Below are positions 1 through 42,474 of a stretch of DNA of 42,474 bases, in pieces (the stretch's first letter is position 1; each line of letters opens with the position of its first letter). Made by a program: the position numbers and the translations under genes. The stretch covers positions 183,453-225,926 of the forward strand of contig DATIIB010000001.1 of NCBI GenBank assembly GCA_035480055.1. The letters are read 5' to 3'. The DNA comes from Candidatus Saccharimonadales bacterium. Lineage in GTDB: Bacteria > Patescibacteriota > Saccharimonadia > Saccharimonadales > DASZAF01. A model generated the notes under the pieces. The model was not told where the DNA came from and did no database searches. It worked only from the letters and a program-made list of their open reading frames with translations.

Positions 1-148
1 GACGGTTGCGGGATTCAAATACGTGACTTCACAAGGTGATCCCGGCGGTATACAGTCAGCTAAGAACACGCTGATTTATGCCTTGGTTGGTGTGACGATT
101 GCAATCTTCGGACAAGTTATCGTAAGTTACGTATTAAAAAAATTGTAA
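1..148 (+). CDS. T4SS-type (TrbC/VirB2-like) pilin paralog, 3' fragment (5' end outside window)
   Basis: Frame 2 reads ...GFKYVTSQGDPGGIQSAKNTLIYALVGVTIAIFGQVIVSYVLKKL with TAA at 146-148. It carries the same C-terminal motif as the two complete paralogs downstream. Confidence 0.6.
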   Translation, partial: TVAGFKYVTSQGDPGGIQSAKNTLIYALVGVTIAIFGQVIVSYVLKKL

Positions 149-158
149 GGAGTTACCC

Positions 159-542
159 ATGAAAGCCTTTTCTCTTAAGTTAACCAGCCTGGTCGTTGCC
201 ATCGTTGCCCTCTTTGGCGTCATGAGTTTGGCACCAGCTCTCGCCCAGCCGGCATTTGCTGACTCAAAAGGCGACGCCACAAATGGTGTGAACGATACCG
301 GAAGCAGTGGTGGGTTAAGCATTCCAAAACTCATCTCCAACGTCACGAGTATCCTCGCCTACTTTGTGGGAATCGCCTCAGTGATCATGATTGTGATCAG
401 CGGTTTTAAGTACGTTACCTCAAATGGCGACAGTGGCTCGGTGCAATCGGCCAAGAATACGCTGATCTATGCGATTGTCGGTTTGGTGGTGGCAATTTTT
501 GCCCAAGTGATTGTGAAGTTTGTAATCGGTAAACTCACCTAA
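159..542 (+). CDS. T4SS-type (TrbC/VirB2-like) pilin family protein
   Basis: 127-aa ORF with GGAG upstream and a signal peptide (LTSLVVAIVALFGVMSLAPALA). Two hydrophobic helices flank FKYVTSNGDSGSVQSAKNTLIYAIVGL, the motif I associate with CPR/Gram-positive T4SS pilins. Confidence 0.7.
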   Translation: MKAFSLKLTSLVVAIVALFGVMSLAPALAQPAFADSKGDATNGVNDTGSSGGLSIPKLISNVTSILAYFVGIASVIMIVISGFKYVTSNGDSGSVQSAKNTLIYAIVGLVVAIFAQVIVKFVIGKLT

Positions 543-554
543 GCATAAGATAGG

Positions 555-583
555 TTGTCTCTGTGCACAAAAAATGCTATATA
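555..583 (+). promoter_or_regulatory. Putative sigma70-type promoter for the second complete pilin gene
   Basis: TTGTCT (555-560), a 17-nt spacer, then TGcTATATA (575-583) in the AT-rich spacer between the pilin genes. Confidence 0.35.
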
Positions 584-628
584 CTGTATAGTAATTAGTA
601 AGCAAAAACGTATAAATAAGGAGCTTAT

Positions 629-1039
629 ATGATCCGTTCAATAACAAAGATTGCTGCCGGCATGATAGCCACCTTGGCTCTAGTGTTCGGTGTGTCGCTT
701 GTTCCTGCCCTCTCGGCCTCAGCGCAGAGTAACTTGGAAACAGGTGTCTGTAGTGGTGTGACCGCTACAGGAGCTGCCGACTGTAAGGACGCGAATGGCG
801 ATGGCCTTCAGGGGCTCGTCAGGAACATCTTAAACATCCTCTCTTGGGTGATTGGTGTGGTCTCGGTGGTAATGATTATCATCGGTGGCTTCCGCTACAT
901 CATCTCAAGTGGCGACTCTGGTCAGGTGCAATCGGCCAAGAATACCATTCTCTACGCCATCGTCGGTTTGGTAATTGTCCTCTTTGCGCAGTTGATCGTC
1001 CGATTCGTGATTGGTTCTGCAACCAAAGCCAACGGCTAA
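629..1039 (+). CDS. T4SS-type (TrbC/VirB2-like) pilin family protein
   Basis: 136-aa ORF with AAGGAG upstream and a signal peptide ending ALSASA. It has the motif FRYIISSGDSGQVQSAKNTILYAIVGLVIVLFAQLIV and is paralogous to 159..542. Confidence 0.7.
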   Translation: MIRSITKIAAGMIATLALVFGVSLVPALSASAQSNLETGVCSGVTATGAADCKDANGDGLQGLVRNILNILSWVIGVVSVVMIIIGGFRYIISSGDSGQVQSAKNTILYAIVGLVIVLFAQLIVRFVIGSATKANG

Positions 1040-1055
1040 GGCCTTACCGCGTACA

Positions 1056-1083
1056 AAAGCCGCTCCTCACTGGGGCGGTTTTT
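1056..1083 (+). terminator. Rho-independent terminator after the pilin array
   Basis: Stem CCGCTCC/GGGGCGG (one G-U pair), 5-nt loop, then TTTTT. Confidence 0.6.
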
Positions 1084-1107
1084 ATGTATCCCAAGATATG
1101 GGCCACG

Positions 1108-1135
1108 AAAAAAGAGACACCCTTTCGGATATCTC
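1108..1135 (-). terminator. Rho-independent terminator of hsp20
   Basis: On the minus strand: GAGATATCC-GAAA-GGGTGTCTC followed by TTTTTT, located 24 nt after the hsp20 stop. Confidence 0.6.
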
Positions 1136-1158
1136 TTTCGTAGATCGCATTGAGAAAA

Positions 1159-1647
1159 CTAAAGGATCTCGATCTTCTTTGCAGTCTCTTGCTTGATCTT
1201 CTCGAAGCTGATGGTAAGCACGCCATCCTTGAGCATGGCTTCAATCCCCTCTTCCTTCACCTGTACTGGTAAAGTGATGGTACGAGAGAATTCTCCCCAG
1301 TAGCATTCTTGGATGTGATAGTTCTCTGCGTCGGCTTCGTCGCCAGCGGAAAGTGTTCCGTTGATCGTAAGCACGCCGTCCGAGATGCTGACATCCAAAT
1401 CTTTTTTGTCGACTCCTGCGGTACGAGCTTTGATAACCAGTTTATCTTTGGTCTCGTATACATCGACAGCTAATTGACCGGGGAGCTCTTCCTCAGTCGC
1501 ATCTTCTTCCCAATCGGCTTGCACGGGTGTACCGTTATCGCTGGGAGTAGAAGCATTGTCGTCCGAGGGAGTGTCATCGTTCAAGAATGCGGCGGCCAAC
1601 TCATCATCTAGGAGCAATTCGTCCTTTTGTTTCTGTCCTCGTGTCAT
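1159..1647 (-). CDS. hsp20: Hsp20/alpha-crystallin family small heat-shock protein
   Basis: Alpha-crystallin domain (LAVDVYETKDKLVIKARTAGVDKKDLDVSI...GVLTISFEK). The ATG at 1647 lies 5 nt after GGAGG, so the GTG at 1659 is probably within the RBS. Confidence 0.9.
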   Translation of the reverse strand: MTRGQKQKDELLLDDELAAAFLNDDTPSDDNASTPSDNGTPVQADWEEDATEEELPGQLAVDVYETKDKLVIKARTAGVDKKDLDVSISDGVLTINGTLSAGDEADAENYHIQECYWGEFSRTITLPVQVKEEGIEAMLKDGVLTISFEKIKQETAKKIEIL

Positions 1648-1677
1648 TACTTCCTCCACTTATTCTGGAATATGTCC

Positions 1678-1707
1678 ATTATATCTACAAACGTCAATGT
1701 TTTGCAA
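1678..1707 (-). promoter_or_regulatory. Putative hsp20 promoter
   Basis: On the minus strand: TTGCAA, an 18-nt spacer, then TATAAT upstream of the hsp20 RBS. Confidence 0.4.
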
Positions 1708-1732
1708 TAAACTATCCTTGGAGGTCAAGAAT

Positions 1733-2416
1733 ATGCAAATCTTCGAACAACTTATTGCAATGGTAGCGCCACACTATTGTATCGAATGTGAGCAAGAAGG
1801 CCAACTACTTTGTACTAATTGTGTTCAGGAAATTTTGAGCGAAACTCTCTCGTGCTGTGCGCTATGTGGCCAACCTACGCGGGAAAGCAAAGTGTGCACA
1901 CAATGTCGTCAAAGTTCGCCGCTCCAGCATATTTGGGTGCTCGGCGACTATGAAGGCGCGCTGGAACGATTAATTCATGTATTCAAATTTGGCAGAGCCC
2001 GGGCCGCAGCCGAAATTTTGGCAATGGCGATGGATGCACGGTTGCCGCAGCTTCCTGCCGCAACCGTCATTGTGCCCTTACCTACTGCGCCGCGCCGTGT
2101 GCGTCAACGTGGGTACGACCAAGCGGTATTGATGGCTCGAGCGCTTGCGAGCCATCGTGAGCTCACCACGCGCTCGCTATTGCTTCGCAACCATAATCAA
2201 CGACAACTCGGTGCTTCTAAAGCCTTGCGCCACCAGCAAGCGGCTGAGGCGTATCGGCTGGCCAGGCAGCCGGTGGCGTTGGACCAGCCATTATTGTTGA
2301 TTGACGATGTGATTACCACTGGAGCAAGCCTCACAGCCGCTGCTCGTCTGCTATCTGCGGCTGGGTACCACAATGTGATGGCCGTGGTCGCTGCAAAACG
2401 TCCATTTAAGAAGTAA
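1733..2416 (+). CDS. comF: ComF family protein (phosphoribosyltransferase domain, N-terminal Cys4 zinc finger)
   Basis: ATG at 1733 after GGAGG. It has CxxC pairs (CIECEQ...CTNC, CALCGQ...CTQC) and the PRTase motif [13 protein letters not shown]. The longer ORF from 1556 overlaps hsp20 antisense. Confidence 0.8.
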
Positions 2417-2441
2417 ATGTGGTAAAATAACACAGGTATTT

Positions 2442-2529
<88 letters not shown>

Positions 2530-2532
2530 ACC

Positions 2533-2563
2533 AAAAAAGCAGGCTCCCAAGGTCTGCTTTTTT
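2533..2563 (+). terminator. Rho-independent terminator after tRNA-Ser(UGA)
   Basis: Stem AGCAGGC/GGTCTGCT, flanked by an A-run and a T-run. Confidence 0.65.
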
Positions 2564-2594
2564 GGTTTATTTCCCTCCCCCTTCCCAAGTTTGA

Positions 2595-2603
2595 TGCTAT
2601 ACT
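2595..2603 (+). promoter_or_regulatory. Extended -10 (TGcTATACT) 6 nt before the ATG; implies a leaderless mRNA
   Basis: TGcTATACT, then atctac, then the ATG at 2610. There is no SD. Confidence 0.45.
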
Positions 2604-2609
2604 ATCTAC

Positions 2610-3257
2610 ATGAAAACGGGTATGGGTGAGCAGCGATATTGGCAACAGCCAGAAGACGATAAAGACACTATGGCGGGTGGTGAGCCTTCACCTCAGATCG
2701 GCTTTTCTGCCCTTCCGCCTATTCCAAACGCTTCTCCAGAGAGTAACACTCCCCCATCTGACCCGGAAGGGCCAGCGCCAGCTTCTCATGACCAAGAAGA
2801 GCCTCTGGTGTCTTGGGAAGCGGCCGAATTTATTCAACATGCCAAAGGCACCGGATGGTTCGTTGCACTAGGCGTTTTTGCCGTAGTTATTTTGGCGATT
2901 GGTATCTTTGTACTTAAAGATTGGTTTGCAACGGCCGGATTTGTGGTGATGTTAGTAGCTATTGCGGTAGTCGCAGGGCGTCCCCCTCGAGTGCTCAAGT
3001 ATGCGCTGGACGAATCAGGTGTGCATATTGGCGATAAATTCTACGATTACGAGGAGTTCCAATCCTTTGGCGTACTCCAAGAGGCGACATTGTGGAGTGT
3101 GATCCTGATGCCGAGCGCCCGCTTTAAACCGGCTGTGACTATCTACTTTGAGCAAGCCAAGGGTGAGGAGATTGTCGATATCTTAGGACAGTTCCTGCCC
3201 ATGGAAAAGCACCAGCCTGACCTGGTGGATCGACTGGCAACCAAGATTCGTTTCTAA
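2610..3257 (+). CDS. Hypothetical membrane protein (Pro/Glu-rich N-terminus, two TM helices, ~100-aa C-terminal soluble domain)
   Basis: 215-aa ORF with TM segments WFVALGVFAVVILAIGIFVL and GFVVMLVAIAVVAG. I do not recognise a family signature. Confidence 0.6.
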   Translation: MKTGMGEQRYWQQPEDDKDTMAGGEPSPQIGFSALPPIPNASPESNTPPSDPEGPAPASHDQEEPLVSWEAAEFIQHAKGTGWFVALGVFAVVILAIGIFVLKDWFATAGFVVMLVAIAVVAGRPPRVLKYALDESGVHIGDKFYDYEEFQSFGVLQEATLWSVILMPSARFKPAVTIYFEQAKGEEIVDILGQFLPMEKHQPDLVDRLATKIRF

Positions 3258-3387
3258 AATTATCTCTCATAGGGCTGGCGCAACACCTTAAAATGTGATA
3301 TATTTTGGGCTGTTCTGCTAACGCAGCAGAAAGCACATTTTACTGATTAGATTTTGCAGCCACGACTTGTCGACGGCTGCAATACAT

Positions 3388-3464
3388 GCACCCGTAGCTC
3401 AGCTGGATAGAGCGTTGGCTTGCGGAGCCAAAGGTCGTAGGTTCGAATCCTGCCGGGTGTACCA
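3388..3464 (+). tRNA. tRNA-Arg(GCG), CCA encoded
   Basis: 77-nt cloverleaf with acceptor GCACCCG/CGGGTGT, anticodon stem TTGGC/GCCAA, loop TTGCGGA (anticodon GCG) and T-loop GGTTCGAATCC. Confidence 0.9.
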
Positions 3465-3465
3465 A

Positions 3466-3497
3466 CTAAAATATCCCTCGTGTGAGGGATATTTTAG
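3466..3497. terminator. Bidirectional terminator between tRNA-Arg and the convergent Nudix gene
   Basis: 14-bp perfect stem CTAAAATATCCCTC/GAGGGATATTTTAG with loop GTGT. The outer stem positions are A/T-rich in both directions. Confidence 0.7.
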
Positions 3498-3504
3498 TTT
3501 GGCA

Positions 3505-3987
3505 TCAATCTTCCGAGGATTCCTGGTTATCCGTGCGCCAATTGAGTTGTTGAATTGCAAGCTCTTGGTATTGAGCTTGGCTTGCAAAGAGAATATTATT
3601 CCTGTCGAGGTCGTCTGTGACCGGTCTCCATTCTACAGCAATAGCATCGCTTCCAGCTTGGATGGTTATAATCCGCGCCTCTTCTTCGTCAAGATGAATG
3701 TAGAGTGCGGTTGTTTCCATCCAGGCATTGTCTGTATTACGTGAATCATCAACGTATCCGTCATATACAACAACCGCCTCAGAGAAGTCGAGTTCCACAC
3801 CACCAACGCCTGCTTCTTCCCTCAGCTCGCGACCTGCAGCCTCCCACGGCTCTTCCCCATCATCCACCTTACCGCCCGGTAACGCCCACTCCTGGGTGTC
3901 TCTCTTTTGATGAGTAATGTTTCCAGCTCGCCAGTCTCTGGGTTGTTGCGTGTCACGATAGGGTCTGCCGCTTGGGTTGGTCCCCAT
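3505..3987 (-). CDS. NUDT9-like ADP-ribose pyrophosphatase, C-terminal fragment carrying the Nudix box (downstream of the frameshift)
   Basis: Nudix box GGKVDDGEEPWEAAGRELREEAGV. The homology starts at ...KRDTQEWALPGG, and the ORF's own N-terminal ~25 codons overlap the upstream fragment in another frame. Confidence 0.75.
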   Translation of the reverse strand: MGTNPSGRPYRDTQQPRDWRAGNITHQKRDTQEWALPGGKVDDGEEPWEAAGRELREEAGVGGVELDFSEAVVVYDGYVDDSRNTDNAWMETTALYIHLDEEEARIITIQAGSDAIAVEWRPVTDDLDRNNILFASQAQYQELAIQQLNWRTDNQESSED

Positions 3988-4808
3988 TTGTCGAGCATAC
4001 CTCGACCTTGCAGCCCCGTCCTGCCTTGGGGGTTGAGCGGTCGCTGGTGTTGGTCGCGTTGCACCTCATAGACCTCTAAACTATCAAAGTCCTCTAGCTC
4101 TGCCGGATCAGCTGGATCGGGCCTGTCGCCTTCCTTACGAAAACTGGTATTTCCACGAGGCAGGTCAATGAAAGTCGGATTATAATCTGGAAACTCGGTG
4201 TCCCAATCAACTTTGTCGTCGGGCACAGTCGCCCTTTCCACGCTAGTCAGTCCGAGTTCGACCTTCGCCATCTTGCAAAGCTTGGCATTGACAGCTGTTC
4301 TTGCGACGATATGAGGTCCTCCATTGAGCTCGCGGAATGTAGGCAGATCATCCATATGGACTTCGTCGGTGTCTTGGGAGGCTTCAGCGTAACCCCACGG
4401 TTCTGGTTCACCCTCGCTATAATCGGAGGTATCGTATTCGTCGTATTCGTCGCTGCCACCTGGGAAAAAAGGTGCAGGCGGTTCTTTGCCACTTCCTCCT
4501 CCTGCTAGCGGAGTGGGTGCCTCGGCAGGAGGCTCTTCCTCGCGTGGCTCCTCACTTGGCTCGCCTGATCCTCCAGAATCGTATGGGGTGGACACTGTTG
4601 CGCGGAGCGCTTTTTTCGGCAGCGCGTCTAATGTATTACGCTCATCGTCGACCACTTCATATACAGAAACGGTTTTCTCCAAGACTTCAGCGAGTCCTAC
4701 CTCGCCGCCATCGTCAGATAAAAACCGATCCGTATTCTCAGGGGCAGTATTTTCGGCAGCCCTTTCTGCGGTAGTATCTCCTGTAAAAGGAGCGAAGTCA
4801 TTGATCAT
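3822..4808 (-). CDS. N-terminal fragment of the same NUDT9-like protein: shared leader module plus the pre-Nudix motif (upstream of the frameshift)
   Basis: GAGGAGG RBS. An acidic Gly/Pro-rich leader (VGLAEVLE...PTPLAGGGSGKEPP...DEYDEYD) is followed by NPQGRTGLQGRGMLDKWGPTQAADPIVTR, the motif preceding the Nudix box in NUDT9-family enzymes. The meaningful reading ends near 3909. Confidence 0.75.
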   Translation of the reverse strand: MINDFAPFTGDTTAERAAENTAPENTDRFLSDDGGEVGLAEVLEKTVSVYEVVDDERNTLDALPKKALRATVSTPYDSGGSGEPSEEPREEEPPAEAPTPLAGGGSGKEPPAPFFPGGSDEYDEYDTSDYSEGEPEPWGYAEASQDTDEVHMDDLPTFRELNGGPHIVARTAVNAKLCKMAKVELGLTSVERATVPDDKVDWDTEFPDYNPTFIDLPRGNTSFRKEGDRPDPADPAELEDFDSLEVYEVQRDQHQRPLNPQGRTGLQGRGMLDKWGPTQAADPIVTRNNPETGELETLLIKRETPRSGRYRAVRWMMGKSRGRLQVAS

Positions 4809-4900
4809 AAAGTCCTCCTCTGTTCAGGGGTATTGTAGTGCAATAAGGTGTTTAGGGCTGTGAAGAGCATTTTCCTAGTCAAATGACACGAGTTGGAGTA

Positions 4901-6058
4901 TCATTCTCCTGTTCTGGAGGTGAGAACGTTTTGAAGCGCCTTCAAGCGCTGGTGGTGATGTGATTGAGTGCCATCCTCAAAAAGTACCTCTTGATAGTCG
5001 GTGTGATCAGCGAGTAAGGTGTTGGCAAAAGTTACTGGCGTGGTAAGGGGTAAATCTTCCTTATGTAACCTCGTGCGTAGCTCTTCAACTGTAGGAGGCC
5101 GGCCAGTTGCATCGCGGACCGCATCTAGCGCAATGTAGTACTCGTCAGTTGTAGTTCTAAAGAAGGCAGCGAGCTGCCCAGCATGATATTCTGCGTCCAA
5201 TTCGCTCGGCGGCGCACTCAAATAACGATAGGCACGTATTGAATTACCTAGTGCATCGATTTCACCAGGGGCGCACCTGAAGACAGCCGAAACAACCGCT
5301 CGACCTTCTTCTAACGAAGCACTATGTTGCGTTATCGCCTCGTTGGCGTCGGAGGTGACTGCATTCGAAAAACTCCTGACGCTCACTTCCTCATTGCCGA
5401 TAGTACCCGAAAAGTAAAAATTCTCTTGCTCATGAGCCAGTAAACATCCACTGAGCATGGTGTGTGCTTCGCTGGGTTCTATGTATTTTTCTTTGAGCTC
5501 AGCAAGTTTGGAGACGAGTTCTTCAGATGACTCATAGCCGAGCGAGCGAAGATTCGCCAAGTCATAAGTGGAAGGTTCCTGTGGAGCCACTCCCATTCTT
5601 GCAAAATCAATTTTACGCATTATACCTACAGGCTGTACTGTAGGCGATACAAGGATTTGCTCCTCTCCCTTAATTTTCCCCCGAAACACGCCCACCTTAT
5701 ACACAACTTTAAGTGGTGGATGACCAGAGGGCGTAGGAGCATCTAAGGCGACTTGTGCATGCGCCATCTCGTGCATAAAAGTTTTTTCCGCCGCCGCTTC
5801 TCTATCCTCGGGAGTGTTAAATGGGAGGAGTTCGGTCGCTTGACGTATAAGCACTCTAAATTCTTCTGGATCTTTTGCATGAATGACATTGGGAGCGTTT
5901 TCATCGCCTTCAACAAAACCCATAAGCGCTTCATCAGGAAGTGCCTGCATCACATTATGTAGCTCCGAATCCTCATTTAAGGTATGCGAGAGAAGTTTAC
6001 CTTCGCTCGTTGCGTCGGTCACTCCTAGTGAGATTGCATTTTCGGCTGCTCGCTGCAA
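4901..6058 (-). CDS. Hypothetical protein: HExxH (putative zinc-metallopeptidase-like) N-terminal region plus C-terminal 'domain X'
   Basis: FMHEMAHAQ at 5759-5773. The C-terminal ~175 aa are paralogous to the C-terminus of 6066..7049. The start is uncertain: TTG 6058, GTG 5953 or ATG 5950. The ORF extends to 6304 only by overlapping the upstream gene. Confidence 0.6.
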   Translation of the reverse strand: MQRAAENAISLGVTDATSEGKLLSHTLNEDSELHNVMQALPDEALMGFVEGDENAPNVIHAKDPEEFRVLIRQATELLPFNTPEDREAAAEKTFMHEMAHAQVALDAPTPSGHPPLKVVYKVGVFRGKIKGEEQILVSPTVQPVGIMRKIDFARMGVAPQEPSTYDLANLRSLGYESSEELVSKLAELKEKYIEPSEAHTMLSGCLLAHEQENFYFSGTIGNEEVSVRSFSNAVTSDANEAITQHSASLEEGRAVVSAVFRCAPGEIDALGNSIRAYRYLSAPPSELDAEYHAGQLAAFFRTTTDEYYIALDAVRDATGRPPTVEELRTRLHKEDLPLTTPVTFANTLLADHTDYQEVLFEDGTQSHHHQRLKALQNVLTSRTGE

Positions 6059-6065
6059 AGCCTCT

Positions 6066-7049
6066 CTAAAAATCTGGTTCCCGCTCAGCGGCAGTGAGCT
6101 GCTCCTGTAATTTGTGGAGACGCCGGTGATGTGTATCGTGGTCAGGCTGTTCAGTGAGTAGTTCCGTGTAGCTCGTACCCTCAAGATGCGTTCCGACAAA
6201 AACTGTAGGATCTGATAATGAAACCCCCTCTTTATTAAAAAGCCCTGGAAGATCATCGATTGTAAGGGGTTGCCCAGTGGTAGCATAGGTCTGTTCCATG
6301 GCATCTAAAAGATGATCGGGTGTTACCTCGAACAATGCGGCGAGTTGTATGAAGTGATGATCAAGAGACAACTCGCGAGGCACAGCGCTCACGTAGCTGT
6401 AAAGCCTGACAGGATTATCATGCGCGTCAGTTTCATCTGGCTCACAAGTGAATTCGACTGAAATAATTGCTTTGTTTTCTGAGAGAAGCGCTTCGTGCTC
6501 TTCGATACACGAAGCATTGTTGGTATGAGAAGCGCCTAAGGTGGTTTGGTAGCTACTCACTCGCACCTCTTCTCTATCGATGGTACCAAACCAATAGAAT
6601 CCGTCTCCGAGAGCTTCTCCAGTTCCGAGCAAGGCTTGATTAAGTGTTTCATGCACGTCTGAAGGATGGACGTGTTCGGCTGTGCTTTCGCCTTCTTCCC
6701 CGCCCTCTCCATAATCGTCAGCTGGTGGGAGAGTCGTGTCACCAGGGGGTAATCTATTTCCTCCGCCACCTGTAGTAAGTGGAGGAGATTGATCTTGGGG
6801 AGATTCGGGAGTGTTTGGGGAGGCCTGGCCTTGATCGTTGGTACCGAGCGATGTTTCTTCTGCATTGGCGGCTTGCGGCTCTTCGATCACTTCTCCGACA
6901 GGAAGCGCAAACTCATCGTATTCCATGGCAGCAGATGCTTGCTCCTGCTCAATAGATGGCTGTGTTGCGGCAGCATCGTCAGCCTCTGCGCATGGGTTCC
7001 ATGGTTTTGGTTGCCTATCAATCTGAGAAGTGTCTCCGTACTCGAGCAT
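6066..7049 (-). CDS. Hypothetical protein: shared N-terminal leader module plus 'domain X'
   Basis: It starts MLEYGDT and contains AATQPSIEQEQA, LPVGEVIEE, PPLTTGGGGNRLPPGD and DDYGEGGEEGE. The C-terminal domain GFYWFGTIDREEVRVSS...HHRRLHKLQEQL is paralogous to 4901..~5430. Confidence 0.7.
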   Translation of the reverse strand: MLEYGDTSQIDRQPKPWNPCAEADDAAATQPSIEQEQASAAMEYDEFALPVGEVIEEPQAANAEETSLGTNDQGQASPNTPESPQDQSPPLTTGGGGNRLPPGDTTLPPADDYGEGGEEGESTAEHVHPSDVHETLNQALLGTGEALGDGFYWFGTIDREEVRVSSYQTTLGASHTNNASCIEEHEALLSENKAIISVEFTCEPDETDAHDNPVRLYSYVSAVPRELSLDHHFIQLAALFEVTPDHLLDAMEQTYATTGQPLTIDDLPGLFNKEGVSLSDPTVFVGTHLEGTSYTELLTEQPDHDTHHRRLHKLQEQLTAAEREPDF

Positions 7050-7055
7050 TGTGAG

Positions 7056-7064
7056 AGTGTAGCA
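7056..7064 (-). promoter_or_regulatory. Extended -10 (TGcTACACT) 6 nt before the ATG at 7049; leaderless start
   Basis: On the minus strand: TGcTACACT, then ctcaca, then ATG. There is no SD. Confidence 0.45.
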
Positions 7065-7140
7065 TCTCACAGGAAAAAATGTCTAGCGTAACTCCCCTCT
7101 CGCCAAAGAGTCTCATTTATAGTACAATACCCCTTGTTCT

Positions 7141-7233
7141 GGAGAGGTACCCAAGCGGCTGAAGGGGACGGTTTGCTAAATCGTTAGACTGGAGCAATCT
7201 GGTGCGAGGGTTCGAATCCCTCCCTCTCCGCCA
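7141..7233 (+). tRNA. tRNA-Ser(GCU), CCA encoded
   Basis: Acceptor GGAGAGG/CCTCTCC, anticodon stem ACGGT/ATCGT with loop TTGCTAA, and a long variable arm. Confidence 0.95.
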
Positions 7234-7237
7234 TAAT

Positions 7238-7266
7238 AAAAAGCATATCTTTTGGATATGCTTTTT
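7238..7266. terminator. Bidirectional terminator (tRNA-Ser(GCU) / convergent gene 7270..8436)
   Basis: AAAAA-GCATATC-ttttg-GATATGC-TTTTT. Confidence 0.7.
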
Positions 7267-7269
7267 AAG

Positions 7270-8436
7270 TTATCGCGTACGGAGCCTAGCTGGAGCTGAG
7301 AGCCGATTGTAATAGGCGTCTATTTCCTGTCGCACAAACCCTCGAGCCCTGGTAATGATAGGGAGATATTTTTCGCCTCGAGACGTTCGGAACTGCGTTT
7401 CGGCTTTCTCTAACTCTCTCGCTATTATGGTGACTGCGATAAAGCTTTCACCATCCACGAGATCGCGGATGACTTCTGCAAAAGCTGCTTCAGCTGCTTC
7501 AGCATCTTCGCGGCTCGATAAGAGAGCGCTAATCGTGCTCTTTGCTGGTCTAACCGCCTCCGTTTCCATACTGGCGCGCAGCTCCACAATTCGCGGATGC
7601 GTTCGGATAATTTCTGGACTGCCGCCTTGCCGAACAAGCTCAATATAAAGAGGCTCAAGATTGGCAAAGTCGATCAGCAACAGGGGGTCGGCCTCTCCTT
7701 CGCGTTGGCGCAGCTCATACTGAGTACGGAGTTCTTCGCGATGTTGACAAAGCAATTGAATGGCTACGTTGGGATCTGATTGAGCGAGAACATCTTTAGA
7801 AATCCCACGCAGCGTATCACTGGGCAGATTCTCATAAGCCCGACGTTCCTGCACGCGGCGCAAGCCAGCAGTTGCTACCGCAAGTACTTCCGAGGGAAGC
7901 ACGTTCCAACGCTCGAGTAATTGGAGTTGCTGTTCGTTTGGAGGAGTTTGGCTGGTAAGCACCGCTTCCGCCAGCGGTCGCGCTTGGGTGAGGAAAAGAG
8001 TGTCAGCTGCGCGCTTCTCATCATCTGAGGGATTAGGGATGGTCGAGATACTCGCAAAATCTCCTGCCACAAAGGCTGCCTGTAGGGCCTGAGGATTGCC
8101 AGCAAGTGCTTCACCACGCTGCGCAAAATATGCCTCAAGGTGCGGTGGTTTGTAGTCTGTAAATTCTGCCAAGGCGCCTGCAGCTATGAGTGAAGCGCGA
8201 GTGCGTGAAAGGGCGTTGCCGAGCCTTGCCTGCGCATCTTCCGGCAGCTCCGGCGCGCGGAACGCGTCTCTCATGTCGCCGTAGATAGTTGCAATGCATT
8301 CGTGGGCAGCAACTGCGTCGCCGGCCTTTAAGAGTGTATTTGCCTGCTCTAACCGAGGTACGACCAATAATTCGTACACATCGCTAGACGAAGACGGATC
8401 ATACTCGTAAGTATGAGCTGAGGTTGTTTCGGACAT
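7270..8436 (-). CDS. Hypothetical protein (388 aa, predicted helical, no TM)
   Basis: Long ORF with an AGGTGA RBS-like motif and TGgTAAAAT upstream. I do not recognise any motif. Confidence 0.6.
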   Translation of the reverse strand: MSETTSAHTYEYDPSSSSDVYELLVVPRLEQANTLLKAGDAVAAHECIATIYGDMRDAFRAPELPEDAQARLGNALSRTRASLIAAGALAEFTDYKPPHLEAYFAQRGEALAGNPQALQAAFVAGDFASISTIPNPSDDEKRAADTLFLTQARPLAEAVLTSQTPPNEQQLQLLERWNVLPSEVLAVATAGLRRVQERRAYENLPSDTLRGISKDVLAQSDPNVAIQLLCQHREELRTQYELRQREGEADPLLLIDFANLEPLYIELVRQGGSPEIIRTHPRIVELRASMETEAVRPAKSTISALLSSREDAEAAEAAFAEVIRDLVDGESFIAVTIIARELEKAETQFRTSRGEKYLPIITRARGFVRQEIDAYYNRLSAPARLRTR

Positions 8437-8496
8437 TTATTCACCTACTGTTACGTAAGGCAATATTTTACCATATTTACGCACAATTTGCGAATA

Positions 8497-9021
8497 TTAG
8501 ACAGGCAGTTTATCAAGATATCGTTCCCACGTGATACGGAGCGATGGGGCGAAATCTTTTGGACTAGCTTTGAGACGCTTGGTAAGTTCGCGCGGAGTGA
8601 TGGTGAACATTTCTCCAATGTCGGTCTTGCTGAAAACCTTTGGTGGATCACCCACGACGTAAAAAACGCTGACGTAGCGTTTGATTTTGTCTCCGTAATC
8701 TATGGGACCTTCACCCACGAATTTGACATCCGCATCGTCAATAAAAAGTTCGCGGGCTACGCTGCGGCGGGCAGCAGCTTCGGCTGTTTCGTCGGTGCGG
8801 CGGATCGTTCCTACCGGAATACTCAGCTGACCAGGATAGAGATTCGGCAAATCTGTCCGGTCCAGAATTGGCGTAAGGACAATCTCCCCTTCGGGTGTGA
8901 TAAGAAAGACCATAATGACATGAAAAATATCATGCAGTTTATCGATCTCGCGTCGCAGTTTGTGTCCAACAATACTTCCGGTTTCGTCAAGTATGTCAAC
9001 ATTGTGTGCTGCGTGCTCCAT
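8497..9021 (-). CDS. Nudix-superfamily protein (IDI-like, degenerate Nudix box)
   Basis: PVGTIRRTDETAEAAARRSVARELFI resembles the Nudix/IDI helix (compare GESNEDAVIRRCRYELGV of Idi). ATG at 9021 is preferred because TATAAT lies 6 nt upstream. Confidence 0.5.
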   Translation of the reverse strand: MEHAAHNVDILDETGSIVGHKLRREIDKLHDIFHVIMVFLITPEGEIVLTPILDRTDLPNLYPGQLSIPVGTIRRTDETAEAAARRSVARELFIDDADVKFVGEGPIDYGDKIKRYVSVFYVVGDPPKVFSKTDIGEMFTITPRELTKRLKASPKDFAPSLRITWERYLDKLPV

Positions 9022-9027
9022 ACACCT

Positions 9028-9033
9028 ATTATA
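9028..9033 (-). promoter_or_regulatory. -10 box TATAAT 6 nt before the ATG at 9021 (leaderless)
   Basis: On the minus strand: TATAAT, then aggtgt, then ATG. Confidence 0.45.
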
Positions 9034-9062
9034 CACCACTCTTATAATTGTGTCGTGGAATG

Positions 9063-9071
9063 TGGGATAAT
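9063..9071 (+). promoter_or_regulatory. Extended -10 (TGgGATAAT) 6 nt before the ATG at 9078 (leaderless)
   Basis: TGgGATAAT, then aaaggt, then ATG. It is divergent from the 9028 promoter. Confidence 0.45.
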
Positions 9072-9077
9072 AAAGGT

Positions 9078-10106
9078 ATGAAATTCGCTGCTACTTTTAC
9101 GCCAGGGATGGGAGAGCTTGTTGTTCGGCAACTTAAGCGCCAGCCATTGCAAAAATTGCGACTTACCTATCAAGAAGATGGCTTGGTGGTTGGCGACACA
9201 ACGCTGCCGGCAGGTTGGCTGGGTGATGTGCGGTTTTGGCACAATGCGTTTGTGGTGCTGGAAGATGCAACGCAGATTACCTCGGTAGAAGCGCTTTCGA
9301 CACGCATCACTATGGCGTCGATGCGTCGTCTGTTGGAATGTGCGCCAGTGGGAGTGCATACCGTGCAACTGAGGACAATGGACGCTGGCCAACCGGTTAC
9401 GTTGTCTGGATCGCAGCGACGCACGATTGAAAAATTATTGGTAAGTGCCGGCCTGCAAGCTGCCTCGCATCGGGCCGATTGTGAACTATGGCTGCTTCGC
9501 CGGGCCAGCGGTTACGGGTTTGTGGGACTACGTTGGCCTCGTGCCAGATTCAAACGTCGTCCATTGGCGCCTGGCGAACTGCGGCCCGAACTGGCACATC
9601 TGCTGTGCTTGGCGGCAGGAGTAACCGGTAGTGATGTGGTGCTCGACCCATTTACCGGACACGGTGCTATCCCCCGCGAGCTCGTGGCCGGCTTTTCGCC
9701 AAACCAAGTGATTGCCATTGAGCAAGAGCCGCGGCTGCTTGGCAAACTGCAGATTTTGGCTAAAGAGAAGCCCAGCCTACGCGTGCTTTCCGGCGATGCA
9801 CTGCATATGAACGAGATTTTGCCTGACAGCATCAGCCGCATTGTGACCGATCCGCCTTGGGGCGACTATGCGCGAATACCAGGGGACATTGAGGGATTTT
9901 ATGCTCAAATGTGCCAAGAGTTTGCGCGCGTCCTGAAGCCGGGCGGTGTGGCTGTGGTGCTGACAAATGCCAAGGACATTCTGACTGCCACAAGCACGCA
10001 AGCCTCACTTGAAGTGGTGAAGCAGTATGATATTTTGGTGTCTGGCAAAAAAGCATCGGTGGTAAAACTGCGGAAATCCATAGTCACCACAGAGAAAACG
10101 CAGTAA
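9078..10106 (+). CDS. Class I SAM-dependent RNA (m2G/m6A-type) methyltransferase, UPF0020/THUMP-like architecture
   Basis: SAM pocket VLDPFTGHGAIPRE, catalytic IVTDPPWG motif, and an N-terminal ~150-aa RNA-binding-like domain. Confidence 0.7.
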   Translation: MKFAATFTPGMGELVVRQLKRQPLQKLRLTYQEDGLVVGDTTLPAGWLGDVRFWHNAFVVLEDATQITSVEALSTRITMASMRRLLECAPVGVHTVQLRTMDAGQPVTLSGSQRRTIEKLLVSAGLQAASHRADCELWLLRRASGYGFVGLRWPRARFKRRPLAPGELRPELAHLLCLAAGVTGSDVVLDPFTGHGAIPRELVAGFSPNQVIAIEQEPRLLGKLQILAKEKPSLRVLSGDALHMNEILPDSISRIVTDPPWGDYARIPGDIEGFYAQMCQEFARVLKPGGVAVVLTNAKDILTATSTQASLEVVKQYDILVSGKKASVVKLRKSIVTTEKTQ

Positions 10107-10116
10107 AATACTCAGC

Positions 10117-11112
10117 ATGTCACAGCCGGCAATAAGCGCCCACCATTTACGCAAAATATATCAAGTGCGCCAGAAGAGCTCTGGTTTACGTGGTTTGTTG
10201 CGTCCCAAATATAGCGAAGTGCATGCCGTAAATGGAATTGATTTTACTATTCAGCCAGGTGAATTCGTTGGTTTTATCGGCCCAAACGGTGCGGGCAAAT
10301 CCACAACGATCAAAATGCTGACCGGCATTCTGAGCCGCAGTGGTGGCACGGTGAAGGTTGGCGGCAAAGACCCCGAGACACATCGTCAGCAGCTGGCGTA
10401 CCAGATTGGCACCGTGTTTGGTCAGCGGTCACAACTGTGGTACCACTTGCCACCGGGCGATACGTTTGAGGTGCTGGCGCGGATTTATGAACTGGATCGT
10501 GCCCAGTATCAGCAGCGTCTTAAAAAACTTGTCGACGCCTTTGAGCTGCAGGAGTTTCTACACATCCCTATCCGCAAACTAAGTCTTGGTCAACGCATGC
10601 GTTGTGAGATTGCGGCCAGCCTGCTGCATGGACCGCAGCTCATCTTTTTGGACGAACCGACCATTGGCTTGGACGTGATTGCCAAGCAAAAGATCCGCGA
10701 AGTGCTCCGCGAGCTCAACCAAGACGACGGCATCACCATTCTGCTCACCTCTCATGATGCAGGTGACATCGAAGAGCTCTGTAAACGGACGATCGTCATT
10801 AATCATGGCAGTATGATCTTTGATGACACTACGGCACAGTTTAAACGTAAATTCATTACCAAAAAGACGGTTGAGTTGCTGACCGCTGTGCCGCTTGGAA
10901 ATCTCCATCCGCCACTTGGCACAATCGTCGAGCAAGCTGACCGTAAGCTGGTCATCGAAGTCGCAACCGACGGCAAAGACTCCGGTGGTTTACAGAAGCT
11001 GCTCGCTTGGGCTACCAAAGAACTTCAAATTGCTGATATGACGGTGACCGATCCGCCGATGGAAGAAATCATCGCCAGTATTTACCGCGCCCAAGAGGTG
11101 CCGCATGAGTAG
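10117..11112 (+). CDS. ABC transporter ATP-binding protein (ABC-2 exporter type)
   Basis: Walker A GPNGAGKST, signature LSLGQRMR, Walker B LIFLDEPTIGLD, and a C-terminal extension typical of COG4586-like ATPases. Confidence 0.9.
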   Translation: MSQPAISAHHLRKIYQVRQKSSGLRGLLRPKYSEVHAVNGIDFTIQPGEFVGFIGPNGAGKSTTIKMLTGILSRSGGTVKVGGKDPETHRQQLAYQIGTVFGQRSQLWYHLPPGDTFEVLARIYELDRAQYQQRLKKLVDAFELQEFLHIPIRKLSLGQRMRCEIAASLLHGPQLIFLDEPTIGLDVIAKQKIREVLRELNQDDGITILLTSHDAGDIEELCKRTIVINHGSMIFDDTTAQFKRKFITKKTVELLTAVPLGNLHPPLGTIVEQADRKLVIEVATDGKDSGGLQKLLAWATKELQIADMTVTDPPMEEIIASIYRAQEVPHE

Positions 11113-11932
11113 TTTGGCGGTCGCTGAACGTTTGCCCAGGTTCGCCAAGTATTTTTTTGTCAGTCGCATTGGTTTTAAAGACGGCAAGGTGTACCCGCTT
11201 GAAATGCTGGCGCCGAGTATCATCGTGGTTGCCCGACTCTGGGTATTTACGCTGGTGCTTAAGGCAGCCTTTGCGTCAAAGGGCGTGACGGCCGTAAATG
11301 GCTTTACTCCAGCGATGAGCATGTGGGTGCTGATGTTTGCCCAGTCCTTTCAGCAAGCCAGCAAAGGACGGGTGTGGCTTGAGATTTCGCGTGATGTCCA
11401 GAGTGGCGCGTTTGCGACGCTGATTACCAAGCCTGTCTCGTATGGGCTCTTTCATTTCTCGCGCTACCTCGGCAATATCATCCCGGCGCTGGCCACGAGT
11501 TTAAGCGTTGGAGTGGTGTCCGTGCTTGTGTTGGTGGGGCCTGTGCACTTTTCGCTCTTGGGCGCCCTGATCTTTTTGCCAATGTTTGCGATCGGTATTT
11601 CGCTTAATTTTATGATCTACTTTTGTGTTGGCCTGACTTCGCTTTGGCTGGAGGATTCAACGCCGATCACGTGGATCGTGAGCAAGATGATTCTTATCTT
11701 TGGGGGCATGATTGTCCCGATTGCCATATTGCCAGGGGTCACACGTCAGATAGCGCAGGTACTTCCCTTTGCGCAGTTATTCGCGCTTCCTTCCCAATTG
11801 GTAGTCTCATTTAATGTGCATGATTTTGAACGGATAATGATTACCCAGTTGAGCTGGTTGGTGGTCGCTATTTTCTTTTCGATCTGGTTTTTTAAGAAAG
11901 GACGACGCCATGTGGCTAGTAACGGCGGTTAA
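11105..11932 (+). CDS. ABC-2 family transporter permease
   Basis: Its start overlaps the ATPase stop (ATGAGTAG). It is a polytopic hydrophobic protein with about 6 TM segments. Confidence 0.8.
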   Translation: MSSLAVAERLPRFAKYFFVSRIGFKDGKVYPLEMLAPSIIVVARLWVFTLVLKAAFASKGVTAVNGFTPAMSMWVLMFAQSFQQASKGRVWLEISRDVQSGAFATLITKPVSYGLFHFSRYLGNIIPALATSLSVGVVSVLVLVGPVHFSLLGALIFLPMFAIGISLNFMIYFCVGLTSLWLEDSTPITWIVSKMILIFGGMIVPIAILPGVTRQIAQVLPFAQLFALPSQLVVSFNVHDFERIMITQLSWLVVAIFFSIWFFKKGRRHVASNGG

Positions 11933-12716
11933 GCGAGGCAAGCTGGCCAGTTACATCGCGTGGCTAGGCGTGAAGAGCGCGTATGAGTATCGCGCTGCCT
12001 TTTGGCTGCAGGTGATCGGAATGATTATTAATAACAGCGCGGTGATGGTAGTGCTGGTGCTTTTTTACGCCCAGTTTGGCAACGTGCATGGATGGGGCTT
12101 TAAGGATTCGCTGTTTGTGTTTGGAGTGAATGCCATTGCTTTTGGCGGCACGCAGCTCCTTTTTGGGAATATGATCGGCAACAATCTTGGGGAGCGGATC
12201 GTTGATGGCAATCTGGACACCTATATGCTGTTTCCGCAGGATACGTTGTTCCACTTGAGTATACGTCGCATTGATATCTCCGGACTTGGCGATATACTCT
12301 CTGGGCTTAGCTATGTGCTGTTAAGCGGGTATCTGAATTCATGGCATGCGCTTTTACTACCCATAGGGGTGGTGGCGGCTATGGCAGTTCTGTACGGTGG
12401 GTCGCTGTTGGTGCAATCACTCACCTTTTGGTTTGCGGGCCTGAGAAGCTATGGAGGCGTGTATACCAGCACGGTTACCATGACTGCCAACTGGCCACGA
12501 AACGCCTTCACGGGCCTCTCTAAAGTCGTTCTATTGGGTGTCTTCCCTGCCCTGTTCACGGTTTATTTGCCCGCGCAGCTGGTGACGAGGTTTGAATGGT
12601 CGGCGCTGGGATTGGTCGTTGCTTTTGCAGTGGCGATTAATATTGCCGGCCGCTTGGTTTTTGCTCGTGGTCTTAAACGCTACGAATCAGGTAATTTAGT
12701 TACCACCAATTTGTGA
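11910..12716 (+). CDS. ABC-2 family transporter permease (second subunit)
   Basis: It overlaps the previous gene by 23 nt and is a polytopic membrane protein of the same operon. Confidence 0.8.
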   Translation: MWLVTAVKRGKLASYIAWLGVKSAYEYRAAFWLQVIGMIINNSAVMVVLVLFYAQFGNVHGWGFKDSLFVFGVNAIAFGGTQLLFGNMIGNNLGERIVDGNLDTYMLFPQDTLFHLSIRRIDISGLGDILSGLSYVLLSGYLNSWHALLLPIGVVAAMAVLYGGSLLVQSLTFWFAGLRSYGGVYTSTVTMTANWPRNAFTGLSKVVLLGVFPALFTVYLPAQLVTRFEWSALGLVVAFAVAINIAGRLVFARGLKRYESGNLVTTNL

Positions 12717-12734
12717 TATAATGACCTCTGTTGT

Positions 12735-12860
12735 GGAGAGGTGTCCGTGCAACGCAGTGCTTCTCGCAGTTTCGCCGAAGGCGGAACGATAAAAGTGCAA
12801 GTTGCTATAGCGAGTATTTGCCTGTGGCAAAACGGAGCGCTGTGGAGTGAGGACATCTCA
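12735..12860 (+). ncRNA. Candidate structured RNA / tRNA-Ser 5'-end duplication (unclassified)
   Basis: TGGAGAGGTGTCCG (12734-12747) repeats the 5' end of the adjacent tRNA (12881-12894). GAGGTGTCC (12738-12746) can pair with GGACATCTC (12851-12859), enclosing at least 3 local hairpins. There is no ORF. Confidence 0.25.
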
Positions 12861-12881
12861 ACCAGCTATAATTAAAATTAT

Positions 12882-12973
<92 letters not shown>

Positions 12974-12977
12974 ATTT

Positions 12978-13005
12978 AAACAGCCGACTTGTTCGGCTGT
13001 TTTTT
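12978..13005 (+). terminator. Terminator hairpin, repeat copy 1 (AAACAGCCGACTTGTTCGGCTGTTTTTT)
   Basis: Stem CAGCCGA/TCGGCTG followed by a T-run. The hairpin core CAGCCGACTTGTTCGGCTG recurs identically at 29897-29924 and 42301-42329; the flanking A/T runs vary by 1-2 nt. Confidence 0.8.
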
Positions 13006-13276
13006 GTATTCCCCATCCTTCCCACAACGCTCCCCACCCTTCCGTTTCCCAAAAGCAACGTAACCGTTTACTTCGTAAGCCGACATTGCTTTTGGGAGCC
13101 CTCGGAAGGGTGATGGCTGTCCTCGTTGTTGGTAAATAGCGATGAGTCTGTTAGTTGGGTACGAACGGGTGACACCTGACGGGGCAGCCCCAAAATTGCT
13201 TTGTGTACCCACAAAGAATTTTAGGGGCGGATCAGGTGGCAGGACCCGTGGAGGTTGGGAAAAGGGAGGAGGGCGA
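13006..13276 (+). repeat. MITE-like non-coding repeat element, copy 1 (diverged)
   Basis: C-rich left end (TATTCCCCATCCTTCCC) and G-rich right end (GGGAAAAGGGAGGAGGG) form imperfect terminal inverted repeats. There are two long internal hairpins. It is homologous to 29925-30282 (inverted) and 42330-42474. Confidence 0.65.
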
Positions 13277-13311
13277 TTTGAGCAAAGAGCAAGTGCGGGT
13301 ATACTACTCAT

Positions 13312-13704
13312 ATGAGCACCCTCTTCACCAAAATCATCACCGGCGAGATTCCCTCGCACAAAGTTTACGAAGACGACAAAACATTTGCCTTCCTGGACAT
13401 TTATCCCATTACCGAAGGTCACGTGTTGGTAATTCCTAAAGTAGAGTGCGATCGATTCGAAGACCTTTCAGATGCAGACTATCAGGCGGTGTGGCAAACC
13501 GTCCGCCGTGTCGCCAAGCGGCTCCGTGAAGTCTATGGTGACAAACGAGTGTGCCTGAAGGTCGAAGGTTTTGATGTACCGCACGCACACATCCATGTCT
13601 TCGCCTGCCACAATGCTGAGGATTTTTATCGCCAAGCCGATCGTTCAAGAGAACCAGATCACGAAGCACTGGCGATTGTGGCTCAAAAAATCGCCTTTAG
13701 TTAG
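13312..13704 (+). CDS. HIT (histidine triad) family nucleotide hydrolase
   Basis: HAHIHVF triad and the typical N-terminus CIFCKII-like TKIITGEIPSHKVYEDD. TATACT lies 6 nt before the ATG. Confidence 0.9.
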   Translation: MSTLFTKIITGEIPSHKVYEDDKTFAFLDIYPITEGHVLVIPKVECDRFEDLSDADYQAVWQTVRRVAKRLREVYGDKRVCLKVEGFDVPHAHIHVFACHNAEDFYRQADRSREPDHEALAIVAQKIAFS

Positions 13705-16264
13705 CGAGTGACTCTTGAGACGAGAGCTCGCTCTCGAGGCGCTTGGCCATGGCTTGAGCTTCTGTAAGTTGCGTGCGGCTGGCGCTGACGATTTCTTCAG
13801 GCGCGTTTTGAACGTAGGAGTCATTTCCAAGGCGTTTCTCGAGTTGCGAAATTTGGGCGGTTACTTCCGTAAGGTGGTGCGCCAGCTTTTCGCGGTAGCG
13901 AACGAGCTCATCGTCGGTTACCTCGAGCCAGGCACTCAGACTGTTGTGCGGAATGCGTAGACCCTTGCCGACCTCGGTTGCAGTGACGGTTACTTTGGCA
14001 AGATGACCAATCAAGGCGGCATTGTCATTTATCAATTCGTCATTTTCGTGCAGCAAAGTTTGGTTGCGAACGCTCCCTAGTTCATCTTGTATCAGACGAA
14101 TGCGGCGTACCAATTCCATGAGCGACCGAAACTGTTCGGCTTTTGTTTTATCATATGCCACGACCTCTGGCCACTGGCTGGTGATCACCATACCTTCTTC
14201 CCACTTGAGCGTCTGCCAGATGGTTTCGGTGACAAAGGGCACAAAGGGGTGAGCCAGCTTGAGGATTGTCTCCAGAGCATACGCCAGCATTGGCTTGTTG
14301 AGTTGGACCTTGCTTGATTCCAGGTACCAATCGGCAATATCATCCCAAATCAGGTGATAAATTGCTTCGGTTGCTTCAGCCAGACGGTAGCTGTCGATGT
14401 TCTGTTGCACATCAGCACTGGTTAGCGCCAGTCGCTCCAAAAGCCAGTGATCGGCTGGAGTTCGGGCTGAAGGTGTGCGGTCTTGGTACTCATCGCCTAC
14501 TTTATCCTCCACTAAACGGGCCATGTTCCAGAGTTTGTTACAGAAGTTACGGGCAGCGATGATTTTGTCCCGGCCAAAAGCTTGATTCAACCCTGGACTG
14601 CGACCAAGTAACAGCCCCATGCGCAGCGCATCAGAGCCATACTCAGCAATGATGTCTTGTGGATTAAGCACATTGCCTTTGCTCTTGCTCATTTTCTGGC
14701 CATGTTCGTCAAGGACCAGGCCATGCAGGTAGACGTCTTTAAAAGGCACTTGGTCGGTGCGGTACAAGCCAAGCATGATCATGCGACTTACCCAAGGGAA
14801 GAGAATATCGAAGCCGGTTTCCATGACGCTGTTGGGATAGAACTTAGCCAGATCACCGTCGCTCAGATAGTCGGTAGTGATGTACGGCCATTGCCCAGAG
14901 CTAAACCAGGTGTCAAAGACGTCAGGGTCACGCTGGTAGGTTTTGCCATCAACTTCGACAGTCTCTTGGTCAACGCGGTGGTCAAAGACCCAGTCCTTGG
15001 AGTCATCAATATTTTGAAACGCTGGAATTGGAATGCCCCAGGCGATCTGGCGACTAATGTTCCAATCTTTCAGTTCACTGAGGTAGTTGAGCAGCGCTTT
15101 GCGTTTGCTGACCGGGTAAAAAGTGATGTCGCCATTTTCGATGGCCTTGATCGCTTTGGCAGCGAGCGGCTTAATGCGCACAAACCACTGATCTTTGATC
15201 ATTGGCTCAATAACAGTGCCACATTTGTAGCAATGACCGACGGAGTGTTCTAATTCTGTTTTACCACGGAGTACTCCCCTCTCGTCGAGTCGCTCCACAA
15301 TCTTGTTACGTGCTTCGGTTACGGTGAGGCCCTGGTACGCTTCCGCAACCTCGTTGGTCATTTTGCCATCGAATCCGATTACCTGGATGATTGGCAGATT
15401 ATGTCGCTCCCCTATCTCGAAGTCTGTTGGATCGTGCGCAGGGGTGACCTTAACTGCGCCAGTGCCGAACTCGCGCTCAATGGCTTTGTCAGCAATAATC
15501 GGAATGGTGCGATTAGTCAAAGGAAGTTTGAGTTCCTTGCCAATAAGGTGCTTGTAGCGCTCATCCTCGGGGTGAACCGCAACGGCAGTATCGCCGAGCA
15601 TCGTCTCTGGCCGAGTAGTGGCCACAATCACTTCACCCTGACCTTCGGCCAAGGGATAGGCGATATTCCACAAATATGATTTTTCGTTCTTATATTCTAC
15701 TTCAATGTCCGCAAACGAAGTTCCGTGCGTTGTACAGTAATTAACTATGCGCTCACCTCTGTAAATAAGGTCATCTTCCCACAGTCGCTTAAAGGTGTCG
15801 TAGGAAGTTTCGACCACCTTTTGGTCTAGGGTGAAGGTTAAGTGGCCCCAATCGCAACTGGTGCCTAGCTCGCGGACCTGTAGCTCCATGTTGCCACGAT
15901 TTTTGGCTACAAAATCCCAGACCTGCTGGTACAGCTCTTCTCGAGTAAAATCGAAGCGTGACTTCCCTTCTTTCTCGAGGGCACGTTCGTACACTACCCA
16001 TGTTTCAAAGCCGGCATGGTCAGCGCCTGGAAGTAAGACAACCGATTTACCTTGTAAACGTTGGTAGCGAACGAGCAAATCCTCGACAGCGAGCGTTAAC
16101 GCATGGCCAATATGTAGATTTCCATTTGCGTTTGGCGGTGGCATGATGATACTATATGTTCCTTTTGAGGTATCTTCGGAGGGCGCAAACGCATTACTCG
16201 CCTCCCACAAGGCGTAGGTCGTTGGTTCGTATTGTTGTGGTTCGTAAACCTTTGCAAGTTTCAT
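13697..16264 (-). CDS. valS: Valine--tRNA ligase
   Basis: 855 aa with HIGH-type PPPNANGNLHIGH, KMSKS, and a C-terminal coiled-coil typical of ValRS. Confidence 0.97.
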   Translation of the reverse strand: MKLAKVYEPQQYEPTTYALWEASNAFAPSEDTSKGTYSIIMPPPNANGNLHIGHALTLAVEDLLVRYQRLQGKSVVLLPGADHAGFETWVVYERALEKEGKSRFDFTREELYQQVWDFVAKNRGNMELQVRELGTSCDWGHLTFTLDQKVVETSYDTFKRLWEDDLIYRGERIVNYCTTHGTSFADIEVEYKNEKSYLWNIAYPLAEGQGEVIVATTRPETMLGDTAVAVHPEDERYKHLIGKELKLPLTNRTIPIIADKAIEREFGTGAVKVTPAHDPTDFEIGERHNLPIIQVIGFDGKMTNEVAEAYQGLTVTEARNKIVERLDERGVLRGKTELEHSVGHCYKCGTVIEPMIKDQWFVRIKPLAAKAIKAIENGDITFYPVSKRKALLNYLSELKDWNISRQIAWGIPIPAFQNIDDSKDWVFDHRVDQETVEVDGKTYQRDPDVFDTWFSSGQWPYITTDYLSDGDLAKFYPNSVMETGFDILFPWVSRMIMLGLYRTDQVPFKDVYLHGLVLDEHGQKMSKSKGNVLNPQDIIAEYGSDALRMGLLLGRSPGLNQAFGRDKIIAARNFCNKLWNMARLVEDKVGDEYQDRTPSARTPADHWLLERLALTSADVQQNIDSYRLAEATEAIYHLIWDDIADWYLESSKVQLNKPMLAYALETILKLAHPFVPFVTETIWQTLKWEEGMVITSQWPEVVAYDKTKAEQFRSLMELVRRIRLIQDELGSVRNQTLLHENDELINDNAALIGHLAKVTVTATEVGKGLRIPHNSLSAWLEVTDDELVRYREKLAHHLTEVTAQISQLEKRLGNDSYVQNAPEEIVSASRTQLTEAQAMAKRLESELSSQESLAN

Positions 16265-16496
16265 AATAACAGGGGTACCTTAAATAGATTTCGCGCGAAA
16301 TAAGCTTAATCCACAAGAAAAAACTTCACGTGAAGTAGAACAAAATTAAAACACGTTACTGATCTTTATTTTCCACCTTTTTGTGTTTGTACCCCTAGAG
16401 TATCGCAAAGTAACACGGCATGCAACAGGGGAGTATGAGTTGACATTTGTATGTAGTTATGCTTAAGTAGAAGTACTTAATTGTAGGCACAAAATA

Positions 16497-16964
16497 ATGA
16501 CCAACAATAATCATTTTGAAGAACACAATCCTTATATCGGTCGTACACCGGAAGATACTGTTCCCACATCAGACGGGTCAGCATTGATCGGCAGCGCCGC
16601 AGCACGTAATGCAATCCAAGCAGCCCTTAATCCAGGCGGAGAAGCTCCAACGCCGCTTACCCCAAAGGAATTAGAAGCAAGAAGTGACCGCATACGAGAT
16701 TTATTGACAGGTGAAACAAAGCCTGAAGAGCAAGTTATCCCGCGAGCGCTAGTCCCTAAAGACCGACAGTTGGGGAGTATTGATGTAGGCGGTGTTCCAA
16801 CTACGCAACCTGGTGCACGACTGGTGCAGCAAAAAGATGGCAGTTATCAGCCACCGGCTATCGGGACGATTGGAGCGCCTGGCGAGCAGGTGCCGCTGGA
16901 TCAGACCACCCCAGAAGGCCGTCGGAAATACTTCGAGCGGGTCTTGAATAACGACGACAAATAA
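16497..16964 (+). CDS. Hypothetical protein (155 aa, Pro/Gly-rich, probably disordered)
   Basis: The ORF follows TTGACA-14 nt-TGcTTAAGT (16440-16468). I find no recognisable domain, and coding status is only moderately supported. Confidence 0.45.
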   Translation: MTNNNHFEEHNPYIGRTPEDTVPTSDGSALIGSAAARNAIQAALNPGGEAPTPLTPKELEARSDRIRDLLTGETKPEEQVIPRALVPKDRQLGSIDVGGVPTTQPGARLVQQKDGSYQPPAIGTIGAPGEQVPLDQTTPEGRRKYFERVLNNDDK

Positions 16965-16967
16965 GAG

Positions 16968-18029
16968 CTACATCGACAAACTAGGGTTGACCTGCAAACT
17001 AAAGGGGTCAACCTTTTCTTTGTGCAATGCCGCAAAGCAGCCGAGTGCAGCGATCATTGCGCCATTGTCGGTGCATAATTTGGGGGCAGCATATTCGATA
17101 GGGAAGGGGAGCCGTTCGCTGAGCTGGCGGCGCAGCTCTTGATTAGCGGCAACACCTCCGGCGATGACTACTGACTTTGGCCCAAACTCGTTGTAAGCTT
17201 TGACCGTTTTGTCCACCACGGTTTCGATGGCGATGCGTTGAAAACTAGCCGCAATATCATTACGCTGTGAGGCGCTCAGAAGCGCTGCAAGCTGCGTTGA
17301 TGGGAAGTCATATCCTTTGTCGCAAACTTGCTGAACTCGCCGGAGAACGGCTGTCTTAAGCCCAGAAAAGCTAAAATCGTATGGGTTGGACATGTGTGCT
17401 TTAGGAAAAGTGAAGGCTTGGGCGTTGCCCTCGGCTGCGGCTGCTGCAATTGAGGGCCCGCCGGGGTAGGGGAGTCCAATAATCTTGGCGACTTTATCAA
17501 AGGCTTCGCCAATGGCATCGTCTTGAGTTTGGCCAAGAAGCCGGTAATTAAAGTGATCTTCAAATAGCGCCAGCTGGCTGTGACCGCCGCTTACAATCAG
17601 GGCAAGCATGGGAAATTGTGGCATGGCACCCGGGGCAGGGGAGGGGAGCGACGCAGGATAGGCGGTGATGAAATTGGCATATATATGCGCCTCGACGTGA
17701 TTGATGGCGTACAGCGGCTTTTGCTTGAGGGTGGCGAGCGTTCGTGCGGTTAATGAACCAATGAGCAATGAGCCAACCAAGCCCGGGCCATAGGTCACCG
17801 CAATGCCATCGATGTCATCCCAACTCAGCGTTGCTTGGTCCAAAGCCTCTTGAATAACCGGGATCACCACTTCGATGTGACTTCGCGCGGCCACTTCTGG
17901 CACCACGCCGCCGTAGACTTTGTGGATATCGATCTGACTGTTGACGACATTGGCCAGCAAAGTTTGTCCATCCTGAACAATACCAACGGCAGTTTCGTCG
18001 CAACTACTTTCGATTCCCAAAATGATCAT
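16968..18029 (-). CDS. tsaD: tRNA N6-adenosine threonylcarbamoyltransferase TsaD
   Basis: MIILGIESSCDETAVGIV..., VEAHIYAN, SGGHSQL and GLPYPGGP are Kae1/TsaD signatures. Confidence 0.95.
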   Translation of the reverse strand: MIILGIESSCDETAVGIVQDGQTLLANVVNSQIDIHKVYGGVVPEVAARSHIEVVIPVIQEALDQATLSWDDIDGIAVTYGPGLVGSLLIGSLTARTLATLKQKPLYAINHVEAHIYANFITAYPASLPSPAPGAMPQFPMLALIVSGGHSQLALFEDHFNYRLLGQTQDDAIGEAFDKVAKIIGLPYPGGPSIAAAAAEGNAQAFTFPKAHMSNPYDFSFSGLKTAVLRRVQQVCDKGYDFPSTQLAALLSASQRNDIAASFQRIAIETVVDKTVKAYNEFGPKSVVIAGGVAANQELRRQLSERLPFPIEYAAPKLCTDNGAMIAALGCFAALHKEKVDPFSLQVNPSLSM

Positions 18030-18076
18030 TACAGGGGTAGTGTAGCGGAAAAAATGACTCTAGGCAACTGGACTCA

Positions 18077-21000
18077 TTACGAAGCGAGGGCGTACTGTTG
18101 GTGAACCTTGGGGCTGACCGCTTTGAGAATTGCCTGGAACGAGGTCGTGTTGAGCTTACCGGTGTGGGCAAAGACCCAGGTCTGACCTTCAAGTTTTACC
18201 AGACCAGGTTGCGACTGCTGGAGCTTTTGTGCCACGTTGTTTACGGTAGCGGGGTCGGTGAGGTCGAGGCCCAGCGGTTGCAACTGCGGAATCTTTTGTA
18301 AAGTTTCGCCAAAAGAAGCGTTGGCTTGATGCGCGACAAGCTCTTTGGGCAAATTCGAAAAGAGTGAATCCACCGAGTGGTCAGGGCTGGTCACGACTAA
18401 ATTGTGCATGGCTTGCAGATCGATATGCTTTTGCGTGGCTGCAGTGCTGACAATTTGCTCAAGCTGAGCCTGGGTAAGCTGGCCATTCGCGGGAAAGGTA
18501 AAGCCATTATTGTGCAGTTGTTGGGTTAGGGCAGCGTAGTCGTTATTGGTGACGCCAAGCGCGTTCAATTGAGACATCTTGGGGTAAAGGTTCTGAGCGA
18601 GCTCGGTGTCACTATGCACCGGAGCATGCTCAACCGCATTGCCAAACGAGACCTGGTCCAAAAGATGCGCGCTGGCAGCAGGATCGTTGCTGACGCGCAG
18701 ACCTTGGACTTCGGCGAGGTGTCGCATCACCACTTCATTGGCGGCGGGCGGCAATTGTCCAACAGAGTTAAAGCCATAAGCCTGAATGTGGCCACCGCTG
18801 TGTACGGCGTAGGCGATGGATTGGCCGTTGGCAAACTTCATGCGGCTGAGTTCTTTACCTGAGCGGAGCATGACTTCGCGGTATTGGTCTGGGGTAAGAT
18901 TGGTATTTTTGAAAGCAGGGCTGGCTTTGACGAGTCGATCAATGTGGTCGTAAAAACCTTCGTCTCGGGTGATTTCGCCAGCAGGGGAGTGGGTTTTAAT
19001 GTCGCTCAGCGCTTTGTCCATGTCGAGGCTTTTTCCTGGGGCAGGAGCACTGTTACCAGGGGTTGGCGCAACTGGATGACTCGGCACATCAGGAGCCGAT
19101 GGGCCAGTGGGATGTGACGAAGGTGTTCCAGTTGGTGAAGGAGAGGTTTTTGGCGCGCGTACTTCGTGAGAGCTTACCGAGTGGTGGCCGCCGCTGAAGG
19201 CGCCGTGTAAGTATTCGGCTGCGGCTGCACCAGCGATGACTGAGACCGCGGTGAATCCGAGGGCGCGTTTACGAGTGCGATTATCTTCTTTAAGCATTTC
19301 GCTAACACCACCTGCAATAAAGGCGGCTCGTTCACTGTTGGTCATAACTTCGACGGACGGTCGGTAGGATCTATCTCGTACCCACGGCATAACCCCCGCT
19401 ACTCCAGCGCCGATACCGCCACCGGCGAGTAGCATACTGAGTAGCTTACTTCCGCCAAGCTCCATGTTGGTAACCGAAGCGACTAAAGCTGCGCCTCCTA
19501 AGGCAAGTGTTTTGAGCGCTTTTGACTGGTCCTCGCTTTGAGTGCCTTCTCGCTCCATTCGGCCAGGGGCATAGCGACGACTAATGGCTGTGCTATAGCC
19601 ACGCACCGCGCGAAGAGCAGCTGTGCCGCCCGCGGTGGCCAAGCTAGCCGCAGCCGCGCCACCCGCTGCTGCGCCGATAAAGCCGATTCCACCAGTCAAC
19701 ACCAAACTTACAGCTGCAGCACCAACCGCTGTTTTGATTTTGTGCTTGCCCATGTATTCCAACGCTGCACCCTTAAGGCCGGTCTGCTCCAGAATTTGAA
19801 GCCGAGTTTCTTTGGCATCAAGCGAACGGAGAGTGTGGATGAATTCAGGGCTCCAATTATCGGTACCCTTCGGAAGGCTGATCAAAGCATCCTGATATGC
19901 GGTCACTTTTTCGTCAAACTCGGCTTGTAAAGCCCGTTGTTCTTTACGCGAAGCCCGTTGCATACGGACGCCAATTTCCAAAGCTTCTTTGCGCGCGCTG
20001 AGTGCCTCTGGGGTCAAACGAAACTGAATACCAGACGCCAGTGTTTCTTTGTCTAGCTTTTCGCGCCGCAGCTGCAATTCGCCACCACGTTTTTCGCGTT
20101 GATCGGTCAGTTTTTCTCCACCAAAGGCAACCAGTTTGCGGATGGCGGTGGTGCTAAGTTCTAGGGTTCCCGGGCGAGGAGTGGCGACTGCTTCTATTTT
20201 GGCAATGATGTTCAGCTCGTCGTCGCCTTTGCCGGCTACCCCCCTCTTGGTGACTAGCCTCTTCTCTGCATCACTTAGCGCCTTGGCTTTTTCTTCCGGA
20301 GTTGTTGTGGGGTCTTCCATAATTTCGCAGTAGGCAGGTGAGACGCGGCCGTCGGCCCAGTTAACGAGGTCGGCTGGATCGTTGGCGGCACCTTCGACTC
20401 CATCGGTACAGATTGCAAACTCGTCGCCTGGCTCGACATCGACGGTGACAATATGAAAGCCTTGGCGGATGTCCACCGGTCCTGCTGGCCCAACGCCCTC
20501 CGCATACTCAGCGTATCGCCCGCTCCAGCTGTTATACACCGTGTTCACTTTGCGAGGGTTTGGATCGTACGTCGTTGACTTGCCAGTTCGGACATCATTT
20601 GCCGAAACCGATTCCTCGGGGTTGAGCCGCACAGTACGGCGAACAGTCTTGGTGGGATCATCCGGATCAACATCATTAAAAGTGCGAGTGATAATAATAT
20701 CGCCAGCGCCACCCACAACCGCGTACTGCTTGCCCTGTTTGTCGGTGCAGAATTTAATCAATCCACCAACAGTTGAACTTCCTTTGTGGATATCGCCAGC
20801 TTCTTTTTTTCGATACAGCTCCTCGTCGACTTTTTGCATGCCTTCAACAATTCGCTTCTCGGCAATATTGCGCGGCACACCTCTCCATTGGTCACCGAAG
20901 TAATCGCCAAAGCGGTTAGAGACGAACTCAGCGGCTGCGCCGCCATCACCAGTACTGACGCCATCACACACAGAAAGAAGTCCTTTTTCTTCGTCGTAGT

Positions 21001-21136
21001 AGCCTTTGTCTTGAGTCTCGACCTTATTACGGCCAGTCTTGCGATATTCGCCCACCGATAAGCGAAGCTTCCGCTCGGCGGAGGCTTCCTTCTCAGGGGT
21101 TGGTGCGACTGGAGGCGCAGGTGCTTGGGGTGCCAT
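18077..21136 (-). CDS. Large membrane protein: N-terminal PP2C/PPM-like phosphatase domain, coiled-coil, Gly/Ala-rich TM region, Pro-rich linker, C-terminal triple repeat
   Basis: PPM-like motif order: SVCDGVSTGDGG, GSSTVGG, VGGAGDIIITR, AICTDGV. TM-like segments include AVGAAAVSLVLTGGIGFIGAAAGG and others. The Pro-rich linker is PTGTPSSHPTGPSAPDVPSHPVAPTPGNSAPAP. Confidence 0.55.
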   Translation of the reverse strand: MAPQAPAPPVAPTPEKEASAERKLRLSVGEYRKTGRNKVETQDKGYYDEEKGLLSVCDGVSTGDGGAAAEFVSNRFGDYFGDQWRGVPRNIAEKRIVEGMQKVDEELYRKKEAGDIHKGSSTVGGLIKFCTDKQGKQYAVVGGAGDIIITRTFNDVDPDDPTKTVRRTVRLNPEESVSANDVRTGKSTTYDPNPRKVNTVYNSWSGRYAEYAEGVGPAGPVDIRQGFHIVTVDVEPGDEFAICTDGVEGAANDPADLVNWADGRVSPAYCEIMEDPTTTPEEKAKALSDAEKRLVTKRGVAGKGDDELNIIAKIEAVATPRPGTLELSTTAIRKLVAFGGEKLTDQREKRGGELQLRREKLDKETLASGIQFRLTPEALSARKEALEIGVRMQRASRKEQRALQAEFDEKVTAYQDALISLPKGTDNWSPEFIHTLRSLDAKETRLQILEQTGLKGAALEYMGKHKIKTAVGAAAVSLVLTGGIGFIGAAAGGAAAASLATAGGTAALRAVRGYSTAISRRYAPGRMEREGTQSEDQSKALKTLALGGAALVASVTNMELGGSKLLSMLLAGGGIGAGVAGVMPWVRDRSYRPSVEVMTNSERAAFIAGGVSEMLKEDNRTRKRALGFTAVSVIAGAAAAEYLHGAFSGGHHSVSSHEVRAPKTSPSPTGTPSSHPTGPSAPDVPSHPVAPTPGNSAPAPGKSLDMDKALSDIKTHSPAGEITRDEGFYDHIDRLVKASPAFKNTNLTPDQYREVMLRSGKELSRMKFANGQSIAYAVHSGGHIQAYGFNSVGQLPPAANEVVMRHLAEVQGLRVSNDPAASAHLLDQVSFGNAVEHAPVHSDTELAQNLYPKMSQLNALGVTNNDYAALTQQLHNNGFTFPANGQLTQAQLEQIVSTAATQKHIDLQAMHNLVVTSPDHSVDSLFSNLPKELVAHQANASFGETLQKIPQLQPLGLDLTDPATVNNVAQKLQQSQPGLVKLEGQTWVFAHTGKLNTTSFQAILKAVSPKVHQQYALAS

Positions 21137-21283
21137 AAAGATATATTTCGAGGTTACTTAATCGGAAGTATTTAAGCATAATAGTCACTCGAGGTCAATT
21201 ACGAAACAACATTGGAACAAAAACGCAATACTCCAACAAAGTCGGCTCATTACCTGCAGTCTGATGCGTTATAGTAAAAGTGT

Positions 21284-22582
21284 ATGCAGCATCTCAAACG
21301 AACTCTCAAACGAATCCTCCCACCGTCCCTTAAACGCCTGGCGGCCAATTGGTATCACTTGGGTGAGGCGATTGCCGCGAATGTTCGGTACGGATTCCCG
21401 GCTCGTGGCAAGCACGTCATTATGATCACCGGCACGAATGGCAAAACCACCACAGCCGCCTTTTTAATTAAGATTCTCCAAGCTGGCGGTCATATCGTTG
21501 GCGCCAGCACGACCGCCTTTTACCAAATTGGTGACGAAACCATTCCCAATGCCGAAAACATGACCACCAACAACGTCTTTAAAGTACAAGAGCTGCTGCA
21601 CCGCATGAAAAAAGCCGGCTGCGATTATATTGTGATGGAAACCACCTCGCATGCGTTGGTTCAGCACCGGGTGTGGGGCATTCCGTGCGAAGTGGCCGTG
21701 ATGACCAACCTCACTCAAGACCACTTGGATTATCATGGCACGATGGAAAATTACGCTGCCGCCAAAGCCAAGCTGTTTGCCCGCGAGCCGCGCTTTATTG
21801 TGCTGAATCACGACGACGAATGGTTTGACTATTACAATGAGTATCCGGCCAAAGAGCTCAAAATGAACTACGGCACCGACCCGGACGCTGAATGTCGCAT
21901 TACGAATGTTCGTCTGCGCCGCGAGGGGAGCGACGTGCAGCTACAGATTGATAAAACGGTTGAGCTGGACTTCAGTACCAACTTGGCGGGCAAGTTTAAT
22001 GTCTATAATGCCACGGCTGCTGCCGCCACCGCATACCTGTTGCACGTTGACCTGCATCACATTAGCCAAGGAGTGCGAGCGCTCACCAGCGTGCCGGGCC
22101 GGCTGGAACGCATCGACGAAGGGCAGAACTTTGAGGTGGTGGTGGATTACGCCCACACCGAGGACGCGCTCAAGAATTTGCTTGAGACACTGCGCGGATT
22201 GACCAAGAATCGTCTGATTTTAGTGTTCGGCGCCACCGGCGATCGCGACAAAACCAAACGCCCGATTATGGGCGAAGTGGCCGTGGCCTATGCCGATCGC
22301 ATTGTGCTCACCGACGACGAACCATATACCGAAAACCCAGATGTCATTCGCGATGACGTTCGTCGTGGCATTGAACGAGCCGGCGGCGGCGCCAAAACCG
22401 ATGAGATCGGCGACCGCAAAGCTGCGATCGAAAAAGCGATTGGCATTGCCCGCAAAGGCGACATCATTGCCATCACCGGCATGGGTCACGAACAATTCCG
22501 GGTGATTGGAGACGGCGAGAAGATTGCGTGGAATGATGGCGCAGTGGCACGGGAGATTTTGCGTGCTCGACCTCACCAGTAG
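21284..22582 (+). CDS. murE: Mur ligase family protein, MurE-like (UDP-MurNAc-L-Ala-D-Glu:diamino-acid ligase)
   Basis: P-loop ITGTNGKTTT, VMETTSHAL and VDYAHTEDALKNLL. At 432 aa it is shorter at the N-terminus than typical MurE. Confidence 0.75.
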   Translation: MQHLKRTLKRILPPSLKRLAANWYHLGEAIAANVRYGFPARGKHVIMITGTNGKTTTAAFLIKILQAGGHIVGASTTAFYQIGDETIPNAENMTTNNVFKVQELLHRMKKAGCDYIVMETTSHALVQHRVWGIPCEVAVMTNLTQDHLDYHGTMENYAAAKAKLFAREPRFIVLNHDDEWFDYYNEYPAKELKMNYGTDPDAECRITNVRLRREGSDVQLQIDKTVELDFSTNLAGKFNVYNATAAAATAYLLHVDLHHISQGVRALTSVPGRLERIDEGQNFEVVVDYAHTEDALKNLLETLRGLTKNRLILVFGATGDRDKTKRPIMGEVAVAYADRIVLTDDEPYTENPDVIRDDVRRGIERAGGGAKTDEIGDRKAAIEKAIGIARKGDIIAITGMGHEQFRVIGDGEKIAWNDGAVAREILRARPHQ

Positions 22583-22620
22583 AGTTCGTTAAGAGCGGCC
22601 ATCTCGCTTAAGTCTCTTTT

Positions 22621-22629
22621 TGCTACAAT
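22621..22629 (+). promoter_or_regulatory. Extended -10 (TGcTACAAT) 6 nt before the ATG at 22636 (leaderless)
   Basis: TGcTACAAT, then aagagt, then ATG. Confidence 0.5.
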
Positions 22630-22635
22630 AAGAGT

Positions 22636-23967
22636 ATGCAAAGTATCTTCAAAGCCTACGATATCAGAGGTAAAGTGGGGACCGAGCTGACGCCAGATCT
22701 GGCGAAGCGGGTCGGACGGGCACTGGCCGATTGGTTGCCAACAAGCGGCGCGGTGGTGGTCGGGCGTGACATGCGGCCTGACTCGGCAGATTTGGCCACG
22801 GCGCTGACTGACGGCCTGCGTTTGCAGGGTCGCGAGGTGATTGATATTGGTGAAGTTACCACTGACATGATGTATTTTGCGGTTGGTCGTCTTGGGCTCG
22901 CTGGCGGGGCAGTGGTCACGGCCAGTCATAATGGCGGCGAATATAACGGCATCAAGATCTACCGCGACGGCGTGACGCCAGTTGGGCTGGATGGGGGATT
23001 GGATGAAATCCGCGACTTGGCTTTGGCCAACGATTTTGTGCCTGCGACCAAGGAAGGCGCCCTGACGCACACCGATATTTCGCGCGATTGGGTCACGCAT
23101 GCCCTGAACTTTGTGGATAGCATTCATTGGCCACGCATGAAAGTGGCGATCGACGCGGGCAATGGCATGGCCGGTGCGATTTTGCCCAAAATTCTGCCCG
23201 TGCTGCCATTGGATGTGACGGCATTATATTTTGATTTGGATGGAACATTCCCTAACCACGAGGCCAATCCTCAAAACCCCGACAACCTTACAGACCTCAT
23301 AAAGGCAGTCAAAGAAAAAAACTGCGAGTTCGGCATTGCCTTTGATGGCGATGGCGACCGTGCGGCGCTGGTGGATGACCTGGGCAAGCCAGTGCTCGGC
23401 ACCGATATGATCACGCTCATTGCGCATGCGTACTTGCGCAAATATCCGCATGCGGAAATCATTCATGATGTTCGTACCAGCAGAGCCACCATTGAATGGA
23501 TTCGCCAGTGGGGCGGCAAGCCAGTACGCGCCAAGGCTGGTCGGGTCAGTATTGGCCGTGTCCTTCGCGAACGCGGTGCGCCCTTTGGTGGTGAAACCAC
23601 TGGCCATCTCTTTTTTGCTGATAATTATGATGCCGATTCTGGTTTGATCGCAGCATTGATGGCGATTCAGGCCATTGTGCTTGAAGGCAAAAAGCTTTCT
23701 GAAATCATTGATGAATATCGCACATATGAGATGATTTCCGAGACTAATTTTACCGTCCAAAGTCCAGGGGAAGCGCTCAAAGCACTGGCCGAAGCCTTCA
23801 ACGATGGCGAACAAGATTGGCTCGATGGTCTGACGGTTAACTACGCGCACGCCTGGTTCAACATGCGCGCCAGCAATACCGAACCATTGATCCGCCTAAA
23901 CGCCGAGGCCAAAACCAAAAAGGAACTGAATGAGCTGGTGGATCGAATACAGAAAGTGCTACAGTAA
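22636..23967 (+). CDS. Phosphomannomutase/phosphoglucomutase (alpha-D-phosphohexomutase family)
   Basis: The N-terminus FKAYDIRG, active-site TASHNGGEYNGIK and metal loop FDGDGDR. Confidence 0.88.
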   Translation: MQSIFKAYDIRGKVGTELTPDLAKRVGRALADWLPTSGAVVVGRDMRPDSADLATALTDGLRLQGREVIDIGEVTTDMMYFAVGRLGLAGGAVVTASHNGGEYNGIKIYRDGVTPVGLDGGLDEIRDLALANDFVPATKEGALTHTDISRDWVTHALNFVDSIHWPRMKVAIDAGNGMAGAILPKILPVLPLDVTALYFDLDGTFPNHEANPQNPDNLTDLIKAVKEKNCEFGIAFDGDGDRAALVDDLGKPVLGTDMITLIAHAYLRKYPHAEIIHDVRTSRATIEWIRQWGGKPVRAKAGRVSIGRVLRERGAPFGGETTGHLFFADNYDADSGLIAALMAIQAIVLEGKKLSEIIDEYRTYEMISETNFTVQSPGEALKALAEAFNDGEQDWLDGLTVNYAHAWFNMRASNTEPLIRLNAEAKTKKELNELVDRIQKVLQ

Positions 23968-23994
23968 ATCTACTGACAAGGAGAGCTAAGAGCC

Positions 23995-25560
23995 ATGACA
24001 ACACTTCGTGATTCACTGACCTACGAACCTTCTGAACTCAAATTTGGCACCTCGGGCTTGCGCGCGCTGGTGACTGATATGACTGACCTGGAATGCTACA
24101 TTAACACGCTGGGCTTTTTGGCCTTTGCGGCTGAGCTTGGTCATCTGCAAGCGGGAGGTGGCGTGGTGTATGTTGCGGGTGATCTTCGGCACAGTACGCC
24201 GCGGATTTTGCGAGCAGTCTATAAAGCAGTGGTGGATGCTGGGTACGAACCGGTCTATTGCGGCTTGGTGCCAACCCCGACCATTGCCTATTACGCCTTA
24301 GTAAAACATGCACCCTGTGTCATGGTGACCGGCAGCCATATTCCCGAGGATCGCAATGGCATCAAGTTCCACAAAGCCGATGGCGAGGTCCTCAAGGAAG
24401 ACGAAGCGGCCATCAAAGAAGCGGTTGCGGCTGTTCGTGCTAACACCTACAAACTCGACGCGGCTGCCGCGCCTTTTGACGAAAACGGCATGTTGCTTGA
24501 ACCGCCAACGTTGCCCGAAGCCGACCCCGAAGCAGGCGCGCTGTACCGCGAACGCTACACGGCGGTGTTTGCGCCAGATACTTTTGCTGGTAAAAAGATT
24601 GTTTTTTACCAGCATTCAGCTGTGGGACGCGATTCATTAATTGAAATCTTGGAAGCGCTTGGTGCTGAAGTGGTTCCGGTTGGCCGGAGCGAAAAGTTTA
24701 TTCCAATCGATACCGAAAACGTGACCCCTGCAGATCAAAAATATTTTAGGCAGCTGGCGGCCGAACATCCCGACGCCTTTGCGATCGTCTCGACCGATGG
24801 CGATAGCGACCGACCATTCCTGATTGATCATGAGGGCACCTTTAACCGCGGCGACGTCCTTGGGGCGGTGGTCGCAGATTGGCTGAAAGCTGACTTTGCC
24901 GCCTATCCGGTGAGCAGCAGCGACGCCACTGACGAATATCTGCAGACCAAAGGCGTGGCAGTGCAACATACCAAGATTGGATCGCCGTATATTATTTCGG
25001 CCATGCAAGCGGCGCAGCAAAGCGGCAAGCAGCGCATTGTGGGTTGGGAAGTGAACGGCGGTTTTATGCTGGGCTGTGACTTTGAGTTGCAAGGTAAAAA
25101 GCTAACCGCCCTACCGACTCGTGATGCTCTTTTTCCGATTATGTGTGCGATGGCGGCCGCGATCGAAGGCAACCAATCGGTTAAAGAACTCTTTTTGACT
25201 TTGCCACAGCGCTTTAGCCAGGCTGGGCTAATCAATAACTTTCCGACTGAAGTTTCGCTGCAGATTTTGGAGCACTTTTCCAAAGACAACGAAGAGACTC
25301 GCCGCCACATTGAGCAATACTTTTCGCCCGAACGCGGTTTTGGCCGAGTGAAGGAAATCGTGACCCTGGATGGCCTACGCATTACCTTTGATAACGGTGA
25401 CATTGCGCACATGCGACCTTCGGGCAACGCGCCGCAACTACGTTGTTACAGCGTGGCCGATTCCCAGGAGCGGGCTGATGAAATTGTGGCCCTGGCCCTG
25501 GCCGAACCAGACGGCATCTTCCGCACTATAGAGGCTGATCTTAAAACTCTGCAGGGGTAA
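23995..25560 (+). CDS. Second alpha-D-phosphohexomutase family protein (521 aa)
   Basis: AAGGAGAG RBS, FGTSGLR, VTGSHIPEDRNGIKF and STDGDSDRP. Confidence 0.85.
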   Translation: MTTLRDSLTYEPSELKFGTSGLRALVTDMTDLECYINTLGFLAFAAELGHLQAGGGVVYVAGDLRHSTPRILRAVYKAVVDAGYEPVYCGLVPTPTIAYYALVKHAPCVMVTGSHIPEDRNGIKFHKADGEVLKEDEAAIKEAVAAVRANTYKLDAAAAPFDENGMLLEPPTLPEADPEAGALYRERYTAVFAPDTFAGKKIVFYQHSAVGRDSLIEILEALGAEVVPVGRSEKFIPIDTENVTPADQKYFRQLAAEHPDAFAIVSTDGDSDRPFLIDHEGTFNRGDVLGAVVADWLKADFAAYPVSSSDATDEYLQTKGVAVQHTKIGSPYIISAMQAAQQSGKQRIVGWEVNGGFMLGCDFELQGKKLTALPTRDALFPIMCAMAAAIEGNQSVKELFLTLPQRFSQAGLINNFPTEVSLQILEHFSKDNEETRRHIEQYFSPERGFGRVKEIVTLDGLRITFDNGDIAHMRPSGNAPQLRCYSVADSQERADEIVALALAEPDGIFRTIEADLKTLQG

Positions 25561-25888
25561 AGGTAGTGACGGCTTGAAAACTCGCTTCTTGGGTAACACG
25601 GCTGGAGAGGGTTCCTGCTTGCACCTTTCCTTCGGGATCATCAAGGAGTTGCACCTTGACGCGCATCGTATAGCTTCCTAGGGGCGCTTCTGTATTTTTC
25701 TCGATAGTCTCTGGAAAGGTTTGCACAATCGTCGCCTTCACCGTAGTTTGGCCGTCAGCTGATGGCAGCTTTACATTAATAGTAAGACGATCCGGGTCGT
25801 TATCGTCTAGGGAATTGTAGCGCGGATCTCTTAAGAGCAAAATCGCTGTTAAGCCGCTTGTTTCTTCTTGGGAAAATTCTGGACTCAT
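25541..25888 (-). CDS. Hypothetical protein (115 aa)
   Basis: The ORF has TGaTACCAT 6 nt before the ATG. Its 3' end overlaps the convergent phosphohexomutase by 20 nt. I find no recognisable domain. Confidence 0.45.
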   Translation of the reverse strand: MSPEFSQEETSGLTAILLLRDPRYNSLDDNDPDRLTINVKLPSADGQTTVKATIVQTFPETIEKNTEAPLGSYTMRVKVQLLDDPEGKVQAGTLSSRVTQEASFQAVTTFTPAEF

Positions 25889-25896
25889 GTCAAAAT
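25888..25896 (+). promoter_or_regulatory. Extended -10 (TGtCAAAAT) 6 nt before the ATG at 25903 (leaderless)
   Basis: TGtCAAAAT, then ggtatc, then ATG. It lies inside the first codons of the divergent gene. Confidence 0.4.
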
Positions 25897-25903
25897 GGTA
25901 TCA
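25895..25903 (-). promoter_or_regulatory. Extended -10 (TGaTACCAT) 6 nt before the ATG at 25888 (leaderless)
   Basis: On the minus strand: TGaTACCAT, then tttgac, then ATG. It overlaps the opposing -10 by 2 nt. Confidence 0.4.
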
Positions 25904-26949
25904 TGGAAACAACCACGGCGCCCAGACCTCTCGTACCAGAGGATGCTGGCGTAAACATTAGCCTCCCTGAACAGCAGGAAGTTATTGATGACGCCTTTGC
26001 TCGGTTTGATACCTGGCGCAGTCAGGATCATGTTGCGCTCTATCAGGGAAAGCTGGCAGACCGGCAGCAGGCAGCGGACCGGAGTTTTGAGGACGCCTTG
26101 TTGTGTGAACGAGCGGCCGAAATTGCGGCCAGCGAAGGTCAACGCAAGAGTTTGCTCGACGCGGCGCATGAGCTAAGGCTGAACTACCTCTTTTTGGCGC
26201 CCGAAGATGTGACAGATTACAAAATGGATTTGGCTGTGCAGTTAAGCGTGGATATTATGGAAGCCAAACAGGAAGAATGGTCGCCTAATGATTTTAGCAA
26301 ACAAGTGCAACAGTTTGATCTGCAGCACCTTGTTGCTTTCTGGGAAGCAAAGCGCGCGGAAAGCGATAATCAACCGTATCGGCGAGAAATCGCTAAAGCG
26401 ATTCTGGGCGGAACCATTGCTGACTCAGCTGACGAGCTTGAGCGAATGGAAGCGCACATTATGCAATTGAGAGAAACCAATGACGCCAACAAGCGTAATC
26501 GAAGCGCTGATCTCAACGGACAAATGACAGAGTTCTTTTTATTGACTGCAATGCGTTTGAACACTCTCTTTGAAGGCTCTTTAGATCAGCTCTTCTTGCG
26601 CTCGGCGCTGGACATTGAAGATAGCAAGAATACTGCCCCGGTGGCCATTAGCGCCGATCTTTTAAGCCATCATCCCGAACAAGAGAGTGCCCATTTTATT
26701 CAAGTGAAGTCTGGGAAAAGCGACCGCAAGTACGACATAACCGAAGTGCATGTAGCTGCGAAAAGATTCAGACGCGAACCCGAGATGGCTCTCTTTTTGT
26801 TGAGAGAATTTGTAGAAGGAGCAAGTCCTATGGTCAGAAAAGAGCTGATCGGCGACTTGAACCAAATTATTGGCCTTGGCGAGAGCATTCGTGGCAAAGC
26901 ACCGAACCCGACGCTCGAAGAGCTTACCACGCCGCAGACGAGGGAATGA
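25903..26949 (+). CDS. Hypothetical protein (348 aa; helical N-terminal half, possible PD-(D/E)xK-like C-terminal region)
   Basis: ORF from METTTAPRPL. The C-terminal part contains ...TEFFLL...ISADLL(x14)FIQVKSGK. Assignment to a nuclease fold is weak inference. Confidence 0.55.
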   Translation: METTTAPRPLVPEDAGVNISLPEQQEVIDDAFARFDTWRSQDHVALYQGKLADRQQAADRSFEDALLCERAAEIAASEGQRKSLLDAAHELRLNYLFLAPEDVTDYKMDLAVQLSVDIMEAKQEEWSPNDFSKQVQQFDLQHLVAFWEAKRAESDNQPYRREIAKAILGGTIADSADELERMEAHIMQLRETNDANKRNRSADLNGQMTEFFLLTAMRLNTLFEGSLDQLFLRSALDIEDSKNTAPVAISADLLSHHPEQESAHFIQVKSGKSDRKYDITEVHVAAKRFRREPEMALFLLREFVEGASPMVRKELIGDLNQIIGLGESIRGKAPNPTLEELTTPQTRE

Positions 26950-27024
26950 GTGAAAGCATAGCATCATATTGACTAATTGTAATGTTTATGGTAATAATAG
27001 TATTAACCTAAACATTATACAAAA

Positions 27025-27849
27025 ATGATCGAATCAACACTCGCTCCAGCACCTTCGCATCCGGCTTCGGTTACTTCTGAAGCTTATGACGAGAAAGTTA
27101 CTGCCTACCGCAAAGCACTCGAATTTCATTCTTTGATTGAGCAAGACGATTTACTAGGTGAACTTAATGGTGATCCAAGAGAGAGTCTTAACCAAACGCT
27201 TACCCGTGCGCTGCTCGATGCCCAGCAGCAAAAAATGCCCGGCGTGCCACCGCTGACGCAGAAAGCACTCGAGAACTCTGGCATTCTTGGCACGACTTCA
27301 CCGGAGAAGTTCGGCAAGCATGTCTCGACCAGCTTGATCGATACAGGCCTTGCAAGCGAGTCGCAGGCACTTGCGGCGCAACTGATTGAACAATGGCGTG
27401 AGGGACAGTTTGAGCGTATCGTCACAGGCCGTGACGCCAAGGGCGAAGAGAAGTGGTACTACAATGCCGAGCCGGTTGTACATTTTCCGCCGATTGAGGA
27501 CTGGCCGTTGCACCGTGTATTGGTAAAGCCGGCTCAAAATAACCAGCCACCAATGTATGCCTTGTTCCGTGTGCCGACCTTTAGCATTGCGCCGCGTATG
27601 GTTGATGGACAGCCGGTTCCCTCTGGCGCAGATCACGCGACGATTCTGCCAGCGCCGTTTATCAATGTGAGCCGCGCAAGCAATGAAACGCTTATTGAAC
27701 ACTATCAAGTACTGCAGCAACATCACGCCGCACTGCAAACTGCGAAGGCTAAGGCACTACAACCAAAGCCCGAGGTATTGCCTTCTCACTCTGAAAAGCC
27801 TTGGAAACAAAGAGCGTCACGCGTTTTGGGCATGAAAGCGATCAAGTAG
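27025..27849 (+). CDS. Hypothetical protein (274 aa)
   Basis: The ORF follows an AT-rich promoter-like spacer (TTGACT-17 nt-TAATAA at 26969-26997; CATTAT 6 nt before the ATG). I do not recognise any domain. Confidence 0.55.
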   Translation: MIESTLAPAPSHPASVTSEAYDEKVTAYRKALEFHSLIEQDDLLGELNGDPRESLNQTLTRALLDAQQQKMPGVPPLTQKALENSGILGTTSPEKFGKHVSTSLIDTGLASESQALAAQLIEQWREGQFERIVTGRDAKGEEKWYYNAEPVVHFPPIEDWPLHRVLVKPAQNNQPPMYALFRVPTFSIAPRMVDGQPVPSGADHATILPAPFINVSRASNETLIEHYQVLQQHHAALQTAKAKALQPKPEVLPSHSEKPWKQRASRVLGMKAIK

Positions 27850-27858
27850 TTCAAAAAC

Positions 27859-27885
27859 TTAGCACTCTTCCATTGACAGTGCTAA
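27859..27885 (+). promoter_or_regulatory. CIRCE operator (HrcA binding site) of groES-groEL
   Basis: TTAGCACTC-N9-CAGTGCTAA matches 17 of 18 positions of the consensus TTAGCACTC-N9-GAGTGCTAA. Confidence 0.85.
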
Positions 27886-27901
27886 CGTCATTTGGCATAT
27901 T
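27873..27901 (+). promoter_or_regulatory. groES promoter overlapping CIRCE
   Basis: TTGACA (27873-27878), a 17-nt spacer, then CATATT (27896-27901). Confidence 0.55.
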
Positions 27902-27941
27902 AGAAGTGCCTAGATGAAATGTAATGGAGGAGACACTGCTC

Positions 27942-28208
27942 ATGAGCGTGAAGATTAATCCGCTTGACGATCGTATCGTAGCCCAACGGCTCGTAGCCCA
28001 GACCAAGACCGCTTCTGGTCTCTATTTGCCTGATAGCGCGCAGGAAAAACCTAAAGCTGCCAAAGTGGTTGCCGTGGGTCCTAAAGTAAAAGGCGTAAAA
28101 GTGGGCGACCACATTCTGTACAAAGAATACAGCGCCACTGAGGTCAAGATTGACCGCGATGAATACCTGATTGTCAAAGAAGAAGACGTGCTCGCCACGG
28201 TCAAATAA
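27942..28208 (+). CDS. groES: Co-chaperonin GroES
   Basis: GGAGGAG RBS. MSVKINPLDDRIVAQR...TASGLYLPDSAQEKP contains the mobile loop. Confidence 0.95.
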   Translation: MSVKINPLDDRIVAQRLVAQTKTASGLYLPDSAQEKPKAAKVVAVGPKVKGVKVGDHILYKEYSATEVKIDRDEYLIVKEEDVLATVK

Positions 28209-28222
28209 AGAGGAGAAGAGTA

Positions 28223-29875
28223 ATGGCTAAAAAAGTATTTTACGATGATGATGCTCGCCGCCGTGTACTCGGTGGCGCCAAAGCACTGTTCGACGCAGTG
28301 AAGGTAACCATGGGGCCAAAAGGCCGCAATGTGGTTATCAACAAAAGTTACGGTGCGCCAACCGTCACTCACGATGGGGTGACCGTTGCCAAGGCTGTTG
28401 ACCTGCCCGAAGAAGACAATGATGAGCTTGGTTTTAAAGTTGGCGCTGAGCTGATTAAACAAGCCGCGAACAAAATGAACGACGTCGCTGGTGATGGTAC
28501 CACTACCGTGACCGTGTTGACATACCACATTCTGAACGAGGCTAATCGCCTAATCGCTGCTGGCCACAACCCAATGGAACTTCGCAAAGGTGTGGAGCAA
28601 GCTGGGGCTGAAGTGCTCGCCAAGCTCAATCAGCTTTCAGAAGACGTGGGCGCCAAAAAGGGTCGGGTGGCTGAAGTTGCCACTATCTCGGCTGGTGATG
28701 CTGAAATCGGCAAGCTCATTGCTGATGTTATGGCCAAGATCGACCGCGACGGCGTGGTCACTGTTGAAGAAGGCCAAGGTCTCCAGATGGAATCCGAAGT
28801 TGTCGAAGGCTTTACGATGGACCGCGGTTTTGTGAGCGCCTACATGGCGACCGACACCGCACGCATGGAAGCCGTGTACGACAAACCAGCTATCCTTATT
28901 ACTGACAAGAAAATCAGTAGCGTTCAAGAATTCCTGCCAGTGCTTGAAGGCCTTGCCCAAGCTGGCAAAAAAGATCTGATGCTGATCGCCGAAGAGGTTG
29001 AAGGCGAGGCACTTGGCGTGCTCATCCTTAACAAGCTCAAGGGTACCTTCAACACCATCGCTGTAAAGGCACCTGCCTTTGGTGACCGCCGCAAGGAAAT
29101 CCTGGAAGACATTGCGGTACTGACTGGCGCAACCGTTATTAGCGAAGATCGAGGGAATACGCTTGAAAACTTTGACCTTTCGATGCTCGGTACTGCCCGC
29201 AAGGTGATTGTGACCAAAGATCAGACAACCCTGATCGAAGGTGCTGGCAAGCCAGCTGAAGTAAAGGCTCGAATTGCCCAGATCAATGGCCAGATCGACA
29301 ACGCCACCAGCGAATACGACAAAGAACAGCTGGAAAAGCGCCGCGCCGCCCTCAGCGGTAAAGTTGCTGTTATTAAAGTTGGTGGTGCGACCGAAACCGA
29401 AATTGAAGAAAAGAAATTCCGCGTGGACGACGCGGTTGCTGCAACCAAAGCGGCTTTGGATGAAGGTATCGTCCCTGGCGGCGGAGTCACTTTGGTGAAC
29501 ATCGCGACTCAGCTGACCACTGATGACACTAGTAACTCAGTTGCAGCTGGCCGCGCACTGTTAATCGCTGCGCTGAAGCAGCCATTTACTCAACTGATGC
29601 GCAATGCTGGCCTCAACGCTGACGCCTTGCTGGCGCAAGTTGAAGCTGCCAAAGTGGGACAGGGTGTAAACGTCAACGATCCTGCAGCTGGATTGAAGGA
29701 CATGAAGGCCGCTGGTGTGGTTGACCCAACTCGGGTTACCAAAGAGGCAGTCCAAAACGCTGTGTCGATTGCTGGCACCGCTATGACTATGGGCGCGCTG
29801 GTGGTAGAAATTCCTGAGAAGGAAGCACCTGCAGCCGGTGGTGGTGGCATGCCTGGCGGCATGGGGATGATGTAG
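28223..29875 (+). CDS. groEL: Chaperonin GroEL
   Basis: AKKVFYDDDARRRVLGG..., DGTTTVTVL, and the C-terminal GGM repeat (GGGGMPGGMGMM). Confidence 0.98.
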   Translation: MAKKVFYDDDARRRVLGGAKALFDAVKVTMGPKGRNVVINKSYGAPTVTHDGVTVAKAVDLPEEDNDELGFKVGAELIKQAANKMNDVAGDGTTTVTVLTYHILNEANRLIAAGHNPMELRKGVEQAGAEVLAKLNQLSEDVGAKKGRVAEVATISAGDAEIGKLIADVMAKIDRDGVVTVEEGQGLQMESEVVEGFTMDRGFVSAYMATDTARMEAVYDKPAILITDKKISSVQEFLPVLEGLAQAGKKDLMLIAEEVEGEALGVLILNKLKGTFNTIAVKAPAFGDRRKEILEDIAVLTGATVISEDRGNTLENFDLSMLGTARKVIVTKDQTTLIEGAGKPAEVKARIAQINGQIDNATSEYDKEQLEKRRAALSGKVAVIKVGGATETEIEEKKFRVDDAVAATKAALDEGIVPGGGVTLVNIATQLTTDDTSNSVAAGRALLIAALKQPFTQLMRNAGLNADALLAQVEAAKVGQGVNVNDPAAGLKDMKAAGVVDPTRVTKEAVQNAVSIAGTAMTMGALVVEIPEKEAPAAGGGGMPGGMGMM

Positions 29876-29896
29876 GACATCGATCCGCATTTTATT

Positions 29897-29924
29897 AAAA
29901 CAGCCGACTTGTTCGGCTGTTTTT
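29897..29924 (+). terminator. Terminator hairpin, repeat copy 2
   Basis: AAAACAGCCGACTTGTTCGGCTGTTTTT located 22 nt after the groEL stop. Confidence 0.8.
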
Positions 29925-30282
29925 GAGTTCCCTAATCTTCCCAGGTCGCTCTTCTTTTTTCCCAATCTCCACGGGTCCTGCCACCCGGTCCGCCCCTAAA
30001 ATTTTTGTGGGTGCACAAAACATTTTTGGGAGCTGCCCCGCCGGGCACCACCCGTTCGTTCTTGAACTTGAGAATCGGTGGTATTCAAATGTGCCGCTCG
30101 AAGAGCGGCTCTTTTATTTACTATTCTATCCATTTCCAAACAACAGACATATCGCTATTACCAACAACGAGGACAGTCCGCAGCATCCCCAACAGCCAAG
30201 AGACTGTGTGACGCCGAAAGGCGGATCTCTGTCTTTAGGCTGTTGGGGTGCGAGGAGCGTAGGGGGAGGAGGGGGGAAATCC
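29925..30282 (-). repeat. MITE-like non-coding repeat element, copy 2 (complete, inverted, with a ~70-nt internal insertion)
   Basis: 29925-30065 is the reverse complement of the distal arm of copy 1. 30135-30279 is the reverse complement of 42330-42474 with 1 mismatch and 1 indel. 30066-30133 is a unique insert with hairpin GCCGCTC-gaa-GAGCGGC. Confidence 0.7.
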
Positions 30283-30317
30283 TAAAACAAAAAACCTCTT
30301 TCAGCCCTCACGCCTCG

Positions 30318-30326
30318 TGCTACAAT
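30318..30326 (+). promoter_or_regulatory. Extended -10 (TGcTACAAT) upstream of the RND pump gene
   Basis: TGcTACAAT lies 28 nt before the ATG at 30355, with an AGGAAAAG RBS-like motif between them. Confidence 0.45.
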
Positions 30327-30354
30327 AGAGCCAACTAAGTAGGAAAAGTTATAC

Positions 30355-33216
30355 ATGTTTCACCGATCTAAGCGCACCAAAGGTGCCAAAGACGAGTCTA
30401 AGCTCACGCTTTTTCAGCGCTACGGACTCTTCTTTTTTAATCATACTCGAGTCACTTTATTACTATGGGTCTTGCTGACCTCCTTTGGCGTGGCGTGTTA
30501 TACGACGTTCATGCAGCGCGAAGGATTCCCGAACGTGGCCGGGCCGTACAGTACGGTCAGCGGCACCTATTTTGTGAACAATAAAGAAAGAGTGGACCGC
30601 GAAGTTGCCAAGCCGCTTGCGCAGGCAGTGGCCAAACTCGGTGACGTCAAACAGGTGAGCAGCCAAGCTGGCGACAATTTTTTCTCACTGCAGATTGAAT
30701 TTAAAGACAAAGTGGTAGCTACCGATGGTAACAGTGAAGTGCAGCGGACTATTAGCGATCAGCACCTGTTGCCAACTGGCGCCAAGGCAGACTTTAAGCC
30801 ACTCTTTATTAGTAAGTTGACCCCAGATGGCGATGACATGCTGATTTCGATCTCCAGTGATCAGCTCAACTCTCAACAGCTGCAGCAAAAAGCTGACACG
30901 ATCGCCACCGCACTTGGCCAAGGTGGAAGCGCCGCAATTGACGGAGCTGAGCGAGTCAAAGCAAGCGAGACATTCCGAACCGGCAACGACCCCGAAACCG
31001 GTAAATCCGTATCTGAACAAAAAAGTTTTGACTGGATCGCGACTTCACAAGACGGCAAAGTAACCTTTGCGCCATCGATCTTGGTGGCTGTGCAAGCCAA
31101 AAAAGGCGTCGACATTCTGCACTTAGACGATGCGGCGCAAAAGAGTTTGCAGACCTTGCGTAATGACCCGCAATACTCGGGTCTCAAATTTACGGTGGCC
31201 GCGGACTTTGCGGAAAGCATTCGCACGCAGGTGAGTGGCTTGCAAGATAACTTGCTGGGCGGTTTAATTGCGGTGCTGGTGGTGAGCTTCCTGCTGATTA
31301 GTTTTCGTGCGTCGCTGATTACGGCTATCTCGATGAGTACGGTGCTGGCGATTACCGTTGGGGCGCTGTATGTGTTTGGCTATACCTTAAATACGATCAC
31401 ATTGTTCTCGCTGATTCTCTGTTTGGGCTTGATTGTTGATGACACGACCATTGTGGTGGAGGCGATTGATAAAGGTCGGCGCAGTGGGGCAAGGGCCCAC
31501 GAAGTGGTGGCCACGGCACTTAAAAAAGTAGCTTTGGCGAGTACAGCAGGCACCTTGATGACCATGATGGGTTTTGCGCCACTGCTCTTTATTAGCGGTA
31601 TCATGGGGCAATTCATTCACGCCATTCCGGTGACGATTATTACCAGTTTGGCAGTATCGCTGCTGGTCTCGATCACATTGATTCCATTCCTGGCCCGCTT
31701 TACCTTGCTGCGCGGCGAGGCCAAAAAACTCAGCAACCCAATTAGTAAACTGGAAACCGCGACCGCTCACGGGCTGTCGCAGCTGGTACGTCGCGTGGGA
31801 AAATCGCGCAAACAAGGCGTGGCGATTGGGCTTACCGCAATTTTGCTCAGCTTTATCATGCTGGGTGCAGGTGCCTACTTTGCGGGCAAGTTGAAATTTG
31901 ATATCTTCCCACCCACTAAAGATAGTGATGCGGTGTTGGTGGACATGAGTTTTGCGCCCGGAAGCACCATTACTGCATCACAGGCAACCAGTGCGCGGGC
32001 CAATCAGATTATTAGCGATACCATTGGGCAATATGTTCGCCGCGTTTCTTACCAGGGTTCTGGTTCGGATTCTGATGCGCATATCACCGTCGATCTGGTT
32101 TCGTTCAAAAAGCGTGATCCGACCTCGCCTGAGCTGGCGCAACAGTTGCAGGACAAATTTGCCAACTTTACAGGCGCCAAAGTGCAGGTTCATGCCGACG
32201 CTGGTCCCGCACCAGCTGGCAGCTTCACCATGCAAGTTCGTAGCGAAGATAGCACCAAGTCCAAGCAGTTGGCCACCGCTATCCAAGAGTACCTGGAAGG
32301 CCGTGAGCTCAAACGGCCCAACGGCACAGTTGCCCACATCCACAATGTGGAAGTGAGTGGTAGTAACTCCATTCAACGCGATAATGGCGTTCGCTATTTG
32401 CAGATCGACGGTAGTTTTGACGCTGACGATACCTCCACGCTGGTGCCGATTACGCAAGATTTGCTCAAAAAAGGGTTTGATAACGACCGCGTGCAGCGCC
32501 AGTTTGGCTTGGACGGCAGCGCATTAAAGTACGATGTTGGGCAAGAATCGCAAAACCAAGATTCGTTTAAGAGTATGTTGATCGCCTTTCCAATCCTGTT
32601 AGTAGCTATGTATATCCTGTTGGCCATTCAGTTCCGCTCAACTTCGCAGCCGCTGATGATCTTCTTGGCTATTCCGTTTAGCTTCTTTGGAGTCACGGCT
32701 GGGCTGTACTTTACGCACAACTCCTTTAGCTTCTTTACGATGCTGGCGATCTTTGCGCTGCTGGGGATTGCGGTGAACAATACGATTCTTCTCACCGATT
32801 ATGCCAACCAGGGACGCAAACGCGGCCTTCGGCGCAGCGAGGCCATGGCTTCGGCACTTGAGGAACGCTTCCGTCCGCTGCTTACCACCTCGCTGACCAG
32901 TGTTGTAGCGCTGATCCCATTGGCGCTGAGCGATCCATTCTGGGAAGCCCTCGCTTTTACCTTGATCTTTGGATTACTCTCTAGTACCTTCTTGGTGGTG
33001 GTTGCCTTCCCGTACTACTACCTGGGTAACGAATTGATTCGGTCGCGCTTTAACCGCTGGCGAGCAATTGGCTGGCTGGTGCTGTTGATTGTGGGCGGTG
33101 TCGCTGTCAGCAAGCTGGTGGGCAAAGCAGCTGGGAACGGCTTTATGCTGGGCTACATTTTGCTCACCATTGCTTTCCTGATCGGCCGGGCGGTAAAACG
33201 TCGCCGCAATAGGTAG
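30355..33216 (+). CDS. RND superfamily efflux transporter permease (AcrB/AcrD/AcrF-like)
   Basis: 953 aa with a 12-TM layout and two large extracytoplasmic loops. It has the LIVDDTTIVVEAI motif in TM4 and a duplicated half-structure. Confidence 0.85.
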   Translation: MFHRSKRTKGAKDESKLTLFQRYGLFFFNHTRVTLLLWVLLTSFGVACYTTFMQREGFPNVAGPYSTVSGTYFVNNKERVDREVAKPLAQAVAKLGDVKQVSSQAGDNFFSLQIEFKDKVVATDGNSEVQRTISDQHLLPTGAKADFKPLFISKLTPDGDDMLISISSDQLNSQQLQQKADTIATALGQGGSAAIDGAERVKASETFRTGNDPETGKSVSEQKSFDWIATSQDGKVTFAPSILVAVQAKKGVDILHLDDAAQKSLQTLRNDPQYSGLKFTVAADFAESIRTQVSGLQDNLLGGLIAVLVVSFLLISFRASLITAISMSTVLAITVGALYVFGYTLNTITLFSLILCLGLIVDDTTIVVEAIDKGRRSGARAHEVVATALKKVALASTAGTLMTMMGFAPLLFISGIMGQFIHAIPVTIITSLAVSLLVSITLIPFLARFTLLRGEAKKLSNPISKLETATAHGLSQLVRRVGKSRKQGVAIGLTAILLSFIMLGAGAYFAGKLKFDIFPPTKDSDAVLVDMSFAPGSTITASQATSARANQIISDTIGQYVRRVSYQGSGSDSDAHITVDLVSFKKRDPTSPELAQQLQDKFANFTGAKVQVHADAGPAPAGSFTMQVRSEDSTKSKQLATAIQEYLEGRELKRPNGTVAHIHNVEVSGSNSIQRDNGVRYLQIDGSFDADDTSTLVPITQDLLKKGFDNDRVQRQFGLDGSALKYDVGQESQNQDSFKSMLIAFPILLVAMYILLAIQFRSTSQPLMIFLAIPFSFFGVTAGLYFTHNSFSFFTMLAIFALLGIAVNNTILLTDYANQGRKRGLRRSEAMASALEERFRPLLTTSLTSVVALIPLALSDPFWEALAFTLIFGLLSSTFLVVVAFPYYYLGNELIRSRFNRWRAIGWLVLLIVGGVAVSKLVGKAAGNGFMLGYILLTIAFLIGRAVKRRRNR

Positions 33217-33247
33217 ATCTGAGTCCTAGACACCTATCTTGGTTGGA

Positions 33248-33256
33248 TGATACATT
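33248..33256 (+). promoter_or_regulatory. Extended -10 (TGaTACATT) 6 nt before the ATG at 33263 (leaderless)
   Basis: TGaTACATT, then actaca, then ATG. There is no SD. Confidence 0.45.
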
Positions 33257-33262
33257 ACTACA

Positions 33263-34618
33263 ATGTTTGAACAAGGCGATACATTTTATACTGGCAGTCA
33301 GCAGCCGGAGCAACTGGATTCATATCAACCAAGAGCCGACGACACTGCGGCTACGCAACCATCTATGGAAGATGAGCAGGCAGGTCTGGCCGCGCAGCAG
33401 GATAAGCTGTCGCTTCCGCCGGAAGCCGTCTTGAAAGACGAGTCTCCTCTGGGACCAGGGCGAAAGAGCGACCAGACACCTGTGGACGCGGCTGAATCTT
33501 TAGAAGCCCAAGCCCCACCTTTAGCCCAGGGTGGCGGAGGAGATATGCTGCCACCGCCTGGAGATAGAATCCCTCCACCATCTGACGACGATGGTGAGAA
33601 TGGTGATGATGAGAGCGAAGAAAGGTTCGAGATAGCAGAAACGTTCGTCCAGCCCGGAGATATCATTGCTGAGCGTAGATTGGTCAATGGAACTCCTGTA
33701 ACGGCTGTATTGTTTACGGGTGATGTGGATCAAGCTCCAGAAGTCGCTGCGGCTGTCGTAGATTGCGACGTGGTTATTATCACCCCAGTGATGGATGCAT
33801 ATGCGGATGAAGAGCATCGTCAGGATCATGAAGAGAAGTGCAACGAACTGGCATCTCGCACAGCCGATCCCTTTTGGCGTGGAGTAGTCGCAGAAGCCGC
33901 TGCTGAGCACCAGATACAAGAAGCTGCTATTGCGTCGGAGCTGCGAGATACAGATAAACGCATTAAGATAGTTGCTCTTACCAACGAAGATTATCGCCAG
34001 GCGAATATTCCCGACTATAGCAATACTGGCCCAGAGCTCACTGCTAAGACAACCTCTGATATCCCTCCGCTCGAAGAGGTGCGGGCGTCGTTGTACCGGC
34101 TTGCTGAGTTTCATGCTCAAGTAGCACATTTGGAAGCGGCAAAATTATCAGGTGAAGTACAAGAAGTATTGGAGGAGGCTGGACGACGCGGGCAATCAGT
34201 TGGAGTAGTGATGTCGTCTGCGCTTCATTGCGAACTTATTGATGTTCTGGGCGGAGAAGCTTCCCGAGAGAGCCCCATTTCTTTACCAGAGCTCGCCGAG
34301 CAAGCCCTGGAGCAAATGGCGCGTCCGAGGATCGCTGCATTGCAGGGTGACATTAAACGGACCGTGCAGCTTATCGATAGATCTGTCTTTGCTTTGTATA
34401 CAAGATATGGTGCCATGAGCCTTGGTGAGTCTGAAGAGATATTTACCGCTATTGGTGAGTTTGCGTCAGTGATTGATGTACCAAGCATGGGGCAGGCTCT
34501 GAATGACCTGGGCCCTCAGCTCGCTGCTCCTGATCTCTTGCTTGAGGAAAAAGCACGTATTACAGCAAATTTTGCCACTCCCATACTTGCAACAATGCGC
34601 GAGCGAGGCTTCTTATAG
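33263..34618 (+). CDS. Leader-module family protein, tandem paralog 1 (unknown ~300-aa C-terminal domain)
   Basis: Contains MFEQGDT, AATQPSMEDEQA, LPPEAVLKDE, PPLAQGGGGDMLPPPGD and DDDGENGDDESEE. The C-terminal domain is shared with the next two genes (CDVVIITP...CNEL...SVGVVM...FATPILATMRERGFL). Confidence 0.75.
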   Translation: MFEQGDTFYTGSQQPEQLDSYQPRADDTAATQPSMEDEQAGLAAQQDKLSLPPEAVLKDESPLGPGRKSDQTPVDAAESLEAQAPPLAQGGGGDMLPPPGDRIPPPSDDDGENGDDESEERFEIAETFVQPGDIIAERRLVNGTPVTAVLFTGDVDQAPEVAAAVVDCDVVIITPVMDAYADEEHRQDHEEKCNELASRTADPFWRGVVAEAAAEHQIQEAAIASELRDTDKRIKIVALTNEDYRQANIPDYSNTGPELTAKTTSDIPPLEEVRASLYRLAEFHAQVAHLEAAKLSGEVQEVLEEAGRRGQSVGVVMSSALHCELIDVLGGEASRESPISLPELAEQALEQMARPRIAALQGDIKRTVQLIDRSVFALYTRYGAMSLGESEEIFTAIGEFASVIDVPSMGQALNDLGPQLAAPDLLLEEKARITANFATPILATMRERGFL

Positions 34619-34670
34619 AGCTTGTCGTGAGTAATACAGCGGTAGTTTCATAGATTCTTTCTCTGTGAAA

Positions 34671-34679
34671 TGGTATATT
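34671..34679 (+). promoter_or_regulatory. Extended -10 (TGgTATATT) 7 nt before the ATG at 34687 (leaderless)
   Basis: TGgTATATT, then gctcact, then ATG. Confidence 0.45.
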
Positions 34680-34686
34680 GCTCACT

Positions 34687-36048
34687 ATGCTTGAAGGAGA
34701 AATACCCTTTTTACCAGGGAATAGCATTCCAGTTGCTCGAGAAGCCGATTCTGATGCCACACAGCCGCCAATCGATGCGGAGCAGGCTGCACTTAGGGAC
34801 GGACTTGCAGAGCGCTCGCTCTCGGTAGGCGCTGTCTTGGATGGAGAATTTGCTGCCACTGACGACGCGGACGGCGACGAGGGAGAGGCCGACTTTTATC
34901 CAGGAAATGAGGATAACCTAGATTCTCCAGATCCAGAAACTGAGCCAACCGAAGGTGGAGCTGGCGGGGGAGAGCCACCAGAAGACACCATTCGGGCCAG
35001 CGGTAACTTCGAAGACGATGATCGTGACGGTGAGTTTGGTGGTGATGACGAAGAGTATGAAGAAACTATCGCTGCCGAACCGAATGAGGTGGTGGTGGAG
35101 CGTCGCATCGTTGACGGTATTCCAGTTACGGCCGCGCTCAGTACGCAGCAGATCGAGGATACTCCACAAATTGCCGTCGCTGTGGGAACATGTGACATTT
35201 TGGTTGTCTATGCAGGCATTTGTGACGATGAGGTGGAACGAGCTCGACAAGAACAAGCTTGTAATCTTCTGACTTCATCAGAAGCGAGTCCGGAGCAGGT
35301 CGAGGATGCGATGGGGACTGCTATTCAGAATGATTTTTTTGCGCTGACCCTTGCGTCCCAACTGTCTGAAACAAATGCGAAGGTCCGAGTATTTTCGCTC
35401 AATGCGACTGATCCTGAGGCTTCGGCTATCGTGGCCCACGGTGAAGCACGAAATGAAGCAACGACCTTGGTGGCCGATCTTGCTCCTCCTTCAAAAATAC
35501 GCAGCGCCGCATACGAGTACGCTGAGACAGGTGCAGCGGTTACCCAGGCAGTGAATAGAAAGCTTGCTCAAGAAATGCCGAAAGCTATTGAAGAGGCTAA
35601 GCAGCTGGGCGATGCGTCAGTCGGGGTAGTGGTTCCTTATGGAGCCTGTCCAATCGTAGAAGCGATGGGCGAGCGAGCACCAAATGCACCTGTTGCCTCT
35701 GCAACAGAAAGGGTGGCTCAGACAGATTGGGCTTTCAACCAAGCCCGCACGGCTGCTGCTGAAGGAGACCTTGAGCAAGCGGCTGTGTTCATCGAAAGAG
35801 GTATTCTGGTAAGCTTCATGTGTTTAGGTACGGAGAGAGGGGTCGCAGGAATACACACGAGTGAAGTGAGCATGGCAATGGAACGTTATGTCTCTGGGCT
35901 GAGTGATCGAACAATAAGGAATGCGTTAACTTCCCTCGAGGAAGAATTGACCGATCGCAGCTTAGAAAGGAACGGCCGACAGAATGTTGTGCGTCGTTTC
36001 GCCGCACCTTTTCTGGCCGAAATGGTACAGCTAGGCTTTCTAGAATAA
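34687..36048 (+). CDS. Leader-module family protein, tandem paralog 2
   Basis: Contains MLEGEIP, DATQPPIDAEQA, LSVGAVLDGE, PTEGGAGGGEPPED and EDDDRDGEFGGDDEEYEE. The C-terminal domain has CDILVVYA...CNLL...SVGVVVP...FAAPFLAEMVQLGFLE. The TTG at 34678 is an alternative start. Confidence 0.75.
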   Translation: MLEGEIPFLPGNSIPVAREADSDATQPPIDAEQAALRDGLAERSLSVGAVLDGEFAATDDADGDEGEADFYPGNEDNLDSPDPETEPTEGGAGGGEPPEDTIRASGNFEDDDRDGEFGGDDEEYEETIAAEPNEVVVERRIVDGIPVTAALSTQQIEDTPQIAVAVGTCDILVVYAGICDDEVERARQEQACNLLTSSEASPEQVEDAMGTAIQNDFFALTLASQLSETNAKVRVFSLNATDPEASAIVAHGEARNEATTLVADLAPPSKIRSAAYEYAETGAAVTQAVNRKLAQEMPKAIEEAKQLGDASVGVVVPYGACPIVEAMGERAPNAPVASATERVAQTDWAFNQARTAAAEGDLEQAAVFIERGILVSFMCLGTERGVAGIHTSEVSMAMERYVSGLSDRTIRNALTSLEEELTDRSLERNGRQNVVRRFAAPFLAEMVQLGFLE

Positions 36049-36087
36049 CACTTTAAGACAGATAACACGGATAGATAGATGATGGCA

Positions 36088-37539
36088 ATGTTTGAACAGG
36101 GAGATACTTATAATTTTGAAGGCGCTGACGAAGCTGCGCCTGTCAGGGAAGAAGCGGGTGATCTTGTCGCCAGCCAGCCTCCAATAAACGAAGAGCAAGA
36201 AGGCCTGGCCAGGTTCGTTGCCGCACATACTGTGCCGGTGGGAGAGATCTTAGCTGATGAGCAGGCTCCTATTCTCAATGATTCAGGCGGAAAAGATGTG
36301 CCGGAAGAAGGCGGCCAACCAGCAGGATCAGCCAACGCGGAAGAGTCTGAGGGTGAGGCTATACCACTTGCACAAGGTGGCGAGGGCGGTATGAATCCGC
36401 CTGGTGAGTCTGAGACCTTTCAGCCAGCTGATGATGGAGACGACGAGAATGAGGAGCGTGAAGAGAGTAATAAGACTGGCCCCAATGAACTGGATCTCGC
36501 CTTCGAAAGTATCGTAGAGGGTTACGAAGGAGCTGGAGAGGTGCTGGCTCGCGAGGAACGACAAGTCCTTCAAGAGATACAACCCGGCGACACGCTCGTC
36601 GAGTCTCTGCAGATTGGCAATACGCAGGTGACGGCCGTGCTTACCCACAGCGAGATGCGAGAGACTCCGCAGATTGCTGAAACATTGCGGGAGTGCAAGA
36701 TAGTTGTTATTGGCACCTCTCGTTTTAAGACTGAGGAGGATCGATTGGCGCAACAAGCTGCATGCAATAATCTTACTAAGAGTGGTGCTGATCCAGACTG
36801 GGTCGCGGGGGTTGAAGCGCAGATAGCCGAGCGTGAGCTCTTTTATGCCGATATTGCTGACAAGCTGCTTGGCTCGGATAATATAATACGATTAGCTAAA
36901 CTTACTCCTTTAGACGAACCCCGTGTTGAAGTCATAGCGAATGCCTATTTTGCTCGAGAGCATTGCACAGGGTCACTCTCGACAGCACCACCTATTGAGG
37001 AGGCGAGAGAGGCGCTTTTGGCGTTTGCTCAGGCCGAGGTTGCAGCTATTGAGCTTGAGAAAGAGGTGCTCATTCGGGAAATAGAAGTTACTGCAGGCGT
37101 GGCAGAAAAGATGGGTGCTTCAGTTGGAGTAGTACTACCCATTCATCGGTTTGGAGTGGTTGATGCCCTTAAGGAAGGTGCTCCTCAGCAAGGAAACTCC
37201 TTTTTAGCCGAGAGGGTTGAACGAAGCCTCCTCGCAATACGCCGGCCTGTGATCCCTCTTCTTAGAGGCGATATCGAGCAAACACAGCGCTCTATTGATA
37301 GAACGCTTTTAGGACTTTATATACATGCTGGAGCGACTTTAGCCGAGGGAGGTTATTACTTTGACATTGCCACAAATTATGCTGCCGAGCTAGGTGATGA
37401 GGCGGTTCAGCGAAGCCTCGCCGAACTGGAGCCGCAAATTGCGGATCGGACGATAGGTCTAGAAGAGAATACAACCGTACTAAAAAACTTCGCAGCTCCC
37501 TTTGTTGCAGATATGCGCCGGCGAGGCTATCTGCCGTAA
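36088..37539 (+). CDS. Leader-module family protein, tandem paralog 3
   Basis: Contains MFEQGDT, VASQPPINEEQE, VPVGEILADE, IPLAQGGEGGMNPPGE and DDGDDENEEREE. The C-terminal domain has CKIVVIGT...CNNL...SVGVVLP...FAAPFVADMRRRGYLP. The ATG at 36079 is an alternative start. Confidence 0.75.
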   Translation: MFEQGDTYNFEGADEAAPVREEAGDLVASQPPINEEQEGLARFVAAHTVPVGEILADEQAPILNDSGGKDVPEEGGQPAGSANAEESEGEAIPLAQGGEGGMNPPGESETFQPADDGDDENEEREESNKTGPNELDLAFESIVEGYEGAGEVLAREERQVLQEIQPGDTLVESLQIGNTQVTAVLTHSEMRETPQIAETLRECKIVVIGTSRFKTEEDRLAQQAACNNLTKSGADPDWVAGVEAQIAERELFYADIADKLLGSDNIIRLAKLTPLDEPRVEVIANAYFAREHCTGSLSTAPPIEEAREALLAFAQAEVAAIELEKEVLIREIEVTAGVAEKMGASVGVVLPIHRFGVVDALKEGAPQQGNSFLAERVERSLLAIRRPVIPLLRGDIEQTQRSIDRTLLGLYIHAGATLAEGGYYFDIATNYAAELGDEAVQRSLAELEPQIADRTIGLEENTTVLKNFAAPFVADMRRRGYLP

Positions 37540-37548
37540 GCCTTGTGC

Positions 37549-38124
37549 TTACTGCTTTCCTTGACTCGAGAAGTATTCAATCTCTTTGACAATGTCTAAG
37601 AGGGCTTGCGCTTTTTTGGCTTCATCGGCAATGCCTTCGGCAGCTTGATAAGCGGCTTGGACCAGCGATTGATCGTCGCTGGAGCGAATAACGAGCAACA
37701 GGGCATCAAATTTTTCTTCAGCTGGTAAGTCTAGTTTGCTAACGATTGGTCGTAATTGATCGAGGGCTTGGCGTTTGATGTCATCGAGGCTACCAGTGGC
37801 TAAAGGAGTAGCGGTTGCGCCAGTAGATGGCGAGATGGTTGCGCCGTGCGCACTGATGGTCGGTGCGGCAGTTGGCGCAGCAGCCATGCTGGCGGCGGGA
37901 GCGGCAGTGGGTAGGGTTGCAGGGATCGGCGGAATGTTATTCTCGTCAAACACGCGCTCTGCAGGAGCAGCTGGTGCGTCGGTTGGCGCAGCAGCTGGTT
38001 GATCTGCAGCAGGCGCAGACTGATCAGCCGGCATTTGCGGCCCGTTTGCTTGATCGCTCATGCTCGCTAAAACCTTTGCTAACTCTTGGTCATCCGTTAC
38101 TGGTGCTTTCTTGTCGTCTGCCAT
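37549..38124 (-). CDS. Hypothetical Ala/Pro-rich protein with a helical C-terminal domain
   Basis: The ATG at 38124 follows GAGGTGG. The low-complexity PAADQPAAAPTDAPAAPA region is followed by a helical ~80-aa C-terminus. Confidence 0.55.
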   Translation of the reverse strand: MADDKKAPVTDDQELAKVLASMSDQANGPQMPADQSAPAADQPAAAPTDAPAAPAERVFDENNIPPIPATLPTAAPAASMAAAPTAAPTISAHGATISPSTGATATPLATGSLDDIKRQALDQLRPIVSKLDLPAEEKFDALLLVIRSSDDQSLVQAAYQAAEGIADEAKKAQALLDIVKEIEYFSSQGKQ

Positions 38125-38275
38125 GCCCACCTCAAAGTTGTTATGTCTAATTACATTTACTGTAGCATACCCGCGCCGTGCTGCAAAGAAAATTCGCAGT
38201 TGTTGTGGAAGCAACGCTTGCCCCTCGGTGAGAAGGCTATTATGATAAAACTACATTCTTAGTGGAGGAACACTC

Positions 38276-39307
38276 GTGCTTGATGATCAAAACTTTATTG
38301 CGCAAAAAGACCCTCAAGATTTACTGGGTGTCGTAGCCACGAGCCCTGCACAACTTGCGCACGTGTATGAACCCACGGGCCCAGCCTTACCTTCCAAAGA
38401 TCAAATCGATACAGTCGTGGTGGCCGGAATGGGCGGTTCAGCGTGGCCAGCCGAAACACTGCAGGTCTGGGGCGGGCTACAGGTACCCTTGGTGGTTTCG
38501 CGAACCTATATGCTGCCTGCGTTTGTGAATGACCGTACGTTGGTGCTGGTGTCTAGCTTTTCTGGCAACACCGAAGAAACCCTCAGCGCTCTTGATGATG
38601 CGAAGAAAAGGAGCGCCAAAATTGCAGTTATCTCACACGGCGGCAAACTAAAGGAACGCGCAGCTGCCGAAAATTTGACCTTTTTGCAAGTGCCTGATTG
38701 CACTCAACCGCGCGCGGCTGCCAACTTCACCCTCAAGGCCATGGCGACAGTACTCGAAAAGGTCGGCCTGATAAGTGGTGCCTGCGCAGAGCTCGAAAAA
38801 GTAGCCGCAAAGTACGCCGACCTGGCCAAAGAATGGACGGCCGATGCCCCAACCGCTCACAATGCGGCCAAGCAATTGGCTGAAGAAATCATGGGCAAGA
38901 CGCCCATTATTTATGGTGGTATCCTCGGCGGCAGTGCCCTCAAATGGAAAATTTTCTTTAACGAGAACGCCAAAAATCTGGCGTGGTGGAATCAACTGCC
39001 CGAATTTAATCACAACGAGTTTATCGGCTGGAGTTCGCACCCGATCGATAAACCATTTGCGGTCATCAACCTGCTTTCCAGCTTTGATCACCCGCGCGTG
39101 CAAGAGCGCTTTGTAGTTAGCGAAAAAATGCTTTCCGGCATGCGTCCCGAATCCATCGACATTCAAGCCAAAGGCGACAGCCTGATTGAACAAATTATAT
39201 GGGTAGAACTATTTGGCAGCATGATTAGCGTGTACGTAGCGTTGTTAAATGGGGTGAATCCGACCCCTGTGGATTTGGTAGAGAAGTTTAAAAAAGAGTT
39301 GGGTTAA
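38276..39307 (+). CDS. Bifunctional phosphoglucose/phosphomannose isomerase (SIS domain, PGI/PMI family)
   Basis: GTG start 7 nt after GGAGG. Contains VVAGMGGSA, SFSGNTEETL and the C-terminal NEF..W region typical of the bifunctional PGI/PMI family. Confidence 0.75.
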   Translation: MLDDQNFIAQKDPQDLLGVVATSPAQLAHVYEPTGPALPSKDQIDTVVVAGMGGSAWPAETLQVWGGLQVPLVVSRTYMLPAFVNDRTLVLVSSFSGNTEETLSALDDAKKRSAKIAVISHGGKLKERAAAENLTFLQVPDCTQPRAAANFTLKAMATVLEKVGLISGACAELEKVAAKYADLAKEWTADAPTAHNAAKQLAEEIMGKTPIIYGGILGGSALKWKIFFNENAKNLAWWNQLPEFNHNEFIGWSSHPIDKPFAVINLLSSFDHPRVQERFVVSEKMLSGMRPESIDIQAKGDSLIEQIIWVELFGSMISVYVALLNGVNPTPVDLVEKFKKELG

Positions 39308-40074
39308 CGCGGCCGCAACCCAATAAACACTGCCAGCCGGCCAGAGTGCTGGCTGTCTCGGCGATAGCTGTGGAAGCGATTGTCTTCGACGGTGCAACCT
39401 TGGTCCGCCTCGATGTGGGTAACGCCGAGCTCGCGCAGCTGCGCTGTCACGGCCGCTCGGTTGTCAAAGCAGACACGACCGTCGATGGTTGGCATAAACT
39501 TCTTATCAAAGAGTTCGTAAAAGCTCGGTCCAACCTCGTAATCTTTGGCGCAGGCGATGGGGGAGATGTAGGCATGCAGGCGAGCAGGGTCGGCGCCACG
39601 ATTAGCCATTTTAAGGATAGTTTTGGCAATGATATTGGTCTTGGTACCGCGCCAGCCGGAATGGACTGAGGCAATCACTTTGGCTTCGGGATCGTAGAGC
39701 AAAATGCCTGCGCAATCGGCAACCAACTCGCAGAGGAGGAGATGTGATGCCGTGGTTACTTGAGCGTCGGCCTCGGTGCTGCCCCAGATATCACCTTCGC
39801 TCGGTGCCTCAATGACGAGGTCGCTGTGGGTTTGGTGCGTAATGGCCGGCTTGCCTTGCGGCCCAAGCAGCGAAGTGGCCAACTCTTGCCGGGCAGCAAT
39901 CACCGATGCCTCAATCAAGGCATGCTCGTCACTCGACAAAATTGCTTGTAGCGCGCGAAAGCCAAAGTTCGCATCTTGGTAAGGCGGTTGAGTCCCAGCA
40001 CGGAGGGTGATGCCGGCCACCACTTCGGGAAACTGAGCAAAGATTGCGGGTGTTTTGATGGCCACTCTACTCAT
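39304..40074 (-). CDS. pgeF: Peptidoglycan editing factor PgeF / YfiH (DUF152) family protein
   Basis: HSGWRGT motif and HTHSD..V-like QTHSDLV. The ATG at 40074 overlaps the stop of the upstream permease by 8 nt. Confidence 0.8.
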   Translation of the reverse strand: MSRVAIKTPAIFAQFPEVVAGITLRAGTQPPYQDANFGFRALQAILSSDEHALIEASVIAARQELATSLLGPQGKPAITHQTHSDLVIEAPSEGDIWGSTEADAQVTTASHLLLCELVADCAGILLYDPEAKVIASVHSGWRGTKTNIIAKTILKMANRGADPARLHAYISPIACAKDYEVGPSFYELFDKKFMPTIDGRVCFDNRAAVTAQLRELGVTHIEADQGCTVEDNRFHSYRRDSQHSGRLAVFIGLRPR

Positions 40075-41293
40075 ATCGCAGCGCCTCAATTGGGTCTTTA
40101 TGAGCAGCTTTAATGGCTGGCGCAATGCCAAAGATAATGCCAGTCACGGTTGAGACTCCAAAAGCAAGCAGCAATGTGAGGGGAGTGATCGCCGGAGTAA
40201 TGTCCAACTTCAGCGAGAGCAACCCACCAATACCAAAAGCCGCCCCAATACCCATAATCCCGCCGCCCACACTAATCACCACTGCTTCAATCAAGAATTG
40301 GCTCAGAATTTGACCATTGGTAGCGCCAATGCTTTTGCGAATCCCAATCTCGCGCGTCCGTTCGGTAACACTCACGAGCATAATGTTCATAATACCAATA
40401 CCGCCAACGAGCAACGAAATCGAGGCAATCGCGGCCGTAAATGTGGTGAGCACGGTAATAATCGAACTGGTTGCATCCAATGCTTGCTGCTGCGTGATAA
40501 CCGAAAAGTCCTCCTGCTGATTGTGATTGTGCAAAATATTCTGGCGAATATCGCCAATCACTTGTTGCGGTTTGCGCCCGTCGGCCAGTTTGACCTCAAT
40601 CTCTTGCAGCTGAGCCGCACCTTGGTAAGCTTGCTTGCCAAGTTCAAATGGAATAAAGATCGCTTGACGCATATCAGGGGACAGTCCACCAAAGGCCGAG
40701 GCGCCAGATTTGTCGTCCAGGATACCAATTACGGTGTAGTCTTGGCCGCGGATGCTGATCTTGCCGCCCAATTGATTGTCTGTATCTAGCAACTTGTTGG
40801 CCGCCGCGCTGCCGAGCACAACCACGTGGTCGTCAATGCCGCTATGAAAGAACTCGCCGTAGGTAAAATGGAGGTTAAGCACATCGGGAAGATCTTCGGA
40901 AGTCGCAATAATAAAAGGGTTGGCTAGGGGATTACCATCGTGATTGACGTCGCCGTTTACCAGCAGCATTGGCGCGGCTTTCTCAACGCCTTTGGTGTGC
41001 TCGGCCGTCTGGAGGTCATGCTCGTTGAGGGTAGATGGCATGCCGCCACCCAACACGCCCAGGGTGAGTGGCTGATTAAGGCCCGTCGAGTTGATCTTGC
41101 CTGGGCGCACTTGCACCACATTGCCACCAAACTTTTGCACCTCACTGCCTACCTGGCGTTTGATGCCTTCACCCAGGGCCATGATCAAGGTTACAGAAGC
41201 TACGCCCACGATGATGCCAACCATAGTTAATATGGTGCGGACGCGAGCACTTTTGAGAGCGGCAACGGCGATCTTAATGTTGAGCACAATCAT
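40067..41293 (-). CDS. MacB-type ABC transporter permease (MacB_PCD + FtsX domains)
   Basis: An N-terminal TM, a ~230-aa extracytoplasmic domain and a C-terminal 3-TM FtsX-like module. Its start overlaps the ATPase stop by 4 nt. Confidence 0.88.
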   Translation of the reverse strand: MIVLNIKIAVAALKSARVRTILTMVGIIVGVASVTLIMALGEGIKRQVGSEVQKFGGNVVQVRPGKINSTGLNQPLTLGVLGGGMPSTLNEHDLQTAEHTKGVEKAAPMLLVNGDVNHDGNPLANPFIIATSEDLPDVLNLHFTYGEFFHSGIDDHVVVLGSAAANKLLDTDNQLGGKISIRGQDYTVIGILDDKSGASAFGGLSPDMRQAIFIPFELGKQAYQGAAQLQEIEVKLADGRKPQQVIGDIRQNILHNHNQQEDFSVITQQQALDATSSIITVLTTFTAAIASISLLVGGIGIMNIMLVSVTERTREIGIRKSIGATNGQILSQFLIEAVVISVGGGIMGIGAAFGIGGLLSLKLDITPAITPLTLLLAFGVSTVTGIIFGIAPAIKAAHKDPIEALRYE

Positions 41294-42093
41294 TTTGAAG
41301 CCGCCTTTTTGGTTGTCGTCTTGCGTTTACTCACGTTCCCCAGCGGTCGCTTGGCGTTCTTTGGTTTGGCTTTGGGTTTGTGCTTGCTGTCGCTGGCCAC
41401 GCGGCCGTCGATCATCTGGATAACTCGATCAGCATATACGGTGAGCGCGGGGTTGTGAGTGACCATAATAATGGTGTGGCCTTTTTTGTGCACTTCGCTG
41501 AGTTCTTGCATGATAATCTCACTCGACTTACTATCCAAGTTGCCAGTGGGTTCGTCAGCCAAAATGATGGCTGGATTGTTGACCAACGCTCGGGCAATGG
41601 CCACGCGTTGCATTTGGCCGCCGGAGAGTTGGTTGGGCATGTAGTATTCGCGTTCCCGCAAGCCGAAGGTTTTAAGCAATCGGCTGGCCGCGTTTAGCCG
41701 CCGGGTGTAGCCCCAGCCTTTGTAGGTGAGGGGAAGCGCGACGTTTTCGATCACACTGACGCGCGGCAAAAGGTTGAATGATTGAAACACAAAGCCGATT
41801 TTGTTCCGCCGAAATTTGGCGCGCTGACGTTGGCTCAGTTCAATGACTGGCTTGCCTTCCAGGTGGTACTCGCCGTGGGTAGGGCTATCCAGCAAACCAA
41901 GAATGTTCATAAGGGTGGTTTTGCCGCAGCCGCTAGGACCCATGATTGCCACGAATTCACCCTTTTCAACCTTGAGTGTCAGATTGTCCAAGGCAACGGT
42001 GGTCGCATCTTCGACGCCATATAGCTTGCTCAAATTGGAGAGCGCAATGACAGACTTTGAGGTAGCGGGAGTTGCAGATTTTTTTCGGAGCAT
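41290..42093 (-). CDS. MacB/LolD-type ABC transporter ATP-binding protein with a Lys-rich C-terminal tail
   Basis: Walker [36 protein letters not shown] and VTHN. The longer ORF to 42366 runs through tRNA-Ser(GGA) and was rejected. Confidence 0.9.
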
Positions 42094-42100
42094 CACTCCT

Positions 42101-42106
42101 ATTATA
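42101..42106 (-). promoter_or_regulatory. -10 box TATAAT 7 nt before the ATG at 42093 (leaderless)
   Basis: On the minus strand: TATAAT, then aggagtg, then ATG. The AGGAG is too close (2 nt) to serve as an SD. Confidence 0.45.
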
Positions 42107-42207
42107 GATACGCTTGAAAGCAGAATGCAATGTGTTGTAAGAAGTTTTTGCAGTATAATTAACAAAGTCCCGAAAGATAAGGTGGCCAAGAGTACCGGTG
42201 ACAGCAA

Positions 42208-42297
42208 GGAGAGATGTCCGAGTGGCCGAAGGAGCACGCTTGGAAAGCGTGTGTACGGGCAACCGTACCGCGGGTTCGAATCCCGCTCTCTCCGCCA
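42208..42297 (+). tRNA. tRNA-Ser(GGA), CCA encoded
   Basis: Acceptor GGAGAGA/TCTCTCC, anticodon stem CACGC/GCGTG with loop TTGGAAA, and a long variable arm. Confidence 0.95.
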
Positions 42298-42300
42298 ATT

Positions 42301-42329
42301 AAAACAGCCGACTTGTTCGGCTGTTTTTT
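42301..42329 (+). terminator. Terminator hairpin, repeat copy 3
   Basis: AAAACAGCCGACTTGTTCGGCTGTTTTTT directly after tRNA-Ser(GGA). Confidence 0.8.
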
Positions 42330-42474
42330 GTATCCCCCTCCTCCCCCTACGCTCCTCGCACCCCAACAGCCCAAAGACAGAGATCCGCCTTTCGGCGTCA
42401 CACAGTCTCTTGGCTGTTGGGGATGCTGCGGACTGTCCTCGTTGTTGGTAATAGCGATATGTCTGTTGTTTGGA
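42330..42474 (+). repeat. MITE-like non-coding repeat element, copy 3 (truncated by the window end)
   Basis: It is the reverse complement of 30135-30279 with 1 mismatch and 1 indel. It has the same left-end architecture as copy 1 (TATCCCCCTCCTCCCCCTACGCTCC... hairpin ...GTCCTCGTTGTTGGTAATAGCGAT). Confidence 0.7.

What the first reader, a model, noticed from the sequence alone, without database searches (positions are those of the whole stretch)
3505..7070. One conserved N-terminal module fused to unrelated cargo domains (NUDT9-like Nudix, 'domain X'), with domain X reused behind an HExxH module
**Shared module.** Five proteins in this window share an N-terminal region of about 110-130 aa that has no signal peptide.
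- Block 1 sits at the very N-terminus: M-[FL]-E-[QYG]-G-[DE]-[TI].
- Block 2 is A-[TS]-Q-P-[PS]-[IM]-x-x-E-Q.
- Block 3 is [LV]-P-V-G-E-[VI]-[LI]-x-[DE].
- Block 4 is P-L-[AT]-x-G-G-x-G-x-x-x-P-P-G-[DE].
- Block 5 is an Asp/Glu run.

**Cargo in this cluster.** The module heads a protein ending in an unknown ~175-aa 'domain X' (6066-7049). A more diverged copy heads a NUDT9-type ADP-ribose pyrophosphatase (3505-4808). The gene between them (4901-~6058) carries a second copy of domain X behind an HExxH region (FMHEMAHAQ) in place of the leader.

**Interpretation.** A constant N-terminus with swappable C-termini and shuffled modules is the grammar of polymorphic effector/toxin families such as LXG, Rhs and CDI. 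This module matches none of those that I recognise. In an epibiotic or parasitic CPR lineage, a delivered Nudix or peptidase effector is a plausible hypothesis. The module could equally be a localisation or regulatory prodomain.
Basis: partly seen in the sequence, partly recalled or inferred. Interest (0 to 1): 0.85.

Follow-up and report, generated by a model that had tools for sequence, protein, structure and literature searches.

The report
Orphan acidic leader on Saccharibacterial paralogs
Four genes of one uncultured Saccharibacterium share a roughly 115-residue acidic, disordered N-terminal leader placed on two unrelated unknown domains; the pattern is real, but it was found nowhere else in the public protein collections searched, so the idea that it marks secreted effectors is untested.

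Summary
The modular pattern is real but smaller than claimed.

- **Leader:** Four proteins (X 6066-7049; Y1 33263-34618; Y2 34687-36048; Y3 36088-37539) share a significant ~115-aa acidic N-terminal leader that is predicted to be disordered.
- **Cargo:** Three of the four are tandem paralogs with the same C-terminal domain Y. The leader therefore sits on two cargo types, not many.
- **Fifth copy:** The NUDT9-like Nudix gene matches only the distal half of the leader, weakly. It is also split by a frameshift at 3905-3908.
- **Domain X:** It is duplicated behind an HExxH-bearing head (38% identity, E=1e-35).
- **No relatives:** A profile search of 1.84 billion representative proteins returned only the four query proteins. 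Domains X and Y have no detectable sequence or fold relatives.
- **Context:** Both gene blocks are lineage-specific insertions in a conserved Saccharimonadales backbone. One block lies between two tRNA genes, about 4 kb from a type IV secretion locus.
- **Origin of X's leader:** It is closest to Y1's (49%) and shares promoter-like upstream sequence with it. This suggests one 5'-head swap.
- **Polymorphic-toxin reading:** The tested features were not met: no LXG match, toxin-family match or small downstream (immunity-sized) ORF.

My best reading is a disordered recognition handle for a common partner. Export through the neighbouring T4SS is possible but rests on circumstantial evidence only.

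The parts
6705..7049 (-). Leader (module) of protein X. Block 1 is at 7029-7049, block 2 at 6939-6968, block 3 at 6879-6905 and block 4 at 6738-6782, followed by an acidic run.
   Evidence: Alignments; block coordinates; profile score 171.8 bits; net charge -20, hydrophobic fraction 0.16.
7056..7085 (-). Promoter-like site for X: TAGACA-18-TACACT with a TG extension, ending 6 nt before ATG 7049. There is no Shine-Dalgarno sequence, so a leaderless start is predicted.
   Evidence: Promoter scan; upstream alignment; X and Y1 upstream regions are 23/40 identical against a control maximum of 19/40.
6066..6677 (-). Domain X, copy 1 (residues 125-327 of protein X). It is an orphan domain.
   Evidence: 38% identity, E=1e-35 to the copy in the HExxH protein. 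No family or structure match.
4901..6058 (-). HExxH-head + domain X protein. The start is uncertain (TTG 6058, GTG 6022 or ATG 5950). HEMAH is at 5759-5773. Domain X copy 2 is at 4901-5488.
   Evidence: Gene callers disagree on the start (385, 373 and 349 aa). SprT-like match only E=0.23. The AF2 model is poor, mean pLDDT 41.7.
3505..4808 (-). NUDT9-like ADP-ribose pyrophosphatase gene with a ~190-aa acidic N-terminal extension. It is interrupted by a frameshift at the A4 run 3905-3908. It has its own Shine-Dalgarno sequence (GGAGG).
   Evidence: 1q33 E=1.5e-33 after adding one A; called as two genes: NUDT9_N and NUDIX.
4431..4670 (-). Stretch of the Nudix extension with weak similarity to leader blocks 3-5 (VSVYEVVDD ... 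PLAGGGSGKEPPAP ... SDEYDEYD).
   Evidence: Profile score 10.9 bits against a shuffle maximum of 9.4; E=0.023 among 450 ORFs; coordinates.
33263..34618 (+). Y1: leader (33263-33604) plus domain Y. A promoter-like site at 33227-33256 (TAGACA-18-TACATT with TG) ends 6 nt before the ATG.
   Evidence: In the AF2 model residues 1-131 have pLDDT ~30 and blocks 130-320 have pLDDT 60-88.
34687..36048 (+). Y2: leader plus domain Y.
36088..37539 (+). Y3: leader plus domain Y.
30355..33216 (+). RND/AcrB/MMPL-family transporter gene immediately upstream of Y1-Y3. It is part of the same lineage-specific insertion between groEL and the conserved 221-aa gene.
   Evidence: Pfam ACR_tran 1e-91. No counterpart in 80 related groEL loci. 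Slot analysis.
3388..3464 (+). tRNA-Arg(gcg), the left boundary of the Nudix/HExxH-X/X block. It is followed by a perfect 16-bp hairpin at 3464-3499.
7141..7233 (+). tRNA-Ser(gct), the right boundary of the block. It is followed by a perfect 13-bp hairpin at 7237-7267.
159..1039 (+). Two VirB2-like T4SS pilin genes (159-542 and 629-1039). They form the edge of a T4SS locus that continues beyond the start of the window.
   Evidence: PF18895 T4SS_pilin x5, PrgI, TraC-like and a VirB4-like ATPase on the same contig; translations, 47% identical to each other.

Best explanation
**What it is.** This is a species-restricted orphan gene family in a Saccharimonadales bacterium.

**How it arose.** It was built by tandem duplication plus one 5'-head swap.
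- The shared unit is a gene 'head': a ~115-residue, strongly acidic N-terminal leader that is predicted to be disordered and carries four short conserved motifs. For X and Y1 the head also includes a similar leaderless-type promoter.
- An ancestral leader-Y gene triplicated to give Y1-Y3.
- Later, a Y1-like head replaced the head of a domain-X gene. The neighbouring HExxH-X gene keeps the other architecture.

**How it probably works.** The leader is not a folded or catalytic domain. It most likely acts as a common recognition handle. Short linear motifs, including the invariant extreme N-terminus M-[FL]-E, would be bound by one shared partner, giving unrelated C-terminal domains a common fate.

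**Which partner.** The partner could be an export machine (the adjacent T4SS is the obvious candidate) or a cytoplasmic factor. This is not resolved. I put about 0.2 on export and about 0.25 on a cytoplasmic partner within this explanation.

**Shown and inferred.**
- Shown: the homology, the restriction to one species, the insertion context and the direction of the head swap.
- Predicted only: the disorder.
- Inferred: the handle function.
For: - The leader is significant in four proteins (127-172 bits).
- It is predicted to be disordered: pLDDT ~30 over residues 1-131 of Y1 while domain Y reaches 60-88. Net charge is -17 to -28 and the hydrophobic fraction is 0.16-0.18.
- Although predicted disordered, it is at least as conserved as the folded domain among the Y paralogs: 30-36% against 28-32%. 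Codons of block 1 differ synonymously. Both points argue for selection on the peptide.
- X's leader is closest to Y1's (49% against 34-36% to Y3 and Y2). X and Y1 also share upstream promoter-like sequence (23/40 against a control maximum of 19/40).
- Domains X and Y are unrelated.
- Both blocks are insertions in a conserved backbone.
- A T4SS locus is adjacent. T4SS clusters are reported as essential for epibiotic growth in a cultured Saccharibacterium, and the passages I read name no substrates (10.1101/2025.01.22.634366; PMC12857230).
Against: - No partner has been identified.
- No relatives exist, so conservation can be judged only among four paralogs of one genome.
- The disorder call rests on one shallow-alignment AF2 model and on composition.
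- The family could be young enough that the conservation is partly inherited rather than selected.
- To my knowledge, described T4SS translocation signals are usually C-terminal, not N-terminal.
- The Y genes lie ~32 kb from the T4SS.
- Leaderless-type promoters are common in this window (about 8 of 30 starts). That architecture is therefore not special to the family.
Confidence: 0.45

Rival explanations
1. One reading: this is a polymorphic effector or toxin family. The leader would be a trafficking domain that delivers swappable C-terminal toxins (X, Y, Nudix) into the host bacterium, for instance through the adjacent T4SS. The HExxH head would act as a processing peptidase.
For: - There is no Sec signal.
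- Heads and tails are shuffled.
- The genes are lineage-specific accessory genes sitting in variable slots.
- The T4SS pilin array and VirB4/VirB6-like genes lie within ~4-9 kb of the X/HExxH/Nudix block.
Against: - Only two secure cargo types occur, and in one species only.
- X and Y match no toxin or other family.
- No downstream immunity-size ORFs are present.
- There is no LXG Pfam match, and no YD-repeat or VENN feature was seen in the translations.
- The Nudix 'cargo' is frameshifted and only half-matches the leader.
- The N-terminal position is atypical for described T4SS signals (my knowledge).
Confidence: 0.15
2. The leader is an intramolecular regulatory or pro-region. Its acidic tail would mask or solubilise the attached domain until it is removed. 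The neighbouring HExxH protein might do the removal, for example near the PLAxGGxG block.
For: - The leader has an extreme negative charge.
- The Gly-rich block 4 is conserved.
- An HExxH protein that shares domain X is encoded 8 nt downstream of X.
Against: - The HExxH region has no peptidase family support (E=0.23).
- Domains X and Y are themselves acidic (pI 4.4-4.9), so electrostatic masking by an acidic tail is unlikely.
- The Y genes lie far from the HExxH gene.
Confidence: 0.15
3. The leader has no specific function. It is simply inherited through duplication and one recombination event, and tolerated as a low-complexity tail in a fast-evolving orphan family.
For: - The family exists in one species only.
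- Composition is strongly biased.
- Orphan genes fill the same variable slots in related genomes.
Against: - Motif-level conservation in the leader equals or exceeds that of the folded domain at ~30% paralog identity.
- Synonymous differences lie under conserved block 1.
- None of the 40 slot ORFs with the most negatively charged N-termini in relatives approaches the leader's charge or low hydrophobic fraction.
Confidence: 0.15
4. The resemblance is a compositional or chance artefact of acidic, Pro/Gly-rich sequence.
For: For the Nudix N-terminus only: pairwise E values of 0.06-3 and a profile score of just 10.9 bits.
Against: - For X and Y1-Y3, composition-corrected BLAST gives E down to 1e-18.
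- Profile scores are 127-172 bits with ordered, collinear blocks.
Confidence: 0.03

Closest known systems
Polymorphic toxin systems (LXG/T7SS, Rhs, CDI; Zhang & Aravind classification, from my knowledge)
   Same: - A constant N-terminal region heads different C-terminal domains.
- Modules are re-used between neighbouring genes.
- The genes are accessory and lineage-variable.
   Different: - No LXG Pfam match; no YD-repeat or VENN feature seen.
- The N-terminal region is predicted to be disordered, not a folded trafficking domain.
- There are only two cargo types, in one species.
- The cargo domains match no toxin family.
- No immunity-sized ORF follows any member.
- No T5SS, T6SS or T7SS was seen nearby.
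Xanthomonas-type T4SS effectors (X-Tfes) with a conserved ~120-aa VirD4-binding domain (XVIPCD; from my knowledge)
   Same: - A conserved ~120-residue recognition region is attached to diverse effector domains.
- A T4SS is involved that, in that case, targets other bacteria.
   Different: - XVIPCD is C-terminal and folded; this leader is N-terminal and predicted to be disordered.
- There is no sequence similarity.
- No immunity genes are present.
- The T4SS here is of the monoderm MPF-FATA-like type described for Patescibacteria (10.1101/2025.01.22.634366).
N-terminal disordered secretion signals with chaperone-binding regions of T3SS substrates (from my knowledge)
   Same: - An unstructured N-terminal ~100 residues.
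- A constrained extreme N-terminus.
- Placement on unrelated effector domains.
   Different: - No T3SS or flagellar genes were seen in the window or in the flanks I read.
- T3SS signals are not conserved as alignable motifs.
NUDT9 / TRPM2-NUDT9H ADP-ribose pyrophosphatases
   Same: The 3505-4808 product, once the frame is restored, aligns with human NUDT9 over both the cap and Nudix domains (E=1.5e-33). Its Nudix box G-x5-E-x7-REUxEExGU is intact.
   Different: - It carries a ~190-aa acidic N-terminal extension.
- In this genome it is interrupted by a 1-nt frameshift just upstream of the Nudix box.
Minimal zincin / SprT-like HExxH domains
   Same: An HEMAH motif sits in a predicted long helix (model helix 83-106, local pLDDT ~70-78).
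   Different: - No profile match: SprT-like E=0.23, against a curated cut-off of 25.6 bits.
- No third metal ligand could be assigned.
- An HExxH motif alone occurs by chance fairly often.

Membership tests
Polymorphic toxin systems (general) | A conserved N-terminal trafficking region is found on many different C-terminal toxin domains across strains and genomes. | tested here: not met
   The profile of the leader against 1.84 billion representative proteins returned only the four queries. There are two secure cargo types (X and Y) in one species.
Polymorphic toxin systems (general) | The C-terminal domain belongs to a recognisable toxin fold or family. | tested here: not met
   - No match for X or Y in Pfam, NCBIfam or PADLOC.
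- No match in PDB sequences.
- No match with Foldseek.
- The structural models were of low to moderate confidence.
Polymorphic toxin systems (general) | A cognate immunity gene lies immediately downstream. | tested here: not met
   In the ORF maps, the gene downstream of X is HExxH-X (8-nt gap), then Nudix. Downstream of Y1 is Y2, then Y3, then a convergent conserved gene. No small ORF is found in the gaps.
LXG (T7SS) toxins | An N-terminal helical LXG domain (Pfam PF04740) and a WXG100/T7SS context. | tested here: not met
   No Pfam match at E<=0.1, or E<=10 for sub-regions. The leader is predicted to be disordered. No T7SS gene appears among the called genes of the locus.
Rhs / CDI toxins | YD or FHA repeats, a PxxxxDPxGL or VENN demarcation motif, and very large proteins. 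| tested here: not met
   The proteins are 327-484 aa with no repeat or family match.
T4SS effectors with a conserved recognition domain (XVIPCD type) | A conserved C-terminal domain that binds the coupling protein. | tested here: not met
   The shared region is N-terminal. The C-termini of X and Y are unrelated. Binding to a coupling protein cannot be tested here.
T4SS substrates (functional class) | Translocation that depends on the T4SS. | not testable with these tools
   Only proximity is shown. The pilin array, PrgI/VirB6-like, TraC-like and VirB4-like genes lie 4-15 kb from the X block.
Double-glycine leader peptides (PCAT substrates) | A short (15-30 aa) leader ending in GG, and a C39-peptidase ABC exporter nearby. 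| tested here: not met
   The leader is ~115 aa. Its GG block does not fit the hydrophobic -4 position when the sequence is inspected. The called genes with precomputed Pfam hits in the flanks show ABC_tran and ABC2_membrane only. The right end of the window was not scanned.
NUDT9-type ADP-ribose pyrophosphatase | A NUDT9 N-terminal cap domain plus a Nudix fold with an intact Nudix box. | tested here: met
   1q33 E=1.5e-33 over residues 189-429 of the frame-restored protein. The box is GKVDDGEEPWEAAGRELREEAGV. PF25969 and PF00293 hit the two fragments.
NUDT9-type ADP-ribose pyrophosphatase | A single intact reading frame. | tested here: not met
   The frameshift lies at the A4 run 3905-3908. 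The same sequence occurs in a Logan contig. I saw no slippery heptamer at the site when reading the sequence.
Zincin metallopeptidases | An HExxH motif in an active-site helix, a third metal ligand, and a family profile match. | tested here: inconclusive
   The motif is present at 5759-5773 in a predicted helix. The best profile match is SprT-like at E=0.23. There is no structural match.

The most novel reading that the evidence does not exclude
The ~115-residue acidic N-terminal leader could be a previously unseen, lineage-specific translocation signal. The partly motif-sharing Nudix extension would belong with it. Such a signal would mark the substrates of the Saccharibacterial T4SS. That machine is reported as essential for epibiotic growth, and the literature I read names no substrate. 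X, HExxH-X and Y1-Y3 would then be the first candidate effector set of a CPR epibiont.
Probability: 0.12. Interest if true: 0.8.

Novelty: categorically new. Interest (0 to 1): 0.38.

Why it matters
What the essential type IV secretion system of Saccharibacteria transports is an open question. An N-terminal tag shared by accessory proteins next to such a locus would give concrete candidates. As it stands, the family is an orphan of a single uncultured species. 'Categorically new' here means only that the sequences and predicted folds have no detectable relatives. It does not mean that a new mechanism has been shown.

The practical value is modest:
- a well-delimited test case of a predicted-disordered leader conserved as strongly as the folded domains it heads;
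- an example of how orphan genes in reduced CPR genomes are built by head swapping in tRNA-flanked and groEL-adjacent variable slots.

Tried and rejected
**Searches for relatives (all negative)**
- Word-indexed searches returned only self or window proteins. Queries were protein X, the HExxH+X alignment and the domain Y alignment.
- The exhaustive profile search with the leader returned only the four queries.
- DNA-pattern scans found nothing:
  - Genome contigs with HExxH+X;
  - Metagenome contigs with domain Y;
  - Viral contigs with all three alignments;
  - a metagenome scan with the Nudix protein, which gave one generic Nudix fragment.
- No members turned up in 80 related Saccharibacterial groEL loci, searched locally with HMMs.

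**Family and structure assignment (all negative)**
- Pfam at E<=10, NCBIfam, PADLOC and PDB sequences gave nothing.
- The AF2 models were shallow, with pLDDT 41.7 and 53.5.
- Foldseek against PDB and BFVD gave nothing at E<0.001. Weak hits to a macrodomain, phosphatases and STAS domains were discarded as noise.
- The hypothesis that X and Y are distantly related was rejected (hhalign probability 0.3%).

**Other ideas rejected**
- Programmed frameshifting in the Nudix gene: I saw no X_XXY_YYZ heptamer, and the A4 run is too short for transcriptional slippage (reading).
- The leaderless promoter as a family-specific feature: similar -10-to-ATG spacing is seen at about 8 other genes in the window.
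- att-like direct repeats flanking the tRNA-bounded block: none convincing.
- Analogous acidic-leader proteins in the variable groEL slot of relatives: none seen among the 40 slot ORFs with the most negatively charged N-termini.

**Look-ups that failed**
Two exact look-ups, for the second assembly that carries these genes, failed.

Full report
**1. Organism and gene map**

The window comes from an uncultured Saccharibacterium (Saccharimonadales).
- Its GroEL is at most 80% identical to that of any of the best 80 species representatives returned. Nearly all of those records are titled Saccharibacteria or Saccharimonadales.
- The contig is CAYZNG010000001.1 of GCA_964479845.1, 491 kb long.

The minus strand of the finding's region carries three genes:
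- a NUDT9-like Nudix gene at 3505-4808;
- an HExxH-containing gene at 4901-~6058, with its start uncertain (TTG 6058, GTG 6022 or ATG 5950);
- protein X at 6066-7049.

The other three leader-bearing genes are a tandem array on the plus strand: Y1 at 33263-34618, Y2 at 34687-36048 and Y3 at 36088-37539.

*The leader in four proteins.* Blocks 1-5 are present and collinear in X, Y1, Y2 and Y3.
- Composition-corrected BLASTP of the N-terminal ~125 residues gives E from 1e-18 (X-Y1) to about 1e-4.
- A profile of the four scores each of them at 127-172 bits.

*The cargo.* Y1-Y3 share one C-terminal domain, domain Y (~330 aa, 28-32% identity). The leader therefore sits securely on only two cargo types, X and Y. 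These are unrelated by profile-profile comparison.

*Domain X.* It is truly duplicated: 38% identity over 197 aa, E=1e-35.

*The fifth copy (Nudix N-terminus).* This is weak.
- Pairwise E values are 0.06-3.
- It did not reach E<=0.001 in the library-wide search, although the protein is in the collection.
- With all filters off, it scores 10.9 bits against profile positions 43-116 only (blocks 3-5). That is higher than any of 2000 shuffles of the same sequence (maximum 9.4).
- It is the best non-member among 450 local ORFs, at E=0.023.
- I treat it as a probable but unproven half-copy that lacks blocks 1 and 2.

*The Nudix gene is split.* ORF 3822-4808 and ORF 3505-3987 overlap in different frames.
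- Adding one A to the A4 run at 3905-3908 restores a 434-aa protein. That protein aligns continuously with human NUDT9 through the junction (LLIKKRDTQEWALPGG against VAIKRKDCGEWAIPGG), with E=1.5e-33 and an intact Nudix box.
- A contig assembled by a different pipeline is 100% identical over 3751 nt, including the A4 run. Both public gene calls split the gene.
- I saw no slippery heptamer at the site.
- I therefore read it as a genuine frameshift and a probable pseudogene, pending read-level confirmation.

*HExxH.* The HEMAH motif at 5759-5773 is only a motif. The best profile match is SprT-like at E=0.23.

**3. Distribution**

The leader profile was run against one representative per 50%-identity cluster of about 15 billion proteins, 1.84 billion sequences in all. 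It found only the four query proteins. Because the proteins of this genome are in that collection, these four appear to be the only leader-bearing proteins detectable in the collection, and all lie in this window.

Nothing else was found for the leader, the HExxH+X protein or domain Y:
- word-indexed searches;
- pattern scans of GTDB representative genomes, JGI metagenomes and IMG/VR;
- local HMM searches of 1.4 Mb of related Saccharibacterial DNA.

This is an orphan family of a single species-level lineage.

**4. Nature of the leader**

In the AF2 model of Y1, residues 1-131 have pLDDT ~30, while blocks 130-320 of domain Y reach 60-88. The leader carries a net charge of -17 to -28 over ~115 residues. 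It has 16-18% hydrophobic residues and is rich in Pro, Gly, Ala, Gln, Asp and Glu. It has no signal peptide and no transmembrane segment (by inspection).

Among the Y paralogs it is nevertheless as conserved as the folded domain, or more so: 30-36% against 28-32%. The codons under block 1 differ synonymously. This is the signature of short linear motifs under selection within a disordered region.

**5. Transcription units and how the family was built**

X and Y1 each have a promoter-like site: TAGACA-18-TG-n-TAC[AC][CT]T, ending 6 nt before the ATG, with no Shine-Dalgarno sequence. Y2 has a homologous, weaker version. These are predicted leaderless starts and they support M-[FL]-E as the true N-terminus.

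This architecture is not unique to the family. About eight other genes in the window show it. The Nudix gene, the 388-aa gene and the RND gene have Shine-Dalgarno sequences instead.

X's leader is closest to Y1's (49% against 34-36% to the others). The 40 nt upstream of X and of Y1 are 23/40 identical in fixed register, against a maximum of 19/40 in 325 control pairs.

The most economical history is therefore:
- a leader-Y gene triplicated;
- later, a Y1-like head (promoter plus leader) was joined to a domain-X gene;
- the tandem HExxH-X gene keeps the alternative head.

**6. Genomic context**

*The Nudix/HExxH-X/X block.* It lies exactly between tRNA-Arg(gcg) at 3388-3464 and tRNA-Ser(gct) at 7141-7233. 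Each tRNA is followed by a perfect hairpin. In a syntenic relative (L005) the same tRNAs and flanking genes (hsp20, comF, the 215-aa membrane protein) are present, but the block is absent.

*The RND-Y1-Y2-Y3 block.* It fills the slot between groEL and a conserved 221-aa gene. In 65 related genomes this slot ranges from 8 nt to 8 kb and holds unrelated lineage-specific ORFs. Among the 40 of those ORFs with the most negatively charged N-termini, none approaches the leader's charge or its low hydrophobic fraction.

*The T4SS locus.* A T4SS locus abuts the first block. It comprises:
- five VirB2-like pilin genes, two of them inside the window at 159-1039;
- two unknown large proteins;
- PrgI/VirB6-like, TraC-like and VirB4-like genes.

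Patescibacterial T4SS clusters of this monoderm type usually lack relaxases. One was essential for epibiotic growth in Southlakia epibionticum. The passages I read name no substrates (10.1101/2025.01.22.634366; PMC12857230).

**7. Mechanism**

*Shown:*
- a species-restricted paralog family;
- one leader on two unrelated domains;
- domain X behind two different heads;
- an insertion context;
- T4SS proximity.

*Predicted only:* the disorder of the leader.

*Inferred:* the leader is a recognition handle whose motifs are bound by a common partner. I put 0.45 on this as a whole, split roughly into 0.2 for an export machine and 0.25 for a cytoplasmic partner.

*Rivals:*
- the full polymorphic-toxin or effector reading (0.15);
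- an autoinhibitory or pro-region, possibly processed by the HExxH protein (0.15);
- no specific function (0.15);
- artefact (0.03, relevant only to the Nudix copy).

**8. Comparison with known systems**

The grammar resembles polymorphic toxins, X-Tfe/XVIPCD effectors and T3SS N-terminal signals. Each membership feature I could test failed:
- no LXG match, and no YD-repeat or VENN feature seen;
- no toxin-family cargo;
- no immunity gene;
- the wrong terminus for the T4SS recognition domains I know of;
- no T3SS genes seen in the window or flanks.

The Nudix product is a true NUDT9-family member by sequence, but it is frameshifted. The HExxH head cannot be assigned to a peptidase family.

**9. 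Verdict**

In sequence terms the family has no relatives, which is why I rate it 'categorically new'. A new mechanism has not been demonstrated.

Interest is moderate to low (0.38):
- it is a plausible lead towards T4SS substrates in Saccharibacteria;
- it is confined to one uncultured species;
- there is no functional handle on X or Y;
- one of the three proposed cargos is a probable pseudogene.

Noticed in passing
window 3905-3908 (within 3505-4808, - strand): A one-base frameshift in an A4 run splits the NUDT9-like gene just before its Nudix box. The identical sequence occurs in a contig from a second assembly pipeline. It is probably a pseudogene.
   Followed up: yes
window 159-542 and 629-1039 (+); L083 10609-20489: The window starts inside an array of five divergent VirB2-like pilin genes. 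These belong to a T4SS locus that also has PrgI/VirB6-like, TraC-like and VirB4-like genes and two unknown proteins of 451 and 948 aa.
   Followed up: partly
window 2442-2529, 3388-3464, 7141-7233, 12882-12973, 42208-42297; L005 15949-19988: Four tRNA-Ser isoacceptors and one tRNA-Arg are scattered over the window. In relative L005 the same five lie within 4 kb. This region has therefore been rearranged and expanded by insertions at tRNA genes.
   Followed up: partly
window 29876-37548; L003-L082: The groEL-to-221-aa-gene interval is a variable slot in Saccharimonadales, ranging from 8 nt to 8 kb in 65 genomes (median 1.1 kb). Here it holds an RND transporter gene plus Y1-Y3.
   Followed up: yes
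window 25858-27849 (+): Two further orphan genes (363 aa and 274 aa, no family match) are inserted between the phosphoglucomutase-like gene and groEL. Those two genes are 340 nt apart in relative L009.
   Followed up: partly
window 4826-4837, 7123-7134 and upstream of 18029: The promoter-like sites of the Nudix gene, tRNA-Ser(gct) and tsaD share the string TACA[AC]TACCCCTG (a -10 box plus a C-rich discriminator). Many genes have a -10 box 6-9 nt before the ATG and no Shine-Dalgarno sequence, which suggests frequent leaderless mRNAs in this genome.
   Followed up: partly
window 18077-21136 (-): This is a 1019-aa protein. It has a weak PP2C-phosphatase-like N-terminal region (E~5e-4 to 8e-4, below curated cut-offs), Gly/Ala-rich hydrophobic stretches that look like membrane segments, a Pro-rich linker and a large unknown C-terminal part.
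   Followed up: no
window 7270-8436 and 8497-9039 (-): Upstream of X, on the same strand, lie a 388-aa orphan protein and a second, small Nudix hydrolase (180 aa). A perfect hairpin at 7237-7267 separates them from X.
   Followed up: no
window 34570-34618, 36000-36048, 37490-37539: The extreme C-termini of Y1-Y3 are conserved: NFA[AT]P[FI][LV]A.M...G[FY]L. This could be a functional tail and was not examined further.
   Followed up: no
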